Of a DNA stretch of 64,000 nucleotides, positions 1-64,000 are shown in pieces. Position numbers and translations under genes: made by a program. The notes beneath the pieces are model-generated. The model was given only the letters and a program-made list of their open reading frames with translations, was not told the origin of the DNA and did no database searches. Within the stretch, counting starts at the first letter, position 1. Every line of letters starts with the position of its first letter. Origin of the DNA: Octopus sinensis. Lineage: Eukaryota. The stretch lies in NCBI RefSeq assembly GCF_006345805.1, contig NW_021834409.1, positions 1,650-65,649 of the forward strand. Direction: 5' to 3'.

Positions 1-639
1 TTAGAGATAATGAAAAAATGTTCCGAAGGGATGACAGGTAAGGTAGGTCTCTCATTTGGCGCGTGAAATGTGTGATTTCCCTGTCAAAGACGTTGCTTTC
101 CAGAACTGAAATCCTCTCGCATAATATGGTCAAAGTTCAAATGGACTATGAAACCACAAAGAAGACACTTATGAAAAGAATGAAAAAATTAAATAACATC
201 AATTGACTTGCGTCAGTAATACGATGATTATTTCAAGGTAAAAGTCAACAAGTTTGGAAAGAAACTCAGAAACATAGAGACTGGAAAAGACTTCATTAAC
301 AAAGATCCCGAAAAGAAACTCGGTACAGATGAAACAGGAAAGGAATCCAGAGAAAGATCAAGAGGTTTAACCTCCTGTCGAAATCGCCGAATGCTTAAAA
401 ACCCAAATAACGTTGCAGAAGTCCGGGTCCTTTAGTCAAAAAATTTCGGTTCGCAGACGAGTCAGCTGGATTCACCGTTTGGAACCTGAGATGCTGCAAC
501 AGGTCCTACTAGTGGGGAGCACACCAGCAACATAGCTCCTATAAAAATCATTGCTGTGAATGAGGGTTGGGGTTAGTGTTACGGTTAGGGTTAGACTACT
601 TAAAGCATAAATACACCAAAGATAACAATGAAATCAACG

Positions 640-1040
640 TAAAAAAATTTAAAGGAAATTCAACTCAAATACTTCCTTGATATAATCGAAACGAAAAGTT
701 TACATTCATCACTTTACAAATGCAACAAAAACAATCATTCCGATATTAAAGAATCCTCTTTGTGGTTGCAGAAAGGCAATATAAGCCCAAGGAGTGAGGG
801 TCTATATTGCTTACTGCAAGATAAAAATCTGTTCTGGTCAGAACGAGATGTAAATTGTCCTTACTATAAACTGGCTAAGAAGTCATTCGACCACCTCGCT
901 ACACGATGCAACAGAATATTGAATTGTGAGTACACAAAGAGACACAATGAAGTCGTAAGATGCTTGCATCTCGACTTATGTCGCCTCCTCGGCACGAAAC
1001 TTTTCCGGTTTAAAGCGTATGGTATTATTGTAATCATAAA
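640..1040 (+). mobile_element. C-terminal remnant of an R4/NeSL-like (RLE-type) non-LTR retrotransposon, zinc-knuckle region
   Basis: ORF 760-1107 reads LYCLLQDKNLF...DHLATRC...YTKRHNEVVRCLHLDLC, clearly homologous to the C-terminus of the longer element at 49280-52560. Confidence 0.75.
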
Positions 1041-1619
1041 CAATATCGGCCAAAATATCCACGAAAGACACTTGCTGAAGATATCCCCCCTTTTATGCTT
1101 TGGTTGAACCTTTAAAAATTAAAGTCAACTGGTAACCTCTCTACTTGACCTATTACGCAATGCTCAATTAAATATTTTTCACAGACTTCGTAGATTAAAG
1201 AATTACAGAATTATTTACCATTGTCTGTTTGGAGGATGATTAGTGGTCCGATATAATAAAAAACATTTTGGAAATGATTAGCTACATTATTACCGCTAAT
1301 TTCAACTTTGATAATTCGACTACATATTTTGAAAAGGAATCAACTATTACAAAAATCTTTAAATTAATAATTTCATCCAAAATACCCAAGAGAATTTATC
1401 GTTAAATTCAGAATATCTGCAAAGATCAATGAGATCTGCGAGACATCTAGCCCTAAGTGCGATGATTAGCGTTATTTCCGGCTTAGTCGCCATTAATTTT
1501 TTAGTCTAGCATTATAGAATTAAAATTTACCTGGCAATAAACACATTAATTAATTACTCCTGCAATTTTATCAGCCACAATACTTTGTCTTTAACTTGTT
1601 GAACAGTCAAGACAAAATT

Positions 1620-1910
1620 CTTGTACTTTTGACTTTGCGGGGCTTCCGCCAAAGCAACGGCCGAGCTGGAAGAATATGCAGATGACAGTATGGCGGATGG
1701 GGACCACGTGTCTAAACACGTGGCATCCCAGATGAGGTAATTGCCATTCCGGAATGGGGAGGTAGTCACCCCATTCGGCCGTTTGCCGTCTCCTCTGTTC
1801 AATCCGGCGGATATTAGCACATTGGGGAAGCCAGCAGCATTGAATGCTTTTGAGATTACGTCGTTGATTGCTCCGTAGCGAGGCTAGCGGCCTGCCCTCC
1901 GGCGGCAGGA
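1620..1910 (-). mobile_element. CRE-like non-LTR retrotransposon, restriction-like endonuclease fragment
   Basis: GLNRGDGKRPNGVT...LIWDATCLDT, matching the KRPDG...WDVTCVD motif of the copies at 43980-44130 and 60500-60600. Confidence 0.85.
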
Positions 1911-2221
1911 GAGGGGACAGATTATTATTTATACATTAAAAAAAATATTTAATTATATTATAATGAAAAATTCGTTTTAGTATACTTAATTTAATTTTAA
2001 CTGCATAATGTATTTTGTTGTTGTTTTAATTTTTTAGTCAAATTATATTTTTTACATTAATAGTTAATATTTGTATTAAAATTGGTTAAATATATTGTTG
2101 AATTACATAATTTCGTATAATATTCGACATTTTGTAATTAATTTGGTGATATTTCGACAATAATTTAATCTTTTCGGTTGAGTTAGTGACGCAACTCTAT
2201 TGCACAAAGTCTTAATCACAT

Positions 2222-5198
2222 ATGAGGCTACAAAGAGATTTTACTTTGCTATCATTCAATGTCAGAGGACTATCTGACCTATCCAAGCGAAAAATCCTAT
2301 GCCGGGATCTGAATGCATATGGTGCAACTATCGGATGCTTTCAAGAAACGAAGGTCAAAGGCGGGCTAGATGAGATACACAACGAGTATCGAATCATTCT
2401 CCTTCCATCAGAATCACGTCATTATGGGCAGGGGTTTGGCATTCATAAGACCTTTTGGAATTCAATTCACAAATACTACCGTGTGTGAACGACCGCATAT
2501 GTGTACTACAACTGAGACAAAAAACTTTGACCAACACGGATCGAATAATCAGCATTATAAATGTCTACGCCCCACAAAGTGGAAGACTGAAGAAGAACGT
2601 GGATGAACTAGACTCTTTCTATCACATGCTATCAAAGACCTACACGAGTATAAAAACATCCTTCCTTATACTAATTGCCGGTGATTGGAATGCTAAGGCA
2701 GGCAAAGGCCGTGGTGAAGAAGTGTTCATGGGCAGACATGGACGGGGGATAAGAAATGCACCAGGTGAAATGCTTGTGAACTTCTGCAGCATATTCAAGC
2801 TACTGCTATGCAATACGGTCTTTCCTCATGCGGCACGTCATAAAACCACGTGGACCGGGACTAGAAGAAACAAAAATGGGGAGTACGTCAACATCTATAA
2901 TCAAATCGATTATATCATCTGTAGACAAGAAGAAAAACATCGATTGCTGGATGCCAGGTCATATGGCGGGGCACTTACACTGAGCGATCACAAAGTCATT
3001 GTGGCACGATTGAGACTGAAAAGAATTTTTGGATCGCCTCTTTCAAAAGAAAATGAATCAAACCGAATTAGATACTCAGTGGAAAAACTGATTACATCAG
3101 ATGTTACCAAGGAAAAATACTCCCAGGCAATCATCGAAAACCTAAAAGTAACAGAAACGGTAAAAGACCCAAACAAAAGCTGGGATATATTAGAAAAACT
3201 TATTCACAAAGCTGCAACGGAAACCATTGAACGACTGCATTCAGAAACCACTCAAACCCATTGAATCCAAATGTTGCCGAAATGGCAACAAAACAAAAAG
3301 CCATCCAACTGAAAATTGAAAACACCAACGACAAGGAGGCAAAGGAAAAACTCAAAAGAGAACGTAGGAAAATATCGAGAACAATCAAGAAGGAAAATCT
3401 TAAATACGTGAAAGCTTTATTAAACTCTCGAATATCAGAAGTTGAAGACTTAAAGGATGGTGCGCAAATGTACGCAGCCATCAGACTACTACGCCGACGA
3501 CAACAGAAAACAAAACTGGTTGTGCACGATGAACATGGGAAAACAATTGGAAACCCAATCGAAATGGTAAATACAATCGCCGACCACTTCGAAATACTAT
3601 TCAATGGCAGGGCCGATGCTCTCGATGAGGGTGAAGAACGTTATCTAAACAACAAAATAACACACCTTGAAGTTTTGAAGGCTATAAAAAAATTAAAAAA
3701 CAACCGTGCGGCGGGTCCAGACAACATCAACGGTGAATTGATAAAGTACTCCCCAATGGAGATCTCAACTATAATCACAAATCTCCTGAACGAGATGTTC
3801 CATGGAAATACCATACCGCCTATTGGGAAAGGAACGCTAATTCCTCTCCAAAAACCCAACAAGCCGCAAGGTCCTCTTAACAACATTCGCCCAATCATAC
3901 TCTTGAACACAATAAGGAAAATCTTTCGCTCGTAACACTGGAACGTATTAAGGACCCTGTTAATGAATATCTGTCGGCTAGCCAAAGTGGATTCAGGCCT
4001 GGGCGATCAACTGCAGATGTAGTATGGGGACATAGATGGATCTGTGCCATATCTCAGAAATTTAAAATGGCGACCACAATATTGGGCATTGATATGAGCA
4101 GGGCATTTGATACAATCCGCAGAGACAAGCTAATGGAGATCCTCAAAACCATTCTTGACAATGACTCGATCAGAATGGTTCGAGCACTACTTATAGACAC
4201 CGAGTTAACGGTGAAGATCGGACCCGTACAATCAAGATCTTTCAAAACAAGCATTGGAACGCCCCAAGGTGATTCAATATCACCTGTACTATTCATTGTC
4301 TATCTTGAAGCGGCACTAAGAGATCTGAGAAAACTAGTGAAGACTACTTCAATAACTGAAGTGATATATGCCGACGATGTAGACTTTTTGTCTCATGATA
4401 AGTCGACACTCGAAGAACTGCTGAACATTGCTCCTCATGCACTGGAAAAATGGTTCTTAAAAGTGAACATAGAAAAAACCGAATATGTAACAATCAACCG
4501 GGAGGCAAATAGAACAGACGAAAAATGGCGAAACTCGAAAAAAGTTGGAACTCTTTTAGGAGATAGTGAAGACATTATGAGGAGAAAGATGCTATCGACT
4601 GTTGCACTTAACAAACTGCGGACCACTTGGCTACGAAACCGCGAGGTTGGAACGGCCTTACGTGCCAAATTATACAATGCTTTTATTAAACCCATACTTT
4701 TGTACAACGGAGGAACATGGGGAATATCTGAGTCTGAATCAAAATCTCTTGATGCATTCCATAGAAGACAGTTAAGAATTCTTATTGGCATCAACTGGCC
4801 AAAGAAAATCAAGAACTCCACCCTATACAATATCTGCAACAGCAGACCCGTCAGTGTGGACATTACCGAAGCACGTTGGCGCCTATTGGGCCACATTCTA
4901 AGACTCGACCAGGATGTCTATGCTAACTGGGCAATGGAATCATATTACGCAAAGGACGAAAGATCTGCGTCCCGAGGACGCCCACGAAATACATTACCTA
5001 TTGTAATCTCAAAAGAACTACAACGCGTTAAAAGACAACTGAAAAATGGAGACGACCTAGATACTCTCAGGAGTATAGCATACAACCGCACATCATGGAA
5101 AATTATGACCGAAAAGATAGTCTCATATGTGGCACATGTGGGAACTTAATTAGTTTAAATACATTATGTTCCTATGACAGTGCTAATAATAATAATAA
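2222..5198 (+). mobile_element. Near-complete RTE-like LINE (AP endonuclease + reverse transcriptase), frameshifted
   Basis: APE motifs LLSFNVRGL, FQETK, IAGDWNAK, QIDYI and SDH; RT motifs GTPQGDSISP and YADD. Frame breaks near 2470, 3262 and 3930. (TAA)5 tail at 5184-5198. Confidence 0.9.
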
Positions 5199-5548
5199 TT
5201 TAATCTTTTTGTCATCTTAACCATTTAATACTTTTTGGATATTATTTTTATTTCATTTAAATCATTCAAATTATCGCTATCTCAACATAAATCAAACATT
5301 TTTATATTTCGGATTCCCTTACTACAGACGACGTAGCGTATTATGAGCTTCTTATTTATTCTGTTATATTTTTGAAATTATTAAATAATTAGTATGTACC
5401 TTAATTCATGTGAATTGAATGGGGACAATCGAAGATTTCTAATAAATATTTACGTTCAAATTCTTGCTACAAATTACTTATTCTATTATTGGGTAAATTC
5501 TATTATTTGCCGATTTTTGAAATAAAAAGTTTTATTTCAGATAATGTA

Positions 5549-7066
5549 CAGTACCGCTCAAATGTTCGGACCACCCTATTTTTCTCAATTTCCAAGTCAA
5601 TCCTAAATTATTTTATACGGTTCTTTAGAGAAACTTATTAGATAAGCTTAAACACATTTATTCTATTTTAAAAACTTGGACAGATATTCATGTTTGGCGC
5701 AATTTTAAAATTATCGATTTTATACTCGATCATATGTTCCGGACCAGTTTAAAAAAAACCGAAAATTTATTAAACTTATAAAAAGTTAATAATTAATATT
5801 TCCTCCGTTGTTCGTTATAACAGCATTTATTCGCTCTGGAAGTGAATTGTATAATTTTTCAATGTACGAATTATCAATCTCGTACCAAATTTTTTTGGTC
5901 AAATTCCAGAGCTCTGGAAGATCTTTTGGTTCCAGATCATAAAGTTTTTGTTTTAGTACCGACCACATATTTTCAATAATATTCAGTTCGGGTGACTGGC
6001 TCGGCCAAGTTTCTAAGATTTTTATTTGTTTCCTTTGAAAAAAATTCATTGTCGACATGGACCGATGGGAAGGAGCGCCGTCTTGCTGGAGATACATGGT
6101 CTCATCATAAAAATTTTCGAGTCCAACATTTATAATTCTCTGATACTCTGCGGAATCAACATTTTTAATGCATAAGACAATGTTTCTCCATCCATTTGCA
6201 GCAATAGCTCCCCAGACCATAATGCTAGGAGAAAATTTTCGTGTTTTTAAACAATATTTTGAGTCAAATCTAGAGTTTGGTGGCCTTCTAACATAATTTT
6301 TTGTGTTTGAATGCAAATTTATTTTGCATTCATCACTAAAAATAATTTTACCCCAATCATTTTGGCTCCAAGTTAATTTCTCAATGCACCAATTTTTTCT
6401 AGCCTTTTTATGGCATATGGAAAGACTTGGTTTTGGGCATTGCTTTCGCCCATTCAAATTATTTCTTTGTAGGCATCTTTTAATTGTATTTGTGCTTACA
6501 ATAGAATTTAATTCATATCAAATTTAATTTGATTTGCCGTTTTTGTGGGGTCTGCTTTCGAAATTCTCACTAATTTGCGTTCAGATCTTGGGGATAACAA
6601 TCTCGGTCGACCAGATTTGGGTCTGTCGGAATATAGTCCAACGGATGAATATCTGGAAATTGTTCTTTGAACAGCAGTTTTGGATATTTTTAATTTTTCG
6701 GCAATTTCTCTTTGTGAAGCTCCATCTTTAAAAAAAGTGATGATAGCGACCCGATCAACCAGTGAAACACGCGGCATTTGTTATTTATTAGTCTTTTGTT
6801 TTTAATTGAATCAAAAATTATTTAAATTTAAAGAGATTTAACTGGTTCGAAACATATGATTGCAACTGGTCCGGAACATATGATCGAGTCAAAAATCAAT
6901 TATATTCAATTGGCGCCAAACAAAAATATTTAAAGAAAATTTTAGAATAGAATAAATGTATTTAAGCTTATCTAATAAGTTTCTCTAAAGAACCGTATAA
7001 AAATAATTTAGGATTGACTTGGAAATTGAGAAAAATAGGGTGGTCCGAAACATTTGAGCGGTACTG
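5549..7066 (-). mobile_element. Full-length Tc1-type transposon with ~200-bp IR/DR terminal inverted repeats
   Basis: Both ends read CAGTACCGCTCAAATGTT..., flanked by TA at 5547-5548 and 7067-7068. Transposase 6777-5786 has an HTH and FSDE/QQDGAPSH/SPELNIIENMW, with one 1-nt frameshift near 6510. Confidence 0.95.
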
Positions 7067-7699
7067 TATAACTCAAAACAAGAGATATTAATAGTTATTC
7101 CTTTTTCGTCATTTGTGGTGCTTTATTCCATCAACACCACTCTTAGGCTGACGTCAGTGCACGGATATGCAGATTCATGTCAACGCGCAGTCTTTAGCAT
7201 TTTTACGTCAATTATGAACTTGAAATTTGTCAACTACAAACTTCTAAGTGCAATTGAAAATTTCAAATTTACAATTTTGAAATTAAAGTTTGCATCTTAT
7301 CAAAATTTTGTATATAATAATTGTAATCATATTATGGGAAACAGAACAAATCTTATTTGTTAAATCATAAAGGTCCTCACCACGAGTAACTCGGGGATCA
7401 TACCTTTCAACCCGGTTAACAAATCGCATTAATATTTGTGGTGTGAAAACCTTTTTTGAGTCTCCTGCAATTTGTTCCAATATTCTTAGCCTATATTCTG
7501 AAATTGGAATAATTTCTAATGAAATTAAATAATCTAAATTCTGACGATGAATGTCAATAAGAATTAATAGAACTAAAAACCACGAAAAACTCAAAATAAA
7601 ATTTGAAATGTCCAATAAAATTAATTTGTACAGGGATTATGGCTTCAACCGACAAAATCCAAACTGTACAGGCAGTTCTTCCTTTCATTTTAAAGCCAA

Positions 7700-9019
7700 A
7701 CTACTGAGGGCGTCGTTATTTCGATCTTCAATTCACAAATTTTTCAAAATTCGTGAAATAATATTTCGCTGCTTTAACCCAACTTCCTCATCTGCATAAA
7801 TTAAAAAAAAGAATACCTAGTTATTACGACATCAGGTGGGTATCCAACATCCTTGAACAAATTACGACATTTTCGGTTTTTTACTGTGGCAGCTTTAATG
7901 CTTGCAATTAAGCCATCTATTTCCGGATATGCAGACTTTATACGTAAAACCGTATTGTGTAACAAATGAGAAACATAAGTCAAATGATGCATGTAGTTAT
8001 ACATGACCATTAAAGTTTTATCGCCTATTTATTTAGATACTTTTATATCACTAGAAATCATATAAGGAGCGGCATTGAGATTAACAGATAAAAATTGTCA
8101 CGAATAATCTTCATTTCTCTAATGACGTCATCTATTATTTGGCAGATGATAGCAGCATTGGCATGATTTTCCAGTGGTATGCATTCAACCAAATAGGATT
8201 TTGTTGGAAAGCGAATGCTTCCAATTAGAATCACTACAAAACTTTTCCTTCGGATATCTGTTTCATCAATTATTATAAAAATCTTTTCGTTTCTAAAAGT
8301 TAAAAAATAAACTTTAATACGTTAATCATTTTCCAACTCATTTATCTTTTTTGTGCAAGAAATTTAACCGTAGTTCTGCATGAAAATTCGGACGGAGTGT
8401 TAATGTTAAATGTTTTAAACATTTTTTTGATCGAATCATTTTTTATTTGTATAGCGGGATGTTTGCTTATACAAAAGCTTCCGTGATCGTTTCTTTAACC
8501 GAATCTACTTTGATTGATTCAGTTAATGTTGTTTGAACTGATTCACATGAATGACCTACAATTGTATTACATTTATACGCATATTGTTCTGATGTTTTAA
8601 AGAAGAACGATGAGAATTGACTGAAAATTTTTTTGCACAGTTGACTTTGGATAAACAAAGAGAACAGAATAAAAGGCCATCTTTAGCAATACAGAACTCA
8701 TCTTTGAATTCTGAGACTATACGCTTGGCTTTCTTAAGCAACGAACACTTGGGTTTTGGCATCACTCAAAATACTAAATAGCGTGCTAATTATTTTATTT
8801 AAATTAATTATTATCAATTTATGGGTGGCATTAAAAAAAATTTAAATGCAATTTAAATTAGCATTAAAAAAAATTAGCAGTTAAAATTAAAAATAGCATT
8901 TATAGCATTTATAATGTATGTTTTTTTTAACAAAATTAAAAAATAATTATTCCAAATTCAATTTTATATTAAATAAATATAAAAAGTAAAAATAGCATTT
9001 TAGCACTTAAATTGCCCTA
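7700..9019 (-). mobile_element. Decayed hAT-like transposase with N-terminal CGGBP1/BED-like zinc finger
   Basis: FCSLCLSKVNCAKKFSVNSHRSSLKH; IIIDETD; SHLLHN...IASIKAATVKN...PPDVVITR|*GSWVKAA. End begins TAGGGC at 9019. Predicted introns at 8293-8320 and 7792-7816. Confidence 0.7.
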
Positions 9020-9499
9020 GATATTAAGAAATGACACAAATATTAACATTCTTTCTTCTACCACTAATATTCAATTGTGTAATTAATTTAGCCATTTCCG
9101 TTATTAAATTCTTTGTCCGTCAATTCGATTTTTTCCAAAGTACAATTTTTTGCCTAAATTTTTATTCAAACCTTCCTACGCATTAAGTTAGCGACTTGGT
9201 CCAAGATACCCGAACATAGTGTATTCCAAAGGAACTTCATCATCAGTATTTAAAACCACCAGAGGACCAAGGCTATGTGCCGACTGAGTAATTCTTATAT
9301 TATTTATACAAGCTTGCAATGAGTCAAATGTGGGGACAACGTGATATGCTGAGATATCAGGAAATGACACAAATATGACCATTCTTTGTGTATTATTAAT
9401 ATTCATCATCCTAATTAATTAAAATATTTATATTCTCAACTAAGAAATTATCTCCCGAATAGTGAGGTGTTCCTTCGAGGCGAGTGATCTCGTCAGTAA

Positions 9500-10695
<1,196 letters not shown>

Positions 10696-10859
10696 ACACT
10701 GATGAAAATATTTTGCCTTCTCCATAAAAATTCTATAAATGTATTAGGAGTATTTAATACCTGCAAAATATGCACCCATGAAGTGACGTCCCCCTTTGTC
10801 TCTTATTGCGCCATTTTGCGCACCCCCACATTCTATATTTTCATAATTATTATCTGAAC

Positions 10860-11686
10860 CTCTCAACATTCTGTGCACCTGTGCTCGGATCTACAAAATT
10901 TCGTCTGCAAATTTATAAACGAATTATGGCCAACTGTAAGGTGCACATAAGCAAGAGAATTGAGATCTGGCGTTGAATAACCTATCAGCAAGAATAAAGT
11001 AGAATTACCCTTCCATTTGTCAGTGTGTATCACTGATCCCGGTGCGATATTTTCCTGTATTGCAGCGGTTAGAGTTCTTTTGGAGCGATCTGGAACCATC
11101 TTGATGAAACAGTCTTTACTTCCACGACAGATTCCCCCAAACACCCATTGTTGAGGGAGAATCTGCATTGTTTTTCCGTTTAGAAAACATGCATTCGTCA
11201 ACTTGGACAACTTTGCCAATACCACCTAACAATCTAACACTAATACCAATCAGTGTGTTCGGACGATTTGCTAAATAATATGCGCAAACCTGGGAGTGAG
11301 ACCAAGTACGAATTGTATGGCTGCTCCATTCCAGTTGACGCCGACACCATAAAATACTGTGTCTGTCGAAACTCCACATGTACATAAAGCGAATACATGA
11401 CTGTAAGGTTACTGTCGTGCCTTCGAGCCACGTACCTAAAAATAAAGTACTCTCTTATACCGTTTCTAATAGAACTATATGTTCGACACCCACTTTTATA
11501 GCACACCCATGTTGTATTCTCCTGCTGTTGAAGAAGGGTCATAAAATGTCTGTTTTGACATTTTTTTTCTTTGGGAAAGATTCCAACCTCTGGAAGGAAG
11601 GCAACTGACTCCATTTCTGTACGGGGAAGTTTATAATCCTTCAGTTTTCCAAATTTTCGCATGACAACTGTATCATTCATCTCCAC
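10860..11686 (-). mobile_element. Merlin (IS1595/ISXO2-like) transposase, decayed, intron-containing
   Basis: SIRNG|TWLEGT, LIG|GIGKVVQVDEC, QQWVFGGICR, VPDRSKRTL, IHTDKWKG|Y, NFVDPSTG. Introns at 11436-11460, 11226-11246 and 10982-11008. Confidence 0.85.
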
Positions 11687-11810
11687 AAGCCGGTAAAAAA
11701 TTCAAATTTTTTAAAAAAAAATTAGAATAAAATTTACATAATCGGCATAGTTCAATTTTTTAAATTTTCGATCTAATATTCATAAAAATTTTCATTAATT
11801 CATTTAGAGG

Positions 11811-12585
11811 CTATTTTCGTGCAGGATGAAATGCAACAGTACCAAATGAACATTTGCATTCGTCGCTGAATATAAAGTGATTCCAATAAGTAGATGGTAG
11901 CATATTCCATCTTTGACAGATTTCCATTCTTCGTTCTTTGTGTTTTTTAGTAAGATGTGGTCTTTTAGTAGGCGGAAATGCTTTGAAACCTCTTTGTTTT
12001 AGTGTATTTCTGATTGTTTCAGGTGTTACATTTTTCCCATTTTCTTCTTTCAGTGCCTTCGCATATTTTACGCAATTAAAATTTGGATCTTCAATCCTTT
12101 CCTTATTAATTTTTTTAAAATCTTCTTCATTTAGGAGCCGGGGACAACCAGAACCATATTTTCTTGTGCATGGAATATTTTGTTTATATTTTCGAATTGT
12201 TTTCGATATGGTATCAAGTGATCTTTTAGTTATACGTTGTATTTCGCGATACGTCTTTCCGCATTTGTAAATACCTATAATTGTTCCCTTTTCTTCAAAA
12301 CTCAATTGTCTGGCCATAATAAGTTATTATAGCGTGCAAAATATTAATAATTTGTAAAAAAATCATATATTTAATAACATTTACAAATAAAAAATTTTGT
12401 TCGTTTTTTATTTTGGTTCAGATTATACTTTTGCCGTAAAAAGGCGGTAAATATATTTTTTTGCACAAATAAAAATATTAGTTATTGTTTATATATTGTT
12501 AAAATTCTATTTAGATATTTTTTTTGATTCGTTTCTTGGAAATTTTAGGAAAAATGTAGTGTTCGTTTTTTATTTTGGTTTACTG
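11811..12585 (-). mobile_element. 5' half of a Tc1 transposon (HTH domain to FSDE) with left TIR
   Basis: ORF 12317-11811 reads MARQLSFEEKG...FIFSDECK. TIR CAGTAAACCAAAATAAAAAACGAAC starts at 12585 next to TA, with an inner direct repeat near 12400-12420. Confidence 0.85.
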
Positions 12586-12587
12586 TA

Positions 12588-13360
12588 TACTTGAATTTAT
12601 TACGGAGGATCCGAAATTAATAGAAATTATTATGGAGAAAGCAAGAACAATTTTCGATAAATGGTCACTCAAAGTCAACGAAGAGAAAACCGAAATAATT
12701 ACCATCGAACGTATGCCAACTCGCATAGATGAGAAGTGGCGAAACGTCCGAAAACTCGGATCTCTTCTTGGCGATTCCGAAGATATTACCAGACAAAAAA
12801 TATTATCAACAATTGCACTTAAAAAACTTCAATCTATCTGAATGAGAAAAAATCAAATTTCGACTAAGATGCGCCTACGATTATATGATGCATTTGTCCG
12901 ACCTGTCCTCATGTACAACGCAGGTACTTGGGGAACATCAAAGAAAAACATGCAGCAACCTGACTCTTTCCACAGGGGTCAACTGAGAAAACTCCTCGGC
13001 TATTCGTGGCCGAAGAAAACATCAAATGATAAATTATACAGGTTAGCTAACTGTGGGCCCATAAGTCTAAATATACTTGAAACCCGCTGGCGCCTGTTTG
13101 GACATATTTTACGAATGAAGAAAGAAACACCTTGCAATATGGCCATGGAAGAATTTTTCGGCCATACTGAATACTCTAAATATAGAGGACGTCCAAGAGA
13201 CTGTTTTCCGGGAATACTTACGAAGGAATATGCTACGATCGGAGGCCGATTGAAGGATGCAGACGATCTGGACGAAATCGGAAAGAGAACAAGACGACGG
13301 AAAGGATGAAAAGGGCTAACGACAAAAATAGTTAAAAACATGGCACAAGCGAAACCATAA
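12588..13360 (+). mobile_element. 5'-truncated RTE-like LINE, RT C-terminal half
   Basis: KWSLKVNEEKTE, KLGSLLGDSEDI, LMYNAGTWG, RWRLFGHILR, RGRPR; paralogous to 4067-5149. Confidence 0.85.
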
Positions 13361-13569
13361 ACTTTGTTTACTGGCAACGCGAACGTGCATTAACTTAACT
13401 TTACCATCAATTTCTACTACCAAATACATTTTCAATAAATTACAGTTAAAAAACACTCTTTTTCGAAAAACAACAAAAAAGTCTCATTTCAAAGACAATC
13501 CTCAAAGAAGTCTGAACTACTAAAAGTAAAATATTTTGCCCAAGTCTGTTCTTTGTTGAGTTGATTAAT

Positions 13570-13850
13570 AGATTGGGGGACTTCAACTTCAATCCGCTGT
13601 CCGTCGAAAACTTGGATGAGAACCCTATCACGGCCGGGTCAGTTCTGATTCCATTCCGAAGAGGTCTCGTGGTGCTGTGGGACGTGGCCAGGAGTGTTGT
13701 AATGAGCCATTTCAGTACCTACAGGGTGAGGACGTGTCTATGGGTTTGCAGGAGTACCCCAACTGGCACTTTGAAGGGACGAAATGCCCCTGTGGACACG
13801 TGGATAGGACAATCCCTTTTTGTGATGTGGAGATATCGGAAAGACTGGAT
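13570..13850 (+). pseudogene. Lethal giant larvae/tomosyn-like WD40 gene fragment
   Basis: LDENP..GSVLIPFRRGLVVLWDV...Y|EYPNWHFEG..CGHVD resembles the LLGL/STXBP5 WD40 segment. 26-nt GT-AG intron at 13726-13751. No start or end found. Confidence 0.5.
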
Positions 13851-15229
13851 TGTGAGAATGCAAGTGGAGGGAAATCAGTTCCTCGAGTACTTGAACTGCA
13901 TTCACGTGTCCGAAATCACGACGTTTCTGGTCCCCGATGACTCTCGGTGGAATATATGATGGGATTGAGAGAGTTTCCTACGTCAGCACTCATTACCGTC
14001 GACAAAGGGACTGGGGATCTGTTGTTGACAGGGTTTTTTATGTCGTGTAGTCTTAGGCACAATGAGTAGTCTATTCTGGGGACTGAAGGTGGACGAGTGT
14101 CTGTCATTGGGGATCATTTCGACCAATCTTTCGGGAGAGGACAGTTTTACACATACAGTAGTATTAGATGAGTTCATACGACTGCTGTATTTCCCTGATT
14201 CACGTGTTTGGTGGTCGGAAAGTTTGCACGTCAGATTTTGTGATGAAAGTTTAAAATTCATCAACCCTAAGCAAGACGTTGCAGTTCTTAATAATTACAA
14301 AATTTGAGGACGACTATTTTTAGTCAAATTCCTTATGAAAAAATCGAACAGTTTTTTTTAAAAACTGCAGTTATCTGGAATGAACCAGCTGAGTTGCATG
14401 AAGTCCTCAGGGAAACACTTTACTGGGCTTACAATGAAATCCGCAAAGTACAAAAGGAGTTTTTGTTATGTAACTGCAGTCGAAGGGCCTTTAATTGTCA
14501 GTAGCACCCGTAAAGGATGGACCGGCCTCAGGATTGTCGATCGAAATAAAGTCGAAGTCACCCTCGTTATCACCATGTTCCTATCGCTGATGTAACCACA
14601 AAGCAAGAACACTTATAGATCCTCAAAAAATAGATGGCCAGTGACAAGTCAGAAAGCTTTTGATAACTTTGCAAAACTCTTATTGAAATTTTCAACACTT
14701 TACTTTTTTAAAGATGTGAATAGTAGAATGGGATGCTTAATTGCTGACTATATTTTGTCTACTGTGGACGTCCCAATCTTGTATTCCCTTCATAGTATTT
14801 GATAAGAAACCTCTATATCGAACCTCACGAAGGAGACGTGGCAAATTATTTCTGAATCATCAGTTCTTGCAACTTTTGAAGACAAAAAAACAAAAGGCTA
14901 CAAATTGGAAAAATAGCACAGTAGATTTTAGCCAATCAGAAACCTTTAAAAACCTAAAGCAAGACCTCTAAATTGATAATCACTGAGATGCTGCTCCAAG
15001 CCATTGGCAGCTGATATTGATGAAGCAAAGTGTGATTTCTGTGTTCTCTGGTGACATGTGCTTGATTTCAAGATTAATAACTGTCTTTGGTTCAGGAATA
15101 ATGCCATGGAGCCTTTAACAGTTAAATCAACGTGAGAGATTTGCTTTAAATTAGAAATATGTAGCACCGTATCTGTCCCAGGCCTAAACTTGAAGACCAG
15201 GGTAACGACAATGCATTGATTTAGGCCTC

Positions 15230-15560
15230 ATATCTGGCTACGAGTCATCTTTGATACTCGTAGTCTTTTTAAGGCGAATAAAACTTTTCTTAAAACAATC
15301 ACCACCTAAGATGATATGCAATTATATTATTTAATATACTAATAACTACTTTTCGATAGATTACCAGGACTAACACCATCGTAGACATACTGTCCCTTTG
15401 TACTATGCCACTCTCTAGCTTAACCTCGCCTATATCACCTCTCCATCACAGTTGCAACAAAAACCACGTAGGCAACTTAAGTCTTGGTAAGTTTCTGTGA
15501 GCTCTTGATTTGTGCCTGCTCCTTGACTACCTCGCAATCCCTCCGACTACCTGGCTGTAA
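15230..15560 (-). mobile_element. Strongly decayed R4/NeSL-like RT remnant
   Basis: GEVKLESGIVQRDSMSTMVLVL resembles GKVKLSRGILQGDSLSPLLFV at 50880-50940. Confidence 0.4.
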
Positions 15561-16362
15561 TATTTAAATAGATCAAGAGTTTTTAAGATTAAGTATTATG
15601 TCAATGGAATCATCAAGATACCAATAATAATTTAGCATGCTGTTGGCAATCAAATACAAAAGTAAATGACCTTCTATACATGCACCACACAAATTACTAA
15701 AACCATGTGCATCTTTGAAAATATTAAAATATATAAAAAAATAATTTAATATTAGTCAGTATATTTTATTGAAAAATAAAATTTCCATTGGATAAAATTA
15801 TAAATTCTATCCTCAATAGCGTAATCGTTTTTAGGAGTAGTTGTCTGAATAAAATAAATGGAGCATATCAATTCAATTAAAGAAACCGCTCGAGTTTTGG
15901 TGAATACATCCGAAATGTATTTGGATTTCATCGAAGTTGCAGATTCAATCTGTGGCTCACAAACTGTTTGTTAAGCACAGATATCTCAGAGACTTAATGG
16001 GTTATATGAGTTATTATTCAACAGGGAAGGATCTTTTCAAAATGACCATCAAGTTAGAAAAATCAATTTTCATTACAATAAATATTTGAGCTCATGGTAC
16101 GGAAAATCCCGTACTGGGTTTGGTTGTGATTTCACAAAGTTCTTGATGAGTGTATTCTCCAAGGGCTTCATACTGGAGAGATTTTATAAAAATGGGGAGC
16201 CCCTAACTCTTAAAAAACTTATTATCACCTATAAAGTCGAAACACGGACTCTAATATCTATTGTAATGAATATTGATTTAAAAGAAATGAAATTTAATTG
16301 GTATTAAAGCAAGTCAATGGCAGGTATTTAATCTCATTTAGACTTTCTCGTCTGTAAAAAGT

Positions 16363-19300
16363 ATGATGGAATATTATTTAATATTATCCTCACCCGAACA
16401 TATTACTAACCCCAAATCAGCACTCTCCCGTTTTGCCCTTCTCACTATCTGTGGGGATGTGGAACCTAATCCCGGCCCAGAGAGACATATATCAATTCTC
16501 CAACTAAACATCAACGGAGTTACTGGAAAATCAACAGAACTAAACTCTTTTTTGATCAAGCATGATATCGACATATGTGTACTTCAAGAAACATAACTCA
16601 ATCCTTCTTCCCAGATCTACGCCCGTTTGATAATCGCGATAATTATTTGTGGGGACTTGAATGCAAAACACCCGCATTGGTTAAAGTCACAAACCGCTGA
16701 CTCCCGAGGAAAGTCTATTCTCGAGCAATTGGACAACCTTGTAATCCTGAACAACCCCTCACTGCACACAAGAACTCCATACAACACCAAGGACAAGCCT
16801 ACCTCCCCCGATCTGACCCTCTGTTCTTCCAACCTCGCACCTCTGGTCAAATGGGGCGTTACCTACGATCTACGGAGCGATCACAATCCGCTAATTATAA
16901 AAGTCCAAGTCAAACCGCCCATTAGAAAGGGGTTCCGCAACCTGAAATACGACTACAAGCACGCAGATTGGGTCAATTTTGCCTATTCTATTGACAAAGC
17001 ACTGGTTAACTTTGATGTACATGATTTCGACTCGATCGATAACGCCCTCAAGCACTTCTACCGAACAATTTTGATTGGAAGAAAATCATTCTTAAGAATG
17101 AGGAAAATTTATCCAAAACCAGTAAGAAAATTTCCGTCGGGGATTCTACCTCTAATCGAGGAACGGAACTCATTGAAAGGTCGCTCTCATCTTACAAAAG
17201 ATAACCGGCACCGGATCAGACTACTGAATAAAGTCATAGAACAATCTGCAAAAAACAAACGGTACGGGATGGCCGAAAAGTTCGCCAGAGGATTAAATGC
17301 GGAGGTCCCACTAACAAAAGTATGGGCATCCCTAAGAAGATTCACAACCCCTGAGAGATCTAAATCGGGTGAGGATAATGCGGTTCCCTTCACCAACAAA
17401 CTGATAAAGTTCTACGCTGGGATCAGCAACATCCCCCACAGGAAATACGATGGACCATGCTTGAAGTCGTTGAAACCTCGAAGATGTCGGACTCAAGAGG
17501 AGGTGTCTCAGACCATCAGAAATTTAAGAAGCACTGGCTCTTGTGACCTGACGGAATTCCTACTATTCTGGTGAAAAACCTAGGACAGGTGGCAATATCA
17601 GCTCTTTGTCAAATTTACAACTTTTCTATAAACAACAACGCAATGTCCACATCGTGGAAAATGGCACACATTCGCCCTATTCTGAAACCAGGGAGACCAA
17701 AAGACAACCCGGCGTCCTACAGGTCAATATCTCTCCTCTGCGTCCTTTCCAAAGTTCTGGAAAAACTTATACTCAACCACATCAAACAATATCTCTCGGA
17801 TTTGGACTTTCAACATGGATTTAAATGTGGTAAATCACCCACCTCGCACTTTGTCACTTTGACGAACTTCATTTCAGATGGACTATCTACCAAACCGTAT
17901 AAACAAAAAACGGTTATATGCTCAGTGGATATCCATAAGGCTTTTGACTCCATTTCCAGGAAAATACTGACCAGGAAAATATACCTTAGTGGAATTCACC
18001 CAAGACTGAAAATGTGGCTAGCTAACTTCTTCAGCGGCCGAAGAGACAGAATCCAACAAAACAATACAAGATCGATGTCTCGATACTTTCCAAACGGGGT
18101 CCCTCAAGGCTTCCCCCTTTCACCAGCCCTGTTCAACTTATTCTTATCGGATCTACCGCTACCAAACGACAAAGACTCAATCATTTTATCATACGCTGAC
18201 GATATCGTAATTGCTACCCGGAGCCGTGAGGTGAACACGGCGAGCACAAAACTGCAGAACCACCTTAACAATCTCGAAAGTTGGCTCTCGCTAAACCGAC
18301 TATCAACGAGTCCGGAAAAATCGGTCACCACGCTTATGACCTCAGCAAGGAAGCTTGGGAAAACGGTGGTGAACCTGTACCTAAATAACATGGAAATCCC
18401 GTTTCAAAAATCTCAGAAAATCCTCGGGGTGACTTACGACAGTCATATGTGTTTCTCTCAACAAGCCGATAATATTACTACGAGGTGCATGAAGAAACTG
18501 AACATCTTGAAAGTGTTTCTTCGTAAATGCAGACAGTGTATCAGCTTCCCTGCACGACAAGCCTTATACCGGCAATTCATCGAACCCTCCCTTAGCTATG
18601 CTTGTGAGGCGTGGGGAGGGTTTATCAGTGGAACGAACCGCACTAAAATCGAGAAAACTCAAGATCGTTTCCGAAAAGCACTACAGGGACCGAACGAACA
18701 TCTACAGTACCGGTCATATGTTTTAGACATTCTGAAAAAATCCCAGTGTTTGATTTTTCTAAAGAAAAATCCAATAAAATAAAAGTTTTTTAGTAAGTAT
18801 TATCTATATTATTTATATATTTATCATTTTCATATCTTATCTTCGCTTTATCTTCGACTTCTTCATATGTTTAAGGATTTTGTCGAAATTGGCCCAGTCA
18901 TATGTTTTAGACATTTTATTTAAATTCATTATATTTCAATAAAATTTATACTTTTTTTCTATTTTTCGTATCGGAAACGTGTTTTAAATTAATTTGAAAG
19001 CAGTATGCCACGACTTTCTGTTGAACAGCGTCATAGAATTGTTTTTATGCGAGAAAATGGTAGAAAATTGCTGGCATTGTTCCCTTTTCTTCAAAACTCA
19101 ATTGTCTGGCCATAATAAGTTATTATAGCGTGCAAAATATTAATAATTTGTAAAAAAATCATATATTTAATAACATTTACAAATAAAAAATTTGTTCGTT
19201 TTTTATTTTGGTTCAGATTATACTTTTGCCGTAAAAAGGCGGTAAATATATTTTTTTGCAAAAATAAAAATATTAGTTATTGTTTATATATTGTTAAAAT

Positions 19301-20224
19301 TCTATTTAGATATTTTTTTTGATTCGTTTCTTGGAAATTTTAGGAAAAATGTAGTGTTCGTTTTTTATTTTGGTTTACTGTATACTTGAATTTATTACGG
19401 AGGATCCGAAATTAATAGAAATTATTATGGAGAAAGCAAGAACAATTTTCGATAAATGGTCACTCAAAGTCAACGAAGAGAAAACCGAAATAATTACCAT
19501 CGAACGTATGCCAACTCGCATAGATGAGAAGTGGCGAAACGTCCGAAAACTCGGATCTCTTCTTGGCGATTCCGAAGATATTACCAGACAACATAATAGA
19601 AAATTGCTGGCATTATTTAAAGAGCAAAATCAGAAATAGAAACCCTCAGAACGTTAAGCAACTATGGGAGATGGCAAAAGATGAATGGAACAAGATGGGA
19701 GATGATTATATTCAAAACTTGTATTTGTCGATCCCAAATAGAATACATGATGTAATATCGAAAAAAGGAGATGTAACTAAATACTAACTTGTGTTTTAAT
19801 TAATAAAAACTCGTTTTAACTTTTAAAAATTCCAGATTATGGATGTGCATCGTAAATGTCTAAAACATATGACTGGGCCAGTTTCGACAAAATCTATAAA
19901 AAGATCAAGATGTCGAAAATACAGTGACGATGAGATTGGGAAAAAATAAATAACTAAAAAAAATGGATAATGCTTAATGAAAAGCATTTTTTTAATAAGA
20001 TTTTTCTTTAGAAAAATCAAACACTGGGATTTTTTCAGAATGTCTAAAACATATGACCGGTACTGTACTCATCGCCCCATTTAATGAAATCTTGAGAAGA
20101 AACCTCGGGGCTACAGGGCCTAAAACACCACCACCGCGCCCTCACAGAAATTGTGCCGGGACAAGGGAGGAGCACGGGCAAAGTTGAGGACCCTCCTCAG
20201 AGAAGCCGGGATCACCTGATTAAT
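16363..20224 (+). mobile_element. Ingi/Jockey-like LINE (2A motif + APE + RT), interrupted by a Tc1 element at 18705-20065
   Basis: CGDVEPNPGP, then ILQLNING..LQET; GDLNAKH, PDLT, SDHNP; RT motifs KAFDSI, GVPQG, YADD. The 3' end resumes at 20068 and matches the uninterrupted paralog at 28105-28322. Confidence 0.85.
18705..20065 (+). mobile_element. Non-autonomous Tc1 derivative with long perfect TIRs and captured DNA
   Basis: About 67-bp perfect TIR CAGTACCGGTCATATGTTTTAGACATTCTG..., TA duplication at 18703-18704 and 20066-20067, inner DRs near 18880-18910 and 19855-19890. Transposase start MPRLSVEQR at 19005 and end NIIENCW...KKGDVTKY at 19592-19787. Confidence 0.95.
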
Positions 20225-20509
20225 AGTTTTATGTTTTGGACGGTGATCTTGGTTCTAATAATAATTGTCTCGTCAAATAGCCGTTTCATTCCGGATGGTA
20301 TTAGATCATTTAATCGAGCATATTTTTTGTTAGCATTCATCCTCTTTAGTTTAGTTCTATGATCCAACTCATTCATTATATGTTTAAATAAAAATCCCTG
20401 ACTAATAAGTAGTAATGGTAAAAGTATAATCATTAGAAAAAATAAAATATTTTTTTAAATCTATTTTTGTTCACAAATAGTTATTAATATAATTATTATT
20501 AAGGTTTTC

Positions 20510-21050
20510 TTATAACAAACCTGTATATGATAAAAAAGAGAACGTAATTTGGATTGTGGAGGTGGGAGTTACTTCTCAAGATAATTTACAGCGAGTAGAA
20601 CTTGAAAAGTTAAGAAAATATGATTTGCTCGCTAATGAATTATCCCTGATTCACCAGGCCAGAGTGAATATAATTCCTGTTGTCCTTACATGGGATAGCA
20701 TTGTGTCTAAATATTTTTAAAAATATTTGGAGTCGATCAGAGTGAGAGAACATCTGGTTGCTTATATGCAATCAATTGTGCTTAAGCGTACGATGAAGAG
20801 CACTCTGCTGGACTTTCGGAGAGGTCTTTCGCAAATGGATTATGAAGCCCGGATTGAGGAGGTACTCTCAAAATACGAGGAAGCTAACGGGATCGGTGAC
20901 CGAGAGATCGCGGTGCGTCGACTTGTCGAGGATGCCTACCATGTTCCTTTTCTGGATGGTTCGAAACGAGTTAAAATTGACGGAAGTGTGGGCCCTGGGA
21001 TGATAGATCGGGAAGATAGTGGAGCTCGTAGAGTGGACTCCGAAGGCTGA
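20510..21050 (+). mobile_element. R4/NeSL-like retrotransposon 3' fragment (RLE endonuclease)
   Basis: KP.IYDKKENVIWIVEVGVTSQDNL...EKLRKYDLLANEL...IIPVVLTWD, homologous to 52180-52400. Confidence 0.8.
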
Positions 21051-21569
21051 AGGGTCTTTTAAGTAATTATTTGTTAACATAAATATTTTATCAAGGTTTT
21101 CTGAAATAAAAATTATTGTTTTTAATATAAAATGTCACGGGTTGGATAATGCCTCTCAACGCGTGAAAATTTGTTAATTTTTGAAAACAAAAGGATAGTT
21201 TTCATAAAATACAAAAACCAGAGGTTGCGCTTTTTGGCCAAAGAAGAAAAGAAACTTAAACTAAAATTACTATGTGATCTCAAAATGCGTTCAGTGTCAG
21301 GTGCGTATTTATTAAATTATTTGTAGTCAAAAAGATGATGGTAACTAAGTCAACAAGTACTCCTATTATTGCAAGAGGGTCTAAAGATCGCTATATCGCA
21401 GATTCAGTGGATTTAAAAAAGTATACCAGCCTTAATAGTGATAATGGATGGGTATTCATTTCTGAATAAATTGTAGTTGGTTGTGGTTATAAATTTATTA
21501 AAAATACAATGGGAGAAAACCGAGAACGAAAGAGGCGAAACAAAACAACTTAAGCCAATCGGATACTAA

Positions 21570-21960
21570 AGCATTATCAATTGCGGTGGACAAGGAGGAA
21601 ACTGCTAAGATACGCGCAGCTTTTGGGATTCTGGATGGGATTTGCCGGAACGGCGGAAGAGCTTGATCGATTAAAAAACTTCCTCAGCAGAAGGGGATGT
21701 TGCGAATGGCACTTTTTCGAGGATTTCTTGCGGGCTGGAACACTGAACCGGCTGGCAAGTGCGGCAGGAAGGTCAGTTCCAACTTAAAAGAGAGGCAGAA
21801 ACGCGCCTGGAAAAATGCACACAAGAAAGGTGGAAGAATCTGTCACAGCTAGAACAGACTCTCCCTTTCTTGCGGTTGTTACTAACTTTGCAAGAAAAGC
21901 ATAAAACCGTAGTAGGTTGGCGACAGAGAGACATAAAAAAAGAGCGAGACAGGAACAATA
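21570..21960 (-). mobile_element. 5' fragment of a CRE-like element with PHD-finger-like Cys cluster
   Basis: LCFSCK..GRVCSSCDRFFHLSCVH...W..C..C, then IPSRIPKAARI; same layout as 41472-41830 (RIPKQARI). Confidence 0.65.
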
Positions 21961-22039
21961 AAAAAATAGACTGACAAAGATAAATGAGAAGAAAAAGAAA
22001 AGAAAAAGAACAAAAGAAAAAGAATTGAAATGAGAGAAA

Positions 22040-22080
22040 GATAGATGGATAGATATATGGATAGATAGATGGATAGATAT
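22040..22080 (+). repeat. Imperfect (GATA/GATG)n microsatellite
   Basis: gatagatggatagatatatggatagatagatggatagatat. Confidence 0.8.
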
Positions 22081-22989
22081 TAGGAATGAAATTAAAAACG
22101 TCACAAGAAACGACACGACACGTGGAATAGTTAAATTATAATTAGATTTTTGTAGGTGTTTATTTTACATTTAAAAAATCTTTTCATTAACAATCTGATC
22201 AAACTTAAAGAGCTTGCATATATAGATTAAATTTTGTGCGATAGAATAATAATCAATCGAAAACAATGTATGCAGGTCAATTTCCGAAATGTAATATCCG
22301 GATCTCAAACTGCAAAGAATAGCACTAACCAAAATTCAAAAGCACGTTTACATAAATTTATTATTTTATTTTTCTCAAAATACTTTAATGAAATATTGTA
22401 ATAAAGTAATTTAGGCGATTTCTCATCTTTGAATAATAAAGAGTTTAATTCTGATTGTTTAAAAATCGATTAAAAATTGCTTATAATTATTATATATTCA
22501 AGGAGAAACGATCAAAGAGAAATGATCATCGGGAACGGACATAGCTATTCCAACGCGTATCAATAGTGATCTTGCGTGGGAATTGCCATTCATCTTATCC
22601 TCTGCTGCTAATTAAATATTTATTAACACTTTTTAAAAAATAAATGATAAAATTATGTATTGCCTGATTAGTCAGTTATTAAAACTTTCCTGAATGAAAT
22701 GTTGATGTGATGGGCATTCTCATTAAATAGAGACGGTGGATCGTCTTGGGCAAGTAAAAAAGTGTCAAGAAAGTTTTGATATCATTAAAAAAATAGGGAA
22801 CTCAATCGAAAAATATATCTCTGTTATTAGTGATTTAATCAATGAATATGAAACACGTTTGAATAATTTTAAAGAAGCTCTACATATTATGAAAATATTT
22901 CCGTCACCTATGGAAAAAAATACTGTAAACGCTTCATGTATGAGCTGGAGCTAATTTAAATTGAGGCAGATTTACAGAGCTATTTAATT

Positions 22990-23413
22990 TAGGTAAACTA
23001 TTGGATTTTTGGAGTCAAATTCGAGAATGAAAATATCCGAACTTGGTCGATAATGCTAAAAATGCATCAGTCTTTGGAAATACGTATGATGTGTAGATCT
23101 TTTCAGTAAACTTATGCGAATAAAAAGTAAGTATCGAAATCGATTAACTAGTGAACACCTAATTCAACTTTACGAACTTTGTCTTTGAACTTTACCCCTC
23201 TTTTAAATAAAATAGTAGACGCCAAGCAAAATCAAGTCTCACATTGATTCTCTTATTAAACTAATAAAGCCTTTTTTGATCAAATAAAATATTTTTTGTG
23301 CGGCCCGGAATGATACTCATAATTATCGATTTAGTCCTTAAGCTAAAAAGTTTGAGAACTAATCCTCTTAATTATTGATCTGGCCCTTGAGCTAAAAATG
23401 TTGAGAATCACTG
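22990..23413 (+). mobile_element. 3' remnant of a hAT (Charlie-like) transposon with a doubled right end
   Basis: Decayed KYPNL...FGNTY...IKSKYRNRLTSEHL. Right TIR (reverse complement CAGTGATTCTCAACATTTTTAGCT) ends at 23413, with a partial second copy at 23335-23360. Confidence 0.7.
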
Positions 23414-24079
23414 CGAGACATAAAATCGGACTGCAGGGTACTGTTTTATTAGTGTTGCACGTGAAGTTTGCGGCCTGCATGTTTGACACTCATCGTCTAA
23501 GATATCTATGTTCGATAGTAGAACCATCCGTATAGGTGGTGCCTGCTTAAGGGAGAGCTTTTTCCATCATGTTAAAGTCCCCTGCTTCAGAAAGACTGTG
23601 ACTAACTCGAAAACAGCTGAGTTTGTGCGTTGGGCTAGAGTTTTTTTCGTTTGGTCATTTTAGATTTTAGTGGAAGTACCTGCTTTTTTAAATCTTCTAT
23701 CGCTTCATTTGTAAAGTCAGATTGGGAGGAAACAGCGATTTAGGGTTCTGTACTTTTACTTGTAGGGGGATATAAATAGGATGCATGTAAATTGAAGGGA
23801 TGTAAGGTTGACTCTGATCAAAAAAGTAATAATCAACTAAAGAGATTCCAAGATCGTTTTCTAGAAAGAAAAAAAGTCAGCCAAGTCTAACTAGCAAATC
23901 CGAGAATTAAATGAAAAGCCCAGCTTTTAATGAAGTTTTTTTCTACTAGGAAAGAGGATGTGTCTCTAAACTAAATCTTTTGTTTAACTAACTATGATCG
24001 CTTAAAGATTACTGTTTATAAATAGCTCGTGCCATTTGTAAATAGCGATTAGCGACATGAAACTGATAAAAAGGATGGT

Positions 24080-24260
24080 TATTTGCAGAAAAAAATAATT
24101 TGAAAAAATAGGGTGTAATTGAGCGCTTTAATCAAACATTGACACGGGGTATGGAAAAACTGATAGATAATAAAAATTGAAAACATTTTTAGACAAAGTT
24201 ACGTTTTTATAATACGACACATCATTCGGCGATAAATGAGCCTTTCTTCAAAAAGTATAG
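24080..24260 (+). mobile_element. Decayed retroviral-type DDE integrase fragment
   Basis: GVIERFNQTL...YNTTHHSAINE. Confidence 0.5.
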
Positions 24261-24480
24261 AGATATTTCTGGAATTAAACGTGCCATTCGTGAAATATTA
24301 GGTTATAATCTCACTTTTAATTTAGATGAAAATAATGAGGCCTCGATTGTAGTAGATAAACTTGATGGAAAATATACGATGCATTTAGCTTTTCACTTCC
24401 ATACTTAAGTAGCTTCTATTACAAAATAACAGTGCATTATTCAAATAATTAATTTAAAGTTAGTAAGTTGGTTTAGGAGT

Positions 24481-24633
24481 TTATGCAGTCTTGCGAATCA
24501 TAAATCCACCAAATGAAATAATAGCTTTCTGAGTTAATTCTTTTAATTCGTCGTCATTTCCATTTGCAACGACAACGTGACGTGGTTTAATTCTTCTTTT
24601 TCCACATTTTACTGCTGTATTTCCAGCGAAACG
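24481..24633 (-). pseudogene. Divergent histone H2A-like C-terminal exon
   Basis: RFAGNTAVKCGKRRIKPRHVVVANGNDDELKELTQKAIISFGGFMIRKTA* aligns to H2A [40 protein letters not shown]. AG acceptor at 24634-24635. Upstream exons unresolved. Confidence 0.55.
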
Positions 24634-25364
24634 CTAAAAATCAAGAAATACAGTGCATTATCTCACCGCCATATCTTTAAATTTCAGAAATACAATCTCC
24701 TTCCAAATTAATTGTCGATTCTCTATGAAACAGAAATAAATATTATTATCGCAGTCTTTATTTCAGATATCTGGACCATCATTGAGATATCCGCTCTGGT
24801 ATTTACACTGTTTATAAGCTACTAGGTGAAATTGTGTTTTAATTAAAATTATCTTAATTTTTAGTTACCCAATTATTAATAGAAAACATAAAAAATTGTG
24901 GCATGTGTGAGCACTCATTTGCTTGTTGTCCTGTTACATTATTTGTTCAATCTTTATTTTTTTTATTTAATTGGATTAGAAGGAATATTTTGCGATGTAG
25001 TTTCTTTTAATTAATAAATTATCTGAAATTTCATCATTTTGTAATATTTGCGAGTTTATTCTTTCAATCTGTTTATATCGCTTATTTGAAATCTTCTCAT
25101 TTATCTTTATTCATTGAATTTCATCTTATTTTTTGATAGAAAGTTTTATTATTTATATTCTTATGGCAAACTTTTATTTATTTGTTCCTGGATTTGGCGA
25201 TCTTATATTTTAGCGTCCTAAAATCTAAAATGATCAATTTCTACCAAATTTTAATCATTATTGTTATATTTTTTTTAAACTGAACACGAATTTAATTATT
25301 GTTATTTTATTTTTATAAATTTTATTTTTTTTTATTCAATAATAACTGTAAATATAAATTATTA

Positions 25365-26510
25365 TGTCACAGGCCTGAGTGGTTATACTTTCGGACTTAG
25401 AAAAAAATTCAAAAAAAATATTTGAATTCTATTTCAAAATTTATTTTGCCAAGATAAATTGTTGCGAGCGCAGTGAGCGATCGAGCACTGCGAGCGATCC
25501 ATCAATGTCAATGATTGTCAAAAATAAAAATAATCTATTACATCAAAGTTAACTAAGGTCAATTATTGACAATTAACAAAAGATAATTAACCATAATTTT
25601 AAGTCGAATTGAATTTCTTTAGTCGCCTTGAATGAACTTTCCTAATAGACCCAGCACTATCTTCGACTTGGACAAAATTGTTGGACAATTTTTTGACAAT
25701 AGTTACTGGATCCCCATACGGATGTTCAAATTTCTTTAATAGAAGAGAAGGATTCGTCCCATAATCTTTTTTTATACGAACCTTTAAGTAATTAAGAATG
25801 GAATACAATATCTCCAACATCTAACTCATATTTTGATCGATGGACTCCCATCTTCCTATTCATTCTTCTATAATATGAAGACTGCAAATTCATCCTCTTA
25901 AAATTAAACTGGTACTCATCATCTTTACTAATAAATAACAATAAAAAACCTTTATTATAAATGTCAGGATTTTCTACAACTTCCAATTCTTCCATATCAA
26001 AACTTTTTGGATTTTCCTCAACACCTGATTCAACAACAGTGTTGAATCCAGGAATACCACGATATCTTTGGAATGGACTAACGCCTAGAAAATAAAAAAA
26101 TGCAATTTACATGTGGATGAATGAGCTCTCTGATTGTATAAAAACACAGCCTTCCGAATGTGTTTTATCCACTCTTTTTTATCATCAGAAGCCATCAATT
26201 TGGATAAACTCCTTGTGATTGTCTGATTAAATCTTTCAACTATCCCCTGACTCTGAGGATTGTTCGGCCTTCCATGTATTTGATTAATTTTGAATTCTTC
26301 ACATAAATTTGAAATATGAATATTTTAAAATTCTGTCCCGTTATCAGACTGCAAATATCTGCAGGGGCCATAATCCATGAAAATGTCGTTTAATTTTTCA
26401 GCGACTTCAATTCCACTTTTATTTCTAAGATTCCTTGTGATGGCATATCTCGAATAGACGTCAATAACAGTCAACAACCAAGAAAATTGATCATTATCAT
26501 TTACAAACCT
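25365..26510 (-). mobile_element. Ginger-like (integrase-type) DNA transposon, 3' part
   Basis: LLTVIDVYSRYA...LQSDNGTEF...PQSQGIVERFNQTI...YN..HSST|VSPF. TGTCACA end at 25365. 26-nt intron at 26085-26110. Confidence 0.65.
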
Positions 26511-26619
26511 TGGGAATAAGACAATTTTATACCTTTTTAGGTCAATCAGATCAATCTGAAATCTCTCATTCGGTACATCCGCAAAAATATGACTTACGTC
26601 GTCATATTGTTTCAGTGGG

Positions 26620-27040
26620 ACTGCAGACTGGCATATATATTATTCTAGGAATCCTATCAATAGTTCCATATTTTTTGAATTTTCGAAGAAAATCTCCGAT
26701 TGTCGATTTTGGAGTATTTAGATGATCTGCGATATCTTTTATCGTCCAATTTAACTCATAAAGAGCAAGAATCTTCCCTTTAATTATTTTATTTAACATT
26801 TGCTTATAAAACTAAAAATTCAACTACTAAAATATCACTCAATAATGCAAACCGGTTTTTTATTCACACGCTAAAATTTAAATCTTCAAAATTTTAAACG
26901 ATTAATGGAATTTTTTATAAATAAAAAAATTATAAATCTAATCAACTACAAAGAGTTCAATTCAGTTAAAAAAAATAAATGCCATCCGCCAAAAAAAGTT
27001 AGTAACTGCAAAACCGGTTTTTTTCTACCAGCACTATATA
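26620..27040 (-). mobile_element. Tc1 transposase N-terminal fragment
   Basis: MLNKIIKGKILALYELNWTIKDIADHLNTPKSTIGDFLRKFKKYGTIDRIPR (HTH). Confidence 0.7.
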
Positions 27041-27520
27041 CTTGCGCCTCATCCAGATCGTCCATATTTTTTTGAAAGAAACAACAGTCAACACTTTTTT
27101 TCGAGTAATGTCCTCCGAATCCCAAAAGATAAATCTATCTTTCTTACAAATTCACTTCTGGCCTCGGCAGACTCACTATGGCCGGTCGAGTTTGGCGATT
27201 CAATTAGGAGAGGGAGTTTCTTTTGTTCTTTTGTCAATTTGTATATTTCTTTGTCAAAAGTCCTGTTGAATCTCCTTGGACGATTCCCATTACACTCTCA
27301 GCAGCCTTCTTTACTATGATCAAAACATGCTTTCATAATAGTCCGGGATACACATTCGAGTCAATATTGTCCAACAATTTAAGTATTTTCTCATTGTACC
27401 TTATACGTGTGTGATCTAAAACACATAAGCTCTCCACTGCCAAGTTCCTGCCCTGTGTACGAGCTGCAAGTACTCGGGAGATTCCAAAGCGTCGTTTTAA
27501 AATGAGGCGTGCCATCGAGG
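27040..27520 (-). mobile_element. Heavily deleted RTE-like remnant
   Basis: KKAAESVMG, DKEIYKLTKEQKKL and DSEDITRKKVL...IWMRRK pieces match the RTE copies. Confidence 0.55.
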
Positions 27521-27902
27521 TAATGATGTCACTGTACGTACGGGAGTAAATTTAACTAAAACGAAAATAATTAATAAAAGTTTGCGACTTTTTTTGTTCT
27601 GATTTTGGATAAAGTTTAAAATGGTCACGTCCAAACACAAATCCTATGTAACGAATATGCCCAAGGGAATCCCCACAGCACGGACTGAGCGATTTACGCG
27701 AGGATTTTCCCATATTATATCTGCATATGTAATACTACAGTTTATATAATATCTCTCCATAGGATAGTTCATCAACTAAATTAAATTTCAAAAAAAGATT
27801 TAAAAAGTGGATATTAAAAAAATCAAATCAAAAAATTTCAAATGTGAAGGATGCAGATTAGAGAAGTAAAATCCATAAATATCTCAAAAATGATGCACAC
27901 TC

Positions 27903-27985
27903 GGGAGGTGGACTGGCTTTTCAGCGGTTCTCGAACGCCGTTCTCAGAAAGAACAGTTTGGCGATCCGTCAGGGCGCTGGTTCTT
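27903..27985 (+). mobile_element. CRE-like extreme 3' fragment
   Basis: REVDWLFQRFSNAVLRKNSLAIRQ, matching the RETSWLFQRIS.A.LRGN terminus. Confidence 0.6.
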
Positions 27986-28104
27986 CTTTCGGCTAAAAGA
28001 ATAATTAATTATCCATCGGATTAATCCTCTTTGCGGAAAAAAATTATTTTTTTATTAATCGATCAAACTGAAATTGTAATTCTTTCAAACAGTAATGGTA
28101 TTAA

Positions 28105-28322
28105 AAAACGATGTAAAATCGAAAAAACTCAAGAAAGATTTCGGAAAGAACCGAATGAAAATCTATCCATCGCCTCATTTAAGAAATCTTGGGAAGGAAC
28201 CGTGGGCCTACATGCCCTAAAACTCAACCACCGCGGCCTCATAGAAATTGTGTCAGGACTAGGAAGCAGCACCGAGCAAAGATGAGGACCCTCTTCAGAG
28301 AAGCCGGGATCACCTGATTAAT
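28105..28322 (+). mobile_element. 3' end of an Ingi/Jockey-like LINE
   Basis: KIEKTQERFRK and the terminal GAGGACCCTCYTCAGAGAAGCCGGGATCACCTGATTAAT are shared with 18645-18702 plus 20068-20224. Confidence 0.7.
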
Positions 28323-28801
28323 GATCTTGATTTTAATAATAAAAAATGTTTTGTTTCTTGAAAGAGAGTTATTTTCAATTCTACTTTGATCTCATTTCTC
28401 ATAAACAGACTGAAATTGGAGACTGTCATCTTTGAAGTTTTATCCACAACCTTTCATCGTGATTAAAGTGATATTTAAGAATATTCCACGTGTCAGTTGA
28501 TAAAAATGTTTCATATGGTGGCTTAGGATTTCTTAATTTTGTTTTAGAATCCTACAAGTTTCACAAGAATTGTTTTGTTTTTATAGGAAAAGTGATAAAA
28601 GATTAATCGAAGAGAAGGCCAGCAGCTTGGCGGATCGGCAAACTGCTCCCCCGGATAACTGCGACCGAGAATTGTAGTGACAATTCTCTATTTGGAAAGA
28701 ATTTCTCTTGCTTCAGATACAAGAGTAACTTTTGCTCGGAATACTCCCAACGAACACTGTGATGAATTTTTTGTATTAAAATATCAGATAATGATTATAA
28801 C

Positions 28802-29140
28802 TAGGGCAGTCAAACGCTATAAAATGCAATTAAATATAATTTAATAAAAATACTATAAATAATAAATATGATAATAATAAAATTATTTTGTTATATTTTT
28901 TATTTTTTTTCATTGAAATAGATTATTTTTAGCGTGTTTTTTTTATAATTCTTGTTATGAAAAAGAAAACAGTATCTCAGAAGGCTCGATTTTTTGCCAA
29001 AAAATTTCCCGAATTTGTTATTAATCCGGAAGGGAAATTATTTTGTTCTTATTGTTCTACAATCGTAAGATGCGATAAGAAATTTTCTGTTGACGCCCAT
29101 CGTTTATCAAAAAAACACGTTCAAACACAAAGTATATGAA
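28802..29140 (+). mobile_element. 5' end of a second hAT-like (CGGBP1-like zinc finger) element
   Basis: Starts TAGGGCAG like the 9019 end. ORF 28957-29139 reads FCSYCSTIVRCDKKFSVDAHRLSKKH. Confidence 0.7.
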
Positions 29141-30174
29141 AAATATAACTTTAGATTCTATTCATTCATCCCAAAATGTACAGAAATTTATTTCTAGTAA
29201 ACATAATTGCCAGCAAAAACCGGTGACAAAAATATATTATTTTTGATTGGCCATCGCAATCACCGGATCTTAACCCAATAGAGCATGTACACCCCTCGAC
29301 AAAAAAAATGATTCAAAATTCATATTTAGTTTTTCTTTGAAAATCCTATAAATATTCTAATTTCAAAAAATTTAGTAGATTAGTTGTAATTATTATTTAA
29401 TTTTAATAAAATATTTGTTAATTACATTAATTTGGAAAAATTAAAGCATCAGAGTTCTTTATGACCACTGGGATCGTTTAACTAGTTTGCTTAAAGTCTT
29501 CATTCTTTGTGGTCTTAGGGCTAATAAACAAAATCAATCGATTTTTTTTTGATTAAAATCAAATGATTTAAATCTAACAACCATGCTTGAGGTACTCCAT
29601 TTGGTGAAAGCCTTGAGATCGATCATTTTTACAGACCCGTTTGAATTCATGAATGGCTTAAATTCAAATAATTAAATGCTAATAATAATTAAAGCATGCG
29701 ACCACAAAGACCACAAACAGTAAATATTAATTAAAAAAAATTAGACTAGATTTTTCCCCGTATACTGAGTTACAAAAAGCTATGCAGTTATGATGAAGCT
29801 CTATTCCAAACGTTTCTAAAATATCTATTCGAACGTTTATGTAAATCAGTTGATAGGAAAAATGTTTTATTATTATTATCAGCACTGCCGAGAACACATA
29901 TAAAAAACAAAAATCATTTAAGGTTCCCTCGTGCCGCACCGACCACACTTTCCACCAATCCTATCCATAGGTCTCTCCCTTTCGCAAGATCTCTTAGTTC
30001 ATCTAGGTTACCAATTGTTTACAACTGCCTGCTTATTGCATATTTGAAAACGTTTTAATTTTGGACTTATTTTTATAATCTTAATATTAAAATGGTATGG
30101 TGTGTGTCTGTCTGTGTGTCTGTCTGTCTGTCTGTCTGTCTGTGTGTGCACACCAACTTCAAATTGGCAATACG

Positions 30175-31250
30175 ATGTCCTCGACTTACATGATGAGGTC
30201 CTTAAAACCTTCCCCCAAAAAAAATAAAAAAAAATTTTCTGCATTTTGGTTAAAATGAACAACTACAATGTCCTCGACTTACATGATGAAGTCCTTAAAC
30301 CTTACCCCCCCCCCCCAAAAAAATTAAAAAAAAATTTTCTGCATTTTGGTTAAAATGAACAACTACAATGTCCTCGACTTACATGATGAAGTCCTTAAAA
30401 CCTTCCCCCCAAAAAAATTAAAAAAAAATTTTCTGCATTTTGGTTAAAATGAACAACTACAATGTCCTCGACTTACATGATGAAGTCCTTAAAACCTTCC
30501 CCCCCAAAAAAAATTAAAAAAAATTTTCTGCATTTTGGTTAAAATGAACAACTACAATGTCCTCGACTTACATGATGAAGTCCTTAAAACCTTCCCTCCC
30601 AAAAAAATTAAAAAAAAATTTTCTGCATTTTGGTTAAAATGAACAACTACAATGTCCTCGACTTACATGATGAGTCCGTAAAAACTCCTTCCCCCCCAAA
30701 AAAAATTAAAAAAAATTTTCTGCATTTTGGTTAAAATGAAAACTACAATGTCCTCGACTTACATGATGAAGTCCTTAAAACCTTCCCCCCCAAAAAAATT
30801 AAAAAAAAATTTTCTGCATTTTGGTTAAAATGAACAACTACAATGTCCTCGACTTACATGATGAAGTCCTTAAAACCTTCCCCCCAAAAAAATTAAAAAA
30901 AAATTTTCTGCATTTTGGTTAAAATGAACAACTACAATGTCCTCGACTTACATGATGAAGTCTTAAAACCTTCCCCCCAAAAAAATTAAAAAAAAATTTT
31001 CTGCATTTTGGTTAAAATGAACAACTACAATGTCCTCGACTTACATGATGAAGTCCTTAAAACCTTCCCTCCCAAAAAAAATTAAAAAAAAATTTTCTGC
31101 ATTTTGGTTAAAATGAACAACTACAATGTCCTCGACTTACATGATGAAGTCCTTAAAACCTTCCCCCCAAAAAATCAAAAAATTATTTTCTGCATTTTGA
31201 TTAAAATGAACAACGCGAATGTCCTCGACATTCATGATGAGGTCCATTAA
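30175..31250 (+). repeat. ~95-bp minisatellite, 11 full units plus a diverged partial twelfth
   Basis: Units start at 30175, 30268, 30368, 30462, 30557, 30652, 30748, 30843, 30937, 31030, 31126 and 31219; they differ mainly in C- and A-run lengths. Confidence 0.95.
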
Positions 31251-31466
31251 ACCTTCAAGGCAAAAATCTCACGTATTAAGAATATCCTTGATGAAAACGA
31301 CAGCGAGAATATTAACAATGATGAACTCCCAATTATTCGCGATAAAGAAATTCAATTCATCCTATGTTTTTCTCTTTAAAATTAAATGCATATATCATTA
31401 TCGACCATGAATCAAAATTAAAGCTATTATCATATTTGACTTTGACAGAATGTGCAATCACAGATT

Positions 31467-31669
31467 GCACGACTTTGAATAGAGTGTGCAATTAACAGAT
31501 TTTGAAAAACCTTTGATAGTTGAAACCACATTAGCACAATCATTAACACAATTTACCACCAATTGACGCACGACCTTGAATAGAGTGTGCAATTAACAGA
31601 TTTTGAAAAACACTTTGATAGTTGAAACCACATTAGCACAACCATTAACACAATTTACCACCAATTGAC
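31467..31669 (+). repeat. Tandem duplication of a 101-bp unit
   Basis: GCACGACYTTGAATAGAGTGTGCAATTAACAG...CCAATTGAC at 31467 and 31568, with few mismatches. Confidence 0.9.
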
Positions 31670-32460
31670 AGCGCAATCAGAAGAATTTGCGTAAAAATAT
31701 TAACTATTTACTTGAGTTTTTCGTAAAGATAGAATTTATTTTCGGTATGCCTCTTTTCCTAAACTTTTTTATTATTCAAAAATAATTTTTAAATAGATAA
31801 CCGAAGGAGGAAAAACGAAGCTGAAGAAAAAACGGTCAGCTTAATAAGGTAATTAATTAAATCTTTTTGTGTGTTGCTTTCTTGCCTGCCGCATCTCCCC
31901 CTGCCCCATTTCCGCCAGTAAAAAACAAAAAAATAAAAAAAGAAAAAAAAGGAAATTACAAAGGAAAAATGAAAAAATTAATATAAAAAAAATAGACCAC
32001 AAAAAATGAAAAAAAAAGTTTGCAATGACAATAAACAAGGCCCAGGGACAGTCATTAAAGGTAGTTGGGTTATTTTTAGAGAGTGAGTGCTTTTCACATG
32101 GACAGCTGTATGTGGGATGCTCGAGGGTAGGCAGAAGAGAAAATTTATTCATATATGCCAGAAGGAAGGACGGACGACAAACATCGTTTATCAACAGGCG
32201 ATAGAATAGGGTTACATTAAACCAGGTAGTTTTATACATCTACATAAACTTATAGTTGTTTGATGAAACAGGCCCTCCGCAGGAGCTAGGTCGCGGTGAG
32301 CGAAGCGAGCTGCCGAGCTAGTATATTTATAAAACAAAATTATTCATTTTTTAATGGAAAACCTTCAAATATTTAAGAAATGTAGTAAATTTTTATATTA
32401 TTGTTTCGATTATATTGTTAGCATTCTCATTTCATTTCGGAATTAATCTTACTTGCATAA

Positions 32461-32700
32461 ATGGAGCCGTACGCAGCACAAATAATAGAAATCACTGACG
32501 ACACACATTCAAACTAAATGAACCTTTGCTACAAAAAATTCTTATGGCAAAAAATGTCATTGACAAAAAAGTCATGGTTCTTTCAGTTGTCGGCGCTTAC
32601 AGACAAGGAAAATCGTTTCTCCTTAATTTTTTCCTCAAATATCTCTCCGCAAAAGTACTCTCAGCTTAAGATGAGACCATAGGACAAAAAAAATTGGTTC
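32461..32700 (+). pseudogene. ATL: Atlastin N-terminal fragment (GTPase P-loop)
   Basis: DD(H)TFKLNEPLLQKIL...KKVMVLSVVGAYRQGKSFLLNFFLKYL, with one missing base after GACGAC. Homology stops after a probable 28-nt intron. Confidence 0.75.
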
Positions 32701-32769
32701 CATAAATGTCGTGTATTTGCAAACGTGCCGTCATTATTACCAATTACGGATGTTTGATGAAGAGATTAT

Positions 32770-33880
32770 TCAAACCATACAACTGTAATGGCCATAAGAT
32801 ATGCTGAAGGTATTGTCGTAGCTGTTGACAGCCGAATAACTCAGCCGGCCTTTAATTTATTTAACCTCATTCCCCATGAAATCAAGAGGAATTCTGCACG
32901 AAGAAAACCGACAGTTCTCTTATGGTCACACCATCAGTTAAAGAGTGAGTTAATCTCATATTATCTTCTTATAGCGGTGAGATTTTTGCAATCCAGGACG
33001 ATGTGTGTGTGTCGTCGTCATGGGTGATTTGTATTCGATTGAAGCACACTAGCGGTGCATTTCTTGTGGTGTCCATTTCTTTTTGAAACTTAACCAAATA
33101 TAAGAGCTATTCATCTGGTCTACGTGGCCGCTCTAATGGAGTCACCAAATCTGTATTTACATAAAAATCGCCCCACAATAGTCTCCCGGGGCAACACTCC
33201 TACGGCTACAAAGCCGGCAGATCCAAAACAATCACACCATTTCCAATCCAAAGCGTCGGAATAAGATAAATATTCTCCAATTGAACATCAACGGAATCCA
33301 AAACAAATTCATAGAACTCAAACACTTTATTATCTCAAACAATACCGATATTGATTAAATGAAAAACACAAAATGCCGGCCTTTAAACTAATGTATACTA
33401 TTTACTCAATTTAGGTTTTGACACAGAAAAAAAATATATCAGTTATCAAAAAATTCGGTGATGGCATACAGTGGGTCGGTAAAAGTTGCGAAAAATCTTG
33501 TAGAACTCAAAGAGTATACGTAATTCTTAATATTTTCAACATTTAGAGATTCTTCGAGAGTGGATCACGTGACTATGGAAGAGGTAATTCATGATTTTTT
33601 AAAACTTCTAAAAATTCGATGCGGATATATTGTAAATCGATAAATATTTACCAAATATGTTTCGACGGCATGATCGATTATATTTCAATAATCAATCGTG
33701 AAATGCTTGCTCCATGTTATAAAGAAATATCACCAATTGGTTCAGGATCTCGCCAGGCATTAAATCATGAAAAAATAATTTTCATGTAAAATAATTTTAG
33801 TAATGAAACACCCCACAAAAGAAGAAGTAATGAAATTGGCAAATGACGCTATTAAATGCGCCAAGTCATCTGACAAATAA
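32770..33880 (+). pseudogene. Divergent proteasome beta-subunit-like sequence split by inserted DNA
   Basis: TTVMAIRYAEGIVVAVDSRIT at 32775-32840, then KIYQLSKNSVMAYSGS, ISPIGSGS and TKEEVMKLANDAIKCA at 33430-33880. Confidence 0.5.
33270..33355 (+). mobile_element. Ingi/Jockey-like APE N-terminal fragment
   Basis: NILQLNINGIQNKFIELKHFIISNNTDID versus SILQLNINGVTGKSTELNSFLIKHDID at 16490-16570. Confidence 0.55.
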
Positions 33881-35039
33881 AACTGGAGGACCAATTTTTA
33901 GTTTATTTTCCAATAAATTATTAGTCATCTCTCTCCATTAATGGTTAGGTTAGCATTCTCCTTGTAGGACTATTAATTTATTATTTTTGAGATGGGGAAA
34001 AATTAAGATGCAATATTAAGTCATTAATCGACTAAGAAATAAAAAAGGAATTCATAAACAATTGATTTGGCGTAAATCCAATCAGGCGTATAAAGTAAAG
34101 TTTTTGGAATGGTCAAGTCAATCAACAGACCTCAATCCAATCAAATATTCATGGAAAATAAAATACTAAAGGAGACAGATTAAATGGTAAAAATAAAAAG
34201 ATATAAATGATGAAGGTGAAAAAACGATTAAATTATTGTCAAAATAAAACCAATTCAATTACAGAATATCCTAGATTATAAGAACTTCTGTAAATCAACA
34301 ATATATTTAATCAATTTTAAACACAAAATAAAGATTGAATCATCAATAAAAAAATATGATTAACAAAACAATCACCAACAACAAAAAGAATTAAGGATTC
34401 TTGGTAATTATTTAATACATTAGGTTTTCCAAATAAAATTAATTTTAATAATGACTAATGTTTAATAATTTAATACAAATCAAGATATTAATTGTCACAG
34501 GTTGGATAATGCCCTGGGTTAGATAATACCCCCTTGAAATTTTTTTTTAGTTCTTAATATATTTCAAATCAAAGAGAAATAGTCATTGGCAGATAGCCAG
34601 AGTATTGCCTCTGACTATTGCTATAGATATTCTTTCGATTAAATACCGGTGCTCACACGGGTCGCCGGTAACCCTTTCGATTAATGAGGCAATGCGCTGG
34701 AGTAGGGTCCGAGTAGAAGGCCCCTGTATTCCTGACGTCTCAATGAATGATTAGAGACATTTTTATAAGTGTTTAAAAATACAAATGATTTTAATTATAT
34801 TAATAGTCATTTTATTGTTTCTTGCTAAATGACACTTTATTCATCGAATATATCATTCGTTTATTTGTATTTTTAGTTTATTTTTAATGCTAAAATTATA
34901 GCATAAAGTTTTGTATTTATTTATTACATTTTTCTCCGCTATTTTTGCGTTATTGCGCATAGTTTATAAGATTTAACTAATGCATTTTATCAAATATGAC
35001 TTTTATTGGTTGGAAATTTTTGTTTACAATAGCGGAATT

Positions 35040-35890
35040 ACATAAAATCTAAAGCTCTTTATATAGGAAATTTTAATGCAATTTTATGTAAAATTTGTGG
35101 TGACCGTTCATCTGGAGTTCATTACGGAGTCGCAACATGTGAAGGTTGCAAGGTACTTTGTAGATTAACGTTTCCTTGCATTTAGTCTTTTTTCCGCAGG
35201 ACATTGGAGTGACCCTGGTAATCATTCGAGTCCATTTTAGGTGGAACTGGCCAATTGCAGTCATCCGTTTATTGGCTTTTGTTCTTATATTGAATTCAAC
35301 TTTTATTTCAAAGAAAATGAGGATTTTTCCAAAATTCTTGTAGTTCAGTCAGGAGATGAGGTTTTGGAGCATTTTGTTGATATTTGGTTTTTTGTTGTAT
35401 TTTTATTTTTAGTACAAAGTGCGACGTGAATTTAGAGCCGGACTTTGTGAATTGGAGATTTTAAATTGAGAGAAATTTAAATTAAGAGCGACGAGTTTGT
35501 AACTTGCAGTGGTGACTCGGAGACCAGGAGAAACACTGTCAGGTCGTGGATAACTTCGGAAGTAGTTTTTGATTAACTTTCGAGAGTTATATGTTGTGTT
35601 GAGATTAAATAAATGCATTGGATGAAGATTAAATAAACGATGAAATGAATTCAAATTAACTTGCAAAATAAAATTTATCCATGATATTTACCAGTAATCA
35701 AATTTAATAAATCTTCAAACAATTTAAAAAATAGAATAAAAATAAAATATTAATATAAAAAAGATTGAAATAAGAAATAAAAATTAACACAAAAAGCACA
35801 ACACAAGAAAAGAAAATAACATGCGTGACACGTAATAATTTATTGTAGTTAATTCGATAATTTAAAACTTTTAAAAATTAAATAAATAAC
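35040..35890 (-). repeat. Unclassified interspersed repeat; partial second copy at ~47030-47260
   Basis: TTGCAAAATAAA.TTTAT.CA.GATATTT.ACCAGTAATCA and CAACACAAGAAAA...AATTTATTGTA.TTAATTCGATAA blocks occur in both places in the same orientation. Confidence 0.5.
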
Positions 35891-36339
35891 ATTTAATAAT
35901 GTGATTCTGTTTGAATTCAGCTAGGAACAAAAATTCAGGTGGTTTATATTAATGGAGAGTAGGTATCTGATATATTTTCATCAAATAAAACAAAAAATAA
36001 AATTTTCTAAACATTATCCTTTCAATCTACTTTTGAAAAAATGACAGAATCTCTTACCATATGGAGTGAATCAAAAAAAGTTGTTTAAGTTTGTAGAACA
36101 CATAAGCGAAAATTATTTACAAGTCTTTTATCTATGACAAGATGATTATAATCAAAAAAGTTGCCAAAATTTGTCATTAACCACTCATATGTATTACTAA
36201 ATCGAACAGCAGATCATCAGTAATTGAATACTAAGAACAATACCAGACACAAAAACTTCGCAGAAATACAGAGGAAATTTTAATGGAAAAAAATCTATAA
36301 ATGGGATGCAACTTGCTCAGATACTTTTTCCGAACAAAA

Positions 36340-36610
36340 TCTTCCTCCCTCAGCTGTCGCAGTTGGCCCTGCTTCTTGCAGAGCAGAAGAATTAAAGATT
36401 TCAAAGTACACCAATCTCTCGGAACGCTATCTGTTTACCCCGATCGCCGTGGAGACCTCTGGCGTAATCGGTGACAGGTCACTCATTTTCCTCAAAAAGC
36501 TGGGTCGTCTGATTTCTGGCAAGAAAAACGACACGCGTGAGTGTGGATGGCTCCTTCAGAGGATTTTCCTTGCCATTGTACGTCGAAAATGTTTCTCCAT
36601 CTACGAGTCC
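36340..36610 (+). mobile_element. CRE-like 3' fragment
   Basis: KISKYTNLSERYLFTPIAVETSGVIG...RECGWLLQRI.LAIVR. Confidence 0.85.
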
Positions 36611-37704
36611 TCTTGTTAACTCTCTTTTCTCTCTGTTTTCTTTTAAGAAATAAATTGTATATAAAAAATCTATAAATGAACTAGAAATAAAACACAAAAC
36701 AAAATTAGAATAATAAAACGAGAATTATTACTTTTTTACTTTTTTTAATTGTCAAAATTGTTTAATTGATTTTTAGATTTAACTGATTATATTTTTGATA
36801 AAATTTTGAACTTAGTTTATTTGATAATATCAATTTGTTTTTTAAGCTTTGACTAATGATATTTATAGCTTTTAATTAGTTTATTCTCATTTTTTAAATA
36901 ATAACAAACAAGGTTGTAACATTAAATTAAAAAACGCTCTTAGAAGCGTTCTCAATAAAAATAGCCAGTGATGTCTTTTGTAAGAGAAAATAAATAAATA
37001 AATTTATACAGTCGAACCTTGCCCCAACAAAAACCCCGCCTTGGGGCACAATCGATTTTTGGGGCGATTTTATTTTTTAATACATTTTTCATCAATAATT
37101 TCCAAATTTGGAAATTATCAAAACCCCACTATGGGGCACTTAACTAATTTATTTTAATATGTGACATGGTTTGCGTGATGCCTATGGGCCGCGTGATACC
37201 TGACATGACCTTGAAGGTTAACTTAATGTCAATATTATATTGTAATTAATATTAAACTTCAAAGAATAATAACTTGTTAATTATTTTTTAAGTCTGGACA
37301 TTGGCACAATCGAAATTTCGCTCATCGAATTTTTTATCTATTAAATTTAAATGTTTAAACTACCTCAACGCGATTGTTTGATAAAATACTGATAATTCCT
37401 CACAAAGATTGGTCATTTCACGATTCTTGAATTCAGTCCCATTATCGGACTGAAGAAATTGACACGGACAATTTAAGAAAAATAATGATATGAGGTTTTT
37501 ACAAACTTCATTTGAGGACTTAGTGTAGAGCGGCCTCGCAAATGCAAATCTATAAAAATTGTTAAAAAACTAACCTGCTATATACGTCAATGACCGTTAA
37601 AATCCATTTAAAATTTTTATTTATAGTAGAAAAACTTTTCAGATCTATAAGATCTATCTGAAATCTTTCATTTGGGCAAGATGCAAAGACATGGTTATTT
37701 TATC

Positions 37705-40053
37705 TATTATTATAAAGCACTTTCGGAAAAGTCATAAGTTAATTAAGCTTTCCTTGTGCCACCATTGAAATTCTCCCGGTCATGCGTCTCCAGGCTCTCC
37801 GTCAGTTGCGATCGTCCTGAGTGAGTCGAGATCATCGCCATTTTTCAGTTTTTTATTAATTCCAGCTAGATCTTCATTTAGCGTGGTAGCCAGAGTGACC
37901 CTGGGTCTTCCACGGAAGTCTCCTTTGGAATGGGCAAAGTAGTTTTCCATCGCGATATTCGGCGGAGTGAGGCTGTCAAGTCTTAATATGTGTCCAAAGA
38001 GTCGCCATCTGGACTCCAGGATGTCCATAGAGATCGGTCTCGAATTGCATCTTTTGTATAGGGTGGAATTTGCTATTTTCCTTGAGAATTGCATGTTTAT
38101 CACTCTTCTCAGTTGGTTCCGATGAAATCGGTCCAAATTGTTCATATCGGTCTTACTGATTCCCCACGTCGATCCATTGTACATTAGGACTGGGACAACA
38201 AATGTGTTGTATATTTTAAGTTTTGTCTTTGATTTAGCTTCTTTAGGCGCCAGATGTTCATAAACTTATTGTATGTGGCAATTGATAGTATTTTTCTGTG
38301 CATAATGTCTTCAGAGTCCCCTAAGAGAGATCCGACTTTTTTTTGTCTTCTCCAGGGCTCATCATGAGTTCGTTCAGATCGAATAAATTTCGTATGTTCA
38401 GTTTTATTGTGGTTGATTGTTAGAAACCATTTGGAAAAAATATCTGGTAATGTTTCGATAATAAATCGAAGGGTTTCAGCATCATCAGATACGAAGTCGA
38501 CATCATCAGCATATATTATTTCGTTGTATTTAGTGTTGTCCACAAGAGGCCGAAAGTCTCTGAGTGCTGCCTCTAGGTAGACGATAAAGAGAACTGGGGA
38601 CAGCGAATCGCCTTGTGGTATGCCCCGTGATGTGTAGAAATAGTTTGACACATTTTTACCAAGTTTGGTTGCTAATTGAGTGTTCTGAAGAAGAATTAGG
38701 ATTATTCTGATGTCGTCATGATTTAAGAAGGTCATAAGTATTTCCACAAGTTTAGTTCTGTGAACAGAGTCGAATGCTCTGGACATATCGATGCCGAGTA
38801 TTTCAGTGCAATGTTTATATTTTTGGCATGTGGCAGCTGTCCATCTGTGAGTCCAGATCACATCAGCAGTGGACCTGCCAGTTCTAAAGCCACTTTGTCC
38901 CGGTGACAGAAAGTTTTCCACCTTGGTTCTTATCCTCTCTAATGCGATCAACGACAGTGTTTTCCGAAGCGTCGTTAGCAAAATAATAGGTCTTAGGCTG
39001 GATAGGGGTCCTTTTTGTTTTCCAGGTTTCTGTAGAGGAATTAACCATCCTTTGCCGAGGTCTAATGGGTTGTTCTGCTCAAATGCCTTGTTCAGGATAT
39101 TTGCAGCGATTTCAGCAAACTTCATTGGCGCATATTTTACTAGTTCAGGTGGGATATTGTCCGGTCCCCCAGACCTGCCGGTTTTCAGTTTCTTCATTGC
39201 CTCCAATATTTCGTAAGTGGTTAATGGGGAACTTAGTGCCCCTACAGTATATGGGTAGGGTTTGTATCCTGATTCATCCTCCCAGTTAAGCATTTTGTAG
39301 TAGTATTCAGATATAGCCTCTACCTTACTCTTGTTGTCAATGATAGCCGCTTCCGTGGTGTCCCAGACAGTGATCGAATTTTGCCTCTTTTTTTTGCTTA
39401 GCAGCCTCATTGCCATGAACATTTTCGTGTCGTCCTTTTGTTTTGTTATGTGTTGAAATTGCTCTTCTGTTTCTTTGTACACTAGCAATTTCTGTGTTTT
39501 CTTGATGTTTAGTAATATCATGTTCCGTAATTTTCGGAGTTCTCTTATTTTTTTTGGGTTGCTGGAGTTTTGTATTTTTAACCTCAAGGTTTTCTGCTTT
39601 TCTGAGAGGGAGCAAATCTCGTTATCGTGAAATTTGTGTTTTTTTCGAGTGAGTCCAACAACATTTACAGCTGTCTTCTTCATTGCACTGGTCACTGCAT
39701 CCCAAATCGCATTTGCAGGTTTTGTTGTGTCAATATTGTCGAGTTCTTCCTGTAGTTTGTCTGCATAGTTCTGTTTGAGTTTTTCATCACGGAATAATTC
39801 AAGATTATAGCTTTCTTGTTCATCATGCGTAAGTTTTTTCAGTTTGTTGTATGTCTTGTACAGTCCGATGCTAGTGATTACTAGTTTGTGGTCACTATTT
39901 GTCTCCAGTCCCCCGTATGAACGTGAATCCACAAGTAGATGTTTATGGGCAGCTTTGCAGAGGATGTAGTCTATTTGATTGAATATAGGTATGTAATTTC
40001 CATTTGAGTCCGTTCTGGTTCCAGTCCATGTTGTTTTGTGCCTGGCTGGATGA
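37705..40053 (-). mobile_element. 5'-truncated RTE-like LINE
   Basis: 582-aa ORF from the APE end (QIDYI, SDHK) through RT (GIPQGDSLSP, YADD), then a frameshifted C-terminus; AAT-type tail near 37705. Confidence 0.9.
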
Positions 40054-40329
40054 CGGATCTATATCTCCAATCTAGGATTTAAAAAAGTTAAAACTTTTAA
40101 GGGTCGCGCAAATTTACAAATTTCACAGTTTCGAATGACTTTTTGAATAATCTCATTTTTAACTGTGAAATATCGTTGTCGACATTCATACTCAATTTTG
40201 TTAACTCCTCCATGCGAGAAGTCATGCAAACTTTTAGCAACGATCTCCATTTCGGGTTCATTGTCTAGACAAATCACTAGCTTGTGATCTGAATTAGCAC
40301 ATTTAAGATACAATCTATACATTGCTTCC

Positions 40330-40609
40330 CAGGACTGTCGCAAACCCGGGTTCCGCCAGTGCGCTGGCTGAAGAGACAAAGATGACGAAATACCGGTGTA
40401 TTTCGGACGCTTTTGAGTTTGCCCCCCTCGCCTTCGAAACCTCTGGAATCGTCGGAAAGGCTGCGACTCAACTCCTCACCGCCATTGGTAGAAAAATCTT
40501 CACAAAAACAAACGACCGGAGGGAGACGAGCTGGCTGTTCCAGCGAATCTCGGTTGCTGTGCTCCGCGGAAACTGCCACTCAATACGCAGCGCGGCATCG
40601 TTGAGCTGA
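40330..40609 (+). mobile_element. CRE-like 3' fragment
   Basis: AEETKMTKY...FAPLAFETSG...RETSWLFQRISVAVLRGN. Confidence 0.85.
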
Positions 40610-41399
40610 CCCTCAGGCTCTTGACAATTCCCTTAGCCACCCAATTGCTTACTGTCAGAAATACAAATTAATTTTATCAAAAAAAAAAAACTATACATTT
40701 ACAATTTGTATGATACCTTTCATTAATTACAGTAAAATTTTCAATTTTCTTAACTAGTCTATATTTTTTTTACTTTGTAAGATGTTCAGGAAATTTATTC
40801 TGTAAAGCATCTTTAAAATTTGATATTCCAAAATATTCTTTACATAACCTTTGTACGAGGACATTGCTGCAAAATATACTTGCACGCTAGAAATAACTCA
40901 AGAAATTTAGGTTTTCCACCAAAAAATTAATTTCTGATAATTAAATTCCTACAAATATATTTTTTTGTCAAAATGAGAGAGTCTTTAGCTAATTTAGTAA
41001 ATTATTAAATGATAAAAATGAGTCGCGGTCTAATTAAAAGATTTATAATTTAATCCCATCAATGTCATAATTGCACATTTCAAGGTCACGTCAGGTATCA
41101 CGCGGCCCATAGGTATCGCGCAAACCATGTCACATAATATTATTACATAATACTTTTTTGAATAATATTATTTTTGAACACTTGATACTTATCTTTGTGT
41201 AATTCCTTCCAAGATTTTTATTAAAACAAAAATTAAAATTGCAAAGTGTCTACAAACTTTTCGTGAAAGAGTTGCAAAAAATTTTAAGATAAGCAAAGGT
41301 ACTATTTCCCGAATAAAAAACATTTCTTCTTTCATTAAGTTTTGGAAGAAATAATAACTGAAGTAGTATCTAAAGAAAACGAAGATTAGTCAAAAGTCG

Positions 41400-44171
41400 C
41401 GAATTTTATAATGGAATCGGGACAGAGGACAAAACAACGATATAAGAAACGTATGGTGGGAGCGAAATATAATGAAAGAAGACTCCAAGACGATGGAAAC
41501 TCTTCGGATAGTTGGGAGGGATCCCTCTATCTGTTATGGGTGTAATAAGATCAACACCAGGAAATGTGGCGTTTACTGTTCAATGTGTAATAAATTCTGG
41601 CATATTAGCTGCGCGCACCTTACCAAAGCCGCAGTGAAATTACTCCGGCGCTGGAGCTGCCACTGTTGTGGCTTTACTCGAAATCGCGGCTTCGCAGCAC
41701 CAGTCTCCTTCGCTTCATGAACCCAAATCAGAACACTATATTCTCAAAATTTCCAACTTACGGAAATCTAAGAAGATACCATTACGTATCCCTAAACAGG
41801 CTCGGATCTCAGCGGCAAACTGCTTGTGCGATCTTATCACTGATGCGCTAAGCTCCGGGGGGGACCATTCTTGGATCCGTCTCCTCTCTTTTGCACCTTG
41901 TGTGTTTGGACAAGCAATTGATGGTTCAGTACAAAAGAAGAGTCTCTCGGCTGCCATTAAGTCGAACTCTGCGAGATTGGATGTCTCATGGATTGATTTC
42001 GATTGTGAAGCGACCAATTACCAAACGTGCATCACGGAAAAATCCCCCCGTGGTTCAAAACCCAAGTTAGTCGTAAACTCATGGATGGCGACATCCGTGC
42101 GGCAGTTCGGGTCCTTTCGTCCGCTGATTCACTTGCTGAATCTACTGCCGAGACTTTGGAACACCTCAAAAACAAACATCCGATGCCCCCAGATGACTTA
42201 CGGGAGTTTCCCACACGAGAGAATGCAATTATACTGTCAATTTCTGATGATGAAATTTTGAAGGGATTAAATCTTTCAGACCGAGTAGCAGTGGGGGATT
42301 TGATGGTCTCCGGCCGAGTCATATAAAGGACATGATTCCCCGATTGACTATGGAGACTGGAATCCGCCTGATCAAGTGTATTACCAAGCTTGTCGAACGG
42401 ATTGTCAATGCTGAGATTTCAGGCTTTGCAAGGGATCTACTTTTCTGTTCACACCTTATTGCTTTCCGAAAGAACGATGGAGGAGTCCGCCCCATTGCAG
42501 TCGGTAATGTCTTCCGGAGGCTCGCATGCAAAATTGTAGCCCGAAGAGTCTGTCCCCGTGTTGCCGCTGAATTATCTCCAGTCCAACTGGGAGTTGGTGT
42601 TTCCAACGGATGTGAAGCTGCTGTCCACGCGACAAGAGCTTTTTTTTCACCTGACACAAGACATTCCCCAATTCCTTTGCGGTGAAGCTGGATATCTCAA
42701 ACGCGTTCAACAGTCTGAGAAGGGACTGTATGCTGGAATCGTGCTCGCAGCGTACCCCAGAGATCATGAGTCTGGCTCACCTTGCTTACGGGTCCGAAAG
42801 TTCGCTTGTCTTTGACAAACACATTGTCCGTTCACGGACTGGAGTCCAACAAGGTGACCCTCTTGGGCCCTTACTATTCGCTCTGTCAATCGACGAGGTG
42901 GCTCGTAATGTAAAGACACCTCTCAACCTTAGTACCTTGACGATGCCACTATTGGTGGCCCTGTTGATGTCGTCTTGGATGAGTTATATAAAATTGTTCC
43001 TGCCCTGGCAAAAATGGGGCTGATAATCAACACCAAAAAAACTGAGATCATAAATATCTCAGTCCCAATTCAAGACTTTGGCTTAGTATTGGAAAAGATT
43101 TCAGAAATCTTGCCAGACACAAAACAAACACGCCTCAACGATGTTTATTTTCTTGGTGTCCTTTCGGAGAGTCCGAAGTGCAAAACCACCTCAGAGCTAA
43201 GAGTGTCGAAATGTCCCGTTTTACTGAACGCCTCTCTCTACTTGACTCCCACACGGCCTTTTTCCTCCTCAAAAATTGCATCCACGTGCCCAACTGTTAT
43301 ATTTATTGAGATGCTCGCCCTGCTTTATACAAGATGAAATATTGCATTCTATCGATGATACGTTAAGATTGTGTGCCGAGTTGATCCTAAATGTCCGTTT
43401 CGATATGATGGGGGTGGACCCAGTGTAAACTACCTCTTAATTCTGGCGGAGCTGGCCTAAGATCCGCCCTGGACCTTGCCCTCCCAGCTTTCCTGTCCTT
43501 TCACTCATCCTGCCGAAGGCTATCCTTGGAGATTCTACATAAATCCCCCGAATCTTCTTTGGACAGGCCTTTTGAAGATGGATGTATGCTGTGGAAGGAA
43601 TCAGGATTAAAATTCCCGATCCAAACATCACTCCAACAGAGCTGGGACAAATTACGCTGCGAATTCACCGCAGACAACCTGGCAATGAGGCTCGACCAGC
43701 ACCGCCTCGCCTGCTTACGCTCTGCAGCTGTGCCACACTGGGTCATGGCTGAATGCTATGCCAATTGCTGGCCTCGGAACATTATTAGAGGATGACTGCA
43801 TGCGTATCGGTACTGCACTGAGACTCGGACTTGACATCTGCGAACAACATCGTTGTAGATGTGGAAAAACGGTTGACGTCAAAGGTGTACACCCACTCTC
43901 TTGCAAACGAAGTGCTGGCCGAGCTCCTCGCACTCCGCTATTAACAATGTTATCTTAAGAGCTCTTGAGTCGGCGGGCTTCCCTCGATCCTAGAGCCAGT
44001 GGGCTTAGATCGTGGAGATGGGAAAAGACCCGATGGAATGACCACTTTTCCCTACTCCTGTGGAAAATCGTTGGTTTGGGATTCAACGTGTGTTGACACC
44101 CATTCCAAAACTAATATGATCTCTTCTGCTGTTTCTCCACGTGCCCAAACTGTTATATTTATTGAGATGCT
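41400..44171 (+). mobile_element. Long CRE-like non-LTR retrotransposon (PHD-like finger, RT, CCHC, RLE), 3'-truncated and frameshifted
   Basis: C..C...C..C...WH..C...W.C..C; RIPKQAR; GGVRPIAVG..FRRL; KLDISNAFNS; GVQQGDPLGPLLF; YLDD (shifted); CRCG...HPLSC; KRPDG...WDSTCVD. Confidence 0.9.
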
Positions 44172-44519
44172 AATTTTAGGCAAAGGGATGGACCTCAGTA
44201 GATCGCCACTATACGTGGCTTTCGTATGTACAGTTCCCATGCCAGTATATGTCGTTTGCATATAATTTAGCACAAAGCTCAGTGAAAATGCAAGTCAACC
44301 TGGTGTAACAACAGTTATTAGTGTTATCAACGACACCAAGCCAGTAGCAGCATAAAAGCATAAATTTGCTATACAAGAGCTTCGAACAATATCGTTGCAG
44401 CCAGTCAAGATTCTAACTTAGAGGCGTTCAGTTATTATCTTTCAGACGATAGCTTCGCACCACTGACTTTTCAGTCAAGTGCATGAACCAAATGTCTGAC
44501 TCTGCAGTTCATTACGTAA

Positions 44520-45900
44520 TTTGCAGAATTACTGTGGCAACGAATAAATGAATGGGACTGTGAAGACTATGGAAATGACATTGTTGTTGATTGGACAGAG
44601 TTTGACTACGACCTAGAAGGCATAGTGAAAGATGTTTTTGACACTACAGTTGGCTCGAAAGTATTAAAGGAAAGGGACTATAATCTTAACTCTCCAATAA
44701 TTTTAGATGACCTTGACCTCCTAACTGGTGACACCAAGGCATTGATGAGCCTCAACCAAGGGAACTTGAGAACTCATTACAATAGCAGGAGACTAAGTGA
44801 GTTGATTCCACACAACTCAATTATAAAAAGTGAGAATATACACAAGGTGATCTTTGGCAAGGTCATCTCGCACGGTCACACAGAAGGGAATTGCCGAGTG
44901 TACAAGTCAAAGATTAGGGACATTGTGATTAGACCATTTAGGAAGAACCAAAAGTCATTTGAACTGGTGAGAACATTTTACAACTCGTCAATGCAGATGG
45001 GGGGCACAGGGGTCTTCGATGACTACATGAAACAGGCGAACGGTAAGCTTCTCAACCTCACAGAGAACACTGATTTTGTTATTTGGTACAAAGACCTCTT
45101 ATTTTGGAAGTTGATTACATTGTTAATGAATACTCAAGACAGCGATGAAGTCACGAATATTTTGAACAATTGTGCATCGATCAAATACCTTGAGGAAATC
45201 AAAGAGTTCATCTGTGATCCATCTGGTACGATCACTTTGATTGCAAGGGACCAAAGACAGTACGTCATCACGCCGAGTTGTGTATTACTACCTGACCATC
45301 AGCTGGTTTTGACACGTTCACTGGTTCTAATGATAAAAGATGTTTTGCAATCACGAGTAAACACCTTGATAATCAAAAATGGAACAATTACCAGAGACAT
45401 GAATCCACATACCAAGTTTTTGATGTGATGGATAGAGCATTCGGGTTCAGAGATGTGATTTCCCGATCACACAAGATTTTCCAAAATACATTGTATTATT
45501 ACTCCGATGCACCATTTTTATTCACGATTGACGATGACCTTAAAGGTGTTAATTTAACTGAACAAATTGTTTGTTGGAACGGGCAGGCAGGTGGGTTGGA
45601 GGGCCTGAGACAGAAGGGCTGGTGTATAGTTTCGCTTTTGATGATACACCATGAGAAAGAGAACAAAAGGAATGCATCGGTGAGAATCCTCGCCCAGGGT
45701 GATAACCAAATAGTGTGTGCAACATATAGAGTAGCTGGCTACCCTGACACACCTGAGTGGGATAATGAAGCTGATAGTATATGCTCACATATCAAAAGGC
45801 TGATAGAAGACATCAGGTCAGGTGCCAACAAACTTGGATTGAGAATTAAAGAAGAGGAAACTTGGGCGTCAACCTCCTTCCTGGTGTATGGGAAAATTAC
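44520..45900 (+). other. L: Endogenous viral element: rhabdovirus-like (Mononegavirales) L polymerase, internally deleted
   Basis: DYNLNSP at 44676; motif A LDNQKWNNYQR at 45365-45397; motif B GGLEGLRQKGW at 45590-45622; motif C AQGDNQ at 45692-45709; ends at YGK. Confidence 0.95.
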
Positions 45901-45919
45901 GCTTAAAAAATTAAATTCT

Positions 45920-46627
45920 AATTCTATATGTGCCTCCAATCAAGTGAGCCACATATCTCACGTGTTTAAAGTTTGAGAATAGTATGCACCCAATCTGAGC
46001 ACAGATCTCTAATCATTCGCTTTAACATATGAAACTTTTTACGAACACCAGCTATCCTGAGAGAAATTTCGGAGAGAACCAGCTACTAGATGGCTCGATT
46101 AGTATTTCGCCCCTATACCCAGCTTCGACAATCGATTTGCACGTCAGAACCGCGATAGACCTCCACCAGTGTTTCCACTGGCTTCATCTTAACCAGGTAT
46201 AGTTCGCCATCTTTCGGGTCTTAACGCATTAGCTAACACTCCCTAATAAACCGTAGTTACAATTAGGGGCGTATGTTGCAGGTTTAACACCCTCACATCC
46301 AGTTACTTTCATTACGCCGCATGGAATAACTCCATTAGACTTGCTAATACGGTAATCTCCTTGGTCCGTGTTTCAAGACGGGTCGGATAGAACACCCATG
46401 CATGTTAATCATCCAAAAGCTATCCTCAATACTCACCAACAAGCTGCTAGAATCATTACCCTAACAATAAACAGCATACACAGCCATCAAAAGGGCACAT
46501 TAAAACTAGCAACCAGTTAGAACACTCATTACAGCTGCTTTGCGTCCCAACTGTAACGCAAAGCGTCAAGGCTCTATCCGCTTCCTTCTAAACGGTTTCA
46601 CGCACTTTTAACCCTTTTCTCAAAGTT

Positions 46628-46664
<37 letters not shown>
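45920..46664 (-). rRNA. 28S: Isolated 28S (LSU) rRNA fragment, D1 end through D3 region; pseudogene
   Basis: Reverse complement contains CGATAGCGAACAAGTACCGTGAGGGAAAG, CCCGTCTTGAAACACGGACCAAGGAG, GACCCGAAAGATGGCGAACTA, CCATCTAGTAGCTGGTT and TATTCTCAAACTTTAAA. No other rDNA in the window. Confidence 0.95.
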
Positions 46665-46744
46665 AGCAGATGCTGCAGAGCAAAGAAAAATTAATATTTT
46701 AAACTTTAATAATTACAATGAATGACAGCAATAAAAACAAACGA

Positions 46745-46942
46745 CAAAATACCAAAAAATATCAAAATACCAAAAAATATCAAAATACCAAAAAATATCA
46801 AAATACCAAAAAATATCAAAATACCAAAAAATATCAAAATACCAAAAAATATCAAAATACCAAAAAATATCAAAATACCAAAAAATATCAAAATACCAAA
46901 AAATATCAAAATACCAAAAAATATCAAAATACTAAAAAAGAT
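46745..46942 (+). repeat. 18-bp minisatellite (CAAAATACCAAAAAATAT), 10 perfect copies plus 1 variant
   Basis: Direct count; explains the repetitive ORFs at 46706-46991. Confidence 0.95.
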
Positions 46943-47313
46943 CAAAATAAACAAAAATATACTAAATATAATAATTTTAAAATCTAAATGAATGAAGATT
47001 AAATAATTGAAAAAATGAATATAAATACACTTGCAAAATAAACTTTATTCAAGATATTTTACCAGTAATCAGTTTAATTAATCTTCAAACAAATAAAAAA
47101 ACGAAAATTTTAAAAATACAACATTGATAGCAAAGTAAAATTAAATAAAAATTAACAGCACAAACACCAACACAAGAAAATAATATAACGTGGACTTAAT
47201 GTAATTAATTTATTGTATTTAATTCGATAAATCAAGAACATTTAAAAATAATAAATAAAATTTAATTTCACCGTCTATTAGATGAACCAAGCAGTTTGAA
47301 TGGACCGACTACT

Positions 47314-49168
47314 TGTATTAAAATAAATGTACTTTTTATAAAATAAATGACGATCGAATTATTTTTAAGTTAATGGATAAATCTTTTTCTAATAAAAATT
47401 ATTGTTACGCATTGCAGCATGGTTTTAGTGAAACTTTTTTTTGCATAAAATACAAAAAATTACCTATATCTTAATTCATATCGCGACAAAAATCTATTTA
47501 GAGCAAATAACTTGACTCTGTCAATTGAGAAGTGCATCCTCACTCGACTATCAGCAGGAAGAAGTGCAAAAACCTTGCCATACACGATTGACTATATCCG
47601 GAAGATCCAATCGTTTTTATTCCTGGGAGTCCAATTTTCTGAAAGTGAAAAGTGTGAAGAAGACATTATTCTATCGAAAAACGGTGTACACATATGATCA
47701 TTTGCCTTATTAAATTTTGCCTACTCGCTGAGACGGTGCTATTCATTTTCCGAGTAGCAATTCTTCCTGTACTGATGTATGGGCTGAAAGGTGGATCTTG
47801 TCCCCTTATAAGGAAAGAATTATTAAACTACTGGAAAAAACGAGTTGATTAGCGCTCAAGGTGGCCTTTTGCGTAAATCTGCGAGTTAAATTACCGAGCT
47901 GTCAGGAATCTTTTCCTATGATTGGTCACTTTGTCGAAAGCCAGTTCCGAAAGTTTGCAGAAAACATGAATAGGTTGAAGTCTTCTCCGGAAGACCGGAT
48001 AGATTTCTCAATGACCTGCCGTATCTTCGGAGACTTTGGTCTCCGCCCAACTTGGGACCGGGCCTCGCGGGGTAAGCCTGTAAGCTAGCTTCAGAGCATA
48101 GCGCCGGGTCCTTTCCGCATTTCCTGTTAATTTTCTTAAGATCTTTCGAGTAGTAACACGCTTTTATCCCGTACAGCAACCTTGATAGGATGGTTGCGTG
48201 GAACACGAAGAAAAAACTTCTTGGTCCAGATGCATGCTTCTTAAGAGGCAGAGAGCTGCGATGGCTTTTGCTCTTTTTTGACATGCAGACAGTAACTCTT
48301 CAACATTTGGAATACAAGTAGCGAGTGTGAATATTCCTCTCTGGGTGGACGGGAATACAAACACTCAGTCACTCCAACCGGACATGCTTATTCACTCACT
48401 GCTCCTAAACTTTGTGCCCTCAGTTTTCACGGAGGTTCCACATTTTGGCGGGAAGGCCTCCCTCCGTGCTTGGCAGAGAAGTATTCCCTTCTCTCCCAGA
48501 ATATAAATACGCTGATTAAATCGCGAATTGTGATTTTCCTTTATATTATTAAATTAATACAAATATTGCGTAGCCTGTCTTTATTCGGTTTCAGTTCATC
48601 ACAATTCAAAAAGTAATCAAACATGTTTTTTTCAAATAAATGGAGAACAGAGACAAAATCCTTTACATTTCAGTTAAAGAAATTGTTGTGAATATGTCCA
48701 CATCATATACTTGTTTGACATAGCAATATCTTTCGAGCAAAACCACCAAAAACACGATCAGTCGACTTGTCCTTTACGAAAAAATGTGGAAGATATTATT
48801 AAAAAAATTTATTTTTTTTAAAATCATGAATTGAGAAAGGAAGTGCAAATGAATGATGTTACTAATTGCAAAACTCTTGCTTCAATCGTTGTTTTTTAAT
48901 CTTTTAAAAAAATTATTAATTCTATTTTAATCGAACAGACTCCGTCACTATAGAAAACAAAATGAATCAAAACAGTTACTTTCCATTATCTACTTTCTAA
49001 ATTGCAGTAAAAAGTAATTAACAGTTATCGCAAAACTACATTTAAAATTCTGTTTCTTATTTAGAAATATAAATCGACAAAATTTAGACAAGTCGAATAT
49101 TATCCATTAACTTAAAATAATTCGATCGTCATTTATTTATTAAAAAATCATTTTTATTTTAAAACAAA
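47314..49168. mobile_element. Segment bounded by inverted repeats, enclosing decayed LINE fragments
   Basis: AAATAAATGACGATCGAATTATTTTTAAGTTAATGGATAA at 47341-47380 is inverted at 49102-49140 with one indel, with weaker outward extension. No target-site duplication recognised. Confidence 0.5.
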
Positions 49169-49279
49169 AAAATTTTAGTTGTTGTGGTGTGTGCATGTAC
49201 GTTTCCAAGCAGTTAAGGAAAACGAAACCTACGGCCTTCCTGCAATAAAAAGAACTTAAAAAGACAGGACCGTCGCCTA

Positions 49280-52200
49280 TGGAACCTCACAATGCCACAA
49301 GAGCTAATGGTGTTAAAGAAGATCTTGTTGGTGATGCTGCCAAAACTAACTTGCATTCTCTTTCTGCGATCATCGGAATGTCAATGGTGTCTCTGAAGGC
49401 GAATGGGTGTCTCAGATTGCCTTTGCCGCGAAGCAAAGACTTGGAAGGATGCCAAGAGGTGGTTGGAACCTTGTCCGGAGAAGTTCAATGAGAAGTACTC
49501 GGCAAAGTGCTCTAGTTTATGCCAACTAAAGAGCATGGCTAGACGGAATAACAATGTGCAAGGGAGATGCGACTCTTCCAGAGTGCAAGATGATGTGGAC
49601 GTAGAAATTTCCAGTTTCAGAAATTGCCTAGAGGACTCAAATTCCAAATTGGGAAAGTTCAGTCTATTCAGAGAGACTCTCGAAAGCCAACTCCAAAGGT
49701 GCAACGAAGGATGGTAAAAACTGATATCCTGGCTGGATTAAATTCTGCAATTTATCATATTACAAAAGATGATCCGCCCCAAGATATTAATCAAATTACC
49801 GATATTCTATATGCTGCACAGTGTGCTTATTTGGCCTTAACTACGAAAGCCAGACCACAGAGCACATGGTTGGAAAACACGGAAGAAAAATCTCTAAATT
49901 AGCAGATGAAATTGACACAGTTCGTTCCTTCTCCAACAAACCTTGCCTCAGGCAGAAAAGCAAAAGGCAATGGATGTTCTCTGCCGCTACGGATATAAGA
50001 AGTCTAAGAAGGGGGAGCTAATCAGAATTGAGACTCTATTGAATGATCTAATTAGAATCAAAAGAAACAGATATCTATCCATTCCTCGAGGAAAATTTCC
50101 GGAAAGACAATGCGTGTTTTGAATTAACCGCAGAAGATTTTATCGAAACTTATCTTCGAGCAACGAAGCCACCCTGTATGGGTTTGGTGATGGTGAGTGC
50201 TTATCATTTTGGGAAGATGTCTGGAGCAAGAAAAATATGGGGCCCGTAGTTTATGATTTTGTGGGTGTGAGTGTACTGGCGGTGAAACCATGCGACCTCA
50301 ATTCACAAGTGATTTTATTATGGATATGCTCAAATATGCACCTGACTGGAAGGCATGCGGATGCGACGGACGTATAACTTTTTCTTAAGAAGATGGATTC
50401 TTTGCATGGGTTTCTGTGTAAAGAGATAGTCCGAATAATTAATGGAGAGTACACGCCTGATAGCTGGTTTTACACTGGCGTAACTTACTTGATCCCTAAA
50501 AAAGTGAGTGTGAGACCCCGAAGGACTTACGCCCTATAACGTGTATGCCAACTTTGTATAAACTTGTCACCAATGTGTTAATGCCAAACTGGCCGATTTC
50601 ATCGAGGTATTTGGCTAATCTCAGATAATCAGCTTGGGACGAGAAAGCAATGTCAAGGCGCCAAAGAGCAAGCCCTCATTAACCAATGCTTAAATAAGGA
50701 GTATGGAAATGGCCTCTATTCTGCTTGGGTCGATGTGAAGAAGGCATTTGACTCATTTGATCACGAGTTCTTGTTCCACGTATTGGATTGCTCTGGATAC
50801 CACATTGGATTGTCAGCTTTGTAAAGAACATAGTCAAGAAGTGGACAGTAAACTTACATATCGATGGGAAAAGAATTGGGAAAGTAAAGTTAAGCCGGGG
50901 AATACTCCAAGGAGATTCATTGTCCCCGCTGCTATTCGTTATGGCGATGGATCCCCTAAGCAGGATGCTTAACTCCATGTTTCCCAAACTCGAAATTAGT
51001 CGGAAGATCCCTATATGTTGACATACTCCACCAATCATTTCTTCTTTATTGACGATCTGAAAATAGTTGCCCTCAAAGAAGATGTGTTAGTCAAAATGAT
51101 GGAGGCTGTTAATGGATTTTTTGAAAGTGTCGCCTAGAGATGAATTCCGAAAAATCACATCTAATGTGGAATCTTTATCATGCTGTGAGACTGTCGATGG
51201 AATCAACGGATATCGCTACTTGGGTGTACTTGAAGATGGCGGAAGTAATGTTCTCAAGATAAAGTTATGGACTCCATATTGGAGAATGTCAAGAAGAGGA
51301 TAACTATGTTGTCAAAAACAAACCTGAATGCTGTAAATTTGTTTCGTGGAATCAATGATATGCATTATCCCTATATATTATTATATTGGGCTAATCAATA
51401 TTGAACCTTACGAATTTGATGAGATTGACCAACAAATACGCCCGATTACTTACGACTCTCAAGTTACACCTCCAGCCTGCAAATAAGGAGAGGTTGTATT
51501 TGGACCGCAAGACCCTTGGAAGAGGACTTGCCTCAATTTCTTTCAAAAGCGAATTATGCTCTTCCAGTTTCTTAAAAGTTTGGAAAAACAGTCGACTACC
51601 TGTCTGCGGAGGTCGGGTATTCTGCGAGTAATAAAAGGAAAAAAATGGCACTTAGCCCAATCGCAGAATTTCTTGTCTCCAAATATGCAGCTGTCGGCAG
51701 GGAAATCTGACCATTGAGTTACTGAAGGACGCACAAAGGAAACTCTTGCTTAACCGAATTAACAGTAAATCACTACACTCGGTGATGTTCAATGTATGGA
51801 GGGATCAGATGTCGACATATCTACTTCTTCGCAATGGCTATCGAAAGGGAACAATGGTCCACGAAGCGAAGCATTGTACTGTCTTTTGCAAGATAGGAAT
51901 TTGTTCTTTGCATACACGGGATCACTATGCGTCCACTGCAAAAAAGCAGGCAGACTGTGTGACCATCTAGCCACGCGGTGTGGTAGGATGCTAAACAGTG
52001 ATTATCTCCGAAGACACAACGAATGGTAAAGTGTATTCATCTCCACTTGTGTCGATGTATGGAATAAAACGAAGCAGGAAATTGAAAGGACATTCAGTCG
52101 TGTCAACAATGTCGACCCAAAATGTCGAAATCAGAGTTGACACTTCAATTATGACTGAAACAAAGGTTCAATTCAATAAACCTGATATCTTCGTTTATGA

Positions 52201-52560
52201 CAAGAGGAAAGAGAATTCATTTAATCGAAGTGGGAGTTACCTCGCAAGACCGTTTAAAAAGCATTTGAAGTGGAGAAATTTCACAAATATGACCTGCTTG
52301 CAAACGAACTGTCGGTTCTCTATGAAGCAAAAGTGAAGATTATTCCAATTGTCTTGCCATGGGATGGAGTTGTCTCAAAGTTCTTTAAAGTCATATGGAC
52401 AATTATCCTTGAAGAAGGAACGAGGACATACATCCAGTCGGTTTGCTGAAGAGGACTCTATAGAGTATGCTTATTGAACACAGACATGGGATGAAGGTAG
52501 ACAACGAGGAGTACGCTCTGCCGCCAATCAACTTGCGGAGCGGCATGGCCGTAGGACACT
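49280..52560 (+). mobile_element. Near-complete but multiply frameshifted R4/NeSL-like RLE retrotransposon
   Basis: RPITCMP.LYKL, VDVKKAFDSFDH, GILQGDSLSPLLFV, FIDDLK, LGRGL, CVHC...DHLATRC, KPDIFVYD...EVG. Confidence 0.85.
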
Positions 52561-53669
52561 CAGTTGAACAATTCTTTGACTAGAAATGGAAAATATGATA
52601 ATTTTGTTGCAAAAACTTCTTCCAAGCGAAGAAGAGAAATCACTGACATCTTGGATTCTTAATAATTTAAGATAGAATTTACATAATTAATTTTTATTAA
52701 ACATGTCTTGTGATTTTTAATTTCTTAAAATTATAACTTTTATTTATTTTGATAAAAATTATTTATTTTTTATAAAAATTTTTAAGAGATTCCAGTTTTT
52801 TATGAAAAAACAAACATTACATTTTGAAGCTTCAAATTAGGAAAAATACTCATAAGATTGATGCTTTGTTTAACGGATCAATATTAACAAAAAAAATGGA
52901 GGATTTATTTTTAGAAAAAAATTGTCACATTTGAACGTTTTGTGACGTATGCACAAATTTGTTGATTTTACAGAAACTTTAGCTTTAGTATTTTAACGTG
53001 TTACTGAAATTAATTTGAGGACACTGAAAAAAACAGTAGTCCATGCCGATTACAAATCTGGAATTCTCAAAGTGATGGTTAAAAGTTTATTCCGAAAGTG
53101 TATTGTGAAAATTAAAAAACACCGTTGAGAAGATAAAAGATATTAAAGCTGAAAATCTATCAAAAATACGATTGATTAAGGCTTTTATAATTATTTATTC
53201 CTCAAATCGATAATAAAGAATTGATTGAACTCTTTAAGTTTTTAAAAATAACAAAATAAAATCAACTTGCTGGATTATTAGTTGACGAATGACGATTATC
53301 AACCATGAGTGAATGTTAATTATTTAACTATTATTGTTTATAATGAAAAACATAAAAATACACACGTGCAGTACCCGGAGTAATTTTATTCTTTTGTCTT
53401 TTTCATTTTAGCATATTAAATGAAATAATCATCAGTGCAGGGTAGTGCACAGGATTTGCAGTTTATGTTTGGGAAAAAGCGACATTATTTTTCTTAAGAC
53501 ATTTATAAAGCTGTAACAAATGAAAAATACAGAAAAGAAACATTTAGTCTAATATCAAGGGAAATCGAACATTTTCAAGGTGCGGGAAAATGTTGAAGAG
53601 ATATTAAAAAACATACAAAATGATCTGAATTAAAATAAAAAAGCTTATTAGTTAAGATTAAGTAAAGAT

Positions 53670-54640
53670 TAATGAATTAATAAAAAATATTATACCAGAC
53701 TAAAATTTCCATTGATTAGCTATTTATATCTGTAATTTAAAAGTTACCTAAAACTGGCCACATGGCCAATGCATAAGCAATCTTTCATGTTACTGTAAAA
53801 TTCTGCGGAAAGACAGACCATAAAATGAATGCTTAAATGCAACCCTCATTGGTTGCGGGGCATAAAAAGGAAACGTTTTTATTTTTAACATTCAGAGAAT
53901 CAAATTTCAATAAAATGTATTATTAGAGATTAGTTAGATTTTAATTTATATAAACAGCTCTGTTCATGGCTGTCTTAAACAGCCCTGTCAATTACAATGG
54001 AATTCAGCATTGCTAATTAACATGAGCCAAAATAATATTTGATGGGGCTTCTTATATTTCACGTATCCACGTATTTCGTTTGTAGCTAAAAAAAAGTATA
54101 GTTCATTGTGCATTGGAGTCACCAGTTTACTAACTCAGTTAAAGTTTGATAACTTAGTTTTGAACATTGAGCTCTTCAACCTCCTTGTAGTGGATCACTT
54201 GATGGCAATGATAAAAAACTCAAAGTGATTTTTTTCTTTTTAGTATGATTATGCGTTGACTTGAGTGGTCAGTTGATCGTGAATATAAGTAAGGTGTCAC
54301 AAACGGGGATACAGAAAAAAAACGTGTATTCTATATCAGAGCAGAATCAAACGTCACTGAGGTATGGAAAATGTTGAACAAAAATATGGAATATAAAAAC
54401 AGCTCATTTTCCAGAATTAACTAATGATTGACGGATTAATTGAAATATTGTAGCAGACTAAAACTATGATTGATTAGCTTTTTACTTGTAGTTTAATAGT
54501 AAGCAATTAATGGCCGCATGGCCATATGGATAGTAATCCATAAACTCAAGACTCATATAACAAAAAAACATATAAATGCGACTCCAATAAAAAGCGACCT
54601 TCAGTGGTTGCGGGGCATAAAAAGGAAAAGCCTATTTTTA
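53670..54640 (+). repeat. Two diverged direct copies of a ~220-bp module (53670-53880 and 54420-54640)
   Basis: Shared CAGACTAAAA, ATTGATTAGCT, TGGCC.CATGGCCA and an identical 24-mer TGGTTGCGGGGCATAAAAAGGAAA at 53850 and 54605. Confidence 0.6.
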
Positions 54641-55189
54641 ACACCAAAAAATTAAATTGGCATGTATAGTGTGCTGAAACAATTAAATCATATGTTTATT
54701 TATCAAACTTCAAATGAATAATATTTAGTTTAAAAAATTTTTGACCGTTCGAGATTTTGAATTTCAGGTCAGTGAGAAGGTAAACAATCTGACAAATCTT
54801 TCATCTTTCGTTTTGAAAAAAGAAGACTTGGGAAAACAGTACTTTTCTGACAAAAACAAGACTGTCAAGTGAACAAAGCGAGATTCTTACAAAAAATCGA
54901 GTACGAGGTCTTTGAATGACTTGGTTAAAGAAGAATGCTATCTTCGGCATACAAGCTGATGCACGCGAGGATTTCTTCTCGGGTGATTAAGGATGTCTGA
55001 GATCCCCATTTTTAAAATAATAAAAATGACTGTACATTTTTCTAACAAAAATTTTGGAATATTTTAAAATCGAAAATAATTTTATAAACACTTTTCACTC
55101 AAAAATGACAAACAACAGAAAATTATCAATAATGTGGTCTATAACGTCCCCGGGTCAGCTCAAAGACCTCTCGGAAAAAATGTTTTACT

Positions 55190-55520
55190 AACGTGATAAG
55201 AGTAATTTACGCCGACAATATTGATCTCGTTTTTTAGATCAGAACTCACTGGAAACTTATTAAAAGTGATCCTACTCTAAAACAATTAAAACTACTTGTA
55301 CAAATTTGCTGGCAGAAACAGATGAGCAACGATAAACTCTACAGAACTACTCATACATCCAAATTGCAAAAATGGTCCAAAATAGCAATTTTTATTATTT
55401 TTTTACGTGCTACTTTACATCCACGCTCGACCATGAACTATTTTCTAAGTAAAACCACAAGAAAAAAACTGGAATCAGTAGATGATATGGACAATCTGAG
55501 AAATCTTCTATAAAACTGGG
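55190..55520 (+). mobile_element. Collapsed RTE-like remnant
   Basis: VIYADNID, ICWQKQMSNDKLYR, KLESVDDMDNLR. Confidence 0.5.
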
Positions 55521-56295
55521 GAAAGAGGGAACAACTGATAGTGCTTATCCTGATTTCCATGGTAAAAGTGGAATTTTAATTGACTTCTGATTTCGCAAGA
55601 ATTTTATTGAAAAAAATAAAGTGAGTGCAACCTGAAGGAAATCAGAAAGCAAAAATTAATAATTTTAGGAAATGCTTTAAAGATTTTTGTTAATAAATTG
55701 TAAGAATATATAAAAGTAGTTAAACATCCCTCTTAATACATAAAAAAGTCAAAGGCAAACTCTTAAAGACGACATTCTAACTTTACTCGATAAAGAAACA
55801 TAATTCAGGCATTAATGATATCATTTATTTAATAAGCTTACAAATGTAAAGGAAAACCTAGACAGATTTCTAAAGCTAAGTGAAATAAGGAATTTTACAG
55901 CACAGGTTGACATTGTGTTTTCAAACACTTCCCCGAGTGTATTAAAAAGCAAATCAACATACACAAAACTTTTCCGAACTAAACAAATTAGAAGAAAATT
56001 ACATTTTTAGACGGTAAAGTTATAGCTAACTTGTAAACTTGTTGAACAATCTTACAAATCATCACTAAATACCATGATTGAGACTGCTTAAATTAAGAAG
56101 AGAGGATTGAACTGTATGTGTTTGTTGATTTAACATAGAAACGATTGTTTCCAAATTTCGAAGATTATCAGTCTCATAGAGACTATGAAGTTCTCACATA
56201 AGCATTAAAACGGAAGAAAACATTTGCTAGGTAAAATCTAAACTATTTCGATTGTTGAAAATATGTTCTACTATAAGAATCAGAAACAGATAGAC

Positions 56296-56378
56296 GCACA
56301 AGTGGCCGAGTGGTTAAGGCGGTAGCCTAGAAAGCTATTGGGATTCATCCCGCGCAGGTTCGAATCCTGCCTTGTGCG
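56296..56378 (+). tRNA. tRNA-Ser: tRNA-Ser (anticodon AGA)
   Basis: GCACAAG/CTTGTGC acceptor stem, D arm GCCGAGTGGTTAAGGC, anticodon loop CT-AGA-AA, long variable arm, GGTTCGAATCC T arm, followed by TTTT. Confidence 0.95.
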
Positions 56379-57136
56379 TTTTATTATTTCAATATTAATT
56401 TTATTTTATTATTGCATTTTTAAAATTAATTTGCCTGCGACATGAGTGCCTTAAACATTCTGAAAAACATAAATGATGGCCATATCTCAGGTACCGTTAC
56501 TAAACACATTCATCTCCCACACTCTGCTGTGATCACCATTCCATTTTTATTATAAAACATATCCCATATTTTGGACAGCCTCGACTATCCATGTTCTCAA
56601 GATAACTTTGTTTGACGACTCGTTTTTCATATAAAAACAATTTGAGCTTCATCAAAAAAGCTCAATACTATCTATCCACAAGCAAGATATATAAGCTAAA
56701 AATTCGTTATCTTATTTTGTACTAAACAAATCATATTAAATCTATGCACATGATAAGAATCACCAATAGACAAGGCAATTGGAACTCAAAAAAATGGCAC
56801 GGAAAATAGTCCAACTGATACCCAGAGTATTCTGAGTTATGCAGAAATGAACGTAAGTTGAGATAAAACACAGACCTAACAAAAAATATTCAATAATAGA
56901 CAATGAATAAAACAAAAAAGCACAAATGGAATGTTGCCAGTACACTATAATAACCAAAAAAGTGTCAATCTAAAAACTAGTGACCCAGCTGTGCTTGAGA
57001 GTGTAGAAATTACTTGTCCCTTCTGAACCTTCATCACCCTTCTAATCACAACACCTACTTTGGACAGACAACTAAAATTGTGGAATCTTCCCTTACTACT
57101 TATTCGTAATAATTATATATATAAGTAGAATTAAGA

Positions 57137-58176
57137 CTAAAAAGCAAAATCATCACAAAAAACTAAATAAATCCTTTTAGCCAACTCCGTGCCCAACCTC
57201 CTCTTACTTTCCAGGACTCCTGCCACCCTCCGAACCTACAATATTAACCCCCCAAACCTCGATAGCTGCCAATCTATCCACCGCATCAACCGCACTGCAC
57301 TCCCAACACAAATCCACGACTGATCTCACCGTCGGAAACTCCTCCATGATACACAACGACAAATCACGTGACACTCCTGGAATTTTCTCGAGGACCTTCC
57401 CCCAACTCTGACTCCATTTGTTCTCCACGGTCCCCCAATTGTTCGTATCGGATATATAGGCGCCAAAACAAGTTCGTAATTTTTCCATTTCTAACCTGGA
57501 AATTTGAGGATAAAATTGACACTTTTTTGGGGCTTCGGCTATTGATTTTGTGATTTGACGAGTCAAAGTTGCCGCGTCTTTTTGACCACTTGCAAAATAA
57601 ATTGATAGAAAGTTCATTTTTAAAAGTAAAGTGTCTATTTTTTGCTACAAATAGGAAATGAATTTTACTTGATCTCTGTCAGTAATTGACTTTTTCTTAT
57701 CATTTCTAATTATTTATAATTATATTATATATACTTTATAACAATAATAATAATTTTAGAAGAATTAAATAGATATTTAAATTGTTCAATATGCATTTCG
57801 ATCTCGTTGTTGTTATTTATAATATTACAAAAATCGGTCAAATTAAAATATAAAAGAACAAAATCCTCCAATTTATAACTCCATTTGAGATCCTAATAAG
57901 TATAATCAACATGACCAACCTTGTATGTTTGTCCACAGTCGAGGGGAGTCTTCCTTTGCCATTGAATGACTTTATGTGCTCCTGAATGAGAGAAATCTAT
58001 CATTTCTACTCCACAAATAAGCATTTCTTCCTTTATTAGAGCCCGCATTTCGCTTTCTATGTTTTCTGAGACCATTATTTGCATGTACTACATCAGTTCA
58101 TGTTTATTACCTTAAGGCACTTGGTTAAATCTAGTGATTTCTTTAGCTCGTTTATATATATCTTATTTGTAGACAT
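57137..58176 (-). CDS. EME1: Crossover junction endonuclease subunit EME1-like, 295 aa, 7 exons
   Basis: Introns at 58088-58110, 57893-57919, 57706-57734, 57645-57668, 57496-57522 and 57236-57257 give an 888-nt open CDS. Motifs KCLK|YMQI, QWQRK, ITKSIAEAPKK, IPGVSR...IMEEFPT, VRRVAGV..KRRLGTELAKRIY. Confidence 0.85.
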
Positions 58177-58444
58177 TGATGGTCCCACCTCGATCAAAAA
58201 TTTAAATATATTTATTTATTAATAATTTATAATACATCATTGAAAAATATATTATTTTAAATTAAAGTTAATATATAATTGATAATTGGGGAAAGAAATT
58301 TGAACACGTAGTTTTCATTTTTTGCAAGATTTTCATGATTCTTTAGGCCAAATTTTAGAAAAAAATTCATTTAATAAAAATTTAAATATTAATAAAATAA
58401 TTAAAATATAATATTTTTTTAAATTATGTATAAAATAATTTTAA
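58177..58444. promoter_or_regulatory. Putative bidirectional promoter between head-to-head EME1 and SLC35B2
   Basis: 268-bp very AT-rich spacer between the two predicted start codons; inferred from geometry only. Confidence 0.5.
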
Positions 58445-59806
58445 ATGGATAAATCCTTGTTGTCACTAGGACAACTTTGTGTAAAACTGGTGGAGTATTT
58501 ATTGTTCTTATCTCCATTGCTAATAATCTCATATTTATCTAAAAAATATAATCTAAATAGTATAAAATGAAATATTAAAATTCAGAAATTAAATTTTTTG
58601 GAAAATGTTTTAAATTCATAAATTCAGAATTTGAAAAGCCAATTCTCGCCGAGAAAATTGTGGATCAATATGACACACAAAGCCAACAAAAAAACTCAAT
58701 AAAACATTTTATTATCTGCAGTTTTGGATTAATAGTAAATTAATTAAATATTAATTAATTAATTAGACATCTTATTTAATTTGGGGACTCATGCAGGAGA
58801 CAATAATGACTCACAACTACGAATTCTCAGGTCAACCACCAAAAAATATTTCTGATACAAAAAAGTTTGAAAACGTGCAATTTCTTGTTTTTATTAACAA
58901 AATATTCCCATTTTTATTCGGGTCGATTTGTACAATCATTTTTGTGAACGAAGGGAAAGGAGGAGCCCAGCTGTATAAATATTCGCTCTGTTCTCTCTCC
59001 AATATTGTCAGCAGTTATGCACAGTACGAGGCCCTCAAATACCTCATCTTCCCCCTGCAGGCCTGCCTTTGAGGTTATGGCGTAGGTCTTGGCCAAGTCT
59101 TGCAAGATTATTCCTGTTATGATTGTCGGGGGTGTTATGAATGGAACTAAATATACGCGGGAAAATTATGTTGAAGCTGTGTTTTTTATTATTGGGGTTT
59201 ATTGTTGTTTTTTGTTATTTATTTTTTTGTATATTTTTTAATTTTTTAGTTGGTTGTGTATTTTTTAAATACACGTATTCAAATTGGTGGCGGGAATTAT
59301 TTCTCTTTTGGTGGTTTAATTTTACTTTTTGTATATTTATTGTTTGATTCATTTACTTCTAATTGGCAGAAGAGAATATTCGACTCTACACAAGTCTCCC
59401 CCTTCCAAATGATGGTCCTCATTTCGTCTATTTATCTTTTATAGGCTGGAGTTAACTTTTTCTCTTGTTTACTAACATTTTTACAAATGTCAACAACTCT
59501 TGAACTCAGAGACTCGATATTGTTTCTGTACTCACACAAGACAATATTGAGCCATGTATTCATTCTGGCAGCCAGCGGATTGATAGGACAATTTTTTATT
59601 TTTCAAACAATCAAAAAAGTGTGATTTATGGAAATATTGTATAGTTAGGACCGCGGACTTTTTCCATGATTGTTTCCGTCAGGCAGGTCATTTCGGTCCT
59701 GCTCTCCTGTGTCATATTTGATCATGAAATTAATGTGTGGTCAGTCCTTGGAATTGGGATTGTCTTTTCAACTTTATTTTGGAGTGTTTGTCGTAAAAAG
59801 AAATAA
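58445..59806 (+). CDS. SLC35B2: PAPS transporter 1 (SLC35B2/slalom-like), 389 aa, 7 exons
   Basis: Introns at 58560-58585, 58735-58766, 59061-59085 (GC-AG), 59197-59249, 59415-59444 and 59619-59644 give a 1170-nt open CDS. Motifs SYLIWGLMQE, QFLVFIN, YSLCSLSN...QYEALKY..FPLQ|VLAKSCKIIPVM, FDSFTSNWQ, GQFFIFQTI, RQVISVLLSC. Confidence 0.9.
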
Positions 59807-60209
59807 TTAATTTTTTTTGTTTTATTTAAAATTGTTTGTTAACTATTCACGACTTTTAGTGGTTTTTAATTTTTTGTCTTACGTACTCACTTTAAATAAT
59901 TTTTCGCGTATTCCTTTTATAAAACTAGGGAAAAAAAGTATTGAATTAGTAATATGGATGGCGTTGTTTATTAACGACTATTTTAATATTTCTGAAATAC
60001 ACGCCTGAATATCATTTTTCTAAACTGTAGATTTCCCCCTGTATATGTTTTACATTTTCATTGACAAATTTTATCTTATATCGGAAACCAGAGTTACATC
60101 CAAGCATCGCTGATGTTCTGTCTGTGGTGAATGCAGTAGGATTGTGGCACAATATCCTATCATTAATAAGAATTGAAAATGTTTATTTTGTTTCAAAAAA
60201 CAATTAACA

Positions 60210-60901
60210 GCATCAATTGTGCCTGTCAACCCCACTCGGGCGATTGGCTTGACGCTTTGCCGATTTCCTCTGCTGGAATGTTGCTGGACGACGAATCTGT
60301 CCGCATCGGAATCTGTTTACGGCTTGGCATAGAGATTTGCCAGCCGCACCATTGCAGATGTGGACAACTCATTGACAGGAGAGGTTTACACCCTCTCTCT
60401 TGTCGCCTCAGTGCCGGCAGGATCCCCAGGCACGCCTCATTGAATGACGTTGTGAAGCGCGCGCTTAACGCCGCTGGATTTCCCTCGATGTTGGAACCGA
60501 TAGGACTAGACCGTGGAGATGGAAAACGCCCTGACGGGTCGACCTTATTCCCGTTCAGGAAGGGAATGGCACTCGTGTGGGATGTTACCTGCGTAGACTC
60601 ATTTTCTCCTTCATCGTTGGTCGACTCCGCTTCTCGTCCTGGATCTGCATCTGGCCTTGCCGAATCTAGGAAAACTGCTAAATATGCCTCTTTGACCGAT
60701 ACCTGCTGCTTCATTCCCCTGGCTTTCGAGACCAGTGGGATAATTGGACCCAAAGCCCTCAAACTCCTCTCAGAGATTGGTTCAATCATCTCGAGGAGGA
60801 GTCACGACAGTCGTGAAACGAGCTGGCTTTTTCAGCGGATATCGTTCGCGATATTACGTGGAAATTGCCTGTCCATCCGCTCGGCGACTCATCTAGTTTA
60901 G
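60210..60901 (+). mobile_element. CRE-like 3' portion (CCHC + RLE), open reading frame
   Basis: HSGDWL, CRCG..D..GLHPLSC, RHASLND, KRPDG, WDVTCVD, AESRKTAKY, FETSG, FQRISFAILRGN. Confidence 0.9.
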
Positions 60902-61069
60902 TTAACTTTTCTTCTCTAATTTTCTTGTTTCAAAAAAAAAATTAATTTATATTAACTATAAACTCGGTGAAGATTTTATCGTAATAATAATAATAATAAT
61001 CGTCTAAATAATAATAATCGTCTAGCCGATATTTGTGAAAACATCCTGGATCTTTGACCATCCACTCTC

Positions 61070-61180
61070 TTTTTTGTTAGACGGTATTGTTGATCTCTGT
61101 GTGCTCAAAGGACTTTCGTGAGACCCAATGGCTGTTTCAGTATCTTTCATTAGAACTGCCTAGCGATTCTATCCGTTGAG
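61070..61180 (+). mobile_element. CRE-like extreme 3' fragment
   Basis: KDFRETQWLFQYL...TA.RFYPLS; decayed version of the CRE terminus. Confidence 0.55.
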
Positions 61181-61719
61181 CTGTATGACCTTTTTTGTAA
61201 TTTTATTCGTTTTATTTTGACAATATTAATTAAATTTAAAATATCCGACCTTTTGTGTTTAACGTAATGAATAAATGAAAAAATTCTCGCAATCGTATGC
61301 GTTTTTTGCTTTTCCGATTCGATATAAAATCGTGTAAAAAATTTTTAATAATAGAAAATTAATGCTAGACTTGAATTAATCATTTATTTGCCAAACAATA
61401 TCTTTTTTGTCTTTAAAAAATCATTTAGTGTTCAGATAGTCTCGGAATGATTCGAAATTTGATAAAATAATACAAGATTCAGGAAAAAAATTCATGGTAG
61501 ATATGGATGTTTTACACCGTTTTTAACTATAAATTGAAATCCATAGTCTAAATAATTATCATAATTTAGTATTACGAAAAAAGAATTCGGTCAAATGTTA
61601 AAAGGGACGGGAAGCCGACACAATCGAGAAAAAATTATAGCGTACTATCATTGTATTTCAGAATTTTATAAGAAATACTATACCATTTTCAGTTCAATTT
61701 CGACAATAAAATGTTACTA

Positions 61720-62013
61720 AGTTCTTCTATAAGAAGAACTGATGGCGATCCTGTTTCTCCTCACTATTGCTTGAAACACTTTCTGGATGAGCCATCTCGT
61801 CTCCAGAGGATTGTGTGTTCTCCAGGTCTTGAGACGTCCAATACACTTGAGGAAGCACAACGACTTCTTCCCAATAGATCCCAGGGTTTCTACAGCAACC
61901 GGTCGGAAAACGTAACGATCGGTGAGCTTATCATATTTCTTCTTGATGTCCTCTGCTTTATCCGCAGCTGTGCCAGCATTGCAGGCACTTTCCAACATGT
62001 TTGTCTTGGACAA
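61720..62013 (-). mobile_element. CRE-like 3' fragment
   Basis: ADKAEDIKKKYDKLTDRYVFRPVAVETLG...ETRWLIQKV..AIVRRN. Confidence 0.85.
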
Positions 62014-62343
62014 TTTTTATGATTATTTTGATTATACAATATTCAATTTTGACATTTTCTATATCAATTTTAACAATTCTACATTCAATTTTGACAATGC
62101 GATAAACAATAGTGATATTTGTTGCATCAATTTAACACTACGATATTCAATTTTTAAATAGCAAACTAAATGAGATTAAATAAGATTTCTACTAATCCCA
62201 CTTAGTTTGTGATTAATCCCATTTAGTACGAGAAATGTGATATTTTATTAGTAATTTAATTATGATTTGTATTGTTCTAGCACTTAATACAGCTCAAAAG
62301 GAATGTTCCCATGTTAATAAAAGTATTAGAAACAGATTAAATG

Positions 62344-63120
62344 TTAGTTATCCTTAAAATAGTCCCTACTGCCATCAGGGGTGGGTATGATTGTGGGTCT
62401 ACCAGGTGTCCAATTGACGGGACATCCTTCACATTAGTACTCACCCAACCTTCTCCGTGCTTATCACTAATTGTATGGCCAGTAACAGTCTTAGTGTCTC
62501 ATCCACTGATCTGCCTGTTGGCATGTCATTAATCGTGATCTGCCTCACAATGCCCTTTCCGTCAATTATAAACAGTCCTCTGAATTTGTCCTCAGTTCAC
62601 ACAACCTGTAGGCGTCTCCGCTTTCTGACAGTACTCCATACGCCTTAGAGATGGACTGACTCCGGTCGGCCAATAATGGGATATTCATACGACCAAGCCC
62701 TCCAAGTTTTTTCTCACGTTTTGTCCTTTAATATTATTATTTTAATTATTAATAAATTATTTTTTAATTTTAAAATAATTTAGTATAATGTGGTGACCCA
62801 ATTTTCTGAATTTTTAATAAATAGGACAGTTAAAATGCAACTCAGACCATTCTAAATGAACGTGCTCAGTGTCAGTTGAACAGGCAATAAGCTGACAATT
62901 ATTGTTTATAAACTCTTCTCTTCTGTCGTTAAATGCGATTATTTCTGTGGGACAGACATATGTGCTAGCTGTGGTTAATAAATAGTTACAAGTCTCTTGG
63001 ATAGAAAAATAGAACGAGAAAATTCTTCAAAAATTGTTCGTTGTTTATCTGTTTGAAAGCACCGTCTACAACTGCAGTGCCCGCAAAGCTTGGAGCTGGT
63101 TTGCCTATCAATTGTGACAT
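62344..63120 (-). CDS. PRDX: Typical 2-Cys peroxiredoxin, 5 exons; one 1-nt deletion in exon 4 as assembled
   Basis: [10 protein letters not shown]...FFYPRDF|TYVCPTE...HLEW|TK...GGLG..NIPLLAD...YR|GLFIID...[10 protein letters not shown]...HGE|GCPVNW. Introns at 62965-62989, 62726-62847, 62580-62605 and 62427-62449; 193 aa if one T is restored at 62469-62470. Confidence 0.95.
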
Positions 63121-63634
63121 ATTTCGGCATAAATTCTAAAATGTACATTCATATTTTAAACTTGAGTAATACCACGTAACAGCATCATGTTTCAAATTAA
63201 TTTATTTAATTTAAATAAAAATAAAAATCTTAAAATATAAAAAATTAATTTCATACTAATTAAAAACACTTTAAATAATATATAAGAGTCAATGTAATTA
63301 TTTTAAGAAGCTGAGACTTTTTGGTGTTGCTCAAAAAGGGATGATTTCCAACCTTTGTGTTTTTATGAATTGAAATTGCCAATTTGTCGTTATTTTTTAG
63401 TTAATTTGTTTTTGAGACTCTTGTAGACAAATATCTCTTCAACTATGTCTGTTTCTGTAAGCACGATATTGTTGGTGCTCTTACTTATTGAAACCCTGTA
63501 AATTTTTTTCCGCGGAATCCCCATTTTACTGGTAAATACAAATTTTGTGATTCGCCATAACCAGAAAGTCTTTTAAAGACAATCTTTCCCATTGTTTTAG
63601 AGAAAGAAAAGTACAGATAGCGTCAAACATTATA

Positions 63635-63679
63635 GTCAGTGCTTGTATTATTATTATTATTATTTGTCAGTGCTTGTAT
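63635..63679. repeat. 14-bp direct repeat flanking a 17-nt (TAT)n tract
   Basis: GTCAGTGCTTGTAT at 63635-63648 and 63666-63679, with TATTATTATTATTATTT between. Confidence 0.85.
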
Positions 63680-64000
63680 CAAAAGTTCAGAGAACTTTGT
63701 AAACAATATCTGTGGGATGTAGTCAAAATTAGATATCCCAACCAGCAATTAGCTTTTCGATCTCTTCTTGTGTTATTGCCCCACATATTGGCCTCTCAAT
63801 AAATTACGAAGAGTAAGTTTCTTCACAATCCTGTCATAAGTTCTTTGTGAACGATAGATTCGATTTCTTTAATTTGACTGATTTGGTTCCTGACTGCATC
63901 CGAGACATGATCAGAGCATATTTATTTTCAATCTGGTGATTTGAGTTAAATTTGAACTCTTTTAGCATCATCTAAAAATTTTGATTTTGCATTATCCAGT

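What the first reader, a model, noticed from the sequence alone, without database searches (positions are those of the whole stretch)
57137..63120. Genome-wide ultrashort intron regime with degenerate donors and no polypyrimidine tract
In EME1, SLC35B2 and PRDX, 13 of 16 introns are 22-30 nt, and removing them gives full-length frames. Donors vary freely after GT (GTAA, GTTG, GTGT, GTCC, GTCT, GTTT). Several have a YTAAY/CTGAT branch-like motif within ~10 nt of the AG. PRDX introns (W|, R|G, GE|) match vertebrate PRDX1 positions as I recall them. This implies a spliceosome that recognises introns largely by length, as in the few known tiny-intron lineages. Some 3n introns lack in-frame stops (for example 57496-57522), so retention would escape NMD.
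Basis: partly seen in the sequence, partly recalled or inferred. Interest (0 to 1): 0.8.

Follow-up and report, generated by a model that had tools for sequence, protein, structure and literature searches.

The report
Ultrashort introns in a parasite genome
Three neighbouring animal genes are interrupted by real but miniature introns (mostly 22-30 bases) with almost no splice-site consensus, a regime already published for dicyemid mesozoans, the most likely source of this DNA, and for myxobolid myxozoans.

Summary
Homology-guided spliced alignment gives 16 introns in EME1, SLC35B2 (PAPST1) and a PRDX1/2-type peroxiredoxin. Thirteen are 22-30 nt (median 26); the others are 32, 53 and 122 nt.

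All four PRDX introns lie at the same codon and phase as introns of 342-10,707 nt in a brachiopod and a coral. Three of them match a fish. Two SLC35B2 introns match a fish. These are therefore shrunken ancestral spliceosomal introns.

There is a weak A-rich spot about 8 nt before the 3' end.

- One donor is GC, not GT (59061-59085).
- PRDX also needs a 1-nt frame correction at 62469/62470.
- Only one 3n intron lacks a stop (57496-57522), and it is the least certain intron.

The regime is already published for Dicyema (2007, 2010, 2019) and for myxobolid Myxozoa (2014, 2026), reduced splice logos included. GC content (35.4%), LINE load and best protein hits favour a dicyemid, but the organism was not identified directly. 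"Genome-wide" and "recognised by length" cannot be tested from one window without RNA data. Interest is low.

The parts
57137..58176 (-). EME1-like gene, CDS with 7 exons, 295 aa
   Evidence: Human EME1 in the PDB at E 1.6e-8. Pfam EME1-MUS81_C at E 1.4e-10. The model is open-reading-frame consistent.
58088..58110 (-). EME1 intron 1, 23 nt, GTAATA..TGTAG, phase 0, CTGAT 5 nt from the 3' end
   Evidence: Has an in-frame stop if retained. It is the shortest GT-AG excision that keeps the frame open. There is no homologue alignment over this junction.
57893..57919 (-). EME1 intron 2, 27 nt (3n), GTTGGT..TTAG, phase 0
   Evidence: Has an in-frame stop if retained. An 18-nt alternative also keeps the frame open.
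57706..57734 (-). EME1 intron 3, 29 nt, GTATAT..TTAG, phase 2, 93% AT
   Evidence: Has an in-frame stop if retained. It is the shortest frame-preserving excision.
57645..57668 (-). EME1 intron 4, 24 nt (3n), GTAAAA..GTAG, phase 0, pyrimidine-rich 3' half
   Evidence: Has an in-frame stop if retained.
57496..57522 (-). EME1 intron 5, 27 nt (3n, no in-frame stop), GTGTCA..CCAG, phase 2. This is the least certain intron.
   Evidence: Retention would add 9 aa in frame. The PDB phmmer score against human EME1 is 37.6 bits with it removed and 31.2 bits with it retained.
57236..57257 (-). EME1 intron 6, 22 nt, GTTTGG..GTAG, phase 0
   Evidence: Removal joins AAIEV to RRVAGVLESKRRLGTELAKRIYL. This aligns without a gap to human [28 protein letters not shown].
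58445..59806 (+). SLC35B2 / PAPS transporter 1 gene, CDS with 7 exons, 389 aa
   Evidence: Pfam UAA over profile positions 2-306 of 311. Best database hits are bilaterian PAPST1, 36-44% identical. Two reference proteins give identical introns.
58560..58585 (+). SLC35B2 intron 1, 26 nt, GTATAA..TCAG, phase 1
   Evidence: Same position and phase as an intron of the fish (IERg|SGL) and chiton (ETAg|PGF) orthologues.
58735..58766 (+). SLC35B2 intron 2, 32 nt, GTAAAT..TTAG, phase 0, 94% AT
   Evidence: Same position and phase as the fish intron AGLQ|VSYLTWG.
59061..59085 (+). SLC35B2 intron 3, 25 nt, GC-AG (GCCTGC..GTAG), phase 0, only 44% AT
   Evidence: Exact removal gives FPLQ|VLAKSCK, against FPTQVLAKSCK/FPTQVLAKASK/FPHQVLAKAAK in the homologues. 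It contains an in-frame TGA. The GT alternatives all delete 18 or more conserved codons.
59197..59249 (+). SLC35B2 intron 4, 53 nt, GTTTAT..TTAG, phase 0, T-rich with a pyrimidine run of 7
   Evidence: Spliced alignment is contiguous across the junction. Composition.
59415..59444 (+). SLC35B2 intron 5, 30 nt (3n), GTCCTC..ATAG, phase 0, pyrimidine-rich
   Evidence: Has an in-frame stop if retained. The junction QMM|AGVN is contiguous with homologues.
59619..59644 (+). SLC35B2 intron 6, 26 nt, GTGTGA..ATAG, phase 0
   Evidence: The junction TIKK|LGPRTF is contiguous with homologues.
62344..63120 (-). PRDX1/2-type 2-Cys peroxiredoxin gene, CDS with 5 exons, about 193 aa
   Evidence: 60-65% identity, full length. 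Pfam AhpC-TSA plus 1-cysPrx_C.
62965..62989 (-). PRDX intron 1, 25 nt, GTAACT..CTAG, phase 2 (RDf|TYVCP)
   Evidence: Same position and phase as introns in Lingula (1,038 nt) and Porites (10,707 nt). Absent from the fish.
62726..62847 (-). PRDX intron 2, 122 nt, GTCTGA..AAAG, phase 2 (HLEw|TKRE)
   Evidence: Same position and phase in the fish, Lingula and Porites.
62580..62605 (-). PRDX intron 3, 26 nt, GTTGTG..TCAG, phase 2 (AYr|GLF)
   Evidence: Same position and phase in the fish, Lingula and Porites.
62427..62449 (-). PRDX intron 4, 23 nt, GTTGGG..GAAG, phase 1 (KHGEg|CP), TACTAAT 7 nt from the 3' end
   Evidence: Same position and phase in the fish, Lingula and Porites.
62469..62470 (-). 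Apparent 1-nt frameshift inside PRDX exon 4 (AIQ / SDKHGE)
   Evidence: The aligner needs a frameshift here. Both flanks match the conserved LRLVQAFQFTDKHGE. The only GT-AG alternative (20 nt) would delete 7 conserved residues.
58177..58444 (.). 268-nt AT-rich spacer between the divergently transcribed EME1 and SLC35B2 start codons
   Evidence: Read directly from the two gene models.

Best explanation
The segments are genuine U2-type (GT-AG) spliceosomal introns that have shrunk to about 22-30 nt. They sit in the nuclear genome of an animal in which this is the normal intron size. That animal is most likely a dicyemid mesozoan (Dicyema).

Shown here:
- Excising exactly these segments restores conserved proteins.
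- All four PRDX introns and two SLC35B2 introns occupy the same codon and phase as long introns in other phyla.
- The termini are GT (15) or GC (1) and AG (16).
- There is no donor consensus beyond GT.
- Most of them have no pyrimidine tract.

Inferred, not shown:
- The spliceosome defines each intron as one compact unit.
- It uses the GU, a branch adenosine about 8 nt before the 3' end, a (T/C)AG, the higher AT content of the intron, some exonic A-A-G context, and a tightly constrained 5'ss-to-3'ss distance.
- Unspliced transcripts are mostly neutralised, because 15 of 16 introns would introduce a stop or a frameshift if retained.
For: Gene models and intron table.

Protein identity.

Intron position and phase conservation, tested on fetched gene loci:
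- PRDX shares 3/4 positions with Amia PRDX2, 4/4 with Lingula and 4/4 with Porites.
- SLC35B2 introns 1 and 2 match the fish Nematolebias. Intron 1 also matches the chiton.

Signal statistics:
- Donor +3 is A6 T5 C3 G2; +5 is G in only 6/16.
- Acceptor -3 is T11 C3 A2.
- A at -9 in 11/16.
- YTRAY-like motif near the 3' end in 6/14 tiny introns, against 2.3 in shuffles (P 0.017).
- Intron AT is 75%, exon AT 63%.
- Mean pyrimidine fraction at -14..-3 is 0.55.

Retention consequences: 12 in-frame stops, 3 frameshifts, 1 silent.

A fourth gene (IMPDH, decayed) has six more introns of 23-26 nt.

Published values match:
- Dicyema acuticephalum, 26.2 +/- 1.9 nt, verified against cDNA (PMC2222250).
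- Dicyema sp., median 27 bp, two thirds under 30 bp, 4.9 introns per gene (PMC6543705).
- D. japonicum, GC 36.7%, 49% repeats rich in LINE ORF2 (PMC6736024).
- 5'ss reduced to 'GTa', 3'ss reduced to 'AG', and weak A residues as the presumed branch (PMC13644364).

The window has 35.4% GC and at least four elements with reverse-transcriptase matches, three of them LINE-type.
Against: - No RNA evidence was available, so splicing itself is inferred.
- The first four EME1 introns are supported only by reading-frame continuity, because no homologue aligns there. The AlphaFold model was too poor to help.
- 57496-57522 could be coding sequence.
- One donor is GC with no compensating consensus.
- PRDX carries a frameshift and IMPDH several. 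Some of these loci may be decaying copies, or the assembly may contain indels.
- The source organism was not identified directly. No near-identical protein exists in the 5.8-billion-protein database.
- Four SLC35B2 introns have no counterpart in the fish, chiton or sea urchin orthologues.
Confidence: 0.85

Rival explanations
1. The splicing regime is the same, but the DNA comes from a myxobolid myxozoan (parasitic cnidarian), the other published animal lineage with introns under 30 nt.
For: Myxobolids have median introns of 22-27 bp and the same reduced splice logos (PMC13644364; PMC4986447). All four PRDX intron positions are also present in a cnidarian, so they do not discriminate between the two lineages.
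Against: - T. kitauei and H. salminicola are about 29% GC, against 35.4% here.
- LINEs make up 0.07% of the T. kitauei genome, whereas LINE copies fill much of this window.
- T. kitauei proteins are in NCBI, yet none is among the top 120 hits for PRDX or SLC35B2.
- The best named SLC35B2 hits are all bilaterian, many of them spiralian.
Confidence: 0.08
2. The DNA comes from a third animal lineage with ultrashort introns that has not yet been described.
For: No protein identical or close to the three products is in the database. The organism was never identified directly.
Against: Every measurable property fits D. japonicum as published: GC content, repeat and LINE load, intron median, introns per gene, and splice logos. 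As far as I know the D. japonicum assembly has no deposited protein annotation, which would explain the missing self-hits.
Confidence: 0.06
3. The segments are not introns. They would instead be junk insertions or indels in dead genes, assembly artefacts, or DNA-level eliminated sequences like ciliate IES.
For: The window is rich in decayed genes and transposons, and there are 1-nt frameshifts in PRDX and IMPDH. Dicyemids are reported to carry circular or eliminated DNA (PMC6543705).
Against: - Six segments lie at exactly the codon and phase of orthologous introns in other phyla.
- All 16 end in AG and 15 begin with GT, rather than the TA..TA boundaries of IES.
- The lengths cluster tightly.
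- EME1 and SLC35B2 are otherwise intact.
Confidence: 0.02
4. For 57496-57522 only: the 27 nt are coding sequence, or an optionally retained segment, rather than a constitutive intron.
For: The segment is 3n with no in-frame stop, and it lies in a poorly conserved loop. GT-N(20-28)-AG strings are common by chance; one search lists 30 frame-preserving options at this junction.
Against: Removing it raises the match to human EME1 from 31.2 to 37.6 bits. Its length and pyrimidine-rich 3' half resemble its neighbours.
Confidence: 0.3

Closest known systems
Dicyemid mesozoan introns (Dicyema acuticephalum, Aruga 2007; D. japonicum, Ogino 2010 and Lu 2019; Dicyema sp., Zverkov 2019)
   Same: - Median of 26-27 nt in a narrow distribution.
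- About 5-6 introns per gene.
- Ancestral intron positions are kept.
- 5'ss reduced to GT(a) and 3'ss to AG.
- No pyrimidine tract.
- Genome about 36-37% GC and repeat- and LINE-rich.
   Different: Nothing measured here differs. Species identity is untested. Two details are not mentioned in the parts of those papers that I read: the GC-AG 25-nt intron, and four SLC35B2 introns at positions absent from three other phyla.
Myxobolid myxozoan introns (Thelohanellus kitauei, Myxobolus, Henneguya salminicola; Yang 2014, Hadjez 2026)
   Same: Ultrashort introns (median 22-27 nt), reduced splice logos, and weak A residues as the presumed branch site.
   Different: Those genomes are about 29% GC with very few LINEs. 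T. kitauei peaks at 20-25 nt. No myxozoan protein is among the best hits here.
Paramecium and other ciliate tiny introns (20-35 nt; Jaillon 2008, from my own knowledge)
   Same: The length class is the same. Most retained introns would give a premature stop, which fits translation-coupled surveillance.
   Different: This window uses the standard genetic code and encodes metazoan genes. Depletion of stopless 3n introns cannot be assessed with 16 introns.
Bigelowiella nucleomorph (18-21 nt) and Stentor (15-16 nt) introns
   Same: Extreme miniaturisation with a very narrow length range.
   Different: The introns here are longer and more variable (22-32 nt, plus 53 and 122), and the host is an animal.
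Human ultrashort introns that use SPF45/RBM17 instead of U2AF (Fukumura 2021, from my own knowledge)
   Same: Short introns with truncated pyrimidine tracts, which suggests 3' splice-site recognition that does not depend on U2AF65.
   Different: The human examples are 43-56 nt and rare. Nothing about the splicing factors could be tested here.

Membership tests
U2-type GT-AG spliceosomal intron | GT (rarely GC) at the 5' end and AG at the 3' end | tested here: met
   15 GT, 1 GC and 16 AG. The aligner required these dinucleotides, so this row is not independent evidence on its own.
U2-type GT-AG spliceosomal intron | Exact removal restores a conserved, uninterrupted protein | tested here: met
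   SLC35B2 and PRDX junctions are gap-free against homologues. EME1 junctions 5 and 6 are covered by the human alignment. EME1 junctions 1-4 rest on the reading frame only.
U2-type GT-AG spliceosomal intron | Position and phase orthologous to introns in other species | tested here: met
   PRDX shares 4/4 with Lingula and Porites and 3/4 with Amia. SLC35B2 shares 2/6 with the fish and 1/6 with the chiton. SLC35B2 introns 3-6 are unmatched.
U2-type GT-AG spliceosomal intron | Branch-point adenosine upstream of the 3' splice site | tested here: inconclusive
   A at -9 in 11/16 introns (uncorrected P 0.003), and in 12/20 when the IMPDH introns are added. A YTRAY-like motif occurs in 6/14 tiny introns against 2.3 expected (P 0.017). 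The sample is small and many columns were tested.
U2-type GT-AG spliceosomal intron | Absent from mature mRNA | not testable with these tools
   No transcript data for this organism could be reached. No matching spliced protein is in the database.
Dicyemid ultrashort-intron regime | Median about 26-27 nt, with roughly two thirds or more under 30 nt | tested here: met
   Median 26; 13/16 are 30 nt or less; 19/22 are 22-30 nt with IMPDH included. Published values.
Dicyemid ultrashort-intron regime | About 5-6 introns per gene, at conserved positions | tested here: met
   16 introns in 3 genes gives 5.3 per gene. Positions are conserved for PRDX and partly for SLC35B2.
Dicyemid ultrashort-intron regime | 5'ss reduced to GT(a), 3'ss reduced to AG, no polypyrimidine tract | tested here: met
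   Published logos are described in PMC13644364. Exceptions: the 53-nt intron and four of the 14 tiny introns are pyrimidine-rich.
Dicyemid ultrashort-intron regime | Genome background of about 36.7% GC and about 49% repeats with many LINE ORF2 copies | tested here: met
   The window is 35.4% GC. It carries three LINE-type copies plus a fourth reverse-transcriptase-bearing retroelement, Tc1/mariner elements and an LTR-type integrase, compared.
Dicyemid ultrashort-intron regime | Sequence identity or phylogenetic placement with Dicyemida | not testable with these tools
   No eukaryotic nucleotide or rRNA reference collection was available.
Myxobolid myxozoan regime | AT-rich genome (about 29% GC) with very few LINEs, and closest proteins myxozoan or cnidarian | tested here: not met
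   The window is 35.4% GC and LINE-rich. No T. kitauei protein is among the top 120 hits. The named SLC35B2 hits are all bilaterian. This is indirect evidence.
Ciliate tiny introns under translational surveillance | Ciliate genetic code, and depletion of 3n introns without stops | tested here: not met
   The models contain no in-frame TAA or TAG and end at TAA or TAG, so the code is standard. The homologues are metazoan. 3n introns are 4/16, one of them stopless, which is too few to test for depletion.
IES-like DNA elimination | TA..TA boundaries, and presence in germline DNA only | tested here: not met
   The boundaries are GT/GC..AG.

The most novel reading that the evidence does not exclude
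There are two candidates.

1. The contig could come from an animal lineage other than dicyemids or myxobolids. That would be a third independent origin of introns under 30 nt.

2. Within a known lineage, the four SLC35B2 introns that have no counterpart in fish, chiton or sea urchin could be recent gains made under the tiny-intron regime. They include a 25-nt GC-AG intron with no donor consensus. That would show that new introns can arise and be spliced with almost no sequence signal.
Probability: 0.1. Interest if true: 0.6.

Novelty: already known. Interest (0 to 1): 0.2.

Why it matters
Biologically this re-finds a published peculiarity. Animal introns can shrink to about 22-30 nt and still keep their ancestral positions, while losing nearly all canonical splice-site information.

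Its practical value is for annotation. Gene finders with a minimum intron length of 30-40 nt will break every gene in such a genome. None of the three proteins is present in a database of 5.8 billion proteins.

Two open questions remain untested in these lineages: how a spliceosome pairs sites only about 25 nt apart, and whether stop-free 3n introns are selected against. A window like this gives concrete test substrates for both.

Tried and rejected
- A database search with the EME1 model found nothing at E <= 1e-3, so EME1 introns 1-4 could not be checked by homology.
- A single-sequence AlphaFold2 model of EME1 had pLDDT 42.5 and was not used.
- An exact-match look-up of a window ORF found no contig. 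The source organism therefore stayed unidentified.
I printed ORF concatenations but read them by eye instead of spending calls on them.
- Attempts to extend the intron sample failed for two genes. The proteasome beta gene gave only fragmentary alignments, scores 77-87. The nuclear-receptor exon could not be continued into a second zinc finger. Both look like gene remnants.
- IMPDH aligned only in two halves. It has three frame shifts (two found by the aligner, one at the junction of the two halves), one in-frame stop and about 100 residues missing. Its six introns are supporting evidence only.
- Gene loci for the Owenia, Lingula, Tubulanus and Asterias SLC35B2 proteins were not on record.
- A 20-nt GT-AG 'intron' that would repair the PRDX frame was rejected, because it deletes seven conserved residues whose codons are present in the shifted frame.
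- Rfam found no snRNA in the window, so no inventory of the splicing machinery is possible from here.

Full report
**What is in the window**

The window is 64 kb of AT-rich (35.4% GC) animal nuclear DNA. Much of it is occupied by transposons:
- LINE reverse-transcriptase and endonuclease ORFs at 2.4-5.1 kb, 16.6-18.8 kb and 38.2-40.1 kb.
- A further RT-bearing retroelement at 41.6-44.3 kb.
- Tc1/mariner transposase remnants.
- An LTR-type integrase.

The finding's span, 57137-63120, runs exactly from the stop codon of an EME1-like gene to the start codon of a peroxiredoxin gene. A PAPS-transporter gene (SLC35B2) and two retroelement fragments lie between them.

**Checking the observation**

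I first built the three models by eye from the frames. I then wrote a protein-to-genome spliced aligner. It allows GT or GC to AG introns of 15 nt or more, penalises GC, and allows frameshifts at a cost. I ran it with database homologues as references.

- With a fish PRDX2 it returned the same four PRDX introns: 62965-62989, 62726-62847, 62580-62605 and 62427-62449.
- With an annelid and a beetle PAPST1 it returned the same six SLC35B2 introns: 58560-58585, 58735-58766, 59061-59085, 59197-59249, 59415-59444 and 59619-59644.
- EME1 has six introns: 58088-58110, 57893-57919, 57706-57734, 57645-57668, 57496-57522 and 57236-57257.

The lengths are 22, 23, 23, 24, 25, 25, 26, 26, 26, 27, 27, 29, 30, 32, 53 and 122 nt. 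Thirteen of the 16 are 22-30 nt and the median is 26.

**Are the products real proteins?**

- The PRDX product aligns end to end at 60-65% identity with metazoan PRDX1/2. Both catalytic cysteine motifs are intact.
- The SLC35B2 product covers Pfam UAA positions 2-306 of 311. Its best hits are all annotated as adenosine 3'-phospho 5'-phosphosulfate transporter 1.
- The EME1 product is very divergent. Nothing in the large database scores at E <= 1e-3. It does match human EME1 chains in the PDB (E 1.6e-8) and Pfam EME1-MUS81_C (E 1.4e-10) over its C-terminal half.

**The strongest test: intron positions**

I fetched orthologous gene loci and determined their introns with the same aligner.

| Gene | Intron positions (lower-case = split codon) | Phases |
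|---|---|---|
| Window PRDX | RDf\|TYVCP, HLEw\|TKRE, AYr\|GLF, KHGEg\|CP | 2, 2, 2, 1 |
| Bowfin (Amia) PRDX2 | DYRg\|KYVV, HLAw\|TNT, AYr\|GLF, KHGEv\|CPAGW | 1, 2, 2, 1 |
| Lingula PRDX | YPLDf\|TFVCP, HLAw\|VNT, TFr\|GLF, KHGEv\|CP | 2, 2, 2, 1 |
| Porites PRDX | same four positions and phases as Lingula | 2, 2, 2, 1 |

All four window introns therefore coincide in position and phase with introns of 342-10,707 nt in a brachiopod and a coral. Three coincide with a vertebrate.

For SLC35B2, introns 1 and 2 match the two introns in the aligned coding region of a fish orthologue. Intron 1 also matches the single intron I mapped in a chiton orthologue. Introns 3-6 have no counterpart in the fish, the chiton or a sea urchin. 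Even so, exact removal is required to restore highly conserved transporter motifs.

This positional orthology is independent of the GT-AG constraint in the aligner. It rules out chance, junk insertions and IES-like elements for at least six of the segments.

1. Intron 59061-59085 begins with GC (GCCTGC). No GT alternative preserves the conserved ...YEALKYLIFPLQ|VLAKSCK... sequence.
2. The PRDX frame is not restored by the four introns alone. A 1-nt shift is needed at 62469/62470, where AIQ and SDKHGE, both matching the conserved QAFQFTDKHGE, sit in different frames. This is either an assembly indel or a very recent lesion.
3. Of the four 3n introns (27, 27, 24 and 30 nt), three contain in-frame stops. 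Only 57496-57522 does not, and it is the weakest intron. Its sole support is a 6.4-bit better match to human EME1 when it is removed.

Overall, retention of 12 introns gives an in-frame stop, 3 give a frameshift and 1 is silent.

**Signals**

- *Donor.* G1 16/16 and T2 15/16. After that, +3 is A6 T5 C3 G2, +4 is T8 A4 G3 C1, and +5 is G in only 6/16. There is no consensus beyond GT.
- *Upstream exon.* The last three exon positions lean towards A-A-G (10, 10 and 9 of 16).
- *Acceptor.* -3 is T11 C3 A2, and -5 is T in 11/16.
- *Pyrimidines.* The mean pyrimidine fraction at -14..-3 in the 14 introns of 32 nt or less is 0.55, against 0.48 in exons. Nine of the 14 have no pyrimidine run longer than 3. 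Four tiny introns have runs of 5-6, and the 53-nt intron has a run of 7. 'No polypyrimidine tract' is thus true of most, not all.
- *Branch-like features.* An A-rich column lies at -9 (11/16; 12/20 with IMPDH; uncorrected binomial P 0.003-0.008). A YTRAY-like motif with its A 4-14 nt from the 3' end occurs in 6 of 14 tiny introns, against 2.3 in composition-matched shuffles (P 0.017). Both are suggestive only at this sample size.
- *Composition.* Introns are 75% AT and exons 63%.

**Is it a regime?**

A fourth gene, an IMPDH copy at about 9.5-10.7 kb on the minus strand, adds six introns of 23-26 nt at junctions that are contiguous with human IMPDH2. That copy also has three frame shifts (two called by the aligner, a third at the junction of the two aligned halves), an in-frame stop and about 100 residues missing.

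Counting it, 19 of 22 introns in four genes are 22-30 nt. The other gene-like pieces in the window are remnants and could not be modelled: a proteasome beta exon, an atlastin-like exon and a nuclear-receptor zinc-finger exon. 'Genome-wide' therefore cannot be shown from this window. It rests on the literature.

**Comparison with what is known**

The phenomenon is published.
- Aruga et al. 2007 compared genomic DNA with cDNA in Dicyema acuticephalum. They found 16 introns of 26.2 +/- 1.9 nt at conserved positions (PMC2222250).
- Ogino et al. 2010 extended this to 40 D. japonicum genes (cited).
- Zverkov et al. 2019 report a median of 27 bp, two thirds under 30 bp, and 4.9 introns per gene (PMC6543705).
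- Lu et al. 2019 give the D. japonicum genome as 36.7% GC and 48.9% repeats, with many LINE ORF2 copies (PMC6736024).
- Yang et al. 2014 noted 20-25 bp introns in the myxozoan Thelohanellus kitauei (PMC4986447).
- Hadjez et al. 2026 surveyed 51 animal genomes and found such introns only in myxobolids and D. japonicum. [quoted passage not shown] They also found canonical U2 snRNA and U2AF in myxozoans (PMC13644364).

Everything measured here matches those descriptions.

**Which lineage?**

Direct identification was not possible. No eukaryotic nucleotide collection was available. No near-identical protein exists in the database, and no exact ORF is on record.

Indirect evidence favours a dicyemid over a myxobolid:
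- GC is 35.4%, against about 29% in T. kitauei and H. salminicola.
- The LINE load is heavy, against 0.07% LINE in T. kitauei.
- No T. kitauei protein is among the top hits, although its proteome is in NCBI.
- The named SLC35B2 hits are exclusively bilaterian, many of them spiralian.
- The single-base frame shifts are what one would expect from a partly long-read-derived assembly such as that of D. japonicum. This last point is inference.

**Mechanism**

Shown: canonical termini, exact excision needed for function, and ancestral positions.

Inferred: ordinary U2-type splicing by intron definition on a substrate close to the steric minimum. The GU, a branch A about 8 nt from the 3' end, a (T/C)AG, the AT contrast between intron and exon, and a narrow permitted 5'ss-to-3'ss distance would together replace the lost consensus. 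Stops or frameshifts in 15 of 16 retained introns would provide a fail-safe through premature termination.

That recognition is 'largely by length' is plausible but untested. The weak positional signals above show that length is not the only information available.

**Verdict**

The novelty is nil if the source is a dicyemid or a myxobolid. The residual novel readings (a third lineage; recent intron gains, including a consensus-free GC-AG 25-mer) have a probability of about 0.1.

Noticed in passing
window 44520-45973 (+): Two overlapping ORFs (302 and 226 aa) match the Mononegavirales L polymerase: Pfam PF00946 at E 2.8e-9 and 2.6e-54. The best PDB matches are the L polymerase chains 6ueb_A (rabies virus, from my own knowledge of the entry) and 5a22_A (vesicular stomatitis virus), at E 1e-46 to 1e-43. 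This is a fragmentary (about 1.4 kb) rhabdovirus-like endogenous viral element. It was not reconstructed.
   Followed up: partly
window 44171-44546 and 45705-46640 (-): Three non-contiguous fragments of eukaryotic LSU rRNA (Rfam model positions 359-1455 and 3005-3399). The middle 1.5 kb of the model is missing and the viral-like ORFs sit in its place. The fragments lie directly after a frameshifted RT-bearing retroelement (41.6-44.3 kb). This could be a rearranged rDNA remnant or an R-element insertion site.
   Followed up: no
window 62469-62470 (-): The otherwise intact PRDX gene has a 1-nt frame shift inside the conserved QAFQFTDKHGE motif. It is either an assembly indel or a very recent inactivation.
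   Followed up: partly
window ~9514-10700 (-): An IMPDH copy with six introns of 23-26 nt. It also has three frame shifts, an in-frame stop, and a clean loss of about 100 residues of the catalytic barrel (human residues about 226-326). Its GC content is higher than its neighbours'. It is a likely pseudogene, or an error-laden stretch of assembly.
   Followed up: partly
window 59061-59085 (+) and 10460-10485 (-): Two tiny introns with GC instead of GT at the 5' end and no compensating donor consensus. The IMPDH case could instead be a GT intron plus a 1-nt deletion.
   Followed up: partly
window 59061-59644 (+): SLC35B2 introns 3-6 lie inside the transporter core, at positions that are intron-free in the fish, chiton and sea urchin orthologues. 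They are either lineage-specific gains or differential losses elsewhere.
   Followed up: partly
window 32010-35182 (+): A cluster of isolated gene pieces with no completable gene: a helicase fragment (Helitron/Pif1-like by eye; weak Pfam helicase hits only) at 32010-32201; an atlastin/GBP-like exon at 32499-32666; a proteasome beta first exon at 32779-32847; a second proteasome-like piece at 33595-33786; and a nuclear-receptor first zinc-finger exon at 35033-35182, followed by a GT...AG segment of 33 nt.
   Followed up: partly
window 60173-60901 (+), 61720-62016 (-), 1557-1883 (-), 13516-13956 (+), 36284-36616 (+), 40307-40606 (+), 43969-44262 (+): At least seven copies of a conserved ORF module with no Pfam match (motif ...GDGKRPDG...WD.TC.D...). 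It sits at or near the 3' end of several of the retroelements in this window, and two copies lie between SLC35B2 and PRDX.
   Followed up: no
window 30171-31256 and 46745-46960: Two tandem arrays: a 94-nt unit in 11.4 copies (93% matches), and an 18-nt unit in 12 copies.
   Followed up: no
window 56295-56379 (+): An intact tRNA-Ser(AGA) gene about 750 nt from the 3' end of the EME1 CDS (57137), on the opposite strand.
   Followed up: no
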